From a virus: a stretch of 64,000 bases of DNA. A program made the translations under genes and the position numbers. Below the pieces are notes generated by a model. That model was not told where the DNA came from, did no database searches, and was given only the letters and a program-made list of their open reading frames with translations. Positions 1-64,000 of this stretch are shown here, piece after piece (positions within the stretch are counted from its first letter, which is position 1; the number at the start of each line of letters is the position of its first letter). Location: positions 51,648-115,647 of the IMG/VR virus record IMGVR_UViG_3300028377_000005; one strand, given 5' to 3'.

Positions 1-1
1 A

Positions 2-778
2 TCTGTTGTCGGATCAATCACGTCTTCGGATACACTAGAAAAGGACCCCTTTGCGGGTGCTCGGGAGTTATTTGATGGTGTTTTTGGTATGTCTCCCCAC
101 CAACAATTCAGGATCTGGGTGGACAAGGTAGCCCTTGAACGGGTAGACGAGATCTTACCCACCTTGACACAAAACGAAAGCCTGTACGAGATGGTGAAGA
201 GTTTTTACGAGGATGCGGAAAGCTCCATCGTTGACCTCTTGACCTCAGACGGTTTCAACACGTCCAAAGATTTGATCACAGACGATACAGTCAGGACCAA
301 GGTACATCTGCTGATTCAGACGGTAGATAAATACGTGGTTCTTGGGCAGCCGCCTAATTGGCAATCACTCCGTCTCTTTGAAGATCTCATCCCGGAAGGC
401 GACCAGTTGCTTGACCGCCTATTTCGTATGATGAAGTCGTTTGAAAACGTGTTCGCCGACATAAACGCCGCGATTGAGAACACCATTGACGGCTTGCGGG
501 CAAGGCTTGGAATCCTCAACGATATTGTGGATTTCCTTGACACGATCATTTCGTTTTACGCAAGTCTGGACGCTCTTGACTTTTCGGTGTCGGTGTTGTT
601 CATCCCGCCGAATGTGGGAGGCACTCCGTACTTAGCGCGGGAGTTCATGGAAGCTGAATCGCCTCCCGATACTTCGCCAGATGATTTCTCTGCGGGTGTG
701 GTCCTTGCGTTCGGTGGCGCTGGACGCGGCGATGTCGAAGCCTCTGAAAATGCCATCCGGTTCATTTTTGGCCTGTGA
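2..778 (+). CDS. hypothetical virion-associated protein, 5'-truncated
   Basis: Frame is open from position 2 through the ATG at 89 to TGA at 778; lies upstream of baseplate genes on the same strand. Confidence 0.6.
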   Translation, partial: SVVGSITSSDTLEKDPFAGARELFDGVFGMSPHQQFRIWVDKVALERVDEILPTLTQNESLYEMVKSFYEDAESSIVDLLTSDGFNTSKDLITDDTVRTKVHLLIQTVDKYVVLGQPPNWQSLRLFEDLIPEGDQLLDRLFRMMKSFENVFADINAAIENTIDGLRARLGILNDIVDFLDTIISFYASLDALDFSVSVLFIPPNVGGTPYLAREFMEAESPPDTSPDDFSAGVVLAFGGAGRGDVEASENAIRFIFGL

Positions 779-797
779 TCTCTAATCTTGTTGGCCC

Positions 798-812
798 TAA
801 TCTACTTGTAAG
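798..812 (+). promoter_or_regulatory. candidate late-promoter motif TAATCTACTTGTAAG
   Basis: Resembles motifs upstream of other structural/late genes (8684, 12024, 55215, 63640). Confidence 0.35.
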
Positions 813-856
813 CCTACCTCAGTAGAGATTCTCTGTTTGTCTGGCAGGGTAAAGGT

Positions 857-1474
857 ATGGCTTACGATTTTCTAGGTACATTCAAACGGTCGCAGTTCGA
901 ACTGTTGGCTGATTACGCGGAAGCGTCCCTGCAGGACGTGGATCCCCGTATAACGTACCTTAAAAGTGAGATTGAGCGGCTGGGGTGGATCGAATATGAA
1001 TTCGATGAGGAGGGGCGTCGAATTGATTATAACATCCAACCGCTCAATAGTCAACTGGCAAAGTACGCTCTAGCCTTCGAATATTATGGTGGATCTTTAA
1101 CAGAGCTTCAGATTCGAAGCCGTGGTGATTGGATTTATATCACCAAGGGCGAGTTCAACTTAGACGATGCTGCGCCTTACGCTGGAGGTAAACCTTCGGA
1201 GGGTAATTACAGTGAAGGTTCGAGGCATTACGACGATACCGTGCCCGGCAATTATGTGGCGGGCGTAAAGGATTGGATAACACCTAAGATCAAGCGTCAA
1301 TTGGAAGACCTTGAATTCCGCATCAAGAGGACAATCGACCTTTCGGATCAGTACATCGAAGAGGTGGTTTTGTTGGTGAAGCGTAGTACCGGCGCGGAGA
1401 CGCTTGAGGACCTCCGCAAAGATATCGACTTTTTCATCACCAGCGAAGATTTTCACTCGGCCACGGACCGCTGA
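857..1474 (+). CDS. hypothetical protein in baseplate block
   Basis: 205-aa ORF with AAAGGT RBS-like site; tightly packed with next gene. Confidence 0.7.
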   Translation: MAYDFLGTFKRSQFELLADYAEASLQDVDPRITYLKSEIERLGWIEYEFDEEGRRIDYNIQPLNSQLAKYALAFEYYGGSLTELQIRSRGDWIYITKGEFNLDDAAPYAGGKPSEGNYSEGSRHYDDTVPGNYVAGVKDWITPKIKRQLEDLEFRIKRTIDLSDQYIEEVVLLVKRSTGAETLEDLRKDIDFFITSEDFHSATDR

Positions 1475-1475
1475 T

Positions 1476-2558
1476 ATGTCCAAGGATCTCCGCCTAAAGC
1501 ACAAATGCCCGCACCACGTGGTCGAAGAGTGGTTGTCTATCGAAGACGATCGGGAAACACTCCGTACCGTGCGTTACCCCTCCAGCCAACAAATAAAGGT
1601 CCTGTGGAACCGCATTGAAGTTCCTCGGGATGGTCTGGCTTCTTCCATCGAAGTTACAGGTCTGAAAGCGGAGCCTTTTGAGATCGAAACAGGTGATAAC
1701 GATACCTTGGCTTTCAGTGTGGATGGTCAGTCAACCCAAACTATCACCCTCCCCAAGGGTCGCAAAATCAAAGCTGCTTACCTTGCCCGGACCATCAACG
1801 AGCAAGCCACGGGAATTACAGCGTCGGTAAAGAATGGCCGCCTTACGATCGAGCATAACAAGGGTGGCGCACAGTCGTCACTCAAGATGGAGGGTGGGAA
1901 TGCTCACGCCACGTTAGGTTTCTCGGCACTCAGGTATTACCGTGGCCGTATTATAGTGCCCGGTTGGGAGATCATCAAGGATAAAAACAACATGGACCCC
2001 CACGCTCGGGTGATTCGTTTCCACGAACCCTTGCGTACCGATGACGATATTTTTGAGGTGTCGTACCACACCGTCCGGGGTGTCTGTCGCCGGTGTATGG
2101 GTCTTGGGATAGAGAACGATTTCCGGCACGACCGGAAAGGCGATCCTATCTTTGTGGAAAACCAACGCCTCCTTTTGCAGGAGGTAGAAAAGATCGTATT
2201 CACGGTGAAAGGGTCCAACCTTTTTCACCGCTGGTACGGCACGTCTATTAGTGAGTTGATCGGCACCAAGATCGTAGGCGGCGGCCAGTATGTAGAGACA
2301 CAGTTGGTCACAGAGGTTTCCGATGCGCTCGAACGGTACAAGCAAATCAAAGAGCAGCAATCGCGTTACCAGCCGGTGTCGCGAAAGGAGATGCTGCAGC
2401 GGATTGTTTCAATCGAAGTGAAGCAAGACAAATACGACGCCACGGTATTCGATGTATCTATCGTGTTGGAAAGCCAGTCGGGTGAACTCGAACAGATCAC
2501 GGATACCCTGCTTGTGGGCGATGCTAGTTTCGCGCAAGGCTTTCAGCGGGTAAAGTAA
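1476..2558 (+). CDS. baseplate wedge protein with C-terminal gp25/GpW-like domain
   Basis: C-terminal QEVEKIVFTVKGSNLFHRWYGTSISELIG matches the gp25 pattern; CRRC motif; start taken at ATG 1476, just after the previous stop. Confidence 0.75.
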   Translation: MSKDLRLKHKCPHHVVEEWLSIEDDRETLRTVRYPSSQQIKVLWNRIEVPRDGLASSIEVTGLKAEPFEIETGDNDTLAFSVDGQSTQTITLPKGRKIKAAYLARTINEQATGITASVKNGRLTIEHNKGGAQSSLKMEGGNAHATLGFSALRYYRGRIIVPGWEIIKDKNNMDPHARVIRFHEPLRTDDDIFEVSYHTVRGVCRRCMGLGIENDFRHDRKGDPIFVENQRLLLQEVEKIVFTVKGSNLFHRWYGTSISELIGTKIVGGGQYVETQLVTEVSDALERYKQIKEQQSRYQPVSRKEMLQRIVSIEVKQDKYDATVFDVSIVLESQSGELEQITDTLLVGDASFAQGFQRVK

Positions 2559-2573
2559 AGGTGGTAGAGGATT

Positions 2574-5500
2574 ATGCCTGTAGAACCCCCAAAATTTGTA
2601 ACGCCTAACGGACAGACAAAAACCACGACCCTAGACTTGGTAACGTCAGTACGTGATCAAGTGCTCACGGGTGAGTTGTCTTCGGATATTGTTGATGTTC
2701 AGGTGAAGGTCAACAACGAACCGTTCAAGAGCGACTCAAACCTCGTCTCGTTCGATCAGGATTCGTTTACGGTACCTAACCCTAATGTCTTCCCGGAAGG
2801 GCTACGCTTGGACTACGGGGCCAACAAGATCCAAATTCGCATCATTGATGTGACGGGTGGTGTATCTACACCGGCTGTAGCTTCGATTAATGTGATACGG
2901 GATTCGGACCTCGATCTGGTGGTATCGCCTCCTTCGGGACTGAGGGTACGTCGCCGGTCAAATGAAGTCGAGATCGTGTGGGCACAAAACGACCTCCCCA
3001 ATGTCATCGGCTACAATGTATACGGAGCGATTGATAGCGGAGGTGGTACCCAAGGTTACATCAAGCTCAATAAAAACCTCATCACCGAGGTGGCGTTCGA
3101 AGAAACTGAGCTTACGGGTGTCGCTGAAGACTCCACGTTCTATACGAGCGAAGGCGGCCAGTTGCGCATTCTCTTGGTGGAAGAGGATTTCAATGACAAC
3201 CCGGTCAAGACGGTAGGGGAAAGCGTCGTCACCACAAGCCTCCGGGCGACCAATGAGATCAAAGTCACGACCTCCCTTGATGGGGTGGAAACCCGTGACT
3301 ACCTCCATTTCGTACACGACCGGGTGGCGACTGAAGATGATGGCGTCATTAACAATGAGTTTTTCGCCGACGTCCCGAATGATGAACCTCTGTTTTATGT
3401 AATCACTACAGTTGCTTACGACCCGGACACAAATCGGCAGATCGAAAGTACATATAGCTCTGAGCTTGTGGGCTTGCCACTGGTAATCACTACGGGCCTC
3501 CAAGAGATTCCGTCCAAGTCTCAGAACGATATTGTCCGGGACTACCTGTCTTCGATCACCCGTACCGACAACCAAGTAAGCGCGATTCCCGGCTCGGTGG
3601 TTCGAGATGTGTTCATTGAACCGTTTGCGTCTGAAACCGAACGGCTCCATTTCATCGCCGGGTTCATTCGTCGCTCCCAGAGTTTCTCGACCTTGTTGGC
3701 CATTGACGACCTCGATGGTGATGGTGAGTCAGATCCGGTAGCTCAAAACCCCTATAAACAAGCCCTGAAATCGGCGCTTGGTATTGACCGTGATTCCGAT
3801 GTTCAGGCGCTGATTGACGACTCCTTTGAAAAACTGGCGAGTAATGTCCAGAAAGCTCGTGGGGGCGCAGGTTTTGCGATTGGGCAAGCAATCTTTTACA
3901 CGACGACGGAACCGACAACGGACCTTGTGGTGGAAGAGGGAACGATTATATCGACCGAATCCAGCCAAGACAATCCTTCGGTATCGTTCACAACGACTTC
4001 CCGTGTTGTGCTTCCGTTCGATGTGAAGGATTCGTATTACAATTTGCGTAAGAAGCGCTGGGAGATCCAAGCCAACATCCGAGCAACTGAAGCGGGCGAA
4101 GACGGTAACGTAGTTGCCGGGGGAATCAACCGGGTACTTGGCGGTGCTTCCTCCATGCAAGTAGAGAACCTTGAAGCTACACGGTTCGGGCGGGACCGGG
4201 AAAGCAACGCCCGGCTTGCCGAACGTGCTATCCTTGCGTACTCCAGCGTGGATGTTGGTACGGAAGGTGGCTATCTATCCACAGCCCTGAAACAACAGGG
4301 TGTGTTCCGGGCCAAGGTGGTCAAGTCCGAAAGCGAATTTATGATGCGAGACTATGACGATCTCCGCGAAAAACATATCGGAGGCAAAGTAGACGTATGG
4401 TTGCAAGGTCTTGAAGAAGTGCAGGTTACTGACACCTTTGCTTTGCGTTTCAGGGTGGCTCGGAACATCCAGTTCATTCTGGACTCCAACCCCTCCGACC
4501 TCATTTTTGTAGCGGACGACCCCCGCCTGTCTCCCGATAATCCGATCACGGAATTACTCGGAGCTACTAGCCAACAACAGGCCCAAGGGTTTGGTTTCCG
4601 TAACGTATCGACCGGTGAAGATTTCGATCTCACTAATTACACGATCTTAGATTACAACCGAATCAAGTTGGATGCAAGCCTAACACAGCCTTCCGTCAGT
4701 ACCAATGACATCGTGGCTGGTGATTTCCGATTCCAAGAAACGAGTCAATACGTCTTTAGTCGGCAGCCTGCGTTCGGGGTGGAAAGTATCTCGTCACTCA
4801 ACACAGGTGCGGTCCTCGAAGAGGGTACAAACTACCAACTTTATCGGGTCGAAGACCCGTTGCTGGACGGCTATTCGACGCAAGCCCAAGATTACATCGA
4901 GATCACTCAGAGCGGGGGCGTGCCCTCCGGGAACACTTTCGTAGTCAATGATGAAAATCATGTCTTAGTGGGTGAAGCTCCTGAACCCCTTGAAAACTTG
5001 GGTGTTAATCCGATCAGTGTTCGTGTCTTTAGTTTGGACCGCCTCACAGAATACGATGGCCCTAACTCAGCTTCACCTGATTTCTTGATCCAAGAGGGTG
5101 ACGAAACGACACCCCTCGAAATTTTCCGGGTACCGTCCGGGTCAATCGGTAACGGTGAAGAGGTGAGCGTCGATTACGAGCACGACGAAAACTTTGAAGT
5201 GGAGTACACGATCAACAACCTACTTGATCGTGTTCAGGGGGCTATCAACAAACAGCGGCATATCACGGCGGACGTCTTAGTCAAGCAAGCCATTTCAAAT
5301 GAAGTGGAACTTGAAATGACCGTCGTCTTGGAGCCGGGTTCCTCCAGAGCCCAAGTGGATGCGGACCTCCGAACCAACGTAAGTCAACTGCTCAACAGCA
5401 AAGCGATCGGCGAACCCGTTTACCAATCGGATGTGGTGCAAGCGATCGAAAACACGACCGGTGTTATATACGTGGTTATGCCTTTTGCCCGTATGGCTCT

Positions 5501-5999
5501 TGCCGATGGGTCGCTGATTATCCGGGAGCCGGTTAACAACGATGCCACGTTCCTAGAGCAGCAAGGCAACGCTAAGGTTTACGTCCTCAAAGACGGCCTC
5601 AATTACCCCACGGTGGCCGGTGGTGGAGATGTTTCCCAACACCACGGGGTCTTCGAAGATACGCAAATGATGGATCTCGTAAGCTCGTACAACGACCTAT
5701 TTAATGAGGCAGGCAAAGCATTAGTCGTGGGGGCCGATGGTCTTAATATCGCCGGGTATAGCGACGACGCCACGTTGACGGCTGCGGGCTATGCTACAGC
5801 CACTGAGCGGGAAGCCCGGCGCAAAACACTGACAGCTAACCGCATCTTCTTCAGTGTGGATGGCAATGATTCCCCGGAAAACCACACGTATGCCGCCACT
5901 TACGCCGTGAACAGAGATAGTGGTTCCAAATCTATCATGGTCACTGACGTAACCTATCTCGAACTCGGAAACTTTACGATCACATACCAGCAGAGTTAA
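2574..5999 (+). CDS. large baseplate J-like wedge protein with N-terminal Ig/FN3-like domains
   Basis: IPGSVVRDVFIEP, ATEAGEDGNV and GRDRESNARLAER are baseplate-J motifs; PPSGLRV..VWAQN..GYNVY is FN3-like. Confidence 0.85.
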   Translation: MPVEPPKFVTPNGQTKTTTLDLVTSVRDQVLTGELSSDIVDVQVKVNNEPFKSDSNLVSFDQDSFTVPNPNVFPEGLRLDYGANKIQIRIIDVTGGVSTPAVASINVIRDSDLDLVVSPPSGLRVRRRSNEVEIVWAQNDLPNVIGYNVYGAIDSGGGTQGYIKLNKNLITEVAFEETELTGVAEDSTFYTSEGGQLRILLVEEDFNDNPVKTVGESVVTTSLRATNEIKVTTSLDGVETRDYLHFVHDRVATEDDGVINNEFFADVPNDEPLFYVITTVAYDPDTNRQIESTYSSELVGLPLVITTGLQEIPSKSQNDIVRDYLSSITRTDNQVSAIPGSVVRDVFIEPFASETERLHFIAGFIRRSQSFSTLLAIDDLDGDGESDPVAQNPYKQALKSALGIDRDSDVQALIDDSFEKLASNVQKARGGAGFAIGQAIFYTTTEPTTDLVVEEGTIISTESSQDNPSVSFTTTSRVVLPFDVKDSYYNLRKKRWEIQANIRATEAGEDGNVVAGGINRVLGGASSMQVENLEATRFGRDRESNARLAERAILAYSSVDVGTEGGYLSTALKQQGVFRAKVVKSESEFMMRDYDDLREKHIGGKVDVWLQGLEEVQVTDTFALRFRVARNIQFILDSNPSDLIFVADDPRLSPDNPITELLGATSQQQAQGFGFRNVSTGEDFDLTNYTILDYNRIKLDASLTQPSVSTNDIVAGDFRFQETSQYVFSRQPAFGVESISSLNTGAVLEEGTNYQLYRVEDPLLDGYSTQAQDYIEITQSGGVPSGNTFVVNDENHVLVGEAPEPLENLGVNPISVRVFSLDRLTEYDGPNSASPDFLIQEGDETTPLEIFRVPSGSIGNGEEVSVDYEHDENFEVEYTINNLLDRVQGAINKQRHITADVLVKQAISNEVELEMTVVLEPGSSRAQVDADLRTNVSQLLNSKAIGEPVYQSDVVQAIENTTGVIYVVMPFARMALADGSLIIREPVNNDATFLEQQGNAKVYVLKDGLNYPTVAGGGDVSQHHGVFEDTQMMDLVSSYNDLFNEAGKALVVGADGLNIAGYSDDATLTAAGYATATEREARRKTLTANRIFFSVDGNDSPENHTYAATYAVNRDSGSKSIMVTDVTYLELGNFTITYQQS

Positions 6000-6000
6000 G

Positions 6001-8679
6001 ATGGCCAACGGATTTAACAACGGAAAGCAAGACCCGTATCCTTTGGTAGAGGAGGGGAAAGGGTACCAGAAACTTCTCATATCGAGAAGTCAAGCGGTCC
6101 TCAACGCTTTAATCAACCTGCTGCCCTCCAACTATGAGTCTAGCGTCGTAGGCCCGAATTACACGGTCTACATGAAAGCAATGGCTACGGAGTTGGCACG
6201 CATTACGATCATCCTAGAGCGCCTCGGCACAGACGTGTCTTTTGATGAGGTGCGATCTGAGTTTCTCTGGGAGACGGTCGGGTACCTTGTTTTCCTGAAC
6301 CAACAGTTGCCAGACCTCGAATTCGACGACGAGAGCTTTCGGGATTTCCTCAAAGCGGTCATCGAAATTTACTTTGAAGGGTCAACACCTGCGGCAATTC
6401 GCAAAGGCGTCGAGCTATTCACTTCCGAAGAATTCACCATTCGTGAGAACTTCGAAGATGCACGCCAAGAGGGCAGCCCGCTTGATGTTAGTGATCAGTT
6501 TGGGTTTTCGCTGGACTTTGACCTCCAAGCGAAGTTCCCGAAAGACGTTTTCCGTTTCGACAAGAACCTCCGGTTGTTGATCGAGATCATCCGCCCGGCG
6601 CATACACTTTACCGCCTCCGCTTTATGTTCGGTGAGGACGCGGATCTCCTGAACAATGTGACCGACGAAATGCGGATGCACCTCCGCAACTATTACTATG
6701 ACGATGCTCGTGGGTATTGCGCGGGTATGGCGGGTTTCGATAGTACATCCGGGTATATCGAATTAGGTAGCCTCAGTGTACTCAAAGACGACGCCACAGA
6801 CAAGCCCTTGGCTTCCGTTTCGGAAGGCGCAACCCTCTTGATTGAAACCTGCCTTAACAGTGGGCGTTACACCGTCGTTGGGCACCCTACCTCCAATTCG
6901 ATCAAGGTCTTTCCGAAATTCGAAGGGGCGGAGGACCCGGTATCTTACCACGTCGAAGTGGACCGCCTCGGACGCAAAAAAGAGCTACTGGTCGAAGAAG
7001 ATGTGTCCAGCCAGTTCTACGATACATCCCGGCTTACCGTAGATGGAGGTGGGCCTTATACCGTCACCGAAATGACGGACACCACACTAACCGCCTCGTC
7101 CAACGGTAGCGACGTAGAGTACGTCTGGGACCTTGATGGGGATAACGTATATGATGATGCGTCGGGAGCCTCTGTGACGTACACAGCGCCTTCTGGACCC
7201 GCTGAGATAACGGTATGGGTAAAGGGGACCGACCAGCGGGGACGTAAGGCCAAAGATAGTGCCGTTATTGTAGTACTCGATCAGCATCAAGTTCAGATGC
7301 TCGGCACAGGTACGTTGACGATCAACGATGTTACGTGGTCCACGTCAGCTTCGGCCTTGATGAACGGTTCAGGTACCCTTGCCCCTTCGCCTACGGTAGA
7401 ACACCTCGCCTCTGTTTCAATGGAAGGTGATTCTCTCATGGAAGTGATCCTCGGGCGCAACCCAGAGGACCCTTGCGCTATCTCAATGTATGGCTTGGCT
7501 TTCGTGGAAGTTGAAGCGTTTTTGGATCACAAAGGAGACGCTGATTTAACAGGAACGGCCTCCTTGGGTTCAACCCCCGTCATGGAAATGTTCAGTGCTG
7601 TAGATATGGTGGGGGCAGCTATTACGGATATAGGTGTCACCCAAGTGTTAAGGGTCTCGGCGGCTATGACGGGATCCGCTACCACCGTAACCAGCCCAAC
7701 AGCCATCGCCTCGGCAACGGTAACTATGGCGGGGTCTGCCACGACCTCGGTGGAAAGCGAAGAAATTTCCACAGCATCCGTCTCTATGGTGGGATCCGCA
7801 TCTATAACAACAGGTGCTCAGGCGTCTACGCCAATAACCACCTCCATGACGGGGACCGCAACGATTTCCGTCGATTCGACTGTAACACAAGACGTTTCCG
7901 TTTCTATGACGGGCACAGCAACGACAACAATCGATTCAACCTACACAATGGATCCAACCTCCATTGCCGGGTTGGTTTATTGGATCGACCCCAGCGACAA
8001 AGATACCATATACCAAGATCAAGGGGGTACGGTAGCTGTAACTACAGATGGAGATCCCGTAGAGCGGATCGAAGATAAGTCGGGTAATGCTAACCACTTT
8101 ACGAACGAATCCGTAGTACCTTATTGGTCAGAAACAGGGCTCAATAGCATTGGTAGTTTGGGGTGGGATGCCACTACCCGATACCTGTATGCTAACAGTG
8201 TAACGCAAGTGGATACAGGCGCTCCCATTTCAACCTTTGCTGTAGCCATCACAAATGTTGAGGATGAAAACTACATCCTCAACCACAGCTATTCAGACGG
8301 ATCCCCGGAAAGCCAGCGCCTTTTGCAATTGGGAGCGAGTTCCGGGGACTGGAACCTAACAGGTTTCGACTCGCTAGGCACAGGGCACACGGCCACGATT
8401 TCGGGACAAGTCGGAAAAGCCTACGTTGTGAACATTGAATGGGATACTTCCAACAATCTGTATGCCCGTACCAGACTCGGCACCGGGTCTAACCTCGGTA
8501 ATGCCGACGCATCACCTACCTCAAACACGTACATCGAGCTGGGTATGGCCCGTGATGGAACCAACACAAGGGTGGGATATTTCGATGGACTATCTGGGGA
8601 GATCATTTGCTATGCAAGTTCCCTATCAACCTTAGATGAAACCCGATTGCGCCAGTACCTGTCCGATAAATGGCTCTGA
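6001..8679 (+). CDS. baseplate I-like protein fused to a PKD-like domain, a Thr/Ser-rich repeat shaft and a LamG-like tip
   Basis: LLIEIIRPAHT (P2 gpI-like motif); YVWDLDGDNVYDDASG (PKD-like); about 11 MxGxA repeats; WIDPSD..DKSGNANH..GEIICY (concanavalin/LamG-like). Confidence 0.7.
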   Translation: MANGFNNGKQDPYPLVEEGKGYQKLLISRSQAVLNALINLLPSNYESSVVGPNYTVYMKAMATELARITIILERLGTDVSFDEVRSEFLWETVGYLVFLNQQLPDLEFDDESFRDFLKAVIEIYFEGSTPAAIRKGVELFTSEEFTIRENFEDARQEGSPLDVSDQFGFSLDFDLQAKFPKDVFRFDKNLRLLIEIIRPAHTLYRLRFMFGEDADLLNNVTDEMRMHLRNYYYDDARGYCAGMAGFDSTSGYIELGSLSVLKDDATDKPLASVSEGATLLIETCLNSGRYTVVGHPTSNSIKVFPKFEGAEDPVSYHVEVDRLGRKKELLVEEDVSSQFYDTSRLTVDGGGPYTVTEMTDTTLTASSNGSDVEYVWDLDGDNVYDDASGASVTYTAPSGPAEITVWVKGTDQRGRKAKDSAVIVVLDQHQVQMLGTGTLTINDVTWSTSASALMNGSGTLAPSPTVEHLASVSMEGDSLMEVILGRNPEDPCAISMYGLAFVEVEAFLDHKGDADLTGTASLGSTPVMEMFSAVDMVGAAITDIGVTQVLRVSAAMTGSATTVTSPTAIASATVTMAGSATTSVESEEISTASVSMVGSASITTGAQASTPITTSMTGTATISVDSTVTQDVSVSMTGTATTTIDSTYTMDPTSIAGLVYWIDPSDKDTIYQDQGGTVAVTTDGDPVERIEDKSGNANHFTNESVVPYWSETGLNSIGSLGWDATTRYLYANSVTQVDTGAPISTFAVAITNVEDENYILNHSYSDGSPESQRLLQLGASSGDWNLTGFDSLGTGHTATISGQVGKAYVVNIEWDTSNNLYARTRLGTGSNLGNADASPTSNTYIELGMARDGTNTRVGYFDGLSGEIICYASSLSTLDETRLRQYLSDKWL
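7297..7945 (+). repeat. about 11 degenerate 20-22 aa protein repeats (core M-x-G-S/T-A-T)
   Basis: MLGTGTL, MNGSGTL, MEGDSLM, MYGLAFV, LTGTASL, MVGAAIT, MTGSATT, MAGSATT, MVGSASI, MTGTATI, MTGTATT. Confidence 0.75.
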
Positions 8680-8738
8680 TCGGTTTTCTGTTTGTAACCT
8701 CGAAGTAATGGAAACCGGAACTTTCAAGGAGAATAGTT

Positions 8739-9131
8739 ATGTCCCAAATGACCAATTATTTGGAAAATGCACTGGTCAATCACGTGCTTCGCAACACGGC
8801 ATTGACTTCGCCCACAACCGTGTACCTAGCACTTTACGATGCTTCCCCTACCGATACAGGTACGGGTGGTACTGAGATCACAGGTACGGGCTATAGTAGG
8901 CAGAGCGTAACGTTTACGGCACCTACTAACGGATCCACTTCAAACTCCAGCACACTTAGTTTCACGAACGGTAGCGGCGGTAACTGGACGATTGCCGCTG
9001 TTGGTATTATGGATGCCAGTAGTGGTGGTAACATGCTCTTTCACGGCACCCTAACCGGAGGCAGTAAAACCGTTGCAGACGGTGATACCATCACGTTCAA
9101 CGCTGGTGATCTCGACATCACGCTTGCTTAA
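8739..9131 (+). CDS. small phage tail/fibre-associated structural protein
   Basis: NYLENALVNHVLR..VYLALY..TEITGTGYSRQ..DASSGGNML..KTVADGDTITFNAGDLDITL is a common phage tail family pattern; AGGAG RBS. Confidence 0.8.
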   Translation: MSQMTNYLENALVNHVLRNTALTSPTTVYLALYDASPTDTGTGGTEITGTGYSRQSVTFTAPTNGSTSNSSTLSFTNGSGGNWTIAAVGIMDASSGGNMLFHGTLTGGSKTVADGDTITFNAGDLDITLA

Positions 9132-9718
9132 TTGAGCGTTTCGGGCTTGATGGGTTCTTGGCGGTTCACTTCGTCCATCACGTAATCGCCCCACATGAGG
9201 ACCACTTTGTTACGGTCCGTATCGTGGGATACCAGAGCAACTTCGGTTTCCGCATCCACCGTCGTAACCAACACTGACCTCCCATTATAGGGTGGCGGAT
9301 CTCCCGGAAGAAGGGGCACGGTCGCAATTGTGATCGCGTCCCTTTTTTCTATGGTGCTCAGGTCGACGGGTGGTTCTTCGAACCCTACGTACATGAAATC
9401 GTCATGCTGCCGGATCACGGGAAGCATCATGCCCGGCTCATATCCCGGAACCGCAAGTGCCGTCAAAAAATTGACTTCCAGCATCGAGTTTTTGAGAAGG
9501 CCAATGTCCCGGAGCATTAGGAACATTTGCTGGTAGCGGTGGATATGGGTGGTGAACCCTTCCATAAAAACGGCCCTATCCACCTTGAGGGTTTTATCGT
9601 CCTCGGCGATAGGGCCGGTCAAAAGTTCGTCTACTTGGTTTTCGAACTCGTCTTGGAGTTCAGTGAACAGACCACCTAGACGGTCGGATGGAAAAAAGAT
9701 CGCACTATCGTCAGACAT
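9128..9718 (-). CDS. hypothetical protein
   Basis: 196-aa ORF with GGGAG RBS, convergent with the tail gene. Confidence 0.65.
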   Translation of the reverse strand: MSDDSAIFFPSDRLGGLFTELQDEFENQVDELLTGPIAEDDKTLKVDRAVFMEGFTTHIHRYQQMFLMLRDIGLLKNSMLEVNFLTALAVPGYEPGMMLPVIRQHDDFMYVGFEEPPVDLSTIEKRDAITIATVPLLPGDPPPYNGRSVLVTTVDAETEVALVSHDTDRNKVVLMWGDYVMDEVNRQEPIKPETLN

Positions 9719-9781
9719 ACAGACTCCCTGTAATTCAGATGGGCAGCCGATCGTGTACGTCTTAGTAGTACGTCGTGTCAG

Positions 9782-11062
9782 TTATTCTGACTGCTCTTTT
9801 GCTTTTTGTTTCGCGTCGAGGATTTCACCCTTGATGCCACTGTACAACTCATGTTGCCACATGACGTCGAAGAGGATCACACTTTCACTGTTATAACAAT
9901 TCATTATCAATGCAAAGTCCGCTCTAGTATACTGATCTTTAGCGTACAAAGCAAGGGCCTTTTGTTCCTCTGAAGGGTCCACGGGATGTACCTCTTCGAG
10001 GCATTCGGCCAACATGTCACGCACCTCATCCGCACGGGAACGACATTTCGCAAGCCAATCTAGGTATTGCGTGTGGTACTTTTTGTAGTACTCCAGCGTT
10101 TCCTCAGACGTCGAACCCTCGTCGATCAAGTAGGTCTTGAGGGCTTCCCATTTTTCGAACTCAGGCTTGCCGAAACATATTTTGGTGACAGTTTTAATCG
10201 AACAACTGTACCGGAGCGCGAACTCCCACCGCCACCGTTCTGTTTTAGCCTTGACCCGGTGAACGATACGCCCGTCCTTTTCGAAGCAGATCACACCCCC
10301 TTCCGGCAACCAATCAGCATCCTCTAGGCCCAACACTGTTTCCACCGCCTCCGCCAGTGTTGTATTCTTGGCAAGGTATTCCACCGGCTTACAGTTGTTA
10401 TCCTCGGCCCACTCCATCACGCGGTCGTTGGTCCAATACGTGTGGGTGTCCAAGTCAAACACCGAAAGCACAATCAGATCTTCTCGGTCCCCATATTTAG
10501 TGACGCCCGATTCGCATTCCGGGTGCAGAGCTTCACAAACGATGGTTTTACCGCGAATCACCTCGGGATCGAGCAACGCGGGGTACTGGTCCTCAGCGAT
10601 GCGTCGAATAGCCCCGACATAATCGAAATCCGCGCCGTGGACATTGATATCCACACCTTCGAGCATACTACGGGTCGATACGTAAACCTCACCGTCGTAC
10701 TCGAAGATTTGCGCCATGTAACCGTCGTCTTTGAACGGCAAACTTACGCGCAGCGCTTCATCTTGCGCAAGGGCATGGGTTACCTCGTCGACCTTACCCT
10801 TTTCGCCGTGGTTGTAAATCTTGAGCAAGGGCAACGACACCACCTCATAAGGATCACGTCGGTAAACGATGCCCTTGGCGTAAAGCTGGTGCTCCCATTC
10901 CGGCGTGAACAGGATGCTGGAAGCATTCGCAATCACAAGCCCATTGTCGTGATCTCGCTGGTTAAGCATTTCATCGCCGTCGATAAGCGACAAGACCTCC
11001 TCCGGGTTGTCCCGGAGCTTACCCAAGAGGTAATCGATATGTACGTTCGTTACAGCTTTCAT
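9782..11062 (-). CDS. T4 Rnl1-like RNA ligase
   Basis: Nucleotidyltransferase motifs KDDG (I), STRS, CEAL (III), VFDL (IIIa), EGGVI (IV), RVKAK (V); start at 11062 by ATGA overlap and GGAG RBS. Confidence 0.8.
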   Translation of the reverse strand: MKAVTNVHIDYLLGKLRDNPEEVLSLIDGDEMLNQRDHDNGLVIANASSILFTPEWEHQLYAKGIVYRRDPYEVVSLPLLKIYNHGEKGKVDEVTHALAQDEALRVSLPFKDDGYMAQIFEYDGEVYVSTRSMLEGVDINVHGADFDYVGAIRRIAEDQYPALLDPEVIRGKTIVCEALHPECESGVTKYGDREDLIVLSVFDLDTHTYWTNDRVMEWAEDNNCKPVEYLAKNTTLAEAVETVLGLEDADWLPEGGVICFEKDGRIVHRVKAKTERWRWEFALRYSCSIKTVTKICFGKPEFEKWEALKTYLIDEGSTSEETLEYYKKYHTQYLDWLAKCRSRADEVRDMLAECLEEVHPVDPSEEQKALALYAKDQYTRADFALIMNCYNSESVILFDVMWQHELYSGIKGEILDAKQKAKEQSE

Positions 11063-11322
11063 GCTATTTTCTCCGCCACCCATATCAAGGGGTGGTAAAT
11101 CCACAACACAGTATCATTGATGCGGTCGAATATGCCCTCTCTCAAATCCCACATGTGGTAGATTGCACCCACGAAAATGAGGGGCAACGTGACCGGCAGC
11201 ACTAACAGGCAATAGGCCGCCAGTGCAAGGAGCCCAATCACATAAACAAAGGGCGTAAGCGTAAGCAGCACAACCGCCAGTGCCTTTTTCCAGAGGGGTG
11301 AACGATTAATGGCTATCCGCAT
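11059..11322 (-). CDS. small membrane protein
   Basis: Long hydrophobic stretch; overlaps both neighbours. Confidence 0.6.
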   Translation of the reverse strand: MRIAINRSPLWKKALAVVLLTLTPFVYVIGLLALAAYCLLVLPVTLPLIFVGAIYHMWDLREGIFDRINDTVLWIYHPLIWVAEKIA

Positions 11323-12013
11323 AGTATACCTCTTTCGCTTCCACCTGTACCACTTCCCGCTCAGGCCACCTCAGAGCCGCCAAGGTGTTTCCCTTGACGC
11401 AAGACGTATCCACGCAACAGTAGTGCTCATGAACGGTCGGGTCGTCCATCCAGTAGTGTCCAAAGACAACAAACTCGGGGCCTTCGTAATCCCTCCACCA
11501 TTCGATTCGGGAATTATCCGGGCCGCCACGGAGGCCGTACATACGCAATTTGGCCTTGCCATTGAACGCATGGACAGCAACGGCTTCACCACCGTCCAGT
11601 TCGATCTTGGTAGGCACTTCCTCTAAGAGGAATTCACCTAGCTCGGTTCTGGGGCTATCGAACGGCCACCCTTGCTCAAGCTCGGAAACCGTTTTCTGTA
11701 ACCCGTGTGCGATGGAAACGGGGTTGCCTTTCATCCATCGGAACAGCTTGTTGTCGTGGTTGCCTTGCACCCACAGGGCTTTGCCCGCTATCCAATGGAA
11801 ATAGGCAAACTGCAGGGCGAGGCTGTTATAATACCCACGATCTGTGATATCCCCCACCAGCACAAGCATCCGCCCTTCGGGGTGTTCGTACAGGCCATCT
11901 TCACCCATAACGTAACCGAGCTTTTCAACGAGTGCGATTAGTTCGTAGTAACACCCGTGGACGTCGCCTACGGCGTCGAAGTGGGTAACGTGTTTTGCGT
12001 CGAGTGTCGTCAT
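11306..12013 (-). CDS. calcineurin-like metallophosphoesterase (PrpE/Pnkp-phosphatase-like)
   Basis: GDVHG, GDITDRG, GNHD, VHA, FGHY and VDTSC motifs. Confidence 0.9.
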   Translation of the reverse strand: MTTLDAKHVTHFDAVGDVHGCYYELIALVEKLGYVMGEDGLYEHPEGRMLVLVGDITDRGYYNSLALQFAYFHWIAGKALWVQGNHDNKLFRWMKGNPVSIAHGLQKTVSELEQGWPFDSPRTELGEFLLEEVPTKIELDGGEAVAVHAFNGKAKLRMYGLRGGPDNSRIEWWRDYEGPEFVVFGHYWMDDPTVHEHYCCVDTSCVKGNTLAALRWPEREVVQVEAKEVYYADSH

Positions 12014-12096
12014 GGTTGCACACTATTCCATTTATAGTTCGTATCAAGTGATATCCTTAGACGTATGCTTATACCCTACTTATCGGATGTAGTCAA

Positions 12097-12480
12097 ATGA
12101 AAGACCTTAAAGATCGTCTCATCAAGCTCGGCAAGGTGCGTAAGGATTTGCGCCCCCACCTTCGGCCTGTTTTGGCGGAGTTAAAAAAGCAAGCTGCGTC
12201 GGTGCGGGTGCCGGTCACTATGTCTCAGACCTTCCGTCAGATGGAGTGGGAATACATGCACGAGCTTGGGCAGGTGATCATGGCCGAGTTCAACAAACAG
12301 GTATCCCGTGAGTCGCAACTCCACAACATCGAGCCTGCTATGGATTCCCGGTTCGGAAATGGTTTCGAGATCACCTACACAACACCTTCGGGTGGTAAGC
12401 ATTCCACGAAAGTGAAATACGGTTCGAAAGACACTCTGAAAGATTTCGTAGGCTATCTCGTTGATGAGTTTGGTGACTGA
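12097..12480 (+). CDS. hypothetical protein with shared basic N-terminal leader
   Basis: MKDLKDRLIKLGKVRKDLRPHLRPVL is paralogous to the N-terminus of the next gene. Confidence 0.75.
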   Translation: MKDLKDRLIKLGKVRKDLRPHLRPVLAELKKQAASVRVPVTMSQTFRQMEWEYMHELGQVIMAEFNKQVSRESQLHNIEPAMDSRFGNGFEITYTTPSGGKHSTKVKYGSKDTLKDFVGYLVDEFGD

Positions 12481-12515
12481 TTTTACCCTTTTAAGCCGCA
12501 ACATAGGAAACCCAA

Positions 12516-12863
12516 ATGAGCAACCTAAAAGACCAACTGATTAAACTAGGCGCTAAGAACAAGAGCCTTCGTCCACATATACGTCCTGTGCTAAAGCAGA
12601 TCACAGGTAAGGAAGCCGCAGGGTACAGTGTCACCGACTTTGACGACGTGCCCGGCCAACTGGCCCACGCCTTTCAGAAAGCCGAGTACGCTAAAGCCAA
12701 CCTTGAGGGCGAACTAAATAAGCTGATCAAAGGTATGGAAGCTGGCGAAGATCCTCGCCGCCTCAGCCGCCGTGTTCAGCAAGCTAAAGGCCAGTCGGGT
12801 GATCTAAAGGCCGCCGCTACTTCCCTTCACAGTATGCTTGAAGACCTACAGCGAAGCCTGTAA
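12516..12863 (+). CDS. hypothetical coiled-coil protein with shared basic N-terminal leader
   Basis: MSNLKDQLIKLGAKNKSLRPHIRPVL. Confidence 0.75.
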   Translation: MSNLKDQLIKLGAKNKSLRPHIRPVLKQITGKEAAGYSVTDFDDVPGQLAHAFQKAEYAKANLEGELNKLIKGMEAGEDPRRLSRRVQQAKGQSGDLKAAATSLHSMLEDLQRSL

Positions 12864-12894
12864 CCTGATGATCTTTTGCGCGGGAAACTGACTC

Positions 12895-13902
12895 ATGGCT
12901 GAAACCAAATACAAAAATAAGCGGGAGACCGATGAGGGTACCACTGTGTATGAGTACTCCGACAAACAGGTCCAACACCGCAACCGTGAGAAAGCCAAGA
13001 AAGTCGAGCAATTAAGCAAGAAGATTGACGACCTCCGCAAACAGGTCAAAAAAGATCTCGCCAGCGACGACAGCGTAACGAAGCTCAAGGCCCTTGCTGT
13101 AGCCTTGATGGACCAGACCTATGAGCGTATCGGAAACGAAAATTCAGCCGAAGAGCGCGGGCATCACGGGGTCACGGTGTGGCGCAAAAAACACGTCAAG
13201 TTCAACGGCAATAAGGCCACGATCAAATACACCGGTAAGTCAGGTGTAGATCACACCAAAACCGTGGACGACCCGAAAGTGGTCAAGGTCCTGAAAGAAT
13301 TTACGAAAGACAAGAGCGGTGACGATTTCGTTTTCGACTGTGGGGATGAAGACGACACTTGCGTTCGCGCAAAAGACGTCAACGATTACCTATCCAAGTT
13401 CGATACCACTGCGAAAGATATCCGGGGATACCACGCCAACCGCCTGATGCAAGAGACACTCAAAGATCTCCGCAAAAAGGGCAAGAAGTTACCCGATGAT
13501 AAGAAAAAACGGGAAGAGTTGCTTAAAGAGGAATTCGATAAAGCACTGGAGATCGTCGCCGGTGAAGTGGGCCACGAGGCCGCTACATTGAAAAGCAACT
13601 ACCTTGTACCTGCCCTTGAGGACACGTACATGGATGGAGGCAAAGTGATCGACAAGCTAGATAAAAAGAAATCCGCCGCTATGAAAACAGCGCGCAACTT
13701 AACCCTAGCCCGTTACGTAGCACAGCGCTATATGCGCAAATCCCGCACATCAACACGTAACCTTAACGAACTCTTGGACGCCAATCAGGTGTACATGGGG
13801 CCGTTGGACGAGGGGATGGTCGAAGCGATGGATGCAGCGGGTGTCGACGAAAGCATTTTGTCGCTGATGCGTGATAGGATCAACGACCGGAACGGCAATT
13901 AA
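12895..13902 (+). CDS. DNA topoisomerase IB (catalytic core)
   Basis: ERIGN, YTGKSG, TAKDIRGYHAN and VGHEAATLKSNY give the R-K-R-H-Y catalytic set of the type IB family. Confidence 0.9.
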   Translation: MAETKYKNKRETDEGTTVYEYSDKQVQHRNREKAKKVEQLSKKIDDLRKQVKKDLASDDSVTKLKALAVALMDQTYERIGNENSAEERGHHGVTVWRKKHVKFNGNKATIKYTGKSGVDHTKTVDDPKVVKVLKEFTKDKSGDDFVFDCGDEDDTCVRAKDVNDYLSKFDTTAKDIRGYHANRLMQETLKDLRKKGKKLPDDKKKREELLKEEFDKALEIVAGEVGHEAATLKSNYLVPALEDTYMDGGKVIDKLDKKKSAAMKTARNLTLARYVAQRYMRKSRTSTRNLNELLDANQVYMGPLDEGMVEAMDAAGVDESILSLMRDRINDRNGN

Positions 13903-13911
13903 GATCCGTTT

Positions 13912-14034
13912 TCATCCCCTACAGAAAGGGGGGTTGCCGCATCCGGGTCCGGGACATGAACAAGGACCAGAACCCGCCTGAATCAACTGGCTGAGTTTGC
14001 CTAATCGCTTGAGCTTCGGCGGCGTGTATTTCAT
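13912..14034 (-). CDS. 40-aa RiPP-precursor-like peptide MKYTPPKLKRLGKLSQLIQAGSGPCSCPGPGCGNPPFCRG
   Basis: Translated by hand (too short for the ORF track); ATG overlaps the upstream TAA (TAATG); YxxPxLxxxG leader; Cys/Gly/Pro-rich core. Confidence 0.65.
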   Translation of the reverse strand: MKYTPPKLKRLGKLSQLIQAGSGPCSCPGPGCGNPPFCRG

Positions 14035-14294
14035 TAGTGGTCCTTTTCGAAAACGAAATGCTGGTCGCTATCGTAAGGATCATCGAACTCCTTATAGACT
14101 TGCAGCCGTGTCGCATTCAGGATGCGCTTGACTTCGGCGATTTCCTCAGCCGTTACAACGATCCGATTGGAGACATGGACCTTCAGTTGGTGTCCCGTCT
14201 CTTTACCCAAATGCTCGATCTTGATACGGTTGTCAAACAGGTTTTCGAGTTCGCCTTGAATCCGCTCGAATGCTTCGTCCCGTGATTCAGTCAT
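14034..14294 (-). CDS. hypothetical protein (86 aa)
   Basis: Overlaps both neighbours; AGGAG upstream. Confidence 0.65.
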   Translation of the reverse strand: MTESRDEAFERIQGELENLFDNRIKIEHLGKETGHQLKVHVSNRIVVTAEEIAEVKRILNATRLQVYKEFDDPYDSDQHFVFEKDH

Positions 14295-14823
14295 TGTCCT
14301 GCTCCTTGTAGTTGTAAACGACGGTTCGATCCATCCCTGCTACTTCTTCCAGCACTAACTTACGCGGCCCTACCTCTTCCCCGTAAACCAAAAGCGTGTT
14401 GCGCCTGTTCGGCACATGATGCTTTAGTTCCCGCCAACTGACGTGGATCCAAAAGTCTATCGGACCACACGCTGACATGTCTGTATTACAGCCCAGATAC
14501 ACTACGGTTGGTGCGTCCTTTACAAGCCCCACCAGACTTCGGAGGTACTGCTGTGGCCACGATAGGAAAACCACGCCTTCGGTGATAGGCTCCAGATCAT
14601 GAAAATAGGCTTGCCGGTACTCCAACCGTTTCGGGTGCTTCCGAACAGGTCCATCTGTATCTATCGGTGCCGGGTTCCGGTCGATAGCAATGACTTTGGA
14701 CGCACCCATGTCCCGTAACTGGTATGCCAAGTCGCAAGAGCCAGCCCCCAAGTCGTAGACAACTTGGTCCTGTACTACATCCCGGAGGACGGCCTCTTGC
14801 GCTTCTGTTAGATGACCTTGCAT
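14287..14823 (-). CDS. class I SAM-dependent methyltransferase-like protein
   Basis: VYDLGAGS motif I, IAID motif II, FLSWP. Confidence 0.7.
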   Translation of the reverse strand: MQGHLTEAQEAVLRDVVQDQVVYDLGAGSCDLAYQLRDMGASKVIAIDRNPAPIDTDGPVRKHPKRLEYRQAYFHDLEPITEGVVFLSWPQQYLRSLVGLVKDAPTVVYLGCNTDMSACGPIDFWIHVSWRELKHHVPNRRNTLLVYGEEVGPRKLVLEEVAGMDRTVVYNYKEQDND

Positions 14824-14824
14824 G

Positions 14825-15682
14825 TCAGTCCGCTACGGTAGTCCATTCGCTGTAATAGTCGACGGCTTCGCGAGCCTTACCCCGGATTTCGTCGGCGTCC
14901 CATTCCTGTGCCTCTTTGTTTCCCCCGGCCAAATTGTGTACCAGACGGCCCGGCGATAGTGGTGAAGCATCTTCACCCGCCGACGCCAAAACGGCCACTA
15001 GGATATGGGTGCATTCGCTGTTAGCGATACGGTTGTACTCGGGAGGCTCGTCCTGAACATCGGGGTCGTCGAGGTAAGCGTCCCTCGTGTAGACGACCGC
15101 TGAGAGCGACGTGGCAGGTTCCGCAAGTTCCCGACGTAGGAACAAACGCACCTTCCCCCTGTAACGCCTTACGACGTAATCCTCGGGGTTCTGTGTGTGT
15201 TTTCCGACACCAGCACTGACTGCTTCCAGCACTTCCGGCTCAGGGTCGCTGAGATTGATAAGGGCTTGCCCCGGAACGCGCTGGTCTTCGAAATCGGTCT
15301 GGTTGATACCACGAGCCAAGGCTGCCATGAACCGGTTGGAGTTCGTGACCTTGGAGCCAATCGTCTCATCGTCGAAAGCCGTGACGATTTCAGCGAGTTC
15401 GATCTTGCGGGTGTCGAGTATTTGGATGTCCTGCGTCATAATGTCGTCCTTCATATCGAAAATATCTTCCATCAAAACAAGCCAATTGATATCCGGCCAG
15501 CCTTTCAGCAACAAGTAAGCGCGGCCCACTTCCCAATCATTCATGCGGTCAGTGGTGCCACCATCTTGGTAGTAAAAGTACAGGGCCAGATAATGGAGCC
15601 ACCCTTTGGGCATGTGCGTGGCTCTGCCTTTTTCAAAGGCCCACGCCAAGATCGCTGCAGAGATGTTTTCCCAGCCGTTCAT
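14825..15682 (-). CDS. hypothetical protein
   Basis: 285-aa ORF in a coupled operon. Confidence 0.7.
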   Translation of the reverse strand: MNGWENISAAILAWAFEKGRATHMPKGWLHYLALYFYYQDGGTTDRMNDWEVGRAYLLLKGWPDINWLVLMEDIFDMKDDIMTQDIQILDTRKIELAEIVTAFDDETIGSKVTNSNRFMAALARGINQTDFEDQRVPGQALINLSDPEPEVLEAVSAGVGKHTQNPEDYVVRRYRGKVRLFLRRELAEPATSLSAVVYTRDAYLDDPDVQDEPPEYNRIANSECTHILVAVLASAGEDASPLSPGRLVHNLAGGNKEAQEWDADEIRGKAREAVDYYSEWTTVAD

Positions 15683-15990
15683 TCGTTGTCTTCGTCTAGT
15701 ATGATTTGCCGGAAATCTTCATCGGTCTTATACATGTGAAGGAACCATTTGAATTTTTCGCGTGCTTCGTAAGTGCCGGGCAATGCTTGCGTGAAAATCA
15801 GGTAATTCCAGTAACTGCCCCACACGAGTAAAACGCTAGCCCAAAAGTACATAGACCAGTCACCCCCTACCCACAAATCGTGAAGGGGTATAGCTATCAT
15901 GGCCGCACCGGTGGCCAAGGCAATAGCCTCAAGCAGATAGGTGGCCCGATATATGCGACGGTTTTCGATGTATGTGCGGCATTTTTTCAT
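15679..15990 (-). CDS. small two-TM membrane protein
   Basis: Two hydrophobic segments; start 15990 by ATGA overlap with the kinase stop. Confidence 0.6.
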   Translation of the reverse strand: MKKCRTYIENRRIYRATYLLEAIALATGAAMIAIPLHDLWVGGDWSMYFWASVLLVWGSYWNYLIFTQALPGTYEAREKFKWFLHMYKTDEDFRQIILDEDNE

Positions 15991-16505
15991 CGCAAGATCG
16001 TGACGTCGCCGCTTTCGGAATCGTATTCGAAAACGCCCGTCCACTTTTCGGTATCGTCGAGGACATTTTGCCGCGCATGGGCGAACCGTGAGGAGTGCTT
16101 TTCGATAACCCATTCCGGCACTTTACGGTCCCGGCTGGCGTTCCGCTCTTTACACAGTTCTTCGTCCGCTTTGATTAGGATGGCGTAGGAAGGCAACCCC
16201 TTAACCACCGGGCCGTAGTATGCCTTGCGGTTCTGACGCTTGAGGTTGGTCGCATCCAGAATGGTCCGTTGTCGGTACTCCGACCGGATCTTTACGATGT
16301 CGTAAATCATCTGGAACACGATACCCGTAACCCTTTGTTCCGTTGGGTCGCCACTCAAGACGCCCCGGTAATGGTCGGATGATACGATTTCGGTCGGACC
16401 ATTAGCCAGTTCGCGAGCCAAGGTACTCTTGCCGCTGCCGGATGAACCAATCATCACAATGACACAGGGGTCAGCCGTGTATTTTTTCAATTCGCGCAAG
16501 TTCAT
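15987..16505 (-). CDS. polynucleotide kinase-like P-loop kinase (AAA_33 type)
   Basis: GSSGSGKST, SSDHYR, LDATNL, RNASRDRKVP; AGGAGG RBS before ATG 16505. Confidence 0.85.
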   Translation of the reverse strand: MNLRELKKYTADPCVIVMIGSSGSGKSTLARELANGPTEIVSSDHYRGVLSGDPTEQRVTGIVFQMIYDIVKIRSEYRQRTILDATNLKRQNRKAYYGPVVKGLPSYAILIKADEELCKERNASRDRKVPEWVIEKHSSRFAHARQNVLDDTEKWTGVFEYDSESGDVTILR

Positions 16506-16522
16506 GTCTGCCTCCTGTACAT

Positions 16523-16551
16523 TCCATACCATAGCTATCCTGTGCCGTCAA
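16523..16551 (-). promoter_or_regulatory. sigma70-like promoter TTGACG-N17-TATGGA
   Basis: Intergenic, correct spacing, upstream of the kinase RBS. Confidence 0.55.
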
Positions 16552-16564
16552 TTGTTACGTATCG

Positions 16565-16897
16565 TTATTCTTCGGTGTCCCAGCTATCGTCGACGAGGCT
16601 CCACGGCTCGGGAGGCTCATCGCCGTCTTTGATGAGTACCAGCGTCGAGCACAGGTACGTGAGGATGTAGGGCGCACAGTCACCCGGCTCTTGTTCGGGG
16701 TTGCCCCCGTCGTCGAAACAGACGTAGCACTCTTGGCACTGTAGCGTTTCGTTTAGCCACGTCCTGACGACGATACCCGTTTCGCCACTACCTCCATGAT
16801 ACACTCGGTCCCCTACCTTATGCAAGGGGTGGCCAGTAGCTTCGCAGTCTTGGACGCAACGGGGATCAAACTTTTCCGGGTTTCGGATGGTGCTCAT
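16565..16897 (-). CDS. hypothetical protein
   Basis: 110-aa ORF; KVGDRVYH..GETGIV is SH3-like. Confidence 0.6.
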   Translation of the reverse strand: MSTIRNPEKFDPRCVQDCEATGHPLHKVGDRVYHGGSGETGIVVRTWLNETLQCQECYVCFDDGGNPEQEPGDCAPYILTYLCSTLVLIKDGDEPPEPWSLVDDSWDTEE

Positions 16898-16943
16898 TGG
16901 TCACCGTATGAAAAGGGTGTAACATAGCCTTGTCCGTGTGGTT

Positions 16944-17213
16944 TTAGCTGTTTTTGCCGTACTGTTCTTTGCACCCCTTAACCCAGATGGTAAAGGATAC
17001 GCTTTCGATGACTTCACGGGACCAATTCACTTCGATTGCAACCTCTGAGAGGTCGAAGTCTTCGGCTAATACGGACAGATCCAAAGTGGACCAATCCGGG
17101 GCTTCAATTTCGGCTTCGCCCCATTCGTAGACACTGACATTAGCTTTCGGGTGTACCCCTTGCGCTACCGTCTTGAGCCGGGCGACCTCTTTTTCGATTA
17201 TCACGGCTGTCAT
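16944..17213 (-). CDS. hypothetical protein
   Basis: 89-aa ORF in a packed minus-strand array. Confidence 0.6.
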   Translation of the reverse strand: MTAVIIEKEVARLKTVAQGVHPKANVSVYEWGEAEIEAPDWSTLDLSVLAEDFDLSEVAIEVNWSREVIESVSFTIWVKGCKEQYGKNS

Positions 17214-17216
17214 AGC

Positions 17217-17552
17217 TCAAATCCCGTATACCCATTGACGATCCGACATGTCTATCTCGACGATTTCCCCGTCGACCCGGATGAAAGCCCGAACTACCTC
17301 GGGACCCTCTACCAGAAACGCCTTAACACTCATCCCTTCTAAAATAGTAGTGAGGGATTCGGTATTGACGGCGTGTAGGTCGTCACCGCACAACATGATG
17401 CCCGCTGCCTTTTCCGTAGTGGGATCCACCAGTTCTTCGCCCACCAATTCTTCATAAAGCGGGACTTCAAAAACGGTAGCGGCTCTGAGTTCCAAATAAC
17501 ATTTGTCGGCGGCCATTGTGTAAATCCTAGTTAGGGCGCAGGGGGCTCTCAC
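17217..17552 (-). CDS. hypothetical protein (true start possibly MAADK)
   Basis: ORF in a packed minus-strand array. Confidence 0.55.
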   Translation of the reverse strand: MRAPCALTRIYTMAADKCYLELRAATVFEVPLYEELVGEELVDPTTEKAAGIMLCGDDLHAVNTESLTTILEGMSVKAFLVEGPEVVRAFIRVDGEIVEIDMSDRQWVYGI

Positions 17553-17573
17553 ACCCCCGCTACGCCGTTTATA

Positions 17574-18191
17574 TTAGATGCGGAACATTCCCTTCGGACC
17601 GTGGCCCAGCTTACCAGCATAGGCGCTCTTGAGGGCTTCCCACGCTTCCGACTTCTGGCTGACCGGGACTTTCCAGACCTTGTTCTCTTTGTCCCAGCGG
17701 CGGCCCGTGACGCTCTTGATAGCCTCGATGAAATCGGTATCGAAGGGCGTGTCCAACAGGACCATACCGTCTTCGACCGTGATTTCGACTTCAGCCAGAC
17801 GCCCACCGATCTTATCGGAAAGCGTTTCGTAACCCATCGCCTTCATGGCTTCGAGGCACATGGTCGTGTCTTCGAGGTGCGTGCCTTCGTGCGCCCAGAA
17901 TGCGACGGCATGGTTGAGGACGTTGACCGCTTTGCGGCTATCGTCTTTCAGGACGGCGTTCATGGCCTTGTCCGCCAGCGCCGTGTCCGACAGGTTCTGC
18001 AGGATGGCCGTGACCTTCTGGGCCGTTTCATCGTCGATTTCGTAGGCGTCTTCGTAGCCGTACTTGCCCCGGCACACCGGGCCGATGCCGAACTCGACGC
18101 TCGTGCCGTCGACCAGCGGGCGGTTGCAGCATGAGCAGTGGGTGGGGTTGAGTTTGTATGCTGCCGATTGGGTGTAGTCGCCGTTCGTCAT
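17574..18191 (-). CDS. DUF6011-like Zn-finger protein with C-terminal HARP-like domain
   Basis: CSCCNRPL..SVEFGIGPVC; TPFDTDFIEAIKSVTGRRWDKENKVWKVP; GGAG RBS before ATG 18191. Confidence 0.7.
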   Translation of the reverse strand: MTNGDYTQSAAYKLNPTHCSCCNRPLVDGTSVEFGIGPVCRGKYGYEDAYEIDDETAQKVTAILQNLSDTALADKAMNAVLKDDSRKAVNVLNHAVAFWAHEGTHLEDTTMCLEAMKAMGYETLSDKIGGRLAEVEITVEDGMVLLDTPFDTDFIEAIKSVTGRRWDKENKVWKVPVSQKSEAWEALKSAYAGKLGHGPKGMFRI

Positions 18192-18245
18192 TGTTGTCTC
18201 CGTCGTCGTCGTGAATAGTTCTAGTTGCGTTCCCATCTTCACTAA

Positions 18246-18274
18246 CCTATACCCTAGTACCGGAGATCCGTCAA
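18246..18274 (-). promoter_or_regulatory. sigma70-like promoter TTGACG-N17-TATAGG followed by TTAGTG
   Basis: GGGTATAGGTTAGTG is identical to the 63824 promoter. Confidence 0.7.
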
Positions 18275-18281
18275 AAGTTTC

Positions 18282-18611
18282 TTAAAGAAAATCGAGTCGT
18301 TTCATTGTGCTTCGAATGAAGTTCGGGAGCGGATCCACTTTACACTTGTGGCTGATGACTATCTCTTTGCGGTCGTATCCGCGCACCCACATAACCCCGT
18401 CACGTTTGGGGTCCAAGAGTACCTCCAGCGTAAAGCGGTAAGTGTCGTAGGGAAACAAAACCCGCAACGCCTGACATTTTTTCGTCGTGTTCCATTCCAC
18501 GAAAATGTTTCGTTCCTCTTCCATGTCCCGACTGAAAAAGTAATCGTCCTTGACTTCACGGACCGTTTCTACCGTGGATTTGATGACGTCGTATTTCATG
18601 ATGCGCTTCAT
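18282..18611 (-). CDS. hypothetical protein
   Basis: Start MKRIMKY with GAGGG RBS after the previous stop. Confidence 0.55.
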   Translation of the reverse strand: MKRIMKYDVIKSTVETVREVKDDYFFSRDMEEERNIFVEWNTTKKCQALRVLFPYDTYRFTLEVLLDPKRDGVMWVRGYDRKEIVISHKCKVDPLPNFIRSTMKRLDFL

Positions 18612-18618
18612 GTATCCC

Positions 18619-18873
18619 TCAGTCGGCGAAATATTCGATGACGTACTCGACCAAATAATGGAAATCGTCTTCGTGCAACACGATTGAACGGGGGTTGCAA
18701 TAGTGTTTGATGGACGCCTCGACCCACTCACGGTTGGGAAGGTACGTGATGTTGCACCCGTCCACGAACTGTTCGATGACTTTTTCGCCGAGGTCCACGA
18801 GTTCTAGCTCATCCCGCTTTTCCTCGTACTTGCCCACCGGCTTTCTGTGGGAGGCGTATTCGACAGTGTTCAT
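18619..18873 (-). CDS. hypothetical protein
   Basis: 84-aa ORF downstream of promoter 18910; GAGGAAGG RBS. Confidence 0.6.
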   Translation of the reverse strand: MNTVEYASHRKPVGKYEEKRDELELVDLGEKVIEQFVDGCNITYLPNREWVEASIKHYCNPRSIVLHEDDFHYLVEYVIEYFAD

Positions 18874-18909
18874 AACCCTTCCTCGGCACTCAGGTAACTA
18901 ATCTACTCC

Positions 18910-18938
18910 TTTATACCTTAGTGTCGAGGGTGTGTCAA
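18910..18938 (-). promoter_or_regulatory. sigma70-like promoter TTGACA-N17-TATAAA
   Basis: Near consensus, intergenic, immediately after a terminator. Confidence 0.75.
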
Positions 18939-18969
18939 AAGAAAAGGCGACCCGGTGAGGGCCGCCTTT
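18937..18969 (-). terminator. intrinsic terminator
   Basis: AAAGGCGGCCC-TCACC-GGGTCGCCTTT followed by TCTTTT. Confidence 0.75.
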
Positions 18970-18981
18970 GGGGGTGTGCTT

Positions 18982-19539
18982 TTACCTCCACGGTAAATTG
19001 CTGCGGTCGGGAGGGCCGATGGGTATGGGTATTTTTTCGTCTTTACCGCGAACCAAATAGATAGTGTCGCAGCACCACCCATCAAAGTCTGTGATGCCAG
19101 AGGTTTCCCAGCTTTGGGGGAAACCGTCCCTTTTGGCGTAGTAACCTAGCGTCATGTGGGGTGTGTAGCCGTACCGCTGCGGAGGCAGCATGTCGACTTT
19201 AGATAGGATATCGAGGTAAGTAGCTCGCCAGATATCTAGCCCGGCCCCGTTGATCAGGAGCCAATGTACGTACATGTCGGGTGCGTTGAAAAACCCCGTG
19301 CCTTCAACCCAAAGCTCGATGGGGTCCATAAGAGAAGCGGTCCTTTTACAGACCTGTAACAGTTGCTCCGCTTGTTCATCATCGGTTTGTCCGAGACGAA
19401 CAAGGGTCATGTGCAAGCCGTTGTTAATCACGTCGTCTTGGGCGTGGTCGTGGGCGTGGTCCAACACCACCTTGGGTGGGTAGATCGCCAGCATCGTCAT
19501 CTGATTGGTGATCGTCGGCGCATTGGCTTCAAAGTCCAT
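18982..19539 (-). CDS. 2H phosphoesterase (LigT/Acb1-like)
   Basis: Two HxT motifs: LHMTL and YTPHMTLGY. Confidence 0.8.
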   Translation of the reverse strand: MDFEANAPTITNQMTMLAIYPPKVVLDHAHDHAQDDVINNGLHMTLVRLGQTDDEQAEQLLQVCKRTASLMDPIELWVEGTGFFNAPDMYVHWLLINGAGLDIWRATYLDILSKVDMLPPQRYGYTPHMTLGYYAKRDGFPQSWETSGITDFDGWCCDTIYLVRGKDEKIPIPIGPPDRSNLPWR

Positions 19540-19624
19540 GCCGATCTCACCTGTTTAGGTTAGTGGGTTTACTCCCTTCCCCTTGAATATCGGAACAATA
19601 TCCATCCCCACCTATGCCGTGTAA

Positions 19625-19993
19625 TTAGGCATTGCCACAGAGGTTTTGTGTGATCTCCAGTTTGCGTACCAGTTCGCGCTTTTTCACGATCTCTTCCGCA
19701 AGATATTTCTGAAAGACCTCTACCGCCTCTTCCATTTCCCTGAATTTTTTATTTGGGGGCGGGTGGTCTAACATCAACCCGTCGCCCATGATGTACATGA
19801 ACTGCCACCACCGGTGATCATCAATCACATTGACACGCCCCGTCAAATGTAAGGCGCATATCTTTTCGTCGCCCTTAAAGAGGGTGCCTGTGATCGACAC
19901 ACCGGTAGAAAAGGTAGCGGGTTCCCATTCCATCTCGGGCATTAACGTTTGCGCCTTCTCTAGGCTTATATCTACTGCTGTCTGTTCAGGCAT
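19625..19993 (-). CDS. hypothetical protein
   Basis: ORF overlapping the IF-1 stop. Confidence 0.55.
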
Positions 19994-20204
19994 GACGGTA
20001 AACGATCCTTCCCTTGGTGAGGTCATAGGGGCTCATTTCCACGTCCACCTCGTCGCCGGGGAGGATGCGGATATTGTGCTTGCGAATTTTACCCGAAATG
20101 TGGCACAGAATCTCGTGCTCGTTTTCAAGCTCGACCCGGAACAGCGCATTGGGAAGGGCTTCCGTAACTTCACCCGTTTGTTCAATCATGTCTTCTTTGC
20201 TCAT
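19986..20204 (-). CDS. infA: translation initiation factor IF-1
   Basis: 72 aa; [60 protein letters not shown]. Confidence 0.97.
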
Positions 20205-20209
20205 GCTAC

Positions 20210-20818
20210 TTACTCTCCGTTTTCAAATGGTTTCGACGGTGTGATCTCGATCTGTCCTTGGTACCTACTACGAAACTCCGCCGATCCGTAGGGTACAATG
20301 TCACCTTGGCATGTGGCAAAAGCTACTTGCCCGATCTCCATTTCGGGATAAATCCGAATGGGATGAGCGCATCTGATCTCTAACGTCCACGTTCCATTAA
20401 AACCGACGTCTCCCCACCCACCACAGATATGGGATTCAAGTCCCAGCCGGGCGGTTGACGATCTGCCTTCGTACAACGGAACATGCTCTTTGCAAAAAGT
20501 ACGCTCCAAGGTCCGTCCAAGATACAAGAAGCCCGGCTTTAACACAAGGCCCTCTGTAGGGATACGTATCTTTTCCGCTTCGTTATCTTCACGAAGATCC
20601 AATTCGGGGCGCGGGAAACCTAAATTTTCAGCCCAAGAAGGGGCGGCTTTCCACAGGATCCGGTGATACCATTTACAGCGGGCGACCCGGTAAACCATAA
20701 GCTCTGGGGCCAGACGCACGTTATAGCTGTTCGGATTGAGGAGCTTCGGATCAAAAGGTTCGATCTCGATGTTACCTCTATGGATGTGATCTACTATGGC
20801 TGACTTGGTTAAAAACAT
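20210..20818 (-). CDS. dcd: dCTP deaminase
   Basis: [43 protein letters not shown]. Confidence 0.92.
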
Positions 20819-20865
20819 GCGTCGCTAATCCTTTAGTAACGGCTTTAGGTAGATATAATACGCGG

Positions 20866-21639
20866 TCAGGTACTTGGCGTGGCGACAGCGAACGCGCAGT
20901 CTGGCCAGTTATTTTTGATGGTGGGTAGGGACTCCCTCGGAAGACCATCTAACAGCACCATGTGGCTCTGCGATACGTAGACCGACGAACACCCTTCCGA
21001 AAGTGCCCACTCTTCGATAGTTTCCACTTGCGACGCTTCGCACTGTAGGAGCACACGACAGTGAGACAATTGCGGTTCGGTCATGCGGTCAAACTCTTCC
21101 CAATCCCGGAAATCACCATCGAGCGGGGCGTCCGACATGCCCTCCTCAACCGCTTCGAAAGTGTAATCGCATTCGAAATCCGGCCAGAATTTATCACTCC
21201 ATGCCTGAACGGCTTTCACGATTTCATCTGGAGTCAGAGACGGGCACTCCCAAATCACTGTGGGATTGCTGAATGGATCGGCCACCTCTTCGATGGGGCA
21301 TCCGAAATCCAACTCGCTCAGGCCGAAATCCCCAGCCACTTTCCATTTTTCCGACACCAATCGAGGGGTCACAAGAGTCATGAGGTACACCTGTGATGGC
21401 TGACCCCCTACCGGAATCTCTAACTGTACGTCCGCGTACTGGCCTTGCCTCCCGTTGTCGTAATCAAAGACACGGACCGACGCAGGCATATTTTCAAACC
21501 AATGCTTCATGCCCTCGTAATAAATGCGAAGGCATCGGTTATGGTACTCGGTCTCCGGGTTACTTTCCCGGAGATTCGTCTCGTACCAACGCTTCAGTCG
21601 ATTATAGGACTGGAAGGGAAGTTGCATTACCTGATTCAT
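20866..21639 (-). CDS. hypothetical protein
   Basis: 257-aa ORF. Confidence 0.65.
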   Translation of the reverse strand: MNQVMQLPFQSYNRLKRWYETNLRESNPETEYHNRCLRIYYEGMKHWFENMPASVRVFDYDNGRQGQYADVQLEIPVGGQPSQVYLMTLVTPRLVSEKWKVAGDFGLSELDFGCPIEEVADPFSNPTVIWECPSLTPDEIVKAVQAWSDKFWPDFECDYTFEAVEEGMSDAPLDGDFRDWEEFDRMTEPQLSHCRVLLQCEASQVETIEEWALSEGCSSVYVSQSHMVLLDGLPRESLPTIKNNWPDCAFAVATPST

Positions 21640-21722
21640 CTAATCACCCAAGCCCAAGCAAAAGGAGGACCTATTACCATCTCGTATAGGGAGTAATATC
21701 AAATAGCTATTGAAACGTCAAA

Positions 21723-22649
21723 ATGGATAACCTACAGCCAAGGGATCAAGCCTTGTTTCTACAAGACATCAGTCAAACGCCTGCTTTCGGAAAAGGCGTC
21801 CGCGTTTTCGAAGTGTACCCGGAAACGATCAACGACCTCTACCACAAGGGGTATGTCGACCTTGATGAGGATACCCCCGTGTATCCCAACCAGCCTCTTA
21901 TTCTTAGAGCGGGTCAACAGTCGGCACTGGCGTATGTAAGTCGGTCCGGCGATCAAATTCTTTGCGTCGACCCTGAAGTATCTTATTTCAAGATCAAGGG
22001 ACGCAACAAAGAACAAACCCTGCTCCTCAATCTGTTCCAAGATCCCGATATCCGACTCGTGGTTGTTACTGGAGCTGCCGGAACAGGTAAGACCGTTTGT
22101 ATCGGAGGGTATGCCCTTCACCAACTTTTCCGAGTAGGGGATTACCGAAAACTCACCATGTCAAAGCCCCTTGAGATCGTAACCCGGTCGAAATATTGGG
22201 GAACTGTACCCGGAGGGGAAAATGAAAAGTTCGCCCCGTTCCTTAAAAGCTATTCGATCCTATTTGAAGGGTTGATCGGGGAACGCGGAAAAGCGTATGT
22301 CGAAACTGCCATGCAACAGGGGACCATCGACTTCATGCCTGTAGAATTGATGCGTGGCGTCAGCCTCAAGAACTCTATCGTGTGGTACGACGAAGCCCAG
22401 AACCTCAACCACCACGAAATGGAAACGCTGGGTTCCCGTATTGATGATGTGGGTGGTTCGAAACTCATTTTGAGCGGCGACCTCAACCAGCAGGATGGTC
22501 GGATCACTGAAAGCCAAACCGGCCTTTACCGACTCCTAAGCAGCTCCCACTTCTTGAACTCCCCACACACGGCTCACGTTCATCTGGTACAGAACGAACG
22601 TGGTGTGATCTCCCAACTATTTTTCGACGTTTTCAATACCAGCGACTAA
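21723..22649 (+). CDS. phoH: PhoH family protein
   Basis: RNKEQ, GAAGTGKT, MRGVSL..DEAQN, SGDLNQQD, ERG. Confidence 0.9.
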   Translation: MDNLQPRDQALFLQDISQTPAFGKGVRVFEVYPETINDLYHKGYVDLDEDTPVYPNQPLILRAGQQSALAYVSRSGDQILCVDPEVSYFKIKGRNKEQTLLLNLFQDPDIRLVVVTGAAGTGKTVCIGGYALHQLFRVGDYRKLTMSKPLEIVTRSKYWGTVPGGENEKFAPFLKSYSILFEGLIGERGKAYVETAMQQGTIDFMPVELMRGVSLKNSIVWYDEAQNLNHHEMETLGSRIDDVGGSKLILSGDLNQQDGRITESQTGLYRLLSSSHFLNSPHTAHVHLVQNERGVISQLFFDVFNTSD

Positions 22650-22656
22650 TCTATGG

Positions 22657-22687
22657 TAGGCCCCCGGCTTCGGGTTGGGGGCCTACT
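22657..22687. terminator. GC hairpin between convergent genes
   Basis: GTAGGCCCCCGGC-TTCGG-GTTGGGGGCCTAC. Confidence 0.55.
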
Positions 22688-23960
22688 CATCTCCCCTGCT
22701 GTACTTCCAGATAGTATCCGGCAATTTCAACGTAATCGTGGCTCGGCAAGAGCACGTGACCAGCGGCTGTGACCTTTTCGGTGAACCTACGAAGATGCTT
22801 ACGCCCACCTTGATAGGCCCTTCATAGGCGAACACAGACGAAGCGTTATTGTCCCGAGGGGTGAGCGTTTTGATATCTAGCTCTTCGGGGAACACGTCAG
22901 TCCGCGCATAGTCCGGCGTCCCTAAGAAAGTGATGCCTTCCCGCCCGTAAAGACCTTCGAACTCTTCGAGCGATATATCATAGGCATAGGCGTTTGATTG
23001 CCTGTAGAGCGTGTCGTGGATACCCCACAAGAGGTCGGTAGCCAGTGTAGCTACCGATAGCCCTTCGAACGGATCGTCAAGCAGAGCACGGTCCTCACGC
23101 ATCGAGAAAAGCGCCGACGTCTTGAACGTAGTTTTTCGTTGGTCTTTTTTCCTAGCTTTTGGCTGCAAGTCTTTAGGGTGTCGCCACGTACTACCCGCCG
23201 TATTACTTGACGTATACGTAGTATCTCCGCGTGTCGAATACCACCACTTGTTACCCCCGTAGTCATCGGTGAATGTAGTAGCTCCGCCCCACCTGCCTTC
23301 GTAATAAGAGATGTATTTTTGGGTGTTGATATGCCGGTCTTCCGTAAGGAAATCGTAGCGACCCTCCATGTCTAGCGATATTTGCGCATTGAGCCAAGAT
23401 CGCACCTTACCGACGAGACCTTTCTTGAACCCGTAAACTTCATCTGAAAGGGTCTTTTTGAACGCGGGTGCCGCAAAGAGCAGGGTGAGGTTGGAGCGGA
23501 CCGTCTGAGACGTCGCATGTAGTTCTTCAAGGGCGGCGTCTAGCTTGGTCTGGATGTAAAACTCAGCGAACGGGTCACGTTCGATAAGCGGCTCGACCAT
23601 GCTTCGCATCTGTGCGGCTACGAGGTCCCGGACCTTAGACCCTTTACGGTTAAGCAGGATCCAGTCTCTGGCCATCGTGTGTATAAGGGATGCGCTATCA
23701 CGGTCGAGGTTGGGAAGTCCCTTACGGAGCGCCTCGTGGAATTGTGGGAGGCTTTTGTAATCGGGTAGTTTGTAATCGGCCCAATGACCGAAAGCGACCT
23801 TGAAAGCATAAGCAAAGTCACCGTCCTGTTGGCGGAGTTCGTATCGGTAGTGTGCTTGGACACGATCACGTGAAGCCCAGCGGGCCGCCCGTCTTTCGAT
23901 CGTAGGCTTGACGCTGGGCATTTCACCCTGTATGCGGTCCCGATTTTCCAGCCGTTTCAT
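22683..23960 (-). CDS. hypothetical protein
   Basis: Long ORF; start taken at MKRLENR, downstream of the AAA-gene hairpin. Confidence 0.7.
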   Translation of the reverse strand: MKRLENRDRIQGEMPSVKPTIERRAARWASRDRVQAHYRYELRQQDGDFAYAFKVAFGHWADYKLPDYKSLPQFHEALRKGLPNLDRDSASLIHTMARDWILLNRKGSKVRDLVAAQMRSMVEPLIERDPFAEFYIQTKLDAALEELHATSQTVRSNLTLLFAAPAFKKTLSDEVYGFKKGLVGKVRSWLNAQISLDMEGRYDFLTEDRHINTQKYISYYEGRWGGATTFTDDYGGNKWWYSTRGDTTYTSSNTAGSTWRHPKDLQPKARKKDQRKTTFKTSALFSMREDRALLDDPFEGLSVATLATDLLWGIHDTLYRQSNAYAYDISLEEFEGLYGREGITFLGTPDYARTDVFPEELDIKTLTPRDNNASSVFAYEGPIKVGVSIFVGSPKRSQPLVTCSCRATITLKLPDTIWKYSRGDE

Positions 23961-23994
23961 GCGCTTCGCCTTCCGAGGGGTTTCGTAATACCAA

Positions 23995-24026
23995 AAAGGG
24001 GACCCCAATCTATGGGATCCCCTTTC
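23995..24026 (-). terminator. terminator after the AAA ATPase
   Basis: AAAGGGGATCCCA-TAGAT-TGGGGTCCCCTTT followed by TT on the minus strand. Confidence 0.6.
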
Positions 24027-24045
24027 CAACTTCGGGGTCGTCCCC

Positions 24046-25722
24046 TTAGTTCAGGTTGTCGGCGTCGGCGTCTTTTTTGCCGAACAGGTTGTTGAGTCGG
24101 TTACCCGAACCTCCCTCACCTTCGGCATAAATCACATCGGCCTCTACGACGTCCTCACCGGAAGCGTAACGGGCACGCACACCTTCGCGACGGTTCGCAT
24201 CCCAGCCTACCCAATCGAGTAGCTCTTGGATTTCCTCTTGCATCGTCAGCACAAGCGGAGGCTTGGTGCGGATGACGTCGAGGATGATTTCGGTCGTGAC
24301 CTCTTTTTCGTCGGACATGAACGCCTTACGGATAGCATCACATGCCACCTGTTCGATTTCACGGCCCGTAAGCTGGTCGGACGTGTCCGCCATTTCGGCG
24401 AAGTCCAGATCGTCCATGTCGCCCATCGAATCGTTCCAGTATTTTTCGAACTGGATACGAAAGCAATCTTCGCGGGCTTGACGTGCCGGAAGCCCCACGA
24501 AATATTTCTCTTCGAAACGACTGATAAGCTCGGGCGGCAAGTTGCCGATACCGTTAGCCGTGGCGATGATGAAAATGTCCTCGTCGTGGTCTTGGAACCA
24601 CGAAAGGAACGTACCAATCACGCGGGCCGTTGTACCGGAGTCGCTGTATGACGAGGACTGGATACCCGCCAGACCCTTTTCGATTTCGTCGATGAACACG
24701 ACGCACGGGGCCACAGCTTCGATGTAGTTGAGCGCTGCCCGCATGTTGCGCTCTGAATCACCAACCCGGCTGCTGAAAAGGTTGGAAGGATCGAACTTCA
24801 CGAACGTCACACCCATTTCGTTGGCCAGCGCCTTTGCGATAAGGGACTTACCGCAACCGGGAACGCCAACCTGTAGAAGGCCGCGAGACACGGGGACACC
24901 GTACTCTTTGCCTTCGGGGGTCCATGCCGAACGGACTTCGTAGAGGCGCTCTTTGAGCTTGTCCAGACCGGCGATATCGTTGAAGTCGATATCGGTTTCG
25001 AGCAACTCCAGAAGGCTGGTTTTCTGGATGATACCCTTGCGGTAGTTTTGCATGTCCTCAAGGGTCACACTCAAGTCTTGCGCCGCTGCGTAATGGATGA
25101 TGGTTTCCTTGATTTGGAAAACCGTCAGTCCACGGCACGCTTCCACAAAGGTCTGCGGAATGTCGTCGCCTTCACGATCGGAGGGCAGTGTGAAACTCTG
25201 GTCGTAGCTCTGGATCACCGCTTCGACCGATTGCAACACCTTCAGAATCAATTCGTCCGAGGGTGCATCGAAATCGTGGACAACCGCATAGGGTTCGAGT
25301 GCGTGCGGAACCTTGCCCGTCTGACTCACCAGAACCACGGTTCGGGTTGCCCGATCGTTGTGCGACGAAGACACGGCGATGTTCTTGAGCCGACGCTGAA
25401 CCTGTTGGTCTTGCATGAACCGATCGGCGTCCAACATGACGTAGTACAGGCTGTTCTCGTCCGGTGCCTGCGGCGTCTTGTACATGTTGATGAGCGCCTG
25501 ATGGACATTGACCGTATCCTTGTCCGTGGGGTGGTTCAAGGCGTTCCACTCGTCGATATAGCGGCCCGATTCCATCATGCCGAACGTGACGTTCCAGACG
25601 AACATCTCGTCCTTTTTGCCGATGGATTTGTGCAACTCTTCGATCAAGCGGTCTTCCTCGTGAGTTTTAATGACGAGGAGACGCGGTAGGGACCGAAGAT
25701 ACCCTTCCAATTCGTTATTCAT
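24046..25722 (-). CDS. Ycf46-like AAA+ ATPase
   Basis: N-terminal KTHEEDR; GLDKLK, GVPGCGKS, VGDSE, FIDEIEKG, DSGTTARVIGTFLSW, ATAN, LPPELISRFEEKYFVGLP. Confidence 0.9.
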   Translation of the reverse strand: MNNELEGYLRSLPRLLVIKTHEEDRLIEELHKSIGKKDEMFVWNVTFGMMESGRYIDEWNALNHPTDKDTVNVHQALINMYKTPQAPDENSLYYVMLDADRFMQDQQVQRRLKNIAVSSSHNDRATRTVVLVSQTGKVPHALEPYAVVHDFDAPSDELILKVLQSVEAVIQSYDQSFTLPSDREGDDIPQTFVEACRGLTVFQIKETIIHYAAAQDLSVTLEDMQNYRKGIIQKTSLLELLETDIDFNDIAGLDKLKERLYEVRSAWTPEGKEYGVPVSRGLLQVGVPGCGKSLIAKALANEMGVTFVKFDPSNLFSSRVGDSERNMRAALNYIEAVAPCVVFIDEIEKGLAGIQSSSYSDSGTTARVIGTFLSWFQDHDEDIFIIATANGIGNLPPELISRFEEKYFVGLPARQAREDCFRIQFEKYWNDSMGDMDDLDFAEMADTSDQLTGREIEQVACDAIRKAFMSDEKEVTTEIILDVIRTKPPLVLTMQEEIQELLDWVGWDANRREGVRARYASGEDVVEADVIYAEGEGGSGNRLNNLFGKKDADADNLN

Positions 25723-25768
25723 TTACTTTCCTTAATGCGTGTCGTAGTGGCTTCTTGGTACGTATCGT

Positions 25769-25796
25769 ATTGTACTGGATTGGGAGGGCGTGTCAA
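25769..25796 (-). promoter_or_regulatory. sigma70-like promoter TTGACA-N16-TACAAT
   Basis: Intergenic, upstream of the AAA ATPase. Confidence 0.65.
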
Positions 25797-25800
25797 CCGC

Positions 25801-26286
25801 CTATTTCAAGGGCGTCTTACCCATGAGTTCATAGGTTTCTTTGTCACTCATGTTTTCGCGCTTTTCCCATTCGGCAGGCTTTTCCTCGACGTAGGGTACA
25901 CGGCTTACTGGAATTTGTTTCTGTACCGTTTCGCAGTCGAGGATAAGGGCCAGTATTTCATCCCCTTCAGGTCCACAGATAAGCATGTTGCTTTCGGTAC
26001 CACACCCACCACACAGAACCCGAAGATCCTTTCCGGCAGACAAGACGTGGTGCGCCCAAATGCTGTTCTCTTTACTGTCTTTACTGATAGGGGTTTCCCG
26101 GAAATCCACGTCGGCGTCAGTGAAAACAAGCTCTTTCGGGATCCCCAGAGAAATACCTACAGCGAGGTCGTATTGAGGGTCCGCGATGTATAGGACAGGT
26201 TTCCCGCAATCACACACGTATTCTTTGCAATCGTATTTTTCGTCTGTGAGCGTTTCGTTGACCAGAAGGTCTTGTGGGGTAAGCAT
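25801..26286 (-). CDS. Zn-binding hypothetical protein, paralog A
   Basis: CDC..DPQYDLAVGISLGIPKELVF..WAHHVL..CGGC; GAGGTG RBS. Confidence 0.75.
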   Translation of the reverse strand: MLTPQDLLVNETLTDEKYDCKEYVCDCGKPVLYIADPQYDLAVGISLGIPKELVFTDADVDFRETPISKDSKENSIWAHHVLSAGKDLRVLCGGCGTESNMLICGPEGDEILALILDCETVQKQIPVSRVPYVEEKPAEWEKRENMSDKETYELMGKTPLK

Positions 26287-26309
26287 CGTATCACCTCGTA
26301 GGGGATATA

Positions 26310-26338
26310 AAAATAGGGGCAACGTTGCCGTGCCCCTA
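26310..26338 (-). terminator. intrinsic terminator abutting a promoter -10 box
   Basis: TAGGGGCA-CGGCAACGT-TGCCCCTA followed by TTTTT. Confidence 0.55.
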
Positions 26339-26367
26339 CCTTACCCCTAACGTCCGCCCCGTGTCAA
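26338..26367 (-). promoter_or_regulatory. sigma70-like promoter TTGACA-N18-TAAGGT
   Basis: Intergenic; GG before the -10 box as in the other promoters. Confidence 0.45.
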
Positions 26368-26373
26368 AGATAA

Positions 26374-26883
26374 TCAATCTTCCAAGTTCCATTCCGTTTT
26401 GGGATGGGCTAGGAATCCGATACGGTCTTTCGGGATGGGTTTGTCGACGTGCTCATGCTTGACAGTCAGGACCAAGAGGCCGCCGTCTTTGCAGATAACG
26501 TATTGGTTTTCGTGGTCGCATTCGGGACAGGCAAACGAATAGATGTTGCCCGTAGCCAGTACGTGTCGCGACCAGAAACCTACCTCGCCCTTGCGAATTT
26601 CACCCTTGAGTTCGGTGAAAATCAACTCGATAGGAATCGAAGTTGATAACCCCACTTCGAGATCGTATTCCGGCTCAATGATGTTGAGAATGGGGGCTTC
26701 GCAGTCCGAGTTTTCACACGGAACAGTGAGACAGAGATAGTCGGATTGCGTAAATGGGCCGTTCGAGGTAATAGCAACCTTTGCGGTCCCAAAACGCCCT
26801 GCGGAAGAGACGATAGGTCCATCGTCTTGGTTTTCCGTCTGTTTGGTCTGGGCGTTCTCGATGAGACGCTTGAAACGGCTCAT
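26374..26883 (-). CDS. Zn-binding hypothetical protein, paralog B
   Basis: CENSDC..EPEYDLEVGLSTSIPIELIF..WSRHVL..CPEC. Confidence 0.75.
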   Translation of the reverse strand: MSRFKRLIENAQTKQTENQDDGPIVSSAGRFGTAKVAITSNGPFTQSDYLCLTVPCENSDCEAPILNIIEPEYDLEVGLSTSIPIELIFTELKGEIRKGEVGFWSRHVLATGNIYSFACPECDHENQYVICKDGGLLVLTVKHEHVDKPIPKDRIGFLAHPKTEWNLED

Positions 26884-26919
26884 AATAAACCTCGTGCGAA
26901 TATGTTCTAGTATTTAATT

Positions 26920-26964
26920 TTGACAACCCCGAACCACTAGGGTATATGTTAGTGGTTCGGGGTT
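26920..26964 (+). promoter_or_regulatory. antisense-oriented promoter motif TTGACA-N17-TATATG-TTAGTG inside a 15-bp perfect inverted repeat
   Basis: AACCCCGAACCACTA (26925-26939) pairs with TAGTGGTTCGGGGTT (26950-26964). Confidence 0.55.
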
Positions 26965-26999
26965 TCGATCCAACCCCTAAAGGCTAGACCCGGTTCGAT

Positions 27000-27386
27000 T
27001 TAGAACGATGCTCGCGAACGAATCACGATATCGCCTTCATCGATGACGTCGCCGAACCCTTCGATGTAGGTTCCAGCGGACGCTTCGAAAGTCTCGTCGA
27101 CCTGATGGCCTTCGAGCATCATGGTATCGAGCGCGAGGTTCTTGTTGTACACCTGAAAGAGGCGGTTCTGGACGAAGTTTTTCGCGTTGCGATCATCTTC
27201 GTCGAAGTGAACTTCTTGCGTATCGGTGTTGACACCCGCGCCAGTGTACATGAAGTTCTGGCCTTCAGCACCTTTCACGCGGAACCAAGCGCCTTCCTTG
27301 CGGAAGTTGGCTTCCAGATCGTTGAGCGACTGCTCAACAAGTTCTTCACGACCCATCTTTGTTTCAATAGTAATGCGTCTCGACAT
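27000..27386 (-). CDS. DUF1257/Ycf35-like protein
   Basis: MSRRITIETKM..LVEQSLNDL..FDED..LFQVY..LEGHQV; size and position near a Ycf46-like ATPase. Confidence 0.65.
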   Translation of the reverse strand: MSRRITIETKMGREELVEQSLNDLEANFRKEGAWFRVKGAEGQNFMYTGAGVNTDTQEVHFDEDDRNAKNFVQNRLFQVYNKNLALDTMMLEGHQVDETFEASAGTYIEGFGDVIDEGDIVIRSRASF

Positions 27387-27491
27387 GTCGATTACCTCTA
27401 GTTGGGTAAAAGGGCTTGTAGCCCGTTAACTACGGGCTTACTCATGTAAGCCCTATTCCCTGCAGGGGAACTCTGTGAATTTTGCGATGAA

Positions 27492-27695
27492 TCAGTCGAT
27501 GCCGATGTGGCCAGTCTCGTGGACCGGCGCGCAATCGCCATCCGGCAATTCTTCATCGTCCGTGATGGTACCCATCTTGCGGGCCGCCACGTAGATGTTT
27601 TGGCACAGGTGCTGACCGCGATCAACCACCTGCTGAATGACAGACCCGTCCTTTTTGATGACGGTGATGTACTCCATGTCCCCATTGTTCGCCAT
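27492..27695 (-). CDS. DUF2997-like protein
   Basis: IKKDGSVIQQV..GQHLC..MGTITDDEELPD matches the I..DG.V..V..G..C..G pattern; AGGAG RBS. Confidence 0.65.
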   Translation of the reverse strand: MANNGDMEYITVIKKDGSVIQQVVDRGQHLCQNIYVAARKMGTITDDEELPDGDCAPVHETGHIGID

Positions 27696-27744
27696 GCGAA
27701 TTCTCCTAGTCGTTCGTGTAATTAAACCGTTTTAAGGGACCCTA

Positions 27745-27773
27745 ACGATACCGTACCGTTTAGGGTGTGTCAA
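27745..27773 (-). promoter_or_regulatory. sigma70-like promoter TTGACA-N17-TATCGT
   Basis: Upstream of the DUF2997-like gene; the -10 lies inside a CCCTAA..TTAGGG inverted repeat. Confidence 0.65.
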
Positions 27774-28630
27774 TCCTTTTCTTCGGATTCGCTACGACCT
27801 TTATACTTATCGCTACGACCCTTGTCAACCTTCTCTGTTTTATCTACCAGCTTACCGTCCGACGCCCGCACGACTAAAGTCTCCTTTCCCTCTGAGGGAA
27901 TGGACCATGCGTCTTTATTGGGCTGCTGGGCCTTTTGGGAAGGTTTCATAACCTCCTCCTTGGGCTTCAGAAGGATACCGCCTTCCGGTACTTCGGTATT
28001 GTATCCAGAACGTGTTGAATCCGCAAGCTCTTTCTTACCCTCTTTAGCGGGTGGCGTAGGTTGATCTCTTTTCGCCACCTGTACTGGTTGCTGAGGTGTG
28101 TCCGGTTCGGGTTCTGATACTTGCGGTTCCGGCTGTGGTTCTGGCTCCTGCTCCTGTACAACATTTTCCGGGGGTTTCGTATTCGCTACGTCCTTTCCTT
28201 TTGCTGTTGCTAGCCGGTTGACCGAATCGTCTATTTTACCGCTATCATGGTTTTCTGACGCCGGGTTTGCCCGATGTATGATCGGTTCCTTTTGTTTCGG
28301 CTCAGGTTCCTTTTTGCCTTGGAACTGTTGCGGCTCCTCAAAACTATCCCACGATTGCAAGCGGACTTGCTGTTTTTCGTAAGATTCAAAGGCTTGATCT
28401 GCCAGCGGCTTGTATTCGGGGTCCTCTGGATTCACAAAATCCGGGGTCTGCAGCGCTTTGACTTGACGGTCCATCCGCTGTTGCCATTGCAAATCATTCA
28501 TTCGGCTGCGCTTGCAAGACGGATTGAGGCACCTTTTACAGTACGCCTCCATGAAATCACCAAAGCTGGCTTCCACACCCGTATCATCCATGCACTGATC
28601 AATATAGTCGTCAAGCGGGTTCATCATCAC
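27770..28630 (-). CDS. hypothetical protein with Cys-motif N-terminus and Pro/Glu/Gln-rich disordered tail
   Basis: YCKRCLNPSCKRS; EPEPQPEP. Confidence 0.7.
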   Translation of the reverse strand: MMMNPLDDYIDQCMDDTGVEASFGDFMEAYCKRCLNPSCKRSRMNDLQWQQRMDRQVKALQTPDFVNPEDPEYKPLADQAFESYEKQQVRLQSWDSFEEPQQFQGKKEPEPKQKEPIIHRANPASENHDSGKIDDSVNRLATAKGKDVANTKPPENVVQEQEPEPQPEPQVSEPEPDTPQQPVQVAKRDQPTPPAKEGKKELADSTRSGYNTEVPEGGILLKPKEEVMKPSQKAQQPNKDAWSIPSEGKETLVVRASDGKLVDKTEKVDKGRSDKYKGRSESEEKD

Positions 28631-28681
28631 CTGCTGTGTTATGTCCAGTCTCGTCGCATATAGACCACTTTTACAAGGGAA

Positions 28682-31600
28682 TTACCGGACTTCTTCGCCG
28701 TACAGGCCGAAGAAACGGGCCAGCGTTTCGAACTCTTTAGGCTCAATGAGGTGCTTATCCTCTTCCGAAATGATCACTTCCCCTTGCCAATCCAGTAAGC
28801 AAAGAGCGTAACTCCCCTTACCCTCGGCGCGGAAAAAATCGAAAATCTGATAGAGATAGCGCATCATTGTTCGGATATGGATCGGGTCGTTGCCATTATA
28901 AAGCCCCGGCCCATTCGCCAGTTGGTACGTGAAAATAGGACCATTCGCCCCTGTGCGCCCTTTCGATGAGCGAGCCTCTTTGATCGACATATAAAACTCC
29001 CTGATATTGCTGTACGTGATTTCAGGCTCCGGGTCCGTTTCCACGTCCTCGGTTTCCGAAGGTTCTTCGGTAATATCTTCCGGCTCGGGGTCAGGTTCGG
29101 GTTCCGGCTCGGGGTCGCCTTCGATCACGGTTTCGTTACCGTCGTCGTCAATGTACCACATGCCCGGTTGCATTTCGATATGATTCCACAAGTAGCGCGG
29201 AACCTTATCCTCAGCCTTACCCGTCTCCGGGTTAAGCGAATGCATAGCGTACCAGTTGTATGCTACGTTGAAATTCTGTCCAACTTCAACGTCACAAGAC
29301 AGCGGGACCGGCCACTTCATCTTGTCCCCAAGCTCGGTCATGATATCCGTAATCGCCGGGAACAGCTTGTCCATGTACTCGTTGCGAATCTCGAAAACAA
29401 GCTCGTCGTGAACAGTAATGATCAGACGGCAATCGTCAAGGTGGCCCTCACTTTTCAGATATTGGTATACGCGGCCCATGCAATACTTGGTAAGGTCGCC
29501 GGTGGCCGTTCCCTGAATGATACTGTTGATCGCGTTACGCTCGGCCTTAGAGCTAATCCACCCTTCGCTGTGGTCAATATCTCCTAGCCGCATCATACGA
29601 CCCACACCGGTGGCTACCTCTTTGTTTGCCTTGCACCGTTTGATTACTTCGCCGAACCATGTGTTAAGACGAGGCAAGCCAGACAGGACTTTGTTCCGAA
29701 TGAACGTACCTTCTTCACGGCTCACACCGGTTGATCTGGCAACCGCCGATCCCGAACCACCGTAAAGGATAGCGAAGTTTGCGCCTTTCGCTTTCTGGCG
29801 GTACTGCTTGAAGTCAGGCTTGTTGGTTACGTCGTCACCGAAAACAATCTTGGTGGTAAGCGTGTGGAGGTCACCAATCTTGTCCGACCCGCAATTAGTG
29901 CAAGTGCCGGGAGGCTTGTTTGGGATCTCATATTTCTTGAAGCCCAACGGGTTATCCGGCGTCAAATCTACGGGTTCACCGAACTCGGTATCGCATTTAC
30001 TGCACCGATAAAATTCTTCGATCCACTTCGGCTCTTGCGAAATGGATGCAGCGACTCTTAGCTCGACACCGGACTGGTCAATAGCGGCAATGGAGAAGCC
30101 TTCACGGGCGATAATTGCTGGCCGGGCGGAGGCGTCAAGGGATAGGATCTTGACGTTGATTTCGCCGTCTTCAGGCTCTTCTCCGTGCTGGCATTCCTCT
30201 ACGAACGGGCACCCTTCGCATGTGGACCGGACGCAATACTCTTGATCTTCGAGCGGGTCACGAACGAAATGGTTGTTGTACAGTCGGATCAAGAAATCAT
30301 TTTCGACGAACTCCACGAAGTTCTCATACAGGGTAGGATCTTCCTCCCCATCACCTTCCGGGCGGCGGATGATCTTTTTGCCGCTGAACTTACCGACATT
30401 GTAACCCGCAGGCATCGACTGGACGTTGATACCACTGTAACCTTGATCGGGCTTACCTTTCGATGCCGCATAACGTCCCGTATCGACGCGGTTAGGTAAG
30501 AACGAGAATCGGATCGTGTTGTCGTTTAGGACATGGTTAGGGTACGGACGAGTGCCGTCTGGTTTGATATACCCGTCTGTGTTGTATTGCAACGGGCGCA
30601 GGTACGTGCCGTCGACTTTCTGTAGCTTGCGGAAAGCTGTGATCTTCTTGATGAACGGCAGTTTATCACCCACCTTCTCCGCCAGTTTCGTGATCACGTC
30701 GTCAGAGGTTTTGACCTGTGGGTTGTCCTCGTTGTCGGTCATCGCCAGCTTGGTTTTGATATAGCCCCGCTCCTTTAGGAACGCGAGCGCTTCACCTAGC
30801 TTTTTGGGGCTGGACACGTCGTCTTCGTGGAAATACTCCATCCCCCTTTCCCGAATACCCGACGCAATATCGTTTTTCGCTTGGGTGATCATCTGGTCGA
30901 CTTCGAACCGTACCCGGTCGAGATAGTCGAGGTCCACTTTAGGCCGGTTGCGCTCCATCCATCGCAACGCGGGTACGTTGATCTTTTCGATGTAATAGAC
31001 GAACGGTTGGCTATCGTAAATCGACTTTTCACCGGGACTTACCGGTACACAGCCGAACACCGTTTCACCTTGTTCACCACGGCCTACCGGTTTGTACGAA
31101 TGTTCGCGGTAAAACTGAAACAAGAGGTACGTGCTGATTGCATCCGATCCCGCATATAGCACCACTGGTTCCCACGATGGGTCCAAGGTCGAAAAGTCAC
31201 GGTCCTTGATGTGCTCGGGGAAAAGCTCCTTGAGGCCGATCATTTCCATGTCAAGGAAACGTTTCGACAGGTGCTTGAGTCCGTGGCGCTTGTCCGATGA
31301 ATCCCGCAGGTAATCTAGGATCAAGGTGTCTTCGAACTCTTTGAAAGAGTCGATCTCAATGCCTTCGCCGTACAGGAATTCGTGGTCGAAAGCCGCGTTG
31401 TGGTAAATCGTAATGCAATTGGAACAGAGACGGGCAATCTCTTCCACAACCTCAGCCGGATCCAGATTGTAAGCAGCTCCGTCGCCTTTGTGTCTGACAG
31501 GCACGTAGACGCCTTCTTCACCGTCATAGCTTAGGCAATACCCGACTATCTTATGGACCGTCTCACCGTTGTCCCTGACCCGGTTGTCGAGGCCCTCCGT

Positions 31601-31780
31601 CTCCAAGTCAAGAGCACAATGGCCAGCTTCGATAGCCCGGTCAATGATAGACCGCAACTGTTCGATCGTACTGACCAGTGTAAACGTTTTATCTTCCATC
31701 CAAGGTTTCGGATCCACTTCGACTACGTTTTTGTAGCCGAACAGTGATTCAAAACCTAATTCTTCGTCAGCCATTAGCAT
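28682..31780 (-). CDS. polA: family A DNA polymerase with 3'-5' exonuclease and Cys-rich insertions
   Basis: Exo motifs LDLETEG, HNAAFD, YAGSDA; TGRY; DQSGVELRV (A); RQKAKGANFAILYG (B); NSIIQGTA; TVHDE (C). Confidence 0.95.
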   Translation of the reverse strand: MLMADEELGFESLFGYKNVVEVDPKPWMEDKTFTLVSTIEQLRSIIDRAIEAGHCALDLETEGLDNRVRDNGETVHKIVGYCLSYDGEEGVYVPVRHKGDGAAYNLDPAEVVEEIARLCSNCITIYHNAAFDHEFLYGEGIEIDSFKEFEDTLILDYLRDSSDKRHGLKHLSKRFLDMEMIGLKELFPEHIKDRDFSTLDPSWEPVVLYAGSDAISTYLLFQFYREHSYKPVGRGEQGETVFGCVPVSPGEKSIYDSQPFVYYIEKINVPALRWMERNRPKVDLDYLDRVRFEVDQMITQAKNDIASGIRERGMEYFHEDDVSSPKKLGEALAFLKERGYIKTKLAMTDNEDNPQVKTSDDVITKLAEKVGDKLPFIKKITAFRKLQKVDGTYLRPLQYNTDGYIKPDGTRPYPNHVLNDNTIRFSFLPNRVDTGRYAASKGKPDQGYSGINVQSMPAGYNVGKFSGKKIIRRPEGDGEEDPTLYENFVEFVENDFLIRLYNNHFVRDPLEDQEYCVRSTCEGCPFVEECQHGEEPEDGEINVKILSLDASARPAIIAREGFSIAAIDQSGVELRVAASISQEPKWIEEFYRCSKCDTEFGEPVDLTPDNPLGFKKYEIPNKPPGTCTNCGSDKIGDLHTLTTKIVFGDDVTNKPDFKQYRQKAKGANFAILYGGSGSAVARSTGVSREEGTFIRNKVLSGLPRLNTWFGEVIKRCKANKEVATGVGRMMRLGDIDHSEGWISSKAERNAINSIIQGTATGDLTKYCMGRVYQYLKSEGHLDDCRLIITVHDELVFEIRNEYMDKLFPAITDIMTELGDKMKWPVPLSCDVEVGQNFNVAYNWYAMHSLNPETGKAEDKVPRYLWNHIEMQPGMWYIDDDGNETVIEGDPEPEPEPDPEPEDITEEPSETEDVETDPEPEITYSNIREFYMSIKEARSSKGRTGANGPIFTYQLANGPGLYNGNDPIHIRTMMRYLYQIFDFFRAEGKGSYALCLLDWQGEVIISEEDKHLIEPKEFETLARFFGLYGEEVR

Positions 31781-32216
31781 TCTCCGGTTGTACTAGTATC
31801 ACGTAAAACCCGAGCCGCCATAGATCATAGAGACGAGTTACTATCGGCCTTACACGGTCGTTGTCCACATTTGCGTCGTAACAAGGGGGTGGGGTTTGGT
31901 GCGCCTCGCATACTCCTTTTTCGAAGCTGGGGCAGCTATCTTTATAATGACACGTCTTGATCTCAAGAGCGAGCTTCATAAAGCAAGCGTCCGCGTCTAG
32001 TCCAACTTCATCGAGAAAAGGCCGGGTATACCGGTGCTTTAGTTCGAAGTAGGCTTGGCTAGATATGGGGCTAATCAAGTCCCTGATACTTTCTAATTCT
32101 TCGGCGGTACGTAAAGGCTCCCAATCGTCTTCCCACGTACCATCGTCGTTAACGGTGATAGCGAAGATCGAAAGGGTGCCCCACGTATCGTCATGAATTT
32201 GAAACTGACTGGGCAT
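31767..32216 (-). CDS. Cys-rich hypothetical protein
   Basis: C..CHYKDSC..C..PPPC; coupled to the polymerase gene. Confidence 0.7.
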   Translation of the reverse strand: MPSQFQIHDDTWGTLSIFAITVNDDGTWEDDWEPLRTAEELESIRDLISPISSQAYFELKHRYTRPFLDEVGLDADACFMKLALEIKTCHYKDSCPSFEKGVCEAHQTPPPCYDANVDNDRVRPIVTRLYDLWRLGFYVILVQPENANG

Positions 32217-32604
32217 CCGTTACCATAAGTAGGTATCGACCCTTAGCGAGATCCTCTTCCGTTTCGAGGATGCTTTGTAGGGCCTCGTGGCTATCTGTAT
32301 GCACAAGCCACCATGCGTTCGCACCTAAGCGAACGGTGCATACCAAATCGAAACCGAAGGCTTCGCTCTGTTCTATGAACGTTTCGGGTTGTTCTTTTGC
32401 TTCAATGAGATCTACCGCATTTGCCACGGCGGTGCTGGAAACCTTTCCCAGACCGGGGTGGAAGAAAATACGTACATCCACGGGCACCTCACCGGCGCGC
32501 TCTTTATTGACGGGGTAATTATTTGCCCAATCAAAAAGGTGTTCAAGCAGCGCATCCGATGTTAGATCTCTTCGGTAAATCCGTGGGGATCGTAATAGAA
32601 TCAT
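32191..32604 (-). CDS. hypothetical protein
   Basis: 137-aa ORF in the replication operon. Confidence 0.6.
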   Translation of the reverse strand: MILLRSPRIYRRDLTSDALLEHLFDWANNYPVNKERAGEVPVDVRIFFHPGLGKVSSTAVANAVDLIEAKEQPETFIEQSEAFGFDLVCTVRLGANAWWLVHTDSHEALQSILETEEDLAKGRYLLMVTDAQSVSNS

Positions 32605-32653
32605 AGTGGTTCATCGTTTGTAGTGTCATAATCATCACTCTTTCAAGGCGAGA

Positions 32654-33253
32654 TCACGTTTCCCATTTCTTAACACGATCATACACCTTTCGGAGTACTT
32701 TGACAACCCGATCATCTTCGACATTTCCGTGCTGGACGTCGTAACGCAGGTTATCGAGTACGAAAAATATTTTGGTTGCTTGTTTCCACGTGATCTTACC
32801 GTGGAACTCCCGTATGGACCGAGCTATCTTAGTCTCGGCCCGGTCGATATTATCTAGGAGGGTGGGGGCCGTCTGTTGCTTTCGTAACAACGCCCCCATT
32901 TCACGTCGGGTCTTTTTATCGGAAGGATCGAACGAGGGTGTGGGGACATCCGTCACGCCGAACGAGCGTTCGATAAACGAAAGCGCCTTACCAAACGACA
33001 ACCCTTCCGCATCACGTACCCACTCTACAACATCCCGATCTTTGTGGCAGGCAAAGCAATAGGTCGAATCGGATTCGGGATACATCCGGGCTGAGTAACT
33101 GTTGTCTTGTCCATCACCGTGGAGGGGGCACGGGAATTGGAACTCCCGTTCACGAGTGCGGATACGGACCCCGTAGTAATCGAGGACGTCTTGCATCTCC
33201 ACTTGGCCCTTGATGTTCTCGACGCGCTCTTTGTTGTAGGCATCCCAATCCAT
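32654..33253 (-). CDS. CHC2 zinc-finger protein (primase Zn-binding domain, no TOPRIM)
   Basis: CPLHGDGQDNSYSA..YCFACHKDRDVVEWV..SFGKAL. Confidence 0.85.
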   Translation of the reverse strand: MDWDAYNKERVENIKGQVEMQDVLDYYGVRIRTREREFQFPCPLHGDGQDNSYSARMYPESDSTYCFACHKDRDVVEWVRDAEGLSFGKALSFIERSFGVTDVPTPSFDPSDKKTRREMGALLRKQQTAPTLLDNIDRAETKIARSIREFHGKITWKQATKIFFVLDNLRYDVQHGNVEDDRVVKVLRKVYDRVKKWET

Positions 33254-34782
33254 TATTCTTCACCCTCTTCGCTTGTTGCTTCTTGGCCCATCATGTCCTC
33301 TTCGATGATACGTTGCATGTCCTCTTGACTGTTGGCGTTCAACATGCGGTGATCTGAAGCGGTCGAAAAGTCGTTGTAGAGGTAGCGCGTTTCCCAATCC
33401 ACATTGGCTGTGAAAGGTAGAAAATGCGGGTTGTCTCGGTTCTTCAGGCAACCGAACTTCATCGAACGGTTGGCCCGCAAATCGTTGTTGAGGAAAGACG
33501 TTGTAATCACGTCAGACGAACGCTCCGCTTCGTTTGAGTCAGCGAGCGCCTGCATCTTGTATACACCGTCGTTCTTTTCAGCTTCGAGCTTACCACTACG
33601 GTTGATCTGAAGCAGGCCGAGGATCGGTATACGCTCGCCGCCGTTAAACGACAGAGCCAAACGCTTGGTATCCCGGACGATACTGTTGAGGTCCGTGTAA
33701 TAATTACGGGTCGACTTTTCAGGACGCATCAACGCAAAGTGATCCACGATGCACATGTGCAAAGGCGTCTGTTGGTGCGTGATCTCCATGTCTTGGCGAA
33801 GGCGGGGGACCGTCACTTCTTCATCCGGGCTGCGAACGATAAAGGACCCGTAACTTTTGCCCCGGTTCTCTTCAACATCGTCAATAACGTGGCGGTAAAA
33901 CTCTTTTTGCTCTTCACTGATCGGGTTGCCTTCTACATCTTCACCGTCACGAATAAGGCGGTAAGATAGGCGAGGCCAACCTTGCCCTTGGAATTTCGGG
34001 TGGTTGGAGTGCATCACGTAAATGATGCGTCGGATCTGATCTACCGGCATCTCCAGTGACAGGTAATATACGTTGTGTTGCAATAGGAACACAGCGCGAT
34101 ACGCCCAATTCAATGCAAAGCCGGTTTTGAACTCACCGGTGAAGCCCGCGTGGGTCCACATCTCCCCGGACTTGATACCACGACACACCTGATCAATGTC
34201 CCGAAGTCCCGTAATAACACCCCATGATTTTTTCCGAGCGGCACATACCCGATCGAACTCTTCGCGCACCTCTTGCGAATCATAAGTAATGTTGGACTTT
34301 GTGCGTTGGCCACGGTCGGAAGCTAGGAGGTCGTCGGCGTTTTTCATGATGTACTTCATGGCCCCTCTGTGGCCTTTGTACGTCACGGTTTCACGCCCCT
34401 CCTTGATTGTCAGTCCGTCAAACAGGATCTGCGCCGACGTTTTCAAAACGACGTGCATTTCCTGATCTTTTTGGAGCTTGACTTCCTCTTCAATCAGGTT
34501 TTCGAAGTCGCTATTTTCATAGACCCGCGTAAATGATGCGATCTCATCTAGGCGGTCAACGGTCGACAGTTCCCCGTGGCGCTCTAGGAAATCCCGGATG
34601 GTATCCGTCGTCGGACACGCGGAATAGTTGAGCGCATAGTTCTGGATGTAGTTCCAGATTTCCCGATCTTCCTCGTCGGCGAGCGACAAGCTGGATTGGG
34701 ATAGATAGATGTAATTCTTCAGGAGAGAGTCTTGGGAGACCTGACCATCGGCGTCAATGACCGATCTTAAAATTTTCTTCAT
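33253..34782 (-). CDS. DnaB-like replicative helicase
   Basis: ITGLRDID, GFTGEFKT (variant Walker A), SLEM, IVDH, QINR, ERSSD, LKNRD. Confidence 0.88.
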   Translation of the reverse strand: MKKILRSVIDADGQVSQDSLLKNYIYLSQSSLSLADEEDREIWNYIQNYALNYSACPTTDTIRDFLERHGELSTVDRLDEIASFTRVYENSDFENLIEEEVKLQKDQEMHVVLKTSAQILFDGLTIKEGRETVTYKGHRGAMKYIMKNADDLLASDRGQRTKSNITYDSQEVREEFDRVCAARKKSWGVITGLRDIDQVCRGIKSGEMWTHAGFTGEFKTGFALNWAYRAVFLLQHNVYYLSLEMPVDQIRRIIYVMHSNHPKFQGQGWPRLSYRLIRDGEDVEGNPISEEQKEFYRHVIDDVEENRGKSYGSFIVRSPDEEVTVPRLRQDMEITHQQTPLHMCIVDHFALMRPEKSTRNYYTDLNSIVRDTKRLALSFNGGERIPILGLLQINRSGKLEAEKNDGVYKMQALADSNEAERSSDVITTSFLNNDLRANRSMKFGCLKNRDNPHFLPFTANVDWETRYLYNDFSTASDHRMLNANSQEDMQRIIEEDMMGQEATSEEGEE

Positions 34783-34818
34783 GGTCGTACCGTGTGTCGT
34801 GGGTGGCGGTAATTAGTC

Positions 34819-35547
34819 TTAGAGCAAGTCACTGAGATTCACGTCAGCTTTCTTCCGCTTGACCTTTTTCCCGCTTGCATCTTTTGTTTCAGTCTCCCGC
34901 ATAACGATCCCTTCGTGGAGGCTTTTCGTCTGGATGGAGGGCTTGATCTTTTTCTGTTGGAAATTCTCAACGATGTATTCTTCGACTTCCGGCGACCAGC
35001 ACAGGTGCCCTTTGGTGAAGGGGTGTGCGTGCGGGTTGACAACCCATGTAGGCTTACCTTCGAACGTGCGGACCCGGAGGGCTTCGAGGATAACGCCCGG
35101 CAATGCACGGTTGGGATAAGACACGACGCAAAGGAAAATGATCAAGAGATCGGGGTCCTCTACAAGATCACGCAGTGACGTGAAATCTACCGTCTCAGCG
35201 GTGCCTTCCTCTTGGGAGTGCGAACGTTCCTTGGAAAGCCAAGCGTCAAGCATCTGGCTATCATTCGTGACCCGGCTAAAGTAATTTAACCCTTGGTCGA
35301 TCAAGGAGTATCGAACGTGTGGCAAAAAGTCCCGTCGTGTTGAAGTCACGAACAGGTTCTTTTCGACGCACTTTTTGTAGGGGCTGTCGTCGATATCTGG
35401 CGCATCGAAAATCTCTTTGCCTAGCTTGCTTCGGTACAGTGATCTAAGCGTACACCGGCACCGGACCCTAGAGTCGGGATCTTCAGGTACGGGCAAATAC
35501 CCCGCCCCACCGCAAATGGTGCATGTTCGCTGTTCTTTACTCATCAT
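34819..35547 (-). CDS. DnaC/IstB-like helicase-loader homologue with degenerate ATPase motifs
   Basis: CTICGGAG..CRC N-terminus; PDLLIIFL where Walker B is expected; R..GKPTWV; next to DnaB. Confidence 0.55.
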   Translation of the reverse strand: MMSKEQRTCTICGGAGYLPVPEDPDSRVRCRCTLRSLYRSKLGKEIFDAPDIDDSPYKKCVEKNLFVTSTRRDFLPHVRYSLIDQGLNYFSRVTNDSQMLDAWLSKERSHSQEEGTAETVDFTSLRDLVEDPDLLIIFLCVVSYPNRALPGVILEALRVRTFEGKPTWVVNPHAHPFTKGHLCWSPEVEEYIVENFQQKKIKPSIQTKSLHEGIVMRETETKDASGKKVKRKKADVNLSDLL

Positions 35548-37228
35548 GGAGTTCCCTTGCGCTTTTGTATAACTGAGCGAAAATGTCCCCGGTATCACTA
35601 CCCGATCTAAAGATCTCCTCGCCAGCGTCCTCGTTGCCGAGAATACGTTCGCCGAGGGCACCTTCGATAAAGCCCATTTTCTTATTGAGTGTTGATGTCA
35701 CGTGTTGATCGATAGTTTGCTCGCCCCACGGCCCTTCGGACAGGAGGTGGATTGAGTATACGCTCTGGTGGGGTGATCCAATACGAATCATTCGTCCTAC
35801 TAACTGCAGATAATCACCGGCTGACCACGGCAGATCAAAGAATACCATAACGCGGGCCTGTTGCAAGTTCATTGCTTCAGCACCGGCCATTGTCAAGAAG
35901 ATTGTATTGGTCCCTTCCGTTTCAGTAAAGGCGATCCTGCCCGCATCGCGTTCGTCACTGTCCTCAGAACCCGTCACACGTGCAAAGCCTTTTTCGATGT
36001 CACGCTTAGGTACGTATTCTTTGCCGTCCTTTTCAACGGCATAGGTGTAACCTTTCTGCTCAAGGAGGTATTGCAAGCGATCGACCATTTGCCGGAACCG
36101 GCTGAATACGATCACCTTTTCCCCGGCTAGGTCCTCTTCCAAGAGGTCCATGAGCATATCGACTTTTCTGGCTTCACCTTCGTTGCCGATAAGGAAAGGG
36201 TCGTTAGCGATCTGTTGGCAATAGATCAACTGTGTGAGCTTGGTGGTTTCCTTTTCTTCCTCATCGTCCGTGCCTTCATTGACCGTCAGAAGCCCCTGAA
36301 GCGCCTCGTTGTAGTACTCCCACTGTACCCCGGACATGGGGATATTGATCTCTTTGGTGGTGAGTACGGGAAGCTCCTTGGCGACGTGGTGCTTGGCACG
36401 CCCAAGGTAATAAGGGTCGATCTTGTTCTTGAAAAGCTCGATGTGATCTTTACTGTGCCCCACCACCACTTTGACTTTGCGGCCCCCGCCGATAGGCTGG
36501 AACCGTGTAACACAATAGTTGCTCAAAAAAGCGGTCTTGGTTCGGAAAACATCAGGGTTGATCACCTTGAAAATGCCATATCCCTCGACCAAGTTGTTCT
36601 TGATCAGGGTAGCTGTAAGCCCGTAGGTACGGGCGCTTTTTTCGGACAGTTGCTTACAAACTTTGTGCGTTTTGGATTTGGTGCTTTTGAATGCCGTAGC
36701 CTCGTCACCTACCATAACCACACGCACGTCATCTCGGTCGAGATAGTCACGCATTTCATCGCGCCAATCCCTACGGAGACGCGGGTAATTCATGATGAGG
36801 ACACGTGGCCTTTCGGGATCCCACGTGGTGAAGTAGTCCTCGTAAACAGCAGCACGCTCCGCAGGCCCTCCCGCTGCGATCACCCAATCCACATTACGTG
36901 TGAATTTGTCGATCTCACCGCCCCATTGCCGCATTGCGGAGGTGGTAGTGAGGACGATAGGACGGAGATCAGGCTCCTTTTCCCAAAGATAACACATCGT
37001 AGCGATCGCTTCAAGCGTCTTACCCAAACCGGTATCGTCACCACAGATGAAACTTTTCATCATCAACATGTGGTAGACCATCTGGATCTGGTAAGGCCGC
37101 AACTGAAGCGGTACCTCTTCCCCATTTGGTTTTTCAATGGTTTCCCGCAAAAACTTGCAGGGTTTCAGCTTGATATTTTCGGAAGCGCGTATCTTGAGGA
37201 GTTTTTCGTAAACCGGGTTCTCTTTCAT
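35537..37228 (-). CDS. SNF2-family helicase
   Basis: LRPYQ, DDTGLGKT, GDEAT, LTAT, KVIVFS, GAEAMNLQ, DLPW, QLVGRMIRIG. Confidence 0.93.
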   Translation of the reverse strand: MKENPVYEKLLKIRASENIKLKPCKFLRETIEKPNGEEVPLQLRPYQIQMVYHMLMMKSFICGDDTGLGKTLEAIATMCYLWEKEPDLRPIVLTTTSAMRQWGGEIDKFTRNVDWVIAAGGPAERAAVYEDYFTTWDPERPRVLIMNYPRLRRDWRDEMRDYLDRDDVRVVMVGDEATAFKSTKSKTHKVCKQLSEKSARTYGLTATLIKNNLVEGYGIFKVINPDVFRTKTAFLSNYCVTRFQPIGGGRKVKVVVGHSKDHIELFKNKIDPYYLGRAKHHVAKELPVLTTKEINIPMSGVQWEYYNEALQGLLTVNEGTDDEEEKETTKLTQLIYCQQIANDPFLIGNEGEARKVDMLMDLLEEDLAGEKVIVFSRFRQMVDRLQYLLEQKGYTYAVEKDGKEYVPKRDIEKGFARVTGSEDSDERDAGRIAFTETEGTNTIFLTMAGAEAMNLQQARVMVFFDLPWSAGDYLQLVGRMIRIGSPHQSVYSIHLLSEGPWGEQTIDQHVTSTLNKKMGFIEGALGERILGNEDAGEEIFRSGSDTGDIFAQLYKSARELHDE

Positions 37229-37253
37229 GTACCGTCGTAGTCAGGGGTATAGA

Positions 37254-37520
37254 TCAATCAAACAAAGTTTCGTACAAAAAGTCGATTAAGGAGCGGCGGG
37301 TTTCGCCAGCGGGAGGACGCATAAGGAGCATGGCTACCTTTTTGCGCTCTACACCACGGTTGCGAGCGACTTCAGTGAGCTTGGCTTTGATCTCACGCTT
37401 GAGGCGGGGCTGAAACTCATCAATAGCCCAATCACGTAGGTCCTCATAAGCGTCGCGTGCGGCACCTGTATCGGGTTCGTTTCGGATGATCGCATCTTTC
37501 TTTTCGTCACTCATACCCAC
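37254..37520 (-). CDS. hypothetical protein
   Basis: 88-aa ORF. Confidence 0.55.
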   Translation of the reverse strand: MGMSDEKKDAIIRNEPDTGAARDAYEDLRDWAIDEFQPRLKREIKAKLTEVARNRGVERKKVAMLLMRPPAGETRRSLIDFLYETLFD

Positions 37521-37521
37521 C

Positions 37522-38148
37522 TCAATTGAAACTCAGGGAGACACCTAAAGCCGGTACGACGTCCGCCGCCATATAGCCAAGGCCCACGCCCACGAAAACA
37601 TCTGCGTTGTTGGTCAGGTCCATACCGAGGCTTAACCCGAACGTCTTGAGGCCCGCATGAAACTGAAGGTGCCAATCCCACAAGTGGAAAGGTTCCAGTA
37701 AAAGCATCGGATCCATCATATCTGTCACATCGCCTTTACCGATGTAGGTCGGGAGCCACGCGGCCCCTAATTTAACCCGCAAGCGAAAGCCCCAATCATC
37801 GGTTTCTTTTTCTTGCCGATTGACGACCACTTCGTGTTCGCCTTTCATTTGGAGCTGCCACGTACACCATTGAAGATCGAATGCGCTTTCGTCTTGGGTA
37901 AATACTTGACCGTCATCCGTGATCGTGATCTGAATAGGCTCCCAATTTAGCTCGATCTCATCGTTTTCAGCGGCGTCGATCATGCAGTTATGCAAATCCA
38001 AAACGTCCGCGTACTCTTTAGCTTGCTCTTCCGGGATGCATTTGTACCCGTCCGGGCAGGATGCCCATGCTTTTGACATCTCTAAAGCGGTGATCCCGAT
38101 CACTACCAATACAAGGAACCCGAGTTTTAGGTACGTGCTGTTGATCAT
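37522..38148 (-). CDS. exported protein with C-terminal amphipathic beta strands (outer-membrane/spanin candidate)
   Basis: Signal-like N-terminus ending AWA-S; C-terminal LGVSLSFN. Confidence 0.6.
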   Translation of the reverse strand: MINSTYLKLGFLVLVVIGITALEMSKAWASCPDGYKCIPEEQAKEYADVLDLHNCMIDAAENDEIELNWEPIQITITDDGQVFTQDESAFDLQWCTWQLQMKGEHEVVVNRQEKETDDWGFRLRVKLGAAWLPTYIGKGDVTDMMDPMLLLEPFHLWDWHLQFHAGLKTFGLSLGMDLTNNADVFVGVGLGYMAADVVPALGVSLSFN

Positions 38149-38187
38149 ATCTCTATCTCCACGCCGCCGTGTAAAAGGGGGTCCGCA

Positions 38188-38706
38188 TTAGCTCCGAAGG
38201 TAATCAATGGTGTCTTGGTCAACCTTTTTTGGTCCCTCTTTGACAACCACTTCAAAGTTTTTCGGGGTGATTTCGATCACCTGTTCCACATCTGTATCTT
38301 CGACACCGGTAGGTAGCTTGATGGACTTTTCACCAGTGGACGTCTTGACCCGGATCTTTTTCTTGTCCCGGAAAGGATTCGACGAGCGGTCTAGGAGTTC
38401 AACTTCCTGTTGGACCCAACCAGTTTCGTCGGCTTCACCTTTCTTGATAGGCTTCCCGTCCTTGTCAACACGACCTTTAGGTACCTTGTTGGCAACCTTG
38501 ATCTCACTGTCGTCTTCGGGGCCGTCTGTACCAAATAGCTTACCAAGCACGCCGCCCACATTAAACCTATCCCCTACGCCGAACATAAGCATAAGCACCG
38601 CAACTAACACGACACCGATCGATATGATAAGGGCTACCGGATAACGAAGCAGCCAAGTATAAGCCGTTTTGAAAGCCGCTTTTGTTTTTTGCCAGATGGA
38701 ATCCAT
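38188..38706 (-). CDS. bitopic membrane protein (i-spanin candidate)
   Basis: One N-terminal TM (YPVALIISIGVVLVAVLMLMF) and a hydrophilic remainder. Confidence 0.65.
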   Translation of the reverse strand: MDSIWQKTKAAFKTAYTWLLRYPVALIISIGVVLVAVLMLMFGVGDRFNVGGVLGKLFGTDGPEDDSEIKVANKVPKGRVDKDGKPIKKGEADETGWVQQEVELLDRSSNPFRDKKKIRVKTSTGEKSIKLPTGVEDTDVEQVIEITPKNFEVVVKEGPKKVDQDTIDYLRS

Positions 38707-38798
38707 GTTGGCCTCTTTGGTTCGCGATTGTTACAAACCGCGATCTATAAACAGATACTCGATCCGAGATCTCCCGTCAAGGAGAGCGAGAAATAACA

Positions 38799-38834
38799 CC
38801 CTGACCGATACGTGATCAAGCGCATCGGTCAGGG
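38799..38834. terminator. hairpin terminator after the holin-like gene
   Basis: CCCTGACCGAT..ATCGGTCAGGG with T-rich tails on both strands. Confidence 0.65.
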
Positions 38835-38842
38835 CTTTTTGT

Positions 38843-39139
38843 TTACTCTTCGGGCAGCGCTTTAGTTTCGGCCTTGGCGTCTTTCTTGCTTTTGAAAAAG
38901 TCAGCCACGGGACCGGTAAATTTCTTACCGCCGTTGTAGGCAAGAAGTCCCCAGAATGCGTCCATAAGGTATGGGGGCATGGTTGACGCCGTTGCCCACA
39001 TATAAACCATCATCCCGAAAACGATCCAGTTCATCGATCGTCCAAGGGATAGGTGGCCGTCTTCAAGCAAAACAGACCCGAACTTGATCTCCTTGAAACG
39101 ATCTAGCCAGTCCTTAAAAATGTTCTTGTCTTTTTCCAT
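38843..39139 (-). CDS. small two-TM holin-like protein
   Basis: 98 aa; LSLGR then two hydrophobic segments and a basic C-terminus. Confidence 0.55.
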   Translation of the reverse strand: MEKDKNIFKDWLDRFKEIKFGSVLLEDGHLSLGRSMNWIVFGMMVYMWATASTMPPYLMDAFWGLLAYNGGKKFTGPVADFFKSKKDAKAETKALPEE

Positions 39140-39150
39140 TGCGTCACCTG

Positions 39151-40278
39151 TTAAGTTATGTAGGGTAAGTGCAGGGTAAAGGTCGTTCCTTGACCGGGTT
39201 CACTATCGACCTCGATGCTCCCCCCTGCATCCATTACGAATTGATAAATAAAATACCCACCAAGTCCGGTGCCCGTGTCTCGTTCTCGCGTCGTAAAGTA
39301 AGGTGCAAATACGTTTTGGGTGGCCTCTTCGTCCATCCCGCAACCATTATCTTCGAACTCCATAACCACGCAGTGATGGTGGTGTGTTTTTTCACATGCT
39401 CGGGTTCTGATTTCCATCCGGGCATCGGTGGCCAAGTGATCTGTGGCGCGGATAGCATTGTCAAACAGGTTAGTGAGCGTCTGGTAAAACCGGGATTTAC
39501 TCAACCGGACTACTTTGCCTACACCGTATTCGATATCAGCCTCGAAATGGCCGATGTACCTCTTGCCGGGTTCGATGTAGAACATCGTGCGGCAATAATG
39601 CTCAATGCTGTGGCCTAGATCGATCCGGTCATGCTGTTCGTTGAGTTCACGAATAGGTTCGGTCATATTGTTCAGGATCTCTGAGACGCGCCCTAACGTG
39701 TCCATGACCTTATCTGCCACTGCACCTTGTTCCCCTTGCTGAAGCACCTCTGTATATCCCCTAGCGATTGCTAATGGTGTTTTGAGTTCGTGGGAGATAC
39801 CGAAGAGCATGATCTGTAAGCGTTCGGCCCATTTGCGTTCTTCACGGGCCACGAGGACTTCCTCATTCACCTGAAGGCTTTCAAGAAGGACGAGGCAATA
39901 GCCCTCTTTCGGATGCTTGTAGATGCGGAGCATTGTGGGGTCTGCGAGGCCCTGTAATTGGATACCATGAGCCGCAAAAGGTTGGAGCGTGGTTTCCACT
40001 TCAAGGATATGTTTGAAGGTGCCGCGATCTTCAGGGACAAGGAACGCCGCGAAGTCCATACCCACATTTTTTTCAAGGCCACCTTTGAAAAAAATGTGGG
40101 CTGTCTTGTTGAAGTGCTGGATCTTGCCGTTCATGTCAGTGACAACGGCAAGATTGATGTTGTTGCGGTAACTTGGGAGGGAAGTAAGGCCCGACGTTAG
40201 ACGTTTAGCTCGCTTTATCAGCCACCATTTCCGAAAGGAACTGAGCCAGTTTTGCAGATGAGAAATGATCTTTTTCAT
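39151..40278 (-). CDS. cytoplasmic PAS-HisKA-HATPase sensor histidine kinase (start uncertain)
   Basis: VVTDMNGKIQHFNKTA (PAS-like); ISHELKTPL (H box); NLFDNA (N); EDNGCGM (G1); FAPYFTT (F); GTGLG (G2). Confidence 0.95.
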   Translation of the reverse strand: MKKIISHLQNWLSSFRKWWLIKRAKRLTSGLTSLPSYRNNINLAVVTDMNGKIQHFNKTAHIFFKGGLEKNVGMDFAAFLVPEDRGTFKHILEVETTLQPFAAHGIQLQGLADPTMLRIYKHPKEGYCLVLLESLQVNEEVLVAREERKWAERLQIMLFGISHELKTPLAIARGYTEVLQQGEQGAVADKVMDTLGRVSEILNNMTEPIRELNEQHDRIDLGHSIEHYCRTMFYIEPGKRYIGHFEADIEYGVGKVVRLSKSRFYQTLTNLFDNAIRATDHLATDARMEIRTRACEKTHHHHCVVMEFEDNGCGMDEEATQNVFAPYFTTRERDTGTGLGGYFIYQFVMDAGGSIEVDSEPGQGTTFTLHLPYIT

Positions 40279-40591
40279 AGACTTGCTCCCCCGTGTCTTG
40301 TGCGGCAATGAATTCCGGGCTTTGTTGGTGGCAGCCAGTCAAGAAAATGACAGGAGGGTAATAGTCGTGGTTGTGCAACCACTGGTAGAAGTCAAGCCCT
40401 CCCTCCCCATTGATGATCAGATCAATGATAACAGCGTCGGGTTCACCGTGTTCGATCATATAGGCTTTGGCGCGGTTGATAGCATGTGCTTTTTCCGTGC
40501 AAATTTCTACGTCGAAACGGGCCGACAATGTGACCTTGAGCATGGTCGCCATTTCACTGTCGTCTTCAATCACGAGCACTTTGGGCTTCAT
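40205..40591 (-). CDS. single-domain response regulator (receiver)
   Basis: VLVIEDD, PDAVIIDL (phospho-Asp), PVIFLTG, YEK; GGAG RBS. Confidence 0.93.
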   Translation of the reverse strand: MKPKVLVIEDDSEMATMLKVTLSARFDVEICTEKAHAINRAKAYMIEHGEPDAVIIDLIINGEGGLDFYQWLHNHDYYPPVIFLTGCHQQSPEFIAAQDTGEQVYEKDHFSSAKLAQFLSEMVADKAS

Positions 40592-40607
40592 AAACTACTC
40601 CGGTACG

Positions 40608-41057
40608 TTAATCGGTAGAAGGCTTGCCTACTACTTGAGAATCGGGATCTCCGTTCGCTTTTTCTATCTTCAGGTCCGTGTTGGCAATGTACAGAGATAC
40701 GGCCCCGGCTGCTAATGAAATCAGCAGAGGCCAAACCCACTTGAGCATCTTCACTGAGCCTTGGATCTCTTTGATGGAGTCCCGGTTTTCTTGGCTGTTT
40801 TTGCCTGCTTTTTCGATCGTGGTATTTTGATTTCTGAGAGTCTCTTCCACACGGGAAAGTGTACTACTTACCTCCCCCACATCCGAAGAAATGTTCCCGA
40901 GCGCCTTTTCTTGCTTCTCCATGTCACTGTGGACTTGGGAGATAAACTTGAATAGCTGATCGTCACGTGTTTTGCGTACCGATTTTTCGGCAATCAAACG
41001 CTCTTCCATCCGGGTCAGACGTTCTTTTACTCCATCAATTTTGTCGTCATCTGCCAT
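40608..41057 (-). CDS. coiled-coil protein with C-terminal TM
   Basis: Heptad-rich N-terminal part then WVWPLLISLAAGAVSLYI; common layout in phage lysis/tail regions. Confidence 0.7.
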   Translation of the reverse strand: MADDDKIDGVKERLTRMEERLIAEKSVRKTRDDQLFKFISQVHSDMEKQEKALGNISSDVGEVSSTLSRVEETLRNQNTTIEKAGKNSQENRDSIKEIQGSVKMLKWVWPLLISLAAGAVSLYIANTDLKIEKANGDPDSQVVGKPSTD

Positions 41058-41069
41058 AGCGCCCCCGGC

Positions 41070-41240
41070 TTATTCTCTGAGACGTTGCGTTAATTTACGA
41101 AGCTGTTCCCGTAACTCTTTGCTTTGGTCATCCGTTAAATTAGGCCCTGCCAACTGACTCCGCACTTGGTCCATCCGTTTACGAATCGACTGGCGCTGTT
41201 TTTCAGTTGACAGGTCACTTAGTTTAATTTTCCGAATCAT
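41070..41240 (-). CDS. 56-aa basic helical protein MIRKIKLSDLSTEKQRQS..LTQRLRE
   Basis: Translated by hand; GAGGT RBS; fills the gap between neighbours. Confidence 0.6.
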   Translation of the reverse strand: MIRKIKLSDLSTEKQRQSIRKRMDQVRSQLAGPNLTDDQSKELREQLRKLTQRLRE

Positions 41241-41248
41241 TACTTACC

Positions 41249-44200
41249 TCAGCAATGGTCGTCAGTGGGGGGAGCAATTGGTCCCGAAGGGTCACGTCCT
41301 CGGAGGGCTTCAACGTCACCCTTTACATTGCGCATTCGCTTCTGTAACGGGCGGCCTTCGATTCGATAACGATCGGCGGCGCAATACCCTTCACCTGCTC
41401 CCATCGGATGCATCTGAATCAAGAGGTCTACAAACTCTTTAGTGTAATCTCCGGTCAAGTCCAATTCTTCACCAAGCGTCATGCCGGTCAGAACAAGCAT
41501 CTGGACTTCATCGCCGAAGCTCGCTTTCAGATCATCGTCAGTAACGACTTCGCTTTTGTTGCGCACCAAGAAAGCTACACCAAACAGGACGGCCCCATGC
41601 ATCTTGAGGTTTTTAGCATCCGGGTTGTTCAGGTACGGGAGGTCTTTGTAAGTACGTCCACCCGACATAACAACCGCACCACCGGGTTTACTACCGCTTG
41701 CTGTCATAACGGTACCACCACGCAATGTGCGGTAAAGCTCATGGGTGTGTTCGTATTGCAAACCGCTGGTTCCGTCGCTGAATACCATCGCACCACTAAG
41801 GGTCGTTTTGCTGAGGCGGCGATCACTATGGTAATCACCAAGAGTTTCCATTGACACGTCCGGTGTCCAGAACCGCTTGTAATCGCCCTGAACGCCTTCG
41901 CCGATGAACTGGTAGTCACTAACCATCAACCCGAGAGGCAAGCGCTCAGTGACGCCCCCAAGGGTTTCAGATAGTGAGGGAGCTACCGTCTCCCCCGATT
42001 GCGTGTAGGGGTGTGCCCTAGACAGAACCTTACGGTCGTCGTCGGTTAGCGCCTCAAAAGGATAACCCGACAAGTCAAGGTACCCAATGTCTGTATACGA
42101 CCCCGGAACCACGGGACCACTGACGACGCCTGTTCCTAGAGTTGTAGCGAAGGGCAAAGCTGCTAGGATCTCTAGCGTGCCGGGGTTAGACACACGCACG
42201 TCTTCTTCGACATCGAAAGACGTCAAGAGGTCAAGCACATTGGCTTGGCTTTCGGTGTTACGCTTCGGGGTGTAATCCACGTAATCCACCGAAGACGTGT
42301 CCGTTGTCGCTGTCGGCATCGTACCATAGATCGAACCTTGATACGGCACCCGCGTATTAATCAGAAAGAACTCATCGCCAGTTTCCGCTGGCCCGTTCAC
42401 GAACATTTGGAAACTGTTCGAAAGCGCCGTGGAGGTAATGGTTCGTTTGTGAATGCGCATCAGGTCCGCTTTCCAATCATCGAAAAGGAACGCGGCAAAC
42501 TCAAACACTAGGGGTTGCCCCTCTAGGTCATCGCTTAAATAGTTCTGGTCAAGAGCGTCTTCTGGGATCACGAACGTGTTGTCATCCGTGATAATCAAAG
42601 AACGACGCTCCGCATCCGTCCGCAAAATGTTTGGGCGGTCTACACCCGAGGCAACACGATGTTGCGGACCGGAAAAGATACTGCTGCCCGGCGAAATATT
42701 GTAGTAATCATCTTGCGTATGTGCTGCGAACAGGCGAGCAACACCGAAATGAGCCGGAAGTTCAATCCCCCGGACACCACCTTTGTTATAGTAACGGCAA
42801 ACAAGAGCGCTTTGACCTCCGGGACCGCTACCAACTCCCGCCAAATCGAGGTAGCTTCCGAAGTCTGTATCCGTCATATTGACAGGATCGTATACGGCCA
42901 CCATTTTCTGGGACAAAAAGTTAGCCGTATTGAGGTCGGGACTACCCGATAGGAACGTACAGTTTAGCCCGTAAGCCGGTTCTGTCGAAGTTGCAGGCAC
43001 TGACGCCTTGGACTTGACAAAAGGAATGTCAATCCGTCCTAGCGAGGGTCGAAGCTCTTTGGGAACCACAACACTAGCATCGGAATCACCCGGTACTAGA
43101 TTGAATTCACCTGTGGGGTCCGTATAGGAGATAGCACTCGGGTTGCTTTGGAGGTCGAGACGTGCCGATACATTGCGCACAGGCTGGTAAAGGACCGTTT
43201 TAGACCCTCTATCCACATAGGCTTCTGCCCATACGGATTCAGGGCCTTTCGCAACATCTTGGGGATCCCGAACCTGCAGTTCTTTGTTCTGTTTGTGCGG
43301 GTAAGCCGTCAAAGATACAACAGGGCTTTTCTTTACCGTGGCTGCAGGGGAATCAGCAACATTTTGGTAGTCGTTTTCCCGGAGGTAATTAGCCCCAACG
43401 CCCGGATTTAGTTCAACATGCAATGCTTCATCCGGGACACGGCTGAGGCCGCGAGCCGGGTGGTACAGAAGATCATACGACACATTAAGCGACGACTCGA
43501 CCGCCGTGGCTGTTGCATTGGTGAGGACAATTGCCATGTCCTCATCATTCTCGTGGCATTCCGTAAGGCGGAGCGACCATGTACGGTTGTCCGTGTTGGC
43601 CGAGAAACCTGTTGTTCCTCCATCTGCGGCAACCACCTCAAGGTTGCCACTACCATCGACTCCGGTGATTCGGAACGCACCGTGGTTTTCAGGGTGCGTT
43701 GAAGTTGCCGTAGACCCTGCTGTGATCAGGATCCACGCACCGGCATTGAGCAACGCTGTTTCATCCGCCGCCGTAAAAGTGGTCCCTGAGATTTGAACTA
43801 CATCAGGAGTGCCGGGTACAAAAGTAAGATCATTTTGGCCTTCTGAAGAAACCGAAAGACCATCGACCTTCGATCCGAGGACCATAAACCAAGGATCGGC
43901 GTCCGTGGATTCCAGTGTCAAGGGAGCGTCTTTGCCTGCCGCACCATCAGCCGGGTCGGTGTCGCCAAACCAAATACGCACAGGGCTGTGACTAGATCCG
44001 TCGTACTCAAACGGATGTACGAAACGCACTTTACGGTTGTTGGGTGCCGACAACGGGAACGTAGCGCGGTACTGATCAAGGTCGAGAAGGACTACATCAT
44101 TTTGGCCCCAATTCTCAGCGCTTGAGGAGTTATAGCGATGAATAGTGGCATTGGGGTTTAGCGTCAGATCAGACGAATCTTCCGACGAACCCGAAGTACC

Positions 44201-45652
44201 CAACACCATCAGGTTATTGGGCTGCAGGGTACTGGCGTCACTGAACACTTTGCGCTTCCCATCGGGAGCGTCAGCTTTGATTGTATAGTCTGGCGCTACC
44301 GAACCCGCCCCGAAATAGTCGATCTGGAAATGTTTACGGCCTTTCACATTAGCCGAGGAACGTTTCCACGAAGTTGCCATTTCACCTTTGATAAGATCAT
44401 CAAAGTTTTTGCGAAGTAGCCCGTCGTAATCTAACCCGTCCATCGAAATGACGTGGCGGATATCGAGTACATCGTCCGGGGTAATCTGGTCACTGAACAA
44501 CCCGAGGGGGTGCCCGGACACAAAGTCTACCGAAGCGCTTACATCATGCGACGTGGCATGGGAATCACGAGCACCACGTTCGCTAATTGTGATCGTAGTA
44601 GCTGTGTAATCACTGTACTCCATGATCTCACCATCTACACGAAGCAAACCACCACCGGAGTCTAAGGTGGTAGCACTTTGCGTTGTGTCGACAGAGATAA
44701 CCGTGTCGGTTGCGCTCATGTCAGCGGTGATTTTGACGGTCGGGAGCACCTTGGCTTCCGACCGATCTGTCATATCAGGGTTACGATCAAAGGCACCATG
44801 CTGCTGCGTCTTGGTCCAGCTAAGGGTTGTGCGGCGGAAAACCATGCAAAGGGGTACCGCATACACATAACCATCCACGGTCCCAACCAGACCCGATTCA
44901 CCGTCACCATCACCGGCCCTCCACAGGCCCGGATCACCAAGCTCTTCTTTCATGTTGGTGAACTGGTAAGCCGGGTTGGCACTCGTGGTCGGGTTATCTA
45001 GCGTGCCTTGAGCCTTGACGCCCGGCGAAAAGCCGTGGGGATACAAAGCCGGGTTCACACCGGGAACCACGCGGAGGCGGTATTGCAATTGCACCCGTTC
45101 CGTGGTTTCAAAAAGGATAGCCGGATCTAGCAAATCATTATCGAGGTTTGTGCCCCCATACTCTACATTGCCGTACTTGTAAAGCTGGCTTTCCGAGGGT
45201 TTATTAACCGCACCGTCAGGGCTGACCTGTGATTTCCAGACCTCAAGGAACACGAAATTCACATCCGATTCCGAGGGAGTCCCCGAAGGCGGCGGAAGCA
45301 TGATCGAATTTTTCGTATCATTGGATTGAGTGCCAACGACTGGAATCAACCAACCATTGACATTCGCCCAGACAATATCCCCTTCACTATTTGCCCGGTC
45401 TTTACCTAACCAGAACATGTTCGAAGCTTGTCTATCAAACTCAAAGTCCGCCCGTGGATCGTATGCATTACTAATCCAGCCAGACGACACATTCGCTGAC
45501 ACGATGGTTTGACGGGCTTCCTCAGTCAATTGGGTAAGGAGGTTGAACTCCGCATCCAGAGGAGGCTTGCCACGCTGCCATACGATGTTGACGAACTGTC
45601 GGGCTTTTGCGGATAGGTTACGGGATACGCCGTCGCCGAAGAATTCCGACAT
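41249..45652 (-). CDS. large virion/tail protein, paralog of 51950-54502
   Basis: 1467 aa, beta-rich; N-terminal WQRGKPPLDAEFN, FLEVW, VQLQYRLR, DGYVYAVPL. Confidence 0.75.
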   Translation of the reverse strand: MSEFFGDGVSRNLSAKARQFVNIVWQRGKPPLDAEFNLLTQLTEEARQTIVSANVSSGWISNAYDPRADFEFDRQASNMFWLGKDRANSEGDIVWANVNGWLIPVVGTQSNDTKNSIMLPPPSGTPSESDVNFVFLEVWKSQVSPDGAVNKPSESQLYKYGNVEYGGTNLDNDLLDPAILFETTERVQLQYRLRVVPGVNPALYPHGFSPGVKAQGTLDNPTTSANPAYQFTNMKEELGDPGLWRAGDGDGESGLVGTVDGYVYAVPLCMVFRRTTLSWTKTQQHGAFDRNPDMTDRSEAKVLPTVKITADMSATDTVISVDTTQSATTLDSGGGLLRVDGEIMEYSDYTATTITISERGARDSHATSHDVSASVDFVSGHPLGLFSDQITPDDVLDIRHVISMDGLDYDGLLRKNFDDLIKGEMATSWKRSSANVKGRKHFQIDYFGAGSVAPDYTIKADAPDGKRKVFSDASTLQPNNLMVLGTSGSSEDSSDLTLNPNATIHRYNSSSAENWGQNDVVLLDLDQYRATFPLSAPNNRKVRFVHPFEYDGSSHSPVRIWFGDTDPADGAAGKDAPLTLESTDADPWFMVLGSKVDGLSVSSEGQNDLTFVPGTPDVVQISGTTFTAADETALLNAGAWILITAGSTATSTHPENHGAFRITGVDGSGNLEVVAADGGTTGFSANTDNRTWSLRLTECHENDEDMAIVLTNATATAVESSLNVSYDLLYHPARGLSRVPDEALHVELNPGVGANYLRENDYQNVADSPAATVKKSPVVSLTAYPHKQNKELQVRDPQDVAKGPESVWAEAYVDRGSKTVLYQPVRNVSARLDLQSNPSAISYTDPTGEFNLVPGDSDASVVVPKELRPSLGRIDIPFVKSKASVPATSTEPAYGLNCTFLSGSPDLNTANFLSQKMVAVYDPVNMTDTDFGSYLDLAGVGSGPGGQSALVCRYYNKGGVRGIELPAHFGVARLFAAHTQDDYYNISPGSSIFSGPQHRVASGVDRPNILRTDAERRSLIITDDNTFVIPEDALDQNYLSDDLEGQPLVFEFAAFLFDDWKADLMRIHKRTITSTALSNSFQMFVNGPAETGDEFFLINTRVPYQGSIYGTMPTATTDTSSVDYVDYTPKRNTESQANVLDLLTSFDVEEDVRVSNPGTLEILAALPFATTLGTGVVSGPVVPGSYTDIGYLDLSGYPFEALTDDDRKVLSRAHPYTQSGETVAPSLSETLGGVTERLPLGLMVSDYQFIGEGVQGDYKRFWTPDVSMETLGDYHSDRRLSKTTLSGAMVFSDGTSGLQYEHTHELYRTLRGGTVMTASGSKPGGAVVMSGGRTYKDLPYLNNPDAKNLKMHGAVLFGVAFLVRNKSEVVTDDDLKASFGDEVQMLVLTGMTLGEELDLTGDYTKEFVDLLIQMHPMGAGEGYCAADRYRIEGRPLQKRMRNVKGDVEALRGRDPSGPIAPPTDDHC

Positions 45653-45666
45653 GCCAAATACCTCTG

Positions 45667-46311
45667 TTAGTACAAGATCGCGAAGCTACCAAGGTAGTAT
45701 CGCGTTGTGGAAGTGTTCTCGAATCTCAATCTGATCTGATTCCCTGCCATCGGCATGATCACTGTTTGAAGGTGATATGCGGACTCGAAGGAAGTTCCAC
45801 CGTCATTAGATATAGATACATTAACCATGTCCGCGTCAACCGGGACGTAACGGATCTCTGTGCGATCTCCCACTTCCGTATGGGTAAGTTCGTATAGCTC
45901 CCAATACACGGTGAATCGATCAAAAATTCCATCCCCTGATACATCAAACGAAACCGTCTCTAATCCACCGGGTGTACCGCCGCCAGCTTGGAGCCATGTC
46001 ACCCCATTGCCGGTGGCAAAATGGGTGGAGAAAGGTACTGAGATATCCCACGACGTAGAATCCTCAAGCTCGTCGCCGAGGATATAACTGTAAGCAGGAT
46101 AATCCACCAAGAGTCCCGCCCATTTTTCGTCGATCAGGCCATAGAGTTCATCTTCCGGGTCATTACTGCCTTGCAAAAGGTTAAAGGTCGTGGGGTCAAC
46201 AGAAACCGTATCCGGCACGTTGAGTACCCGGAAACCATTGACCACGACGTCCTCGAGATCCTTGTAAGAAGCCCGGATCTTGTTGCCTTTATTTTCGATC
46301 AAATAGTACAT
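45667..46311 (-). CDS. virion structural protein
   Basis: SISNDGGTSF motif; within the structural operon. Confidence 0.65.
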   Translation of the reverse strand: MYYLIENKGNKIRASYKDLEDVVVNGFRVLNVPDTVSVDPTTFNLLQGSNDPEDELYGLIDEKWAGLLVDYPAYSYILGDELEDSTSWDISVPFSTHFATGNGVTWLQAGGGTPGGLETVSFDVSGDGIFDRFTVYWELYELTHTEVGDRTEIRYVPVDADMVNVSISNDGGTSFESAYHLQTVIMPMAGNQIRLRFENTSTTRYYLGSFAILY

Positions 46312-46320
46312 GTTACCTCA

Positions 46321-49300
46321 TTATTTACTGTACAACGGTTGACGCCATTTGTACGTAGGCGGTTGTCCGGCTGATTTTTTCCACAAGCCACCACGATCAC
46401 CGGTGTACCTAACTTCGATATAATGCGCACCACTACCGGGCTGGCGGCCATAGTAAAGCCATGTTCCGTCCGTCGTCAGATTGGTAATGGTGTCAGAACC
46501 CGCAAAAAATACGTCAACCACATCTCCATCATGTTTGTTCAGGATGTACACGTTATTATCACTGGCGTAGACGTAGAGATAAGTGTGATCTGCAACCCCG
46601 AACGTACCCGAAACGGTGTCGTCATTTGCGGGGTTATGTCGCGTTTCCGAGGCACGCCTCCCACTTCTTCCCAGCCTTTGAAACTGCGCTGAGTCATGAT
46701 TACCAAAAGTGTAAATTACCGTGCCATCTGCGAATGAGGAATTAGCTGTTTCCCCCAAAACTAGCTTATCTGCGGCGGTCCCTTCCCATGCTAAGGTAAA
46801 ACCACTGCCACTAAAGTCATACGCTTTTACGACATAACCATCCGCTCCTTCAATGATCACATAAGCGCGGCTACCATCACAGGTCATCCAAGCGGCATCA
46901 GTAGCGCCTACCGACGTTGAAACGCTAATAGACGTGAACTGATCGGCGGGATCCCAAGATCCCGTATCCGTTGTGCGGTGTGCGGTAAGGGTGATGTCAT
47001 CGTTGGTATCATCTCTAGTCAAGCAAAAAGCAACTCCTTTTCGGATTTCAAAAGACACGAGGTTAGCTTGTTCAGCTATAAAGTCGTCGCTACCTAACAT
47101 GGTCATGGTTAAAGTGTCGTACAGGGTAAAGTCCGCTTCACTGGCAATACCAATAACTGGCCCATTACACGACACAGCGATTGGGGTGCTGGTAACGTCT
47201 ATGGGTGTTGATGCCTCAGTGAAAGGGTCGCCAAACGAACCATTATTCTCTTCAATGTAACATTTCGCTAACTTAGTCTCTGCGGCTGAAGAATCACCGT
47301 ACACCAAAAAGAAACTTCCGTTTCCATCGGCTTCAACAAAGTAGAGTGTATCCGCCGCATCCTCTAGTAAAACCTGCACATTAAGGTCGCCGAGGTTTGA
47401 TCCCTCAGCTTGGATAAAAGTAGAACCTTCTGCGATATCACCGAGAGCGTCAATAGATATGAAATCGCTGGGGCTTGAAGCCGTATCGTTGTAGTTATTC
47501 GTGACAGTAGTAATGTCCCCTTCGTTCGTGGTGATACGAGTTTCGTGGTCTTTGACCGATTCACCGGTACCCAACTGGATATCGTTGCCGTCAAAGACAA
47601 GATTGTCAGTGTCTCGGACCCACTCCAGCGTGCTTTCAATCGTACCGTTGTGGCCGTACTGCAGCCGGATACCTTCGGGATCTACGCCCTCATTTTCGGG
47701 AAAACCAAGGTTGGCATGTCCGTTTGCTGCATAGAAATAAAGGTTAACGCCTGCCTTGAAACGGATCTGAGGGTCGCCCGTACTTGTGGGATCATAAACC
47801 TCGACGACGTAATCATCGGTGTCTACACCAGCGGCGGTGGCGGCGGTGGTGATTTCGTTGTCTAGGATCGTTTGCAACCCTGTATCATTTATGCCGCCTG
47901 CGGGGAGGTCGAATTCAACATCAATATCGTTAATCACGAAATGGATGTGGTCGTTAACACCGGCGGTGATTCCTACCCACGAACTCTCGTTATCAGAAAG
48001 AAATTCTAGCGCTGAATACGTGATTCGGTACGATGGCTTATTGGTTTCCCCAACAGCCATCGTATTCTTAGTGCCGTCGTGGCTTGATTGCTCAACGGCT
48101 GCGTCCGGTACGAAAACAAACTGGTTGTGTCGTCTCGTGTTGTCTGTATTACCGAAACGCATCGAACCAAGGTGGTGCATCCCACTGGACAAGGCACGGT
48201 ACTGGTACTGGTGTTGCGGGCCTACCTCACCGTCACCAGCTTCCGACCGGGTGAACCCAATAATTTCTTCGTTGCCCCCAGCATCCTCTACGGGATCATA
48301 GTGGTAAAGGTCCCCGCCTTCACGCATGGGGAATTCCATGAGCCAACCTTTGGACCGCTCAAGAGGGGCACCACTTTCTGTATAATTTTGGCCTCCCATT
48401 CGGATACGACCCGCATTGCCACCTTTGGCCGTAACATCAACCTCGGCGCGGTGGACAAGCTCACGGGCGGCTTGTGCTCCCGATTTTTCGTTGTATGCAA
48501 CGAACATCGCAAAGAGTCTTGCACGACCGGCCCCATCGGTAAAACTGTTCGGGTTGAGGTCGTAACCAGCTTCGATCTGGTGCGATAGTGTGACGACACC
48601 ATTATCATAGTCGGCGTTGACCCATTGGTCTTCGGTCGAAGAGCTAATCTGGATATCATCGAAATTGCTAATCGGGTTGTCCAGATCAGGGGTACCGTCC
48701 ACTTTAGCTGGAAACAGAGTCAGCGCATGGCCCGCGTGGATGTTCGTGGCAAGGACAAGGATCGAACCCGCCGTGCTGTTTTGCGAACTATCAACGTCTT
48801 TAGGACCGACCAACGGCTTAACGCGGAACCCCATATCTTGGTAATGCGGCTGCTCCGGTCGGAAGTCCCTCAGCGGGTGTCCCGTCGTAGGGTGCCCAGC
48901 CGGGAACAAGTCCTCTACGGCATGAATTTTTCGCAACCGGAAAGGGGAACTCTGTTCGGGCAACGTCGAAATGTCCGTACCATAGAAAGGCGTCAGGATG
49001 AATTTTTCGGTGGAAGTCGCTCCCGACGTGAACGAGATCTCAGACTCCACCACAAAAATTCGGTCTTGAAGTTTCAGAGGTTGCTTGGCTGTGGAGGTGG
49101 TACTCGCCACAAAATCGCCAACCTCTAAAATCTGATTCGAACCGCTATGCTCGACGGTTACTTGCAAACGGCCTTCGGCGGTATGTTCCACCGACGTAAT
49201 CTCCATGTCCTCAGCGTCATTGACATCGTAAGCATTCCCAAGGGTACGACGTACTGGCCATCTCTTGGGTTGCACGGTGAAATATGAAGTCTCTTCCCCC

Positions 49301-49929
49301 AAATTGCCGGTTGCGGTAAAGGGCAATAGTTCTACCGGGTTAGGCTTAACCAGTTGCCAATAAAAGCCCTCGTTATCGGGACTGCCACCTGTCCCGTCAA
49401 AAATATCCTCGAAGATCCCATTGATGGTAATCACGTCGCCATTCAGGTCAGTGATTTCGTATGTACGGGGTGCGCCCTCTTTAGGCTTAGGGATAAGGTG
49501 CGTAGACGATCTATCGCGGTTGGAAATAACCAACAGCAAGTCAGAAGCTGCCATACTGTGCGGCGCACCTAACACGAAATCTACATTAACCCCATGCGTA
49601 TTCAACGTAGTGGTCGCAGTCAGTTCGCCTGCGGTGCCTTCGGCGTAGACGTCCATGCCGTAGAACAACTGTTCCTGTACCAACCGACGATTTCGACGCG
49701 GGTGGTCATCCGGCGCGCTCTGAGCATAGAGCGTGGGATCCGTGACGTTGCCTACAAAGCGAACATCGCCCGGAGTCCATCCCAAGGCTCGGATAGGAGC
49801 CGCAACGGTCTTGCCCGGAAGCGTATTGCTTTTGAAAGGCTCCTCTTCAGACTTGATGGACGGGTCTGTTGCTACTTTACCGTCAAGTGCCTTTTTGAGG
49901 ATATCATTCTTAATGTCTGCCATGTTCAT
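46321..49929 (-). CDS. large tail fibre/spike-like protein with C-terminal beta-propeller-like region
   Basis: 1202 aa; DHETRITTNEGDI coiled-coil; repeated CDG/ADG/TDG blade-like motifs. Confidence 0.65.
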   Translation of the reverse strand: MNMADIKNDILKKALDGKVATDPSIKSEEEPFKSNTLPGKTVAAPIRALGWTPGDVRFVGNVTDPTLYAQSAPDDHPRRNRRLVQEQLFYGMDVYAEGTAGELTATTTLNTHGVNVDFVLGAPHSMAASDLLLVISNRDRSSTHLIPKPKEGAPRTYEITDLNGDVITINGIFEDIFDGTGGSPDNEGFYWQLVKPNPVELLPFTATGNLGEETSYFTVQPKRWPVRRTLGNAYDVNDAEDMEITSVEHTAEGRLQVTVEHSGSNQILEVGDFVASTTSTAKQPLKLQDRIFVVESEISFTSGATSTEKFILTPFYGTDISTLPEQSSPFRLRKIHAVEDLFPAGHPTTGHPLRDFRPEQPHYQDMGFRVKPLVGPKDVDSSQNSTAGSILVLATNIHAGHALTLFPAKVDGTPDLDNPISNFDDIQISSSTEDQWVNADYDNGVVTLSHQIEAGYDLNPNSFTDGAGRARLFAMFVAYNEKSGAQAARELVHRAEVDVTAKGGNAGRIRMGGQNYTESGAPLERSKGWLMEFPMREGGDLYHYDPVEDAGGNEEIIGFTRSEAGDGEVGPQHQYQYRALSSGMHHLGSMRFGNTDNTRRHNQFVFVPDAAVEQSSHDGTKNTMAVGETNKPSYRITYSALEFLSDNESSWVGITAGVNDHIHFVINDIDVEFDLPAGGINDTGLQTILDNEITTAATAAGVDTDDYVVEVYDPTSTGDPQIRFKAGVNLYFYAANGHANLGFPENEGVDPEGIRLQYGHNGTIESTLEWVRDTDNLVFDGNDIQLGTGESVKDHETRITTNEGDITTVTNNYNDTASSPSDFISIDALGDIAEGSTFIQAEGSNLGDLNVQVLLEDAADTLYFVEADGNGSFFLVYGDSSAAETKLAKCYIEENNGSFGDPFTEASTPIDVTSTPIAVSCNGPVIGIASEADFTLYDTLTMTMLGSDDFIAEQANLVSFEIRKGVAFCLTRDDTNDDITLTAHRTTDTGSWDPADQFTSISVSTSVGATDAAWMTCDGSRAYVIIEGADGYVVKAYDFSGSGFTLAWEGTAADKLVLGETANSSFADGTVIYTFGNHDSAQFQRLGRSGRRASETRHNPANDDTVSGTFGVADHTYLYVYASDNNVYILNKHDGDVVDVFFAGSDTITNLTTDGTWLYYGRQPGSGAHYIEVRYTGDRGGLWKKSAGQPPTYKWRQPLYSK

Positions 49930-51932
49930 TACCTATCTAAGATTTCGATCTTGTAGATCGCAAAAGTACCTTCGGTTGCTACCGGCGTACCTGCTCTCAT
50001 GGAGATATTACAGATAACCGGATAGAAACTTGCGAAAGCACTTGCAGGGTTCGGCAAGCTCAGGTTCATCACTACGCTATAATCGGATTCTATTTCGTAA
50101 GACACCAAAGCACCCCCATTTTCCACGGGTAGTTGCCAGTGGGTGCCGCTAAAATCCGTGGGATACCACGTCGAGATATCGATGCCCGCTGCCGACACAC
50201 CATCCGCAATAGTAAGAAGGTTTTCAGCAAGAGTAGATCCACTTGTTGGATGTCCTACGACTCGAACCGCAAAGTTCGCTTTAGGGGCACCTAGATCGAA
50301 CGCCCGGAGGTACGCACGACGGTTTTCAGCGGGAGTTGACAAAGCGGTGTAATCTCGCTGAGGATTTGAACCGTCCCGTGTCGACGGATAATGACCCGTT
50401 GAATAGTCAGTATCAGGCCAAGCCAACTCACCGCCTGTGATCCCTTCCGGGACGTAGTGTGCGCTGGGGATACCCCTCACTTGGAGATCACCTACATCTA
50501 TGCCTGAGTCATCAAGAGTGGCTGCGGGATCCCATGAACTATTGCTACCATCTGGAAGCATGTTCATTTCCATAACCAGATCAAGAAAAGAATACCGTGT
50601 GTATTCGTGTACGAAATTCTCGACTTTGTGCTCGGAAGTGTCTACCGCCCCCAAAGGAGTGCCTTCCACCAAAAGCACATTGTCTCCGCTGTAGACGCTG
50701 GTATCCGATCTCCCAAACGGATCACGTACTTTTAAGTCCGGGGACGCTGTATAGACCTTTTGCTCCAGCGGGTCGGTAGGTGCTGTAGGTGCGAATGTCC
50801 CGGAACTATAGGAAGCCGACGAACTTGTCAAGATCGGATCGGGTGCGTGGTCACTATACGGGAAATCATGCGTTGGGTAATCTTGTCCCAACCACTGAAT
50901 CTGTGCTGCATCGTTTGCCAAAAACGAATTAGCAAACAGTCCGTCAACGCCCCAATCTACTGTGAAGTCGTCAAGGTTGCTGCTATAGTAAGCGATCCCA
51001 CTAAGGTAATGCGGTGTTGTCGCAATCGACGTGTCGTTAGGTACGAAACTGTATGACGTGATCGCAGGAACCGTTGTCGTGTCCGCATCATGGTAAGGGT
51101 TGTGGAGGGCGGTTTCCGACCACGTTTTATAAGGATCCCCGTCACGTGCTGCTTCGTAATCTGATACCGTCTTGAAATGGTAAAAGACCAGAGCGCCTTT
51201 AGGTCCGTCAGAGGCCCCCAGATCCACCGTAAACGAATACTTCGCCAACTGGTAGGGTGTGTAATTGAAGTCGTAAGCGTCATACACAGGATCGTCGCCA
51301 CCCCCGAGGAACGGGAAATTTGTCCGGTCATAGTCTGACAAGGCTGGGAGGCGATCGCTGAGGTCAAACAATTGTGGCAAGCCGTCCACAGTCCCGACCG
51401 TCATAGAACCTGCCGTGTAATCATTCTGCCCTACCACACGGGAAGGTGCTGCGGTAACTTCCGGGCCACCCTCATAAAAGATCACAGTAAGGTTCAGAGC
51501 ACCCACAAAAGTACCGTCAAGCTCTACAGCTAGGACGCCCCGATCAGCCGGAAACAGAGTGCCTTCGAAGGTGATGTTTTGCTGGTTGAAAAGGTCACTC
51601 GTAGGTACACCGTTCGTGGTTCCGTCCGTGTAATTAGCTACCACGGCATCCGGGGTTGTGTTGACGGCTCCAGAGTTCTTCGCGTTAGCTGTTTCGCCGA
51701 TACGGTTAGGTACGGGCGTAGGGGCCAACGAGTTGATCCCGTTGAGGTTGTGTTGGACATTATCGCCGGATAGTTGCGGTGGCGTTTCTGAATTGACGTT
51801 GATCGCATCAGTTGCAGCCGTACCACTCCCGGACCCGCCTACGTTGATAGTAAGAGATGAGCCAGTCACGGAGCCTTTTCCGGCTTGACCCGAACCTACT
51901 TTGATTTCGTCTGGACTGTCTTTTCTGGGCAT
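49929..51932 (-). CDS. virion structural protein
   Basis: 667 aa, beta-rich; coupled to the next gene by TAATG. Confidence 0.65.
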   Translation of the reverse strand: MPRKDSPDEIKVGSGQAGKGSVTGSSLTINVGGSGSGTAATDAINVNSETPPQLSGDNVQHNLNGINSLAPTPVPNRIGETANAKNSGAVNTTPDAVVANYTDGTTNGVPTSDLFNQQNITFEGTLFPADRGVLAVELDGTFVGALNLTVIFYEGGPEVTAAPSRVVGQNDYTAGSMTVGTVDGLPQLFDLSDRLPALSDYDRTNFPFLGGGDDPVYDAYDFNYTPYQLAKYSFTVDLGASDGPKGALVFYHFKTVSDYEAARDGDPYKTWSETALHNPYHDADTTTVPAITSYSFVPNDTSIATTPHYLSGIAYYSSNLDDFTVDWGVDGLFANSFLANDAAQIQWLGQDYPTHDFPYSDHAPDPILTSSSASYSSGTFAPTAPTDPLEQKVYTASPDLKVRDPFGRSDTSVYSGDNVLLVEGTPLGAVDTSEHKVENFVHEYTRYSFLDLVMEMNMLPDGSNSSWDPAATLDDSGIDVGDLQVRGIPSAHYVPEGITGGELAWPDTDYSTGHYPSTRDGSNPQRDYTALSTPAENRRAYLRAFDLGAPKANFAVRVVGHPTSGSTLAENLLTIADGVSAAGIDISTWYPTDFSGTHWQLPVENGGALVSYEIESDYSVVMNLSLPNPASAFASFYPVICNISMRAGTPVATEGTFAIYKIEILDR

Positions 51933-51949
51933 AGCATAGCCTCAATAAA

Positions 51950-54502
51950 TCAGTAAGTAACGGGGCTACCTTTAAGTCGGTAAACCGCCGCGCAGGTCGT
52001 ATTCTTCGACGTGTCGCCGTCTTCATCTGTGAATCCAATACGGTTTTCTTCGGTGTCCGGGACGTAGTTGGCGAATACCACCAAGATATGCTCACCCGCA
52101 CGAGCAAAGTCGGTGTCCTCTTCCAACTGCGCAATGATCGGTAAAAAGCATTTATGTCCAACCACCGTTGATAGTGACTGCGCAATCGCCGAAGGGCGGT
52201 ACTCAGTCATATCCACATTAGTGTAATGATCTACTTGCAGTCCATAAACATCCGCATCTTCAGCGGGATCTTTAAGCGTAAAATGGTCCACTGGAGCCAT
52301 TGGCACCATGACGGGAAGCCTTAAAAAGCCGGTGTTCGCGTCAAAATCATCAATTGAAATATCGCCGGGCGTATTTAGTTCGTGTTCACCCCGGAAATCG
52401 CCCGATGAAGCCTGATTAATATGCACCGGGACTTGGTTCATCGGGGCCTCATAAGGAAACGGGGTTAGTTGTGCCCCCGAACCAGCGGTTCCTACATACA
52501 AATAAGGGCTCACACATACTGGCTTGATCCGAAGTTTGTGCTCTGGGTCTGTTTTCTGGAGATATTCGTAATTAACCGCTTGGATGCCCGGCGTCATGTA
52601 ATACAAGCTAACGCCCCCAACGCCTGCAGGGATAGGGCGCTTAGGAAAATACGTCACCTCTACTGTTTCATTCGCACTAGGTAGGTCTGAGGACAATTTA
52701 ATCATACGGCCAGCCGTTTCTGTATCGACGGTAGGGGGTTGAGATCCGGGGTTATCTAAAGACTCAACAGACACGACGCCTTTGGTGGTTCCGCTCGCAT
52801 CTTCAAATAGGAATTCAGGCAAAACCACCGTAGTCTTATCTTTGCTGACTACTGAAAGCGTTACAGCACCATCGGTCGTGTAATAAACCCCCACCTCACG
52901 GTGCGGCCCTTGCTCAAATCCCACCCACACATATTCCCGGACCGCCAGTCTTCCAGCCGCATCTGGGGTGAACGTCGTACCCACATAAGGGTTGAAATTA
53001 GTGGGGTTGTGGACGTTAACTTGGAAGTTAGATGCGGGTTCTGATACATGAGCACGAAGGCCACCACCCGACGGGTAACTAACCACCCATGACACCCAGA
53101 TATCTCTCGAAGAAGCTACTGAGGGATTTCCGATTGTAATGGTAGCTGACCCTGATCCCAATCCTGTAACACTGGTCACGGGCACTTCAATTTGCCCTAC
53201 ATCCTGTACAACGATCCGCACATCATTGATTACGGTCCCAGAAGGAACTTCAGCGGGGAGATTCAATGTTAGGGTATCCCCGGCAGTCCAATCAGATCCT
53301 TTCGAATATGCTTCGATATGAGTCTTAGAAATAGCACGGTCTGAGAACACCGGACAGATGCCGTCTGTATCCCTAGAGATATCATCGCCAGATGTGTCCC
53401 CATTACCACCGTGGTTGAGCGTATCTGCTTTAATGGGGCGGCTACTGGTTGAGTTTTGGCCTCCAAGTTCCCATCCTAAATGAGATTCAACCGGTGTCCA
53501 AGAGCGTAACGTCTGGTCCATAAGCATCGAGGTATTACGCTCAAGTTTATGTCCCCAATTAAACCCCTGCAAAGTAACTTGACGTCGTAGATCCAGCACG
53601 TCATCAAATACAATTTCATCCGCATACAGACCGTCTGGACGATCACTGTTTCCCGAAGATAGTGACGCCCCTCCACTTCCGTTTGTGGTGTAGTGAAAAT
53701 CCGCACTGTTGCGACGGAAAACCATGCAGAGCGGAATCGAATATACATACCCGTCTACTGTGTTGAGACTATTCTCCGGGTTTCCGTCACCGGCTACCCA
53801 CATCCCGCTATCGCCAGACGACGGCGTATAATCAAAAGCCGTATCCGACCCATTAGGCCCTTGTGCATAGGTATCTGCGTCGGTGTAACCTTCCCGGTTC
53901 CCATGATCAGTCATGCGTACCGCTTTGATGCGGTACTGGATCTGCACCCGCTTGGTGGACTCCGTGTTGATAGCCGGGTCCGGGTCAATCAAGTCGTCAT
54001 CGAGCCATTCGCCTGTTAGCGACTGAATGTTACCATGCCGGTAAATCTTATCGGCGGAGGGCTTGTTGTCCGTAGACGGGTTCGGCCCTACAAGGGAGCG
54101 CCACACTTCTAGGTAAACAAAGTCGGCTGCAATATTTCCCGATCCCGAGGGAGGGGCCGAGAGTTGGATTTCATTTTCACCCGGTGTCGACGTGTTGGAA
54201 TACTCCAGAGGAATAACCCAGCCGTTGACATTGACAACAGGCTTGTTGATCAGGTAAAATGTATTTGCATCCCCACGAAAATCGAAATCGACGTTAGCAT
54301 CTTTGTCGAAATCCCCCGTGAACCAACCCGATGGGGTCGTCTGACGAATAAGCGCAGATCTCCCGCTGTTCTGGATCTCTTGACCAAGAACAAATTCGGA
54401 GTCCAGAATTGGCTTGCCGCCCTGATACACGACGGTATCAAACCCGGTCTCGGAGGGGTCCAGATACCTTGTCAGGATGGATCCGTAATCTTTATCAGCC
54501 AT
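51950..54502 (-). CDS. virion/tail protein, paralog of 41249-45652
   Basis: YQGGKPILDSEF, YLEVW, VQIQYRIK, DGYVYSIPL. Confidence 0.75.
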   Translation of the reverse strand: MADKDYGSILTRYLDPSETGFDTVVYQGGKPILDSEFVLGQEIQNSGRSALIRQTTPSGWFTGDFDKDANVDFDFRGDANTFYLINKPVVNVNGWVIPLEYSNTSTPGENEIQLSAPPSGSGNIAADFVYLEVWRSLVGPNPSTDNKPSADKIYRHGNIQSLTGEWLDDDLIDPDPAINTESTKRVQIQYRIKAVRMTDHGNREGYTDADTYAQGPNGSDTAFDYTPSSGDSGMWVAGDGNPENSLNTVDGYVYSIPLCMVFRRNSADFHYTTNGSGGASLSSGNSDRPDGLYADEIVFDDVLDLRRQVTLQGFNWGHKLERNTSMLMDQTLRSWTPVESHLGWELGGQNSTSSRPIKADTLNHGGNGDTSGDDISRDTDGICPVFSDRAISKTHIEAYSKGSDWTAGDTLTLNLPAEVPSGTVINDVRIVVQDVGQIEVPVTSVTGLGSGSATITIGNPSVASSRDIWVSWVVSYPSGGGLRAHVSEPASNFQVNVHNPTNFNPYVGTTFTPDAAGRLAVREYVWVGFEQGPHREVGVYYTTDGAVTLSVVSKDKTTVVLPEFLFEDASGTTKGVVSVESLDNPGSQPPTVDTETAGRMIKLSSDLPSANETVEVTYFPKRPIPAGVGGVSLYYMTPGIQAVNYEYLQKTDPEHKLRIKPVCVSPYLYVGTAGSGAQLTPFPYEAPMNQVPVHINQASSGDFRGEHELNTPGDISIDDFDANTGFLRLPVMVPMAPVDHFTLKDPAEDADVYGLQVDHYTNVDMTEYRPSAIAQSLSTVVGHKCFLPIIAQLEEDTDFARAGEHILVVFANYVPDTEENRIGFTDEDGDTSKNTTCAAVYRLKGSPVTY

Positions 54503-54529
54503 AAGGGATTCTCTTCGGGTCCGGCATCA

Positions 54530-55174
54530 TTAAAACGTGATTCGCCACTGCAGCGTGAGACGAGCCGTGGCCGGTTTATTGATCACCGGAAAGGTTAAGT
54601 AGTTCATTAGCAGGTCTTTGCCCTGCACGTCTACCGTTGCATCATACGGACCGTTTGATGGCGTAATCGGGTTGGTGATTCCCGTATCTTCATTGAGGTC
54701 GCCACCAACCAAACCCATCTCAACGATAGGACCGACCGCTTCCGATTCCGCATAGGTCGTCGTAAAGTCCACGACATTCGTGGGGAGGGTTGTGCTTGCA
54801 CCTCCAGATTCTACAAAATCTGTAGCGCTGAACGCTTTGCGTCCGATCTCGTTATAGAGCGAACGTTGTGTGTTGGTTTCAGTCGGAGGGTTCTGGAGGT
54901 CCCACCCCGTGTCACCGGAGCCTACGGCCAGCGCGAAGATACCGTGCCGAGGTTCAAGGGGGTCTTTCGCCAAGCGTGCCATAAGGAGCGAGAAGTCCTT
55001 TGTGATCACGTTGTCGATATGCCGCTCTTCCACACTACCATCTACATGTTCGAGGCGGATGAATACTTCACCCTTCGGACCCGAATAACGATCTTCGAAA
55101 AGGAACCCCATATTGATCTTAGCAAGGGACTCCTTCGCCCCGTTATATAAATCTTTGAATTTCATACCTACCAC
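54530..55174 (-). CDS. baseplate/tail-collar protein
   Basis: NVIT..AVGSG..FTTTYAESEAVGPIVEMGL..TFPVINK..LQWRITF. Confidence 0.7.
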   Translation of the reverse strand: MVGMKFKDLYNGAKESLAKINMGFLFEDRYSGPKGEVFIRLEHVDGSVEERHIDNVITKDFSLLMARLAKDPLEPRHGIFALAVGSGDTGWDLQNPPTETNTQRSLYNEIGRKAFSATDFVESGGASTTLPTNVVDFTTTYAESEAVGPIVEMGLVGGDLNEDTGITNPITPSNGPYDATVDVQGKDLLMNYLTFPVINKPATARLTLQWRITF

Positions 55175-55214
55175 TACCTTTAATTGACGTACATTCGATC
55201 GCTATTCAGAGTAG

Positions 55215-55229
55215 CTTACAAAAGGATTA
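55215..55229 (-). promoter_or_regulatory. candidate late-promoter motif TAATCCTTTTGTAAG
   Basis: Intergenic, upstream of a structural operon; 12/15 identical to 798-812. Confidence 0.4.
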
Positions 55230-55230
55230 C

Positions 55231-55695
55231 TCACGGGAGGTCATATTGCACTGAGCTTCCATCGAAATACCCAACCCGGCCCTTGATGGTTGGTCCGCGA
55301 ACCGATTGCAAAGAGGAATCGAGCAGTTGGTTCGAATAGTAAGGCTTAGTCGATCCGTCCGTTGCCACGGTTATGTGGGGCACCTTGTTTTTACTCCGCA
55401 CACTGGAGGTCTGTACCGCCACGGCTTGTCCTTTATCATCTTCGGCGAAACCTACCACCTCAAGCTGTACCTCTTTCCCTAGTGGTAGATCATAAATAGA
55501 TGCGGGGTCTGGCCTGAACGCTAGGGTCATGTGATGCATGAACTCTTTGCTGTGTACCGGGCCAACTTCACGTTCCCACCAAGAACGGAGCGTTCGCCTC
55601 GCTCTATCATCCAAAAAGACCCCGGTGTAGATCACAGTCAAACCGGACAGTCTTTGGAGGTACTCCGCAGCTACTTTCTCAGATATTTCGCCCAT
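55231..55695 (-). CDS. 2H phosphoesterase (tRNA-ligase CPDase-like)
   Basis: HHMTLAF and KVPHITVA; GQAVAV. Confidence 0.8.
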   Translation of the reverse strand: MGEISEKVAAEYLQRLSGLTVIYTGVFLDDRARRTLRSWWEREVGPVHSKEFMHHMTLAFRPDPASIYDLPLGKEVQLEVVGFAEDDKGQAVAVQTSSVRSKNKVPHITVATDGSTKPYYSNQLLDSSLQSVRGPTIKGRVGYFDGSSVQYDLP

Positions 55696-55705
55696 TTAAC
55701 AGTCC

Positions 55706-58700
55706 TTACGGGTAAAGAATCGTGCTTGTGTAATCAACCGGGTAGTCTGTTTGCGTAACTGTATTAGCTGTGGCTATAACCGAATCCTCGTGAACGTCTC
55801 CGGGCGTGGTGGTCACACGGCTCATCGTCGTCTTCGGGTTATTGAAAGTGGCTGAACCATAGAAATCTTCCAGCACAGCGTAAGGTGCTCCAGTGGGCGC
55901 TTGATCATTCGCTGTACCCTTGTAAGTTTCCTCTTCGGTCTGGTGGACTTCGAGGGATACAGGTGATTGAATGCCTACCGTATTCGTCTGGATATCATTG
56001 AACGTGGAGGTCGGACGGTTGAAATACCCGATCCGATATCCATGCCTCGTATCCTCGTCACCTTGGTCGGGAAGCTCATATTCTTCTTCGGAAAACGGGC
56101 CTTCAAAAGTGATTTCACGGAGGCCGTCTTCATCGCACGCAAGGGAAAGCAAACCGTCGCCGCCCGCATCCTCCGCCCTGAGCATTTTGAGGCTTTCATA
56201 GAACGCCTCGTCGTTTTTGGTAAACCGGATCGTCCGATTGGCGTCGTTAAACACGAAGTCTTCATCCGTGTTAAGAACATCATTCGGATCGTTGAACGCG
56301 GACGCAAAGCCTTCTTCAGACTCCAAGTCCACCTGTTGCCCAAGAGGCACGGGAGGCGTATCCTCATTGAGCCTCGTATAGGCCCAATTGTTTTCAAGAT
56401 ACGCTTCCGTATAGGGTTTACGGTGGTAGAAAACTACCTTGAGGGTTTCCTGCTCTGAGGGTAACCCAGACCCCGTGATCCCGATCGTATTACTTTCAAA
56501 ATCGTATGTAAAGGGGTATGTTAAGGTTCCATCCTCGGACATGACCGCCAAGACATTGCGGGCATACATCTCAGTCTGTGAGAGCCTCACGAGGTTCGAT
56601 GTGGCTGATTCCACAACCACAGTCTCAGGATCCTCATCAATGATCGGTTCCGGCGATGTAATTACATTGTGCCGGTTGAGGTACGACTGATTGTTGGCTT
56701 TCTGGTTTTCGCGCTGATTGATTATGTCGTATCTGACATAATCCCACAGGACTTCCGAATATGCTTGCGGATCATTGGTACCAAACTGGACGTATCCGAG
56801 GTCTGTATTCGTGTTGAACCTATCGTTACGTCGGTCGGGAAGCTCTTCGTACTGTAGTTCGAAAACAGGCGTCGTCTGGTTATTGAGGAACACCTTGGTT
56901 GTACCCGTAGGGTCACGCCGGATACACATGTCCATAAAGGTGCCCAGCCATTCCGTATCCACGAAATCATAGTTGGAGGCGTCAAGTAAATCCCCACCCT
57001 TGTAGACTCCAACACGCCGTGTGTTGTAAACGGCTGAGTGGGCGAAAAAGAAATCCACGTCTACGTCCACTTGACCATTCAAAAAGGCCAATCGGGTCCG
57101 GGGATCTGTGCCTGTATCGTTAGGCAACGTGTTGGTATCAAAAACCGCCTGATACTGGCCGTCTACAAACACGGTGACATTGCCACCATACCTAACCACT
57201 TTGTAGTGGTGAAATTCCTCATCATCCCAATCGAATTCAAAGCCCACAGGGTTGGGACCATCAAACACGACGCTCCCTGTTTCGTCGCAAAAGACGATCT
57301 TTTTAGTGCCATCATCGAAGGGCATGAGGTAAATCTGAGCGGTGCCACCGCTATTGCCGAAAAAGACCGGCAACCGTCCATCACCTAAAGCTGTGTACTC
57401 ATCGAAACGAAGGCGGGCACCAATGATCACATCCGTGAACGCACCTTTGCCTGTGTTTTCGAACGAAGCAGAGGTGCCGACACCATCATGCTCCACACGC
57501 ATGAAATGGTCGTAGAACGATAGTTCGTCGCTATCTATGCTGTCGGACCACCCCGCACCATCAAATGCCTGTACGCCGCCGTAAGCCGCTAGGAACCGGT
57601 CCGTAGGTGTTTCATTATAGCCTTTTCCGTAACCCCGTGTTTGCAGGGAATTCGCATCGGCCTGTGCCCAAAAACCTTTGGTTAAAAGGTTTCCGGCTCC
57701 CGCATCCGTGTAGCTATACACAGCCTGCTGATCAAAGAGGGCTAGGGTCACTTCTTTTTTGTCGTCGGCGACCGTCACAAAGGCGGGCATACCTGTTGCG
57801 TAAGAATGCACCCGGAAAGAGGTCGAAAGATCGAGGATAGATTTCGACGTGAGGAACGGTTCGATCCTCGTGTGGTTGATCGCCCCACCCACATACTGTT
57901 GACCCGCGCTCTGTGTTAGGAGGTGTTCGTTGGCAAAGAGCTTTGCATAGCCTTGGTTGTCCGTGAGGTACCAAGGGTCATTCGGATCATTTTCAGGGAG
58001 GGTGTTAAACTCCGTGTCCACTGAGATACGCGCATCTTGTTCGATATCCGAGGTCGGAAGGATGGAATAGCGAACGAAATCCCAGAGCGACTTTGAACTT
58101 GTTTTGCGGCTGATACCCCCGAAAAACAAGCTGTTGTTCTCCAGAACTTCGAAAATTTCCGGGGCAATTGCAGCTTGGTTTTGGTCAAGGGAAGCTACCG
58201 GAAGGACATTGCCCCCAACCAACACATTGATTTTGCCCTTTTCGTTTTTGAACACCCGGTAAGTCTTGAGGTCTGTCCAGTCGATCTCCGGGAAAAGGGT
58301 ATACGTCCCTACGGCTCCTACTTCGCCGTCGAGATATACTTCCCATTTACCGGGTGTCGTCTGGCTTTCATCGATATCTACGATCTCGAAAATGTCCCCT
58401 TCGATAAAGACCCGTTGGCCTTCTACCAGAGGCGGTTGTTCGTTGAACTCTAGGAGATCAAGGGTTGGTGTGCCTCCCACCAGATGCTCAACAGCTTTCG
58501 TCTGGAGTCCCGCATAGGATTCCCATTTTGATTCGTCTTCCGGGTCTTTGAGGAGGCCCACGGTCTTGAAATCACCGATCTCCAAAAACCCGATGAGATG
58601 CAAGTGACTGTCGTCGGCGTATCCTGCAGCAACCCCGGTGAAGTCCCCATCCAAAGTCCACGTCTCGATTTCCATTCGGAAATTCAAGATGGATGCGTGG

Positions 58701-59566
58701 TCAAAAGTGAGGTCTATCTCCTTTCGGAAGAAAGCGGTGTTGCCCCCGATCACGTTATCCGATGTCGACACATCTTCAATGACGTAGAGACCGTTCTCTA
58801 TAGTGGCCGGTTCAAGGGCAGGCCCCTTGAACTCGAAATCTTCGGGGTTCTTGTCCCCTTCAAAGAAAACGGATGCGCTCTGGTTTTGTCGTTCGAACTG
58901 CGCCAAGGTGAGCCGGTGCTTCGGCTCGTTCATCACCATCGACGTAGGGTCATTCAGGACGGACGTGTACGGGTAGTCTAAGCCTCGGTACCTGTATTCG
59001 TATTGCTTTGGCTGTGGGCGGTTGTGAGGGCCTAGCACCGTATTGAAAGTGAACGGTGTGTAGTCCCGACGTGACCATTGGTTGAGTAAGTAGGAAGAGT
59101 TATTCAGGCCCGCCAGTTCCAGCGTAGGGTTTGGCGTATAGTGGTACGATACAGAGACTTGCGTATTAACCGCAAGCTCTTGATGGAGGATAATGATGCC
59201 TGCTGGAGCGTCGACGTGTAGTGGTGTAACCTCAGAACCGTCCACAACCACCGTCACATCGTCGACACCGGCGAGTTGGGCGTCACCGTAACCCTTGGTA
59301 ATGGGAGCGTGTTCCGTAAGAATCACGGCATTTTGGCACGCGGTTACCGGACCTTGGGATCCCATATAACCAAGAGTCACGAGGGAAAGGCCGCTGACAT
59401 TTCCCCACCACCCTTGTGTTAGTAATGAACCTGTCGCACTCCCACTACTGGTTCCACCATCACAGTTCGACTCCAGACCCGAAAGTAAGTTTCCAATTTT
59501 AACCCTCCGCCCGAGGGGGTGAGGCCGCCGTTGGGTGGTGGGGTTGGACAGTAAAATGTCTGACAT
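55706..59566 (-). CDS. large virion protein with multiple jelly-roll/LamG-like domains
   Basis: 1286 aa; repeated DW..YxV and WDxVRY motifs; LxTxGY/W motifs. Confidence 0.7.
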   Translation of the reverse strand: MSDILLSNPTTQRRPHPLGRRVKIGNLLSGLESNCDGGTSSGSATGSLLTQGWWGNVSGLSLVTLGYMGSQGPVTACQNAVILTEHAPITKGYGDAQLAGVDDVTVVVDGSEVTPLHVDAPAGIIILHQELAVNTQVSVSYHYTPNPTLELAGLNNSSYLLNQWSRRDYTPFTFNTVLGPHNRPQPKQYEYRYRGLDYPYTSVLNDPTSMVMNEPKHRLTLAQFERQNQSASVFFEGDKNPEDFEFKGPALEPATIENGLYVIEDVSTSDNVIGGNTAFFRKEIDLTFDHASILNFRMEIETWTLDGDFTGVAAGYADDSHLHLIGFLEIGDFKTVGLLKDPEDESKWESYAGLQTKAVEHLVGGTPTLDLLEFNEQPPLVEGQRVFIEGDIFEIVDIDESQTTPGKWEVYLDGEVGAVGTYTLFPEIDWTDLKTYRVFKNEKGKINVLVGGNVLPVASLDQNQAAIAPEIFEVLENNSLFFGGISRKTSSKSLWDFVRYSILPTSDIEQDARISVDTEFNTLPENDPNDPWYLTDNQGYAKLFANEHLLTQSAGQQYVGGAINHTRIEPFLTSKSILDLSTSFRVHSYATGMPAFVTVADDKKEVTLALFDQQAVYSYTDAGAGNLLTKGFWAQADANSLQTRGYGKGYNETPTDRFLAAYGGVQAFDGAGWSDSIDSDELSFYDHFMRVEHDGVGTSASFENTGKGAFTDVIIGARLRFDEYTALGDGRLPVFFGNSGGTAQIYLMPFDDGTKKIVFCDETGSVVFDGPNPVGFEFDWDDEEFHHYKVVRYGGNVTVFVDGQYQAVFDTNTLPNDTGTDPRTRLAFLNGQVDVDVDFFFAHSAVYNTRRVGVYKGGDLLDASNYDFVDTEWLGTFMDMCIRRDPTGTTKVFLNNQTTPVFELQYEELPDRRNDRFNTNTDLGYVQFGTNDPQAYSEVLWDYVRYDIINQRENQKANNQSYLNRHNVITSPEPIIDEDPETVVVESATSNLVRLSQTEMYARNVLAVMSEDGTLTYPFTYDFESNTIGITGSGLPSEQETLKVVFYHRKPYTEAYLENNWAYTRLNEDTPPVPLGQQVDLESEEGFASAFNDPNDVLNTDEDFVFNDANRTIRFTKNDEAFYESLKMLRAEDAGGDGLLSLACDEDGLREITFEGPFSEEEYELPDQGDEDTRHGYRIGYFNRPTSTFNDIQTNTVGIQSPVSLEVHQTEEETYKGTANDQAPTGAPYAVLEDFYGSATFNNPKTTMSRVTTTPGDVHEDSVIATANTVTQTDYPVDYTSTILYP

Positions 59567-59606
59567 AATAATCTCGTAAGTTTGATTAATTTACGACGAC
59601 CACTTA

Positions 59607-62600
59607 TCAGACCTTTTTGATGCTATAATCAACCAGTCGACCTTGTGTGTCGTAAGATGCTGAAAGCTGATAAGCAGCAATCGGGTTAGTCTCAGCGGTT
59701 ACATCCGCCGCCGTGGGGTAAAGGGTGATCGTAGATTCAATCAGATTGTTGCTGCTATCGTAAGTCTGTCCCGTGATACGAACATTTTCTTGGGACAAAC
59801 CAAGCACCCGTGCCATTGACATTTGCAAACCGCTTACGTCGCCACTGAGTGCCGCCAGCGAATTTTCATTTACATCGAAAGCAGAGCCTTTGATATCGTC
59901 CAGAGACGCTGTAACGGGAGACAAGTCGACATTGCTGAGGTTGTTGCGGATCTCCTCCAACGAATCTGTGCTCGTATTAAAGGTCGCGCCTTTGATATCG
60001 TCAAGAGAATCCGTGACTGGCGTAAGATCAGCACCTGAGTTGTCTCGAATCTGTTTTAAGGAATCCGTGCTTGTATCGAACCCGGTACCTTTGATATCGT
60101 CCAAAGTCGCCGTAACAGGAGACAAGTCGACACTGCTGAGGTTGTCCCGAATTTGCTCAAGGGAGTCGGTGTTCCCATCGAAAGTGGCACCTTTGATATC
60201 GTCAAGAGAATCCGTGACCGGAGTAAGATCCACACTTGCCGAAGAGGTGTCTGCCACATCGAAACGCAACGTCACGTCATCCATCGGCGTGTAAGTTTCC
60301 CCATAGCCGTAATGAAATACGCTGTTGTCCAAGGACGACGGGGTGTTAATAACACCAAAGGTATCCACTCCGTCGCCGTCCAGACCATAAATTGTACCCG
60401 AAGTGAGTCCTTCCAATGTGATCTGAGTCGCCGTAGCGCCTTGATCTTCCGATTTCCACAAGATAGCACCGCTCCTTTCAGTTTCGAAAGATGCAAACAC
60501 AAGGGTGTCTTGGTCAACCACATGAACGCCACCGGCTGACTGATACGGGATTGGCGAACCCTCTGCCGTGGGAATTGATCGGGTCCACGTGTCACCACCA
60601 TCTGCTGTCCGGTAGATTGTCAATGAAAATGATGTAGATCCGCTTACGTCCACCGAGAGCCCCGTTGCGTAACCGTAGGTGTTCGTGTCGTCAAAGTCGA
60701 TATATAGGGCTTGTTCATACAGGTCAGCATCGACATGTGAAAATACCGAAGTCCAGCTAGAACCGCCGTTTGTGGTCTTGTAGATCACAGGGTAAGGGTT
60801 CCCAGAAGTATCGGCTCCTGTCACAATGAGTGTTTGATCATCTACGGCATATACACCTCTGTAGCCTTCGGTGGTGCCGGTTCTAATCGTGGAAAAGGTA
60901 TTCGTCGACCCGTCCCATTTCATGACGTAGGATTCTGAACCAGAATCGGTGGCAGTGAAATACACAATAGGGTTTCCAGCGCCGTCATTTGTAACGGCGA
61001 GGTCCATAGGGGCACCGCCGTTATCGAAATACGTGCCGGGAGGGTTTGCTGTCGGAGAAAGCCCACCTGAAGGGGTCCCATAGTGGATGACTTGGTTCCC
61101 CGAAAAGTTTTCGCCTAATATTACGACGGTGTTTGTTGTTGCGTCGTACCCCAATCCCTTGAGGTACCGTGGGGGCGTCTGGTTGAAATAGACACTCGAC
61201 CACGAATCCCCGCCGTTAGCCGTGGTGTATACTTCGGGATACACCGTCTGTTCGCCAAGGGCGTCACCATATAGTCCGACGTAAATGGTGCTGGAGTCCA
61301 CCACCTCTATCGTACCAAGCGAGTTGGCTTCATTTGTGCCTTCGAGGCTAGAATCGGAGGGGGTGCCGGTCCACTCGAAAACCTCTAGGTTTTCAGGGAC
61401 GGCCCTTGAAATCCGCACCAGAAGATCCCCCAGCGTGTCTGTGTCGACGTTAGTGAGCGTGAATCGGTAGACGCCCGGCGCGTTCACATCGTCCAGTTCT
61501 TGCCATGTGGACAGCAGGTTAGTGCTGGCGTTCGTACCCTCCTTGTAAAGTTCCGCTTCGAGGTCTGACGGAGTGAGTCCGGTGCGCTCACCAATCCGTA
61601 CCGTGATCGTAGCTGAATTGCTCTGGGCAAGATTCCCGCTGAACGGGATTTCTTTGACCCTCTCTGAGAGAGAGTCCACATTGGTATTGAAATTCGGACC
61701 CTTAATGGCGGTAAGATCGTCTAGCACCGGACTCAGGTCGACATTGATGTTGCCAATAGCGTCGGAGAGTGCAGGCAGAGAGTCTGTCGAGCTATTCCAG
61801 TTGAAACCGCCTTTGATGGCGTCAAGGTCCGCTAGGACGGGGCTCAGATCAGTAGACCCAATTGAGGCCACGTAGAACCTTAGGTTAACGGGGTCAAAGC
61901 GAACCGTGTCGGCAGGGGTCTGTAGCACTTCACCATTTCCCGCACCAAGGTAGGTTAGGGAGTCATCGGGTGCGCAGAATACCGACTTCACATCTGCGGT
62001 GGTATCGTGGACAGCTACCTTTGTCCATTTAGTACCCAATGATTCTGTCTCATAGACCACAGGAGGCCTTGGCGACCCACCCGTAGTCATATCTTGGCCC
62101 ACTACCACGACCCTCTCTGCGTTGAGATCTGCTCCCGTGACAAGGGTCGACGAGGGTACTTCAAACGCCATAGCTTCCCACGTCCGTCCACTATCTTCGG
62201 TGTAGTAAACCTTCGACGTGGTTGACCCTGATCCAGTGGCTACAGCAATCACACCCCGGTTAGGCTGATCTTGGTCAAAAGTGATACTCTGGAACCAATC
62301 GTTTGATGCAAGGTCGGGGATGCGGCTGGTAACATCTGTCCAAATAGTTCCCCCATCCTCCGTGAGCATCAGGATAGCTCCATTGGAGAGGTCTCCACCT
62401 GCAGCATACACCAACTGATCATTGATAGCATGGATCGAGTGGAGATCCTTGGTGCCGCCAGAGTTTTGGGAGGTGGGCGTGGTACCGTCATAGTGGTAGA
62501 TCAGCTCATCGGTCCCACACATCCAAATATTACTGGTATCGTAATAGGATACGTCCCAGAAATTGGTACCACTGGTCTCCCAACTACCGACGTAAATAAA

Positions 62601-63569
62601 GTCAGAACCATCCCACTCGTAGACTGCCCCTCGTGAGCCTACAGCGATCACATTATCAACCGTACCATCCCCATCCACAGCATACAGATCACGACCAGCA
62701 ATACTATCGGTGCTCCAGTTTACTCCGTCTACACGAGCACCGTAATAACCAAGCTCCGCTCCGGTGGAGAAGCCTACTGTAAAGAGGCCCTTATAGGAGC
62801 CATCGGAGATCTGGCAGCCGTAGACGTCATTCACGTCGAAAGTGTAGGAACTTTGGTGGCCCCCCCGGAGGTAATTCAAGGGAGCGAACCTTAGGTGCCC
62901 AAAATCACCTTCGTCGGGCTTCCAAGATCCCGGCATATCGAATCGGTACCACCCCGCGTGCCCGAAGCTATCAATCTCAGTCCAATTACCCGTGAACGGA
63001 TTCCAGTTTGATACACTTGTGTTGGAGCTACTATTCACCATTGCCAACTGCATCTCCTCGTAGTCACCAGTGAGGCCCTTTACAGGCTCTCCCTTGTGCT
63101 GGAAGTATGCGTAGATGGTATCGTCGCCTGTGGGAGGGAGGAAGCCGATGAACTCAGAATGTTCCCGGTGTGACTCTACCAGTTCCTCTGTCTGATCATT
63201 CACCATATCCTGAGGGTTTTCGATCACCGTCAGGTTGAGGTTTTGCTGTGCCAGATCGACCGCCCCATTGGCGTGAATAACTGCGACGAATTCACCACGA
63301 GCGCTCAGCTCGTCTGCCGTAAAGAGGATCTCGTAAAGGCCCGGTAGATTGGTGGCATCCACTTCCCGGAAGTTGGAGGCATCAATGACCTTATTCACTG
63401 CGGTGAGAGCACCGGCCTTGCGGTAGTAGAGTGTAATATCGCCCGGTACCACACCGGTTTTTTCGTCACCCGTAGTATCATCGGATAGGATGACCGTAAC
63501 TCTAGCAGGTCGCTTTTGGATCACTTGTGTCATGGGCTCTCCGGTTGGTTGCCTTGATATACCGCTCAA
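59607..63569 (-). CDS. tail fibre/receptor-binding protein with two BNR beta-propeller modules and helical repeats
   Basis: Asp boxes TEDGGTIW, TEDSGRTW, TANGGDSW, TTNGGSSW, TADGGDTW, SEDQGAT; DLSPV..LDDIKG repeats; start may be MTQVIQ. Confidence 0.8.
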   Translation of the reverse strand: MSGISRQPTGEPMTQVIQKRPARVTVILSDDTTGDEKTGVVPGDITLYYRKAGALTAVNKVIDASNFREVDATNLPGLYEILFTADELSARGEFVAVIHANGAVDLAQQNLNLTVIENPQDMVNDQTEELVESHREHSEFIGFLPPTGDDTIYAYFQHKGEPVKGLTGDYEEMQLAMVNSSSNTSVSNWNPFTGNWTEIDSFGHAGWYRFDMPGSWKPDEGDFGHLRFAPLNYLRGGHQSSYTFDVNDVYGCQISDGSYKGLFTVGFSTGAELGYYGARVDGVNWSTDSIAGRDLYAVDGDGTVDNVIAVGSRGAVYEWDGSDFIYVGSWETSGTNFWDVSYYDTSNIWMCGTDELIYHYDGTTPTSQNSGGTKDLHSIHAINDQLVYAAGGDLSNGAILMLTEDGGTIWTDVTSRIPDLASNDWFQSITFDQDQPNRGVIAVATGSGSTTSKVYYTEDSGRTWEAMAFEVPSSTLVTGADLNAERVVVVGQDMTTGGSPRPPVVYETESLGTKWTKVAVHDTTADVKSVFCAPDDSLTYLGAGNGEVLQTPADTVRFDPVNLRFYVASIGSTDLSPVLADLDAIKGGFNWNSSTDSLPALSDAIGNINVDLSPVLDDLTAIKGPNFNTNVDSLSERVKEIPFSGNLAQSNSATITVRIGERTGLTPSDLEAELYKEGTNASTNLLSTWQELDDVNAPGVYRFTLTNVDTDTLGDLLVRISRAVPENLEVFEWTGTPSDSSLEGTNEANSLGTIEVVDSSTIYVGLYGDALGEQTVYPEVYTTANGGDSWSSVYFNQTPPRYLKGLGYDATTNTVVILGENFSGNQVIHYGTPSGGLSPTANPPGTYFDNGGAPMDLAVTNDGAGNPIVYFTATDSGSESYVMKWDGSTNTFSTIRTGTTEGYRGVYAVDDQTLIVTGADTSGNPYPVIYKTTNGGSSWTSVFSHVDADLYEQALYIDFDDTNTYGYATGLSVDVSGSTSFSLTIYRTADGGDTWTRSIPTAEGSPIPYQSAGGVHVVDQDTLVFASFETERSGAILWKSEDQGATATQITLEGLTSGTIYGLDGDGVDTFGVINTPSSLDNSVFHYGYGETYTPMDDVTLRFDVADTSSASVDLTPVTDSLDDIKGATFDGNTDSLEQIRDNLSSVDLSPVTATLDDIKGTGFDTSTDSLKQIRDNSGADLTPVTDSLDDIKGATFNTSTDSLEEIRNNLSNVDLSPVTASLDDIKGSAFDVNENSLAALSGDVSGLQMSMARVLGLSQENVRITGQTYDSSNNLIESTITLYPTAADVTAETNPIAAYQLSASYDTQGRLVDYSIKKV
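59850..60235 (-). repeat. four tandem ~100-bp (33-34 aa) repeats DL(S/T)PVT.(S/T)LDDIKG..F...DSL..IR.N
   Basis: CCTTTGATATCGTC recurs four times at about 100-bp spacing; two diverged copies lie near 61670-61850. Confidence 0.85.
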
Positions 63570-63639
63570 CGCGATGTGTTAAAATGAAATAGCAGGGACT
63601 GCAAAACTTAGTTATTACCAAGACGACTACGGAGTACTC

Positions 63640-63654
63640 ACTATAAATAGATTC
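63640..63654 (-). promoter_or_regulatory. candidate late-promoter motif GAATCTATTTATAGT
   Basis: Intergenic, upstream of the fibre gene. Confidence 0.35.
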
Positions 63655-63658
63655 TCAA

Positions 63659-63784
63659 TCAGTGACTGCAGCGGTGGGGATTGAGGCGGTGGGCTAGATT
63701 AAGGATCCAGTTCTGGACTATGAGGCCCATTACCGGATCGAGGGCCAAGGCGATCAACATCAACTCTTGGTGGCAAAAATGCAT
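63659..63784 (-). CDS. 41-aa hydrophobic peptide MHFCHQELMLIALALDPVMGLIVQNWILNLAHRLNPHRCSH
   Basis: GGAGA RBS and its own promoter; same ACGGAGAC..ACAATG leader as the 18191 gene. Confidence 0.6.
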   Translation of the reverse strand: MHFCHQELMLIALALDPVMGLIVQNWILNLAHRLNPHRCSH

Positions 63785-63823
63785 TGTTCCGTCTCCGTTC
63801 GTTGGGGTATCCGATCTCACTAA

Positions 63824-63852
63824 CCTATACCCCAACTTGGAAGGGGTGTCAA
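63824..63852 (-). promoter_or_regulatory. sigma70-like promoter TTGACA-N17-TATAGG followed by TTAGTG
   Basis: Near-identical to the 18246 promoter. Confidence 0.7.
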
Positions 63853-63854
63853 AA

Positions 63855-63998
63855 TTATCCCCAATGCACAGCCCACTCGTTGTCGGCGGCTTGCTTGAAT
63901 AGGGCTTGGAATTGCTTGAGACGGTCCCTAATGTATCCGGCTTGGCGACCCTCTGGGCCATGTTCGGGCGGGGGACTATCCCCGCGAGTGCGGGGCCA
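63855..63998 (-). CDS. 3' end of a hypothetical protein entering from beyond the window
   Basis: Frame reads ..GYIRDRLKQFQALFKQAADNEWAVHWG* and stops just before the promoter. Confidence 0.5.
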   Translation of the reverse strand, partial: WPRTRGDSPPPEHGPEGRQAGYIRDRLKQFQALFKQAADNEWAVHWG

Positions 63999-64000
63999 CC

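What the first reader, a model, noticed from the sequence alone, without database searches (positions are those of the whole stretch)
13912..14823. Hidden RiPP-precursor-like peptide with lasso-type leader and 4-Cys core at the end of a phage methyltransferase operon
Seen: a 40-codon ORF missing from the ORF track, coupled to the upstream gene by TAATG, encodes MKYTPPKLKRLGKLSQLIQ-AGSGPCSCPGPGCGNPPFCRG. Known: YxxPxLxxxGxxxxxT is the leader bound by RRE (PqqD-like) domains in lasso-peptide and some other RiPP pathways. Here the conserved Thr is Ile and the core has no Asp/Glu, so a canonical lasso ring cannot form; the core is Gly/Pro-rich with C-x-C-x4-C-x5-C. Upstream are an 86-aa protein (RRE-sized, not obviously RRE-like) and a SAM methyltransferase; no cyclase, peptidase or radical SAM gene is in the window. 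Inference: a phage peptide matured by host or remote enzymes, or a leader-mimic decoy that blocks a host RiPP pathway. This is a candidate undescribed system.
Basis: partly seen in the sequence, partly recalled or inferred. Interest (0 to 1): 0.8.

Follow-up and report, generated by a model that had tools for sequence, protein, structure and literature searches.

The report
Orphan lasso-like peptide gene in phage
A 40-codon gene in a huge phage is real and conserved. Its product resembles the precursor of a lasso-type antibiotic peptide, but it lacks the residue that ties the lasso and has no maturation enzymes nearby, so its role is still open.

Summary
A 40-codon ORF lies at 13912-14034 (-) and overlaps the stop of the upstream 86-aa gene (TAATG). 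It is a real gene. A sister phage lineage (L001/L003/L007) carries it at 79-82% identity in the same position. Codon changes are 18 synonymous against 8 non-synonymous, and no other frame is open in both phages.

Tyr, Pro, Leu and Ile sit at exactly -17, -14, -12 and -2. The best PDB sequence hit of the sister peptide is MslA, the precursor of the class I lasso peptide MS-271 (E 0.003, nearly full length). In an ungapped register the core length is the same and Gly12-Cys13-Gly14 and Cys19 coincide.

It is still not a lasso peptide. The core has no Asp/Glu, Cys1 and Asp9 are replaced, and the curated leader models score below cut-off. No RRE, peptidase, cyclase, radical SAM, YcaO or MNIO gene occurs in 115 + 96 + 35 kb of phage DNA.

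The proposed partners fail too. The 86-aa gene is missing from the sister phage and is not RRE-like. The methyltransferase occurs in 11 other phages without the peptide.

The leader motif alone is near chance level, and residues 7-13 also match the N-termini of two neighbouring genes. Function is unproven. This scan had noted the same ORF before, on an overlapping window of the same genome.

The parts
13912..14034 (-). 40-codon peptide gene including its stop. It is the last gene of the minus-strand gene array.
   Evidence: conserved in L001/L003/L007; 18 synonymous against 8 non-synonymous codon changes, and most differences at the third codon position.
13978..14034 (-). Codons 1-19, the leader-like half. 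Tyr3, Pro6, Leu8, Gly12, Leu17 and Ile18 correspond to -17, -14, -12, -8, -3 and -2 of lasso leaders.
   Evidence: Read from the sequence. Positions as defined in PMC10368454. 16 of 19 residues are identical in the sister phage; pS 0.92, pN 0.13.
13915..13977 (-). Codons 20-40, the core-like half. It is 21 aa, Gly/Pro-rich, has four Cys and no Asp or Glu.
   Evidence: All four Cys and 15 of 18 residues from G21 to C38 are conserved; pS 0.78, pN 0.19. In an ungapped register with MslA, G12-C13-G14 and C19 coincide.
14041..14045 (-). Shine-Dalgarno-like AAGGA, 6 nt upstream of the ATG, inside the end of the 86-aa gene.
   Evidence: Read from the sequence.
14034..14294 (-). 86-aa gene translationally coupled to the peptide. 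It is a lineage-specific insertion and not an RRE.
   Evidence: Absent from G001 and G002. Its only homologue is P0003, 77% identical. AlphaFold mean pLDDT 65, alpha-beta-beta-alpha-beta-beta, no RRE among Foldseek hits.
14287..14823 (-). 178-aa class I SAM-methyltransferase-like gene. It is a syntenic neighbour, not shown to act on the peptide.
   Evidence: Sub-threshold Pfam and NCBIfam methyltransferase hits. Motif I is invariant in 9 homologues. Homologues in 11 other large phage contigs lack the peptide.
12895..13902 (+). Convergent topoisomerase IB gene (context). Its stop lies 9 nt from the peptide's stop.
   Evidence: PF01028, 110 bits. Same convergent arrangement in L001, with a 2-nt gap.
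12097..12863 (+). Two neighbouring genes (12097-12480 and 12516-12863). Residues 7-13 of each match residues 7-13 of the peptide in the same register from Met1.
   Evidence: Alignment A5. L.[KR]LG[KA] occurs only three times in the six-frame translation of the 115-kb record, always at residues 8-13 of these three genes.

Best explanation
The ORF is a translated phage gene whose product is built like a lasso-type (RRE-dependent) RiPP precursor, and probably descends from one. It has a 19-residue leader with Tyr(-17), Pro(-14), Leu(-12) and Ile(-2), and a 20-21-residue core as long as class I lasso cores.

Shown: the gene is real, both halves are under purifying selection, the resemblance to lasso precursors is specific, and the ring-forming acidic residue is absent.

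Inferred: the leader docks as a beta-strand on a PqqD-like RRE of an enzyme. That enzyme would be encoded either by the host or in the roughly 75% of the phage genome that is not held. The leader is then removed. The core is released as a small Gly/Pro-rich peptide whose four cysteines are cross-linked by two disulfides or another Cys modification. The product would be a non-lasso peptide made through a lasso-type recognition step. This is analogous to the linear polyphosphorylated peptides that use the same leader motif without a cyclase.
For: The gene is real and constrained: 79-82% identity to the sister phage, against 32-89% for neighbouring orthologues. There are 18 synonymous and 8 non-synonymous codon changes, with pS 0.84 and pN 0.16, in leader and core alike.

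The leader spacing is exactly -17/-14/-12/-2 as defined in PMC10368454. That paper shows Ile(-2) is a natural, functional variant.

Several searches point to lasso leaders. phmmer of the sister peptide against PDB sequences gives MslA (8itg_B, MS-271 precursor) as top hit, E 0.0032, residues 3-38 against 5-40. The two-sequence profile gives E 0.0097. MslA is confirmed as the MS-271 precursor in PMC10406935. NCBIfam gives only lasso_leader_L3, and it is the sole match in the sister records. The profile search of 1.84 billion proteins returns one protein, with four lasso-leader-like repeats. The nearest named ESM Atlas clusters are lasso leader families, scores 0.76-0.77, a lead only.

Class I cores are 21 aa with Cys1, Cys7, Cys13 and Cys19 (PMC7168211). 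The phage core is 20-21 aa, and G12-C13-G14 and C19 are in register.

The AlphaFold model shows no compact fold, only a helix at 12-20 with pLDDT 57, as expected for a precursor peptide. Lasso-type leaders are known to serve non-lasso RiPPs (PMC13381572).
Against: No RRE/PqqD, Transglut_core3, Asn_synthase, Radical_SAM, YcaO or MNIO gene is found in G000, G001 or G002. Hpr_kinase_C gives only a P-loop-level match to the PNK-like kinase.

The curated leader model is below cut-off: 12.8-13.7 bits against 19 for the sister peptide, and nothing for the window's own peptide. The window peptide alone hits MslA only at E 0.5.

The bare motif is expected 0.4-2.3 times per 115 kb by chance. C2H2 zinc-finger linkers give comparably small whole-sequence E-values against the Cys/Gly-rich half.

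No bacterial or other viral homologue was found. Only two independent lineages are available.

Leader residues 7-13 also match two neighbouring genes. The host is unknown.
Confidence: 0.35

Rival explanations
1. The peptide is a stand-alone micro-protein and its lasso resemblance is coincidental. A basic amphipathic N-terminal helix contacts a nucleic acid or a protein. The four cysteines in the Gly/Pro-rich tail bind a metal ion as a mini knuckle. The unprocessed 40-mer then acts on a host or phage target.
For: The motif alone is at chance level. No maturation enzyme was found. The window peptide's own best PDB hits are zinc-finger knuckle and linker segments. AlphaFold predicts a helix at 12-20. 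The leader is strongly basic, whereas class I lasso leaders are acidic. Small Cys4 proteins are common in phages (my own knowledge).
Against: The zinc-finger hits are sums of several weak domains, with best single-domain E of 4 or more. The MslA hit is one near-full-length domain at E 0.004. CxC-x4-C-x5-C is not a standard Cys4 zinc motif. AlphaFold gives no compact fold (pTM 0.18). Independent searches of several libraries each return a lasso-type leader as the only or nearest named hit.
Confidence: 0.3
2. The peptide is a dead-end mimic. The leader binds the RRE (B1) of a host lasso-type pathway. Ile at -2 and the missing ring acceptor prevent cleavage or cyclisation, so the peptide blocks production of a host RiPP during infection.
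For: The RRE-contact residues are kept while both residues needed for processing in Thr(-2)-type systems are changed. In BsfA, swapping the -2 residue abolishes leader removal (PMC10368454). RREs of co-resident pathways can conflict over shared leader motifs (PMC13381572). No enzymes accompany the gene.
Against: The core is as strongly conserved as the leader (pN 0.19, all four Cys kept), which a leader-only decoy does not need. No host, no host lasso cluster and no anti-phage lasso peptide is known here.
Confidence: 0.15
3. The N-terminal half is a phage-specific N-terminal signal or propeptide shared with the two neighbouring genes at 12097 and 12516, for example for delivery into the procapsid followed by cleavage. 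The Cys-rich 20-mer is its cargo.
For: Residues M1, K2, [KR]7, L8, [KR]10, L11, G12 and K13 match in the same register. L.[KR]LG[KA] occurs three times in the whole record, only at residues 8-13 of these three adjacent genes. The 115-aa neighbour has a weak head-scaffold PHROG hit, E 0.024.
Against: The similarity covers only about 7 residues and stops at residue 13. Three occurrences is about the number expected by chance (roughly two by my rough residue-frequency estimate, not a tool result); only their placement is unusual. The neighbours lack Tyr3 and Pro6. No prohead protease site or virion data are available.
Confidence: 0.12
4. The region is not a gene. It is an intergenic spacer or terminator between convergent genes that happens to be open.
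For: It sits between convergent genes, is short, and gene callers missed it.
Against: Substitutions are biased to the third codon position (8/7/22) and pS far exceeds pN. Only this frame is open in both phages. RNA folding is no better than for shuffled sequence. An SD-like box and a start overlapping the upstream stop are present.
Confidence: 0.02

Closest known systems
Class I (siamycin-type) lasso peptide precursors: MslA (MS-271) and HumA (humidimycin)
   Same: Total length of about 40 aa. Leader with Tyr(-17), Pro-Pro at -15/-14, Leu(-12), Gly(-8) and Leu(-3). Core of 20-21 aa with four Cys. Gly12-Cys13-Gly14 and Cys19 are in the same register. MslA is the best PDB sequence hit of the sister peptide.
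   Different: Cys1 and the ring-forming Asp9 are replaced by Ala/Met and Pro. Cys7 is replaced by Cys6 and Cys8. Thr(-2) is Ile. The leader is basic rather than acidic. No B1, B2, C or oxidoreductase genes are present. The gene is phage-borne rather than from Streptomyces.
Ile(-2) lasso precursors of Bradymonadales, Acidobacteriaceae and Sphingomonadales (BsfA; PMC10368454)
   Same: YxxPxL at -17 to -12. Ile at -2 followed by Arg or Gln. Basic leader. Ser at core position 3 followed by Gly.
   Different: BsfA has Gly1 and Asp8 for the ring and sits in a cluster with B1, B2, C and an HprK-like kinase. The phage has neither an acceptor residue nor these genes. Its kinase is AAA_33/PNK-like.
Linear polyphosphorylated peptides (LPP; PMC13381572)
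   Same: A lasso-like [Y/W]xxPx[L/V] leader bound by a discrete RRE, with a product that is not cyclised. This is a precedent for a lasso-type leader without a lasso.
   Different: The extended LPP motif after YxxPxV is absent. The LPP genes (SpI-like peptidase, HprK-like kinase, NTP transferase, exporter) were not found; of these only the kinase family was searched.
C2H2 zinc-finger linker/knuckle (YY1, ZNF410, ZIC3)
   Same: Local resemblance of the G-x-x-P-x-x-C-x4-C-G-[KN] stretch.
   Different: No histidines and no finger helix. The matches are sums of weak repeats. This is a composition-level resemblance only.

Membership tests
Lasso peptide precursor (A protein) | Leader motif Tyr(-17)-x-x-Pro(-14)-x-Leu(-12) at fixed distance from the core | tested here: met
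   Y3, P6 and L8 with a 19-residue leader; invariant in both lineages; positions as in PMC10368454. The motif alone is at chance level genome-wide.
Lasso peptide precursor (A protein) | Thr at the penultimate leader position | tested here: not met
   Ile18 in both lineages. Ile(-2) is a documented rare functional variant (PMC10368454).
Lasso peptide precursor (A protein) | Asp or Glu at core position 7-9 as macrolactam acceptor | tested here: not met
   No Asp or Glu anywhere after residue 19 in either lineage.
Lasso peptide precursor (A protein) | Score above the curated cut-off of a lasso leader model (NF033521, PF19397) | tested here: not met
   NF033521 gives 12.8-13.7 bits against a cut-off of 19 for the sister peptide and nothing for the window peptide. 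No PF19397 hit at E <= 1.
Lasso peptide biosynthetic system | RRE/B1 (PqqD), B2 peptidase (Transglut_core3) and C cyclase (Asn_synthase) in the same locus or genome | tested here: not met
   None in G000 (115 kb), G001 (96 kb) or G002 (35 kb). These records are only 7-25% complete and the host is unknown, so remote enzymes are not excluded.
Class I lasso peptides | 21-aa core with Cys1, Cys7, Cys13 and Cys19, and a Cys1-Asp9 ring | tested here: not met
   The length (20-21 aa), Cys13 and Cys19 match. Cys1, Cys7 and Asp9 do not.
RiPP precursor (generic) | Bipartite leader/core peptide with a cognate modifying enzyme | tested here: inconclusive
   Both halves are constrained. No Radical_SAM, YcaO, MNIO, PqqD or HprK-type enzyme was found in the held fragments. 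LanC and other classes were not searched.
RiPP recognition element (for the 86-aa protein) | Winged helix-turn-helix fold (three strands followed by three helices) and a PqqD-family sequence match | tested here: not met
   No PqqD hit. The AlphaFold topology is alpha-beta-beta-alpha-beta-beta, with permuted S6-like/ferredoxin-like top hits and no RRE. The model is of moderate-to-low confidence (pLDDT 65).
Class I SAM methyltransferase (for the 178-aa protein) | Pfam or NCBIfam score above cut-off, and motif I | tested here: inconclusive
   The best Pfam score is 18.6 bits against 27. Motif I (D-x-G-x-G) and the acidic residue after strand 2 are invariant in 9 homologues.

The most novel reading that the evidence does not exclude
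A virus carries an enzyme-less, ring-incompetent copy of a lasso-type precursor and feeds it into an RRE-dependent RiPP pathway of its host. It does so either to make a new Cys-cross-linked peptide or to jam the pathway. This would be the first case of a phage exploiting RiPP leader recognition.
Probability: 0.2. Interest if true: 0.85.

Novelty: new variant of a known kind. Interest (0 to 1): 0.55.

Why it matters
RiPP precursors are normally found next to their enzymes in bacteria. Full-text searches of the paper library held here found no report of a phage-encoded lasso-type precursor.

If the peptide really engages an RRE, it would show that phages can tap or block host peptide-natural-product machinery through the leader code. 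It would also offer a natural example of a lasso-type leader attached to a non-lasso, Cys-rich core, which is useful for leader-guided engineering.

If the resemblance is coincidental, the gene is simply one more conserved phage micro-protein missed by gene callers.

Tried and rejected
- Homologue searches for the peptide found only the sister lineage. These were the word-indexed search of 5.8 billion proteins, genome-contig scans with two pattern sets, viral and metagenome scans, tblastn against phages and plasmids, and the distant 485-kb relative LR745208.1.
- A looser core pattern in IMG/VR gave more than 118 stretches, of which the 80 matches held were screened. All were off-frame chance matches in GC-rich DNA and none had a leader.
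- Reading the region as a structured RNA or terminator was rejected.
- The methyltransferase as the peptide's modifying enzyme was rejected as unsupported, because the family occurs without the peptide.
- The 86-aa protein as an RRE was rejected.
- The PNK-like kinase as an HprK-type lasso kinase was rejected. It scores 83 bits for AAA_33 and only 11-16 bits for Hpr_kinase_C, at the P-loop.
- A double-glycine (bacteriocin-type) leader was considered by eye and rejected, because positions -2, -7 and -12 do not fit.
- Host assignment failed.
The short Logan contigs carrying P0003 and P0005-P0007, and the 478-kb contig carrying P0012, could not be read.
It was left out.

Full report
**What is there.** The window is the 3' 64 kb of a 115,647-bp IMG/VR virus record that CheckV rates 25% complete. 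It is therefore a fragment of a very large phage. Its only database relative is the 485-kb uncultured phage LR745208.1.

The ORF at 13912-14034 (-) exists exactly as described. It has 40 codons and an ATG start. Its first base is the last base of the TAA stop of the 86-aa ORF at 14034-14294. An AAGGA box lies 6 nt upstream. It is the last gene of a long minus-strand array. Its stop lies 9 nt from the stop of a convergent topoisomerase IB gene (PF01028).

**Is it a gene?** Yes. A methyltransferase-based scan of IMG/VR found a sister phage (L001). Peptide-based scans found the same lineage twice more (L003, L007), with identical sequence in this region. The sister phage carries a 39-codon ORF in the same position, 79-82% identical in protein but only 68% identical in DNA.
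- 18 codons differ synonymously and 8 non-synonymously.
- Differences by codon position are 8/7/22.
- pS is 0.84 against pN 0.16, and the values are similar in the leader and core halves.
- Every other frame has stops in the sister phage.
- Neighbouring orthologues are 32-89% identical, so the peptide is among the better conserved genes.
- The region has no unusual RNA structure and only one weak terminator-like match, on the + strand.

**How lasso-like is it?** Counting from a leader/core junction after residue 19, Tyr3, Pro6, Leu8 and Ile18 fall at -17, -14, -12 and -2. These are the positions defined for lasso leaders (PMC10368454). That paper shows that Ile(-2) is a natural and functionally required variant in Bradymonadales, Acidobacteriaceae and Sphingomonadales.

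Independent searches of several libraries all point the same way:
- NCBIfam returns only lasso_leader_L3, for the sister peptide, at 13.7 bits (cut-off 19). In the sister records that model's only match is this ORF.
- A profile of the two peptides, searched against 1.84 billion proteins, returns one hit. It is a 199-aa protein with four repeats of a YEPPxLxxLG...LT unit.
- The nearest named ESM Atlas clusters are lasso leader families, at weak scores of 0.76-0.77.
- phmmer of the sister peptide against all PDB sequences gives MslA as its best hit. MslA is the precursor of the class I lasso peptide MS-271 (8itg_B; PMC10406935). The match is a single near-full-length domain, E 0.0032. The two-sequence profile gives E 0.0097.

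Class I cores are 21 residues long. They have Cys1, Cys7, Cys13 and Cys19 and a Cys1-Asp9 ring (PMC7168211). In an ungapped register the phage core is 20-21 residues, and Gly12-Cys13-Gly14 and Cys19 coincide.

**Why it is not a lasso peptide.**
- There is no Asp or Glu in the core.
- Cys1 and Asp9 are Ala/Met and Pro.
- The curated leader models are below cut-off. The window's own peptide does not hit them at all, and it hits MslA only at E 0.5.
- No PqqD/RRE, Transglut_core3, Asn_synthase, Radical_SAM, YcaO or MNIO gene is detectable in the 115-kb record or in the 96-kb and 35-kb sister records.
- Hpr_kinase_C touches only the P-loop of the operon's AAA_33 (PNK-like) kinase. That kinase belongs with the nearby Rnl1-type ligase and metallophosphoesterase.

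**Caveats on the resemblance.**
- The bare four-position motif is expected about 2.3 times per 115 kb in six frames, and about 0.4 times with [TIV] at the last position.
- The Cys/Gly-rich half also draws weak zinc-finger linker hits, although these are sums of individually insignificant domains.
- Residues 7-13 of the peptide match residues 7-13 of two neighbouring genes (12097-12480 and 12516-12863) in the same register.
- The hexamer L.[KR]LG[KA] occurs only three times in the whole record, each time at residues 8-13 of one of these three genes. This may be chance, or it may mark a phage-specific N-terminal signal. I could not resolve it.

**The proposed partners.**
- The 86-aa gene is absent from the sister phage, where the peptide's ATG overlaps the end of the methyltransferase gene.
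- Its only homologue is 77% identical, on a short Logan contig.
- Its AlphaFold model (pLDDT 65) is alpha-beta-beta-alpha-beta-beta, with no RRE among the Foldseek hits.
- The methyltransferase family has homologues in 11 further large phage contigs, none followed by such a peptide.
- The adjacency therefore looks like conserved synteny rather than a functional module.

**Interpretation.** Both halves of the peptide are constrained. This disfavours a pure leader-only decoy. It favours either a substrate whose core matters or a stand-alone micro-protein. My estimates are:
- 0.35 that it is an orphan lasso-type precursor recognised by an RRE-bearing enzyme encoded elsewhere, giving a non-lasso, Cys-cross-linked peptide. 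Linear polyphosphorylated peptides are a precedent for a lasso-type leader without a cyclase (PMC13381572).
- 0.30 that it is an unrelated metal-binding micro-protein.
- 0.15 that it is a dead-end inhibitor of a host pathway.
- 0.12 that it is a cargo peptide carrying a shared phage N-terminal signal.
- 0.02 that it is not a gene.

AlphaFold gives no compact fold for the peptide (pLDDT 57, helix at 12-20 only). This is compatible with a precursor but is not diagnostic.

**Limits.**
- Only two independent lineages are available.
- The phage genome is 25% complete and the host is unknown.
- A permutation test against published lasso precursors could not be run, because those sequences have no reference.
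- Full-text searches found no report of a phage-encoded lasso-type precursor.

Noticed in passing
window 12097-12480 and 12516-12863 (+); L001 4754-5102 (-): Two adjacent genes share about 35 N-terminal residues and then diverge. In the sister phage only the second has a full homologue. That homologue is split into a 42-aa and a 71-aa ORF, with the two matched segments 8 nt apart (frameshift or sequencing error). The 115-aa protein has a weak head-scaffold PHROG hit (E 0.024).
   Followed up: partly
window 13902-13912; L001 3716-3719: The convergent genes (topoisomerase IB and the peptide) end 9 nt apart, and 2 nt apart in the sister phage. No terminator fits between them, so each transcript must end inside the other gene or read through it.
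   Followed up: no
window 12895-13902 (+); L131 4461-5987: This is a eukaryotic/poxvirus-type topoisomerase IB (PF01028, 110 bits) in a huge phage. In LR745208.1 the homologue is a 508-aa ORF with about 170 extra N-terminal residues.
   Followed up: partly
window 9782-12013 and 15987-16532 (-): An Rnl1-type RNA ligase (PF09511), a metallophosphoesterase (PF00149) and an AAA_33 PNK-like kinase flank the finding. They are consistent with the RNA-repair toolkit noted by earlier readers. The kinase is 86% identical in the sister phage.
   Followed up: partly
protein P0001 (199 aa, from the 1.84-billion-protein library): This protein has four tandem repeats, each starting with a lasso-leader-like YEPPxLxxLG...LT unit followed by about 30 residues. 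It may be a multi-unit precursor.
   Followed up: no
L131 6013-6648 and 8107-8772 (LR745208.1): Downstream of topoisomerase IB in the distant relative, two ORFs again share a conserved N-terminal region (LDN[LI]A.LFQ...SLGI..KVAMDFA.RCDLLSD) and then differ. The sharing of N-termini among neighbours near this gene therefore recurs.
   Followed up: no

Follow-up and report, generated by a model that had tools for sequence, protein, structure and literature searches.

Within a window of 64,000 nucleotides from a huge-phage record, a stand-alone receiver and a soluble histidine kinase are encoded among small membrane proteins behind a tail-fibre-like gene, and our analysis supports the view that they form an intact, cognate-looking and phage-borne pair. 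The tail gene, a small membrane protein, p172 and p208 constitute an older module, and comparison of related loci shows that the block made of p149, the receiver and the kinase is a later addition upstream of it, found in a single sub-branch. Our preferred reading, to which we give nearly an even chance, is that the pair forms an accessory, lineage-specific phosphoswitch, which works on the neighbouring envelope proteins through direct contact, and the phage probably runs in this way a late-infection switch of its own.

Gene organization of the cassette

The completeness of the record is estimated by CheckV at 25%, terminal repeats were not found in it, and we regard it as a fragment covering roughly 25% of a phage genome of about 440 kb. 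All the genes described in the original prediction are present on the minus strand and closely packed, and so is the terminator, a strong one (Table 1). Along the cassette genes the spacing is 8, 12 and 16 nt, followed by a 74-nt overlap and then 11 nt, and the GC content of the cassette is that of its flanks. The location of the cassette after the tail genes holds as regards position, while the tail assignment itself is based on weak PHROG hits and on a homologue in Tunturiibacter phage Tunturi_5 (gp247, 'tail fiber protein'), other homologues being gp420 of Bacillus phage G and a protein of the huge phage LR745208.1. This gene is 53-68% identical among cassette-carrying relatives, and a search for solved structures of tail-like proteins returned none.

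Table 1. Features of the cassette and of its surroundings, in window coordinates
Feature	Position	Strand	Remarks
Tail-fibre-like virion gene, 1467 aa	41249..45652	-	precedes the cassette; weak PHROG tail/tail-fibre hits
p56, small coiled-coil protein, 56 aa, optional in the cassette	41070..41240	-	
p149, tail-anchored coiled-coil membrane protein, 149 aa	40608..41057	-	conserved cytoplasmic N-terminal motif
Stand-alone receiver, 128 aa, without output domain	40205..40591	-	PF00072
Soluble PAS-HisKA-HATPase histidine kinase, 375 aa	39151..40278	-	Pfam domains and predicted fold
p98, helical-hairpin membrane protein with charged C-terminal tail, 98 aa	38843..39139	-	
Intrinsic terminator after p98	38798..38835	-	15-bp stem, 9 G-C pairs, T-rich tail
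p172, bitopic inner-membrane protein with conserved periplasmic domain	38188..38706	-	
p208, secreted, four conserved Cys, possible outer-membrane barrel	37522..38148	-	

No usable late-promoter motif could be derived from the intergenic regions, and PADLOC, run for defence systems, returned just coiled-coil noise. The cassette lies at the border between the virion and replication modules and the downstream unit begins with Sigma70-like promoters, which would suit a phospho-receiver that binds RNA polymerase, a structural protein, or a sigma or anti-sigma factor and thereby regulates gene expression of the phage or assembly of the virion. However, neither a DNA-binding domain nor a known adaptor domain was found, and a complete 398-kb relative contains no receiver at all, so that the system cannot be a core timing device; this explanation appears improbable.

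The kinase and the receiver

The kinase matches HisKA (E 2.6e-9) and HATPase_c (E 9.1e-22), both above the cut-off, and its H, N, G1, F and G2 boxes are all present, in line with the original prediction of a complete set of catalytic boxes. Among 26 sequences, H173 within the H-box S-H-E-L-K-T-P is invariant, and N284, D320/G322/G324 and G346/G348/G350 are invariant or nearly so, as is the F-box motif F/P-Y-F-T-T. An invariant Cys/His loop with a 5-residue insertion, C305-x-K-x-H-H-x2-C313, is found within the ATP-binding domain. The AlphaFold2 model (pLDDT 77.5) predicts an N-terminal helix (residues 7-42), a PAS-like alpha/beta domain (53-144) and DHp helices (149-214) followed by the CA domain, and the best full-length matches retrieved by Foldseek are PAS/LOV kinases (8a52, 4gcz, VicK 4i5s and ThkA 3a0r). 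The kinase has no hydrophobic segment, in agreement with the predicted lack of a transmembrane region, and the basic N-terminus suspected at the outset is a cationic amphipathic helix spanning the first 18 residues (hydrophobic moment 0.60, charge +4) and kept in all relatives. Its gene starts at the ATG at 40278, inside the 3' end of the receiver gene and with GGGGGAG 7 nt upstream; a TTG at 40308 was rejected as the start. The start codon, the Shine-Dalgarno site and the receiver/kinase overlap (71-98 nt) are kept in all cassette loci, and it is this overlap that makes the pair look cognate.

The receiver matches PF00072 with an E-value of 8.7e-12 (45.6 bits versus a cut-off of 30.2) and displays the acidic pocket, the phospho-acceptor Asp and the Thr/Ser switch of this family, D10, D11, D57 and T85 being invariant among 6 orthologues. 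K107 is invariant as well, but in a profile alignment to MtrA the column of the canonical Lys, which in most receivers forms a Lys-Pro closing strand 5, falls on D108, K107 standing one residue earlier and with no Pro after it; this counts against the phosphoswitch. The predicted lack of an output domain is borne out, since no second domain was detected by Pfam or in the relatives. Only 18 such relatives were found, all of 126-136 aa and all within the same phage clade.

Conservation, distribution and history

In five distinct relatives the tail gene is followed, in conserved synteny, by the genes for p149, the receiver, the kinase and p98, which share 30-67% identity, keep all catalytic residues invariant and have diverged in step with the flanking core genes. 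A search of 185,579 bacterial and archaeal species genomes returned no family member. On both counts the pair is not a recent, unconserved insertion from a host, the case that the original prediction had set as its refutation. Furthermore, the kinase family is separated from cellular kinases by a sharp break, E-values dropping from 1e-68 to 1e-20, and its closest match in the species genomes reaches 30% identity across the C-terminal half. One kinase annotated as 'phage' (MW462191.1) was discarded because it is generically related only, has no phage genes nearby and is flanked by cellular-type neighbours (aminopeptidase N, HigB toxin and glutamine synthetase adenylyltransferase). DNA and protein searches of GenBank phages gave no close relative of the cassette, of the 1202-aa protein, of p172 or of a 133-aa membrane protein present in the relatives.

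This distribution bears on an explanation in which the pair would target host signalling, the receiver serving as a phosphate sink or decoy, or the kinase phosphorylating host regulators of motility, cell cycle, stress or abortive-infection pathways, and the membrane genes being unrelated neighbours. Stand-alone receivers often act on cellular partners, as CheY, DivK and CpdR do, and no phage-encoded output was identified in a complete 437-kb relative, which encodes a single receiver and a single histidine kinase (a second HATPase_c match being GyrB-type) and neither an Hpt nor an output-domain regulator. The huge phage G006 carries receivers at unrelated sites, so phages do acquire such domains for varied uses. 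On the other hand, overlapping and co-inherited genes from virus-only families far from cellular pairs fit an insulated, private pair better, and p149 was always gained along with the receiver and the kinase; we consider host targeting rather unlikely.

A wider survey of 53 related huge-phage loci gives the order in which the parts were gained. Sixteen of them have p172-p208 after the tail gene, namely the two cassette loci, L180, L181 and 12 others; in ten of the latter it comes directly after the tail gene, and in L200 and L202 at a distance of about 8 kb. The kinase block is confined to the sub-branch having p98; L180 and L181 possess p98 but not the pair, which is also missing from the complete genome G003. 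Membrane proteins of 133-166 aa occupy the place of p98 in relatives. Such dispensability of the pair at group level would be expected of a decaying or neutral passenger with no infection function, but in about 25 genomes, at identities as low as 40%, every catalytic residue is retained together with the overlap and the N-terminal helix, and no stops or frameshifts occur; this makes a passenger highly improbable. The module junction may, for its part, simply be a tolerant insertion site, a consideration that counts against the phosphoswitch.

The neighbouring membrane proteins

Sequence searches recovered p56 only in the window and in one cassette relative (L004), although many of the wider relatives encode, next after the tail gene, proteins that resemble it in pattern. 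The p149 protein, with one hydrophobic segment (102-129) and the invariant pattern R..R.EER..AE.S.RKTR.DQ.FK, is present in all five cassette relatives and belongs to a family with only about 11 representatives among 1.8 billion. Its assignment to XhlA (PF10779) was rejected, the score being 16.9 bits versus a Pfam gathering threshold of 34.7; XhlA-related PHROG families are matched by only 2 of 6 orthologues, the phrog_689 match is weak, and a profile search of the 1.8 billion representatives with Pfam run on the distant matches again gave XhlA below threshold only.

The p98 protein had been described as a two-TM, holin-like product. Its form agrees with this description, with helices 32-49 and 56-91 building a moderately hydrophobic helical hairpin in the AlphaFold2 model, two hydrophobic windows across the family and a basic C-terminal tail. 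Kinship to a holin family by sequence or fold was not recovered: p98 matches no described holin in Pfam or PHROG, its best Foldseek match in BFVD has an E-value of 0.24, and the Atlas provides leads only. A profile search delineates a family of 12 proteins, all from the same clade and without a Pfam match, and p98 is no more than a candidate holin. A hairpin equivalent to the p98 terminator exists in L004. It is absent from L001 and L002, where p98 overlaps p172, which makes a single tight operon from p149 to p208; the terminator that separates p98 from p172 in the window means that the linkage to p172 and p208 is not universal.

The p172 protein has an N-terminal hydrophobic segment (15-53) and a periplasmic part that, judged by eye, is not coiled-coil-like; it is conserved in four of the five cassette relatives (L004 being the exception) and in 12 further huge-phage loci without the kinase pair. 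The p208 protein, always encoded beside p172, has a signal-like N-terminus and the invariant ending SLSFN, and its nearest neighbours in the Atlas are viral proteins, with weak leads to PagP, PagL and OMP barrels. The two proteins were considered as a two-component spanin. The N-terminal hydrophobic segment of p172 is as expected of an inner-membrane spanin partner. In four of five orthologues, however, Glu stands before the first Cys of p208, which makes no lipobox, so that p208 lacks the mark of an outer-membrane spanin lipoprotein and the two proteins are not spanin-like.

Lysis or another envelope function

The label 'lysis-like', initially given to the operon, is not supported, the operon having no endolysin and the holin and XhlA homologies having failed their tests. 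Phage_lysozyme and Amidase_2 are absent, and none of the genomes checked has an endolysin in or near the module. The closest hydrolase candidate in the fragment is a DPBB/RlpA-like secreted protein encoded 72 kb away, and in the complete relative G001 more than 200 kb separate SLT and DPBB genes from the module, while in G003 and G005 SLT genes lie tens of kb from it. The idea of lysis timing survives solely through the position of the cassette, which immediately precedes a conserved module of envelope proteins, and lysis timing by the pair is a plausible proposal.

The composition of the module, with inner-membrane, periplasmic and possibly outer-membrane proteins and neither endolysin nor spanin hallmarks, also accords with a switch controlling a non-lysis envelope function carried out by p98, p172 and p208, such as superinfection exclusion, envelope remodelling or export and assembly. 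Its location argues against this, as lysis genes are often placed where a tail-fibre operon ends and begin there with a small membrane protein, and for exclusion there is no positive evidence; we think such a function unlikely.

A possible mechanism and its significance

In the phosphoswitch that we favour, the amphipathic helix at the N-terminus of the cytoplasmic kinase would probably tether it to the surface of the membrane, and the kinase would sense an intracellular cue through its PAS domain, perhaps also through the invariant Cys/His loop of the ATP-binding domain. It would autophosphorylate on H173 and hand the phosphate over to D57 of the receiver. Because an output domain is lacking in the receiver, and a second regulator and an Hpt in the complete relative, the phospho-receiver would have to act by binding another protein. 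Its most likely targets would be the co-inherited membrane proteins, either p149 at its conserved N-terminus in the cytoplasm or p98 at its cytoplasmic ends. By way of p149 and p98 the switch would modulate the older envelope module (p98, p172 and p208), whose role may most plausibly be membrane permeabilisation or lysis, exerted presumably late in infection. A more specific version, possible but rather doubtful, is that a virus-only phosphorelay gates a membrane-permeabilising protein, the phospho-receiver binding p149 or p98 to set the moment at which the envelope opens and the kinase reading the redox, metal or energy state via its PAS domain and Cys/His loop.

Phages time lysis by means of holins and antiholins, and they eavesdrop on host quorum signals. 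Full-text literature searches returned no description of a conserved, private His-Asp pair in the virion operon of a lytic phage, and in a broad review of jumbo-phage genomics the sole receiver type mentioned never accompanies kinases (PMC7824862). Should the switch govern the envelope module, huge phages, whose infection cycles are long, would monitor the condition of the cell and choose the time of their exit, with consequences for burst timing, for phage ecology and for designing controllable lysis modules; if the phosphorelay gates a permeabilising protein, it would be the first known lysis clock under His-Asp phosphorylation. With four small genes and clear point mutants (H173A and D57A), the system is compact and directly testable.

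Comparison with known systems

A two-component system tied to holin-like membrane proteins is known from LytSR-LrgAB/CidAB, in which LytS is polytopic and LytR binds DNA; the phage kinase has no hydrophobic segment and the receiver no LytTR output. In the XhlA-XhlB-XlyA lysis genes of PBSX, the holin gene is preceded by that of a coiled-coil protein anchored in the membrane through its C-terminus; the cassette differs from them in that the XhlA match of p149 is below threshold and in having neither an amidase nor any other lysin next to it. The analogy behind our leading hypothesis is T4 lysis inhibition, where holin T and antiholin RI interact by periplasmic contact and without phosphorylation (PMC11413866). 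Like it, the proposed switch would be a phage-encoded and signal-dependent membrane control of lysis timing, although, unlike T4, the cassette has no established holin or antiholin.

Jumbo phages also encode receiver-fold proteins of the cREC type, which are linked to NAD/ADP-ribose enzymes and never occur with histidine kinases (Iyer et al. 2021, PMC7824862). In contrast, the receiver gene described here overlaps a kinase gene. Single-domain receivers such as those of CheA-CheY, KinA-Spo0F and DivJ/PleC-DivK signal by binding or by further transfer, and the phage receiver resembles CheY, Spo0F and DivK in having no output domain; a relay of the Spo0F type inside the phage is excluded, since the complete relative has neither an Hpt nor a second receiver. 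By sequence, the catalytic core is matched best by NtrB/ZraS-type kinases (ZraS, PDB 9JFJ, E 1e-24), the match including F-x-P-Y-F-T-T, but ZraS, a membrane sensor, works with a transcription factor of the NtrC type, whereas the phage pair has neither a transmembrane segment nor an output domain. ThkA-TrrA of Thermotoga maritima (PDB 3A0R) and engineered PAS/LOV kinases such as YF1 (4GCZ), which are among the best full-length sequence and fold matches to the kinase, likewise combine a soluble PAS-DHp-CA kinase with a receiver-only regulator. These systems are cellular, whereas the phage kinase is a member of a virus-only family, is accompanied by membrane proteins and has in addition a conserved cationic amphipathic helix at its N-terminus and an insertion of 5 residues in the Cys/His loop.

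A kinase-receiver pair in the tail operon

Pfam matches and gene order agree in placing a receiver and a PAS-HisKA-HATPase kinase between a tail-fibre-like gene and a terminator, as the original prediction had it. The cassette is compact, with spacings of 8, 12 and 16 nt, a 74-nt overlap and a final gap of 11 nt; every start codon is preceded by a Shine-Dalgarno site, and the GC content is that of the flanks. Past the terminator come, in order, p172 (a bitopic inner-membrane protein), p208 (secreted), an 88-aa gene and then an SNF2 helicase, the first gene of a replication module with a DnaB-like helicase, a primase zinc finger and a family A DNA polymerase. Judging from gene order alone, the cassette would be expressed late.

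Cassette genes and 1467-aa gene (all on the minus strand of the window), and corresponding sites in surveyed loci
Feature	Position	Strand	Remark
1467-aa tail-fibre-like gene	41249-45652	-	first in transcription order
p56, small coiled coil	41070-41240	-	second
p149, tail-anchored coiled coil	40608-41057	-	third
Receiver, 128 aa	40205-40591	-	fourth; Pfam match above curated threshold
Histidine kinase	ATG start 40278	-	fifth; both domains above curated Pfam thresholds
p98, hairpin membrane protein	38843-39139	-	sixth
Terminator	38835-38798	-	15-bp stem
L178, L179	after tail gene		whole cassette; same records as L001 and L002
L180, L181	after tail gene		p56-like, p98, p172, p208; without p149, receiver, kinase
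L183, L184, L185, L189, L190, L192, L223, L224	after tail gene		p172, p208; without kinase pair
L200, L202	~8 kb downstream of tail gene		p172, p208; without kinase pair, p98
Slot membrane proteins	L183:14645-15046, L184:14617-15018, L190:14917-15399, L224:14701-15123, L192:16754-17254		followed by p172 and p208

The longest kinase reading frame opens at TTG 40308; the start with a ribosome-binding site, kept in every relative, is the ATG at 40278, within the 3' end of the receiver gene and inside the codons of the receiver Y-E-K motif. The two genes use different frames and overlap by 71-98 nt in all five relatives. Since every relative conserves this overlap as well as the two protein sequences, the stretch 40205-40278 is dual-coding. 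The predicted absence of a transmembrane segment was borne out, none being found in the kinase, and its suspected basic, Trp-rich N-terminus is a cationic amphipathic helix rich in Trp and Phe (hydrophobic moment 0.60, charge +4) whose character is retained down to 40% identity.

In an AlphaFold2 model of the kinase (26 sequences, pLDDT 77.5) a long helix precedes a PAS-like domain (53-144), followed by DHp helices and a CA domain; over its full length the fold matches PAS/LOV kinases, VicK and ThkA. The catalytic core is nearest by sequence to ZraS (E 1e-24). Without exception, the 26 family members keep H173, the N, G1, F and G2 boxes, the H-E-x-x-T phosphatase motif and an unusual loop in the ATP-binding domain, C305-x-K-x-H-H-x2-C313 (window 39340-39370), which in comparison with ZraS is a 5-residue insertion. 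The 18 receiver relatives found are all 126-136 aa long and share their contigs with the kinase family. Across six receiver orthologues D10, D11, D57, T85 and K107 are invariant, together with C31, H36, C87 and H88. In a profile alignment to solved receivers, D108 occupies the canonical Lys column, with K107 one residue before and no Pro after. Together, the kinase loop and the invariant receiver Cys/His pairs are candidates for a metal or redox site.

A virus-only family

The alternative of a recent host insertion not conserved among related phages is contradicted by both the kinase homologues and the synteny. Indeed, close homologues of the kinase number 25 (E 1e-217 to 1e-68), the next matches being generic kinases at 1e-20, and among 185,579 bacterial and archaeal species (one genome each) no close relative was found, the best match being 30% identical across the C-terminal half. 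All six related loci, of which five are distinct, keep the order tail gene, p149, receiver, kinase, p98. Furthermore, cassette divergence parallels that of the flanking core genes, identities for tail protein, receiver, kinase and SNF2 helicase being 67%, 67%, 62% and 80% in L003 and 55%, 53%, 42% and 61% in L001.

The source record is a linear IMG/VR virus contig (CheckV completeness estimate 25%), and an identical copy of p98 lies on a 142.5-kb contig. The relative G001, of 437,490 bp with direct terminal repeats, is rated complete; it encodes exactly one receiver and no Hpt, and its two HATPase_c matches are the cassette kinase and a GyrB-type topoisomerase. The pair is thus self-contained, and its output must be by protein contact.

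Assembly of the cassette

A search with a profile of the tail-fibre-like protein gave 53 loci from huge phages, the longest contig being 536 kb, and their ORFs were searched with HMMs of the cassette proteins. Of the loci inspected in detail, five (L183, L184, L190, L192 and L224) have another membrane protein (133-166 aa, with one or two hydrophobic segments in a hydropathy scan) between the p56-like coiled coil and p172; the p98 match in L223 is borderline only (E 1.3e-4). A slot protein also occurs at L174:14509-15000, and LR745208.1 has a 163-aa hydrophobic protein at the same place. From the survey the ancestral order follows: the tail gene, then a small coiled coil, a small membrane protein, p172 and p208. 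Within one branch p98 took the place of the membrane protein, and the p149-receiver-kinase block was later gained directly upstream of p98, in the sub-branch with the window phage. In L001 and L002, p98 overlaps the p172 start and there is no terminator; the window and L004 have a strong hairpin 3' of p98. L003 alone among the relatives has a DUF5662 gene between p172 and p208 (L003:12118-12576, E 5.9e-34).

A receiver is lacking altogether from the complete 398-kb relative G003, and the three receiver domains of G006, the record of L192, are at places with no relation to the tail-gene module (23964-26271 and 207665-207856); the system is thus accessory, not a core function.

Other genes

The DnaB-like helicase has 929-980 aa in two relatives (L002:16540-19482, L005:15411-18200) versus 509 aa in the window, and the SNF2 helicase 1392 aa in L001 (L001:13205-17383) versus 563 aa; the longer proteins could be inteins or fusions. 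A 130-aa protein (8739-9131, plus strand) matches podophage GP4 fibre I protein gp80 (PF23140, E 9e-42), and another gene, in the left arm of the genome (12833-13216, minus strand), has a similar N-terminus. A scattered RNA-repair set (9782-11104, 15987-16532, 18982-19539 and 55231-55695; L083:8800-9543, in a stretch outside the window) comprises a T4-type RNA ligase, an AAA_33 kinase-like protein, two 2H/LigT-like phosphoesterases and a Tpt1/KptA 2'-phosphotransferase. Two metallophosphatases (11306-12013; L083:10923-11870) and a eukaryotic-type topoisomerase IB catalytic core (12895-13902, plus strand; PF01028, E 1e-31) were also found.

Is the switch linked to lysis?

Evidence on the proposed link to lysis points both ways. 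In its favour are the cassette's position at the end of the tail operon, a small membrane protein as first gene of the older module, the XhlA-type architecture of p149 and the hairpin with charged tail of p98. The Atlas clusters closest to p98, at a weak structural score, contain small viral proteins, one of which bears the label holin. Against it, p149 scores 16.9 bits as XhlA versus a threshold of 34.7, its distant profile matches also fall below threshold, and only two of six orthologues match XhlA-related PHROG families; no holin matches p98 significantly, either in sequence or in fold. p208 lacks a lipobox and weakly resembles an outer-membrane barrel. Phage_lysozyme and Amidase_2 are absent, and SLT/DPBB candidates are remote from the module, at 72 kb in the source fragment, over 200 kb in G001 and tens of kb in the relatives G003 and G005. 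The sole candidate cell-wall enzyme of the source fragment (G000:C1:18330-18848, in L083) is a protein of 172 aa that combines a signal-like N-terminus with a DPBB_1 domain (RlpA-like lytic transglycosylase, E 3.8e-11) and is homologous to the 'lipoprotein precursor' gp251 of the Tunturiibacter phage Tunturi_5. On this balance, lysis timing is retained as the leading but unproven reading. More secure is that the switch joined an envelope-protein module and is inherited together with it.

Comparison with known systems

We found no published description of such a phage kinase-receiver system in full-text literature searches; a jumbo-phage review reports only a divergent receiver, never with kinases (PMC7824862). 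In its mechanism the pair is conventional, a HisKA kinase plus a stand-alone receiver, its nearest solved analogue being ThkA-TrrA. The setting is what sets it apart. The family is confined to viruses, the two genes overlap, the kinase has an amphipathic helix as putative anchor and a Cys/His loop, the membrane partners are fixed, and the cassette sits in the virion operon of huge phages. As a phage switch, its functional analogy is with T4 lysis inhibition (PMC11413866).
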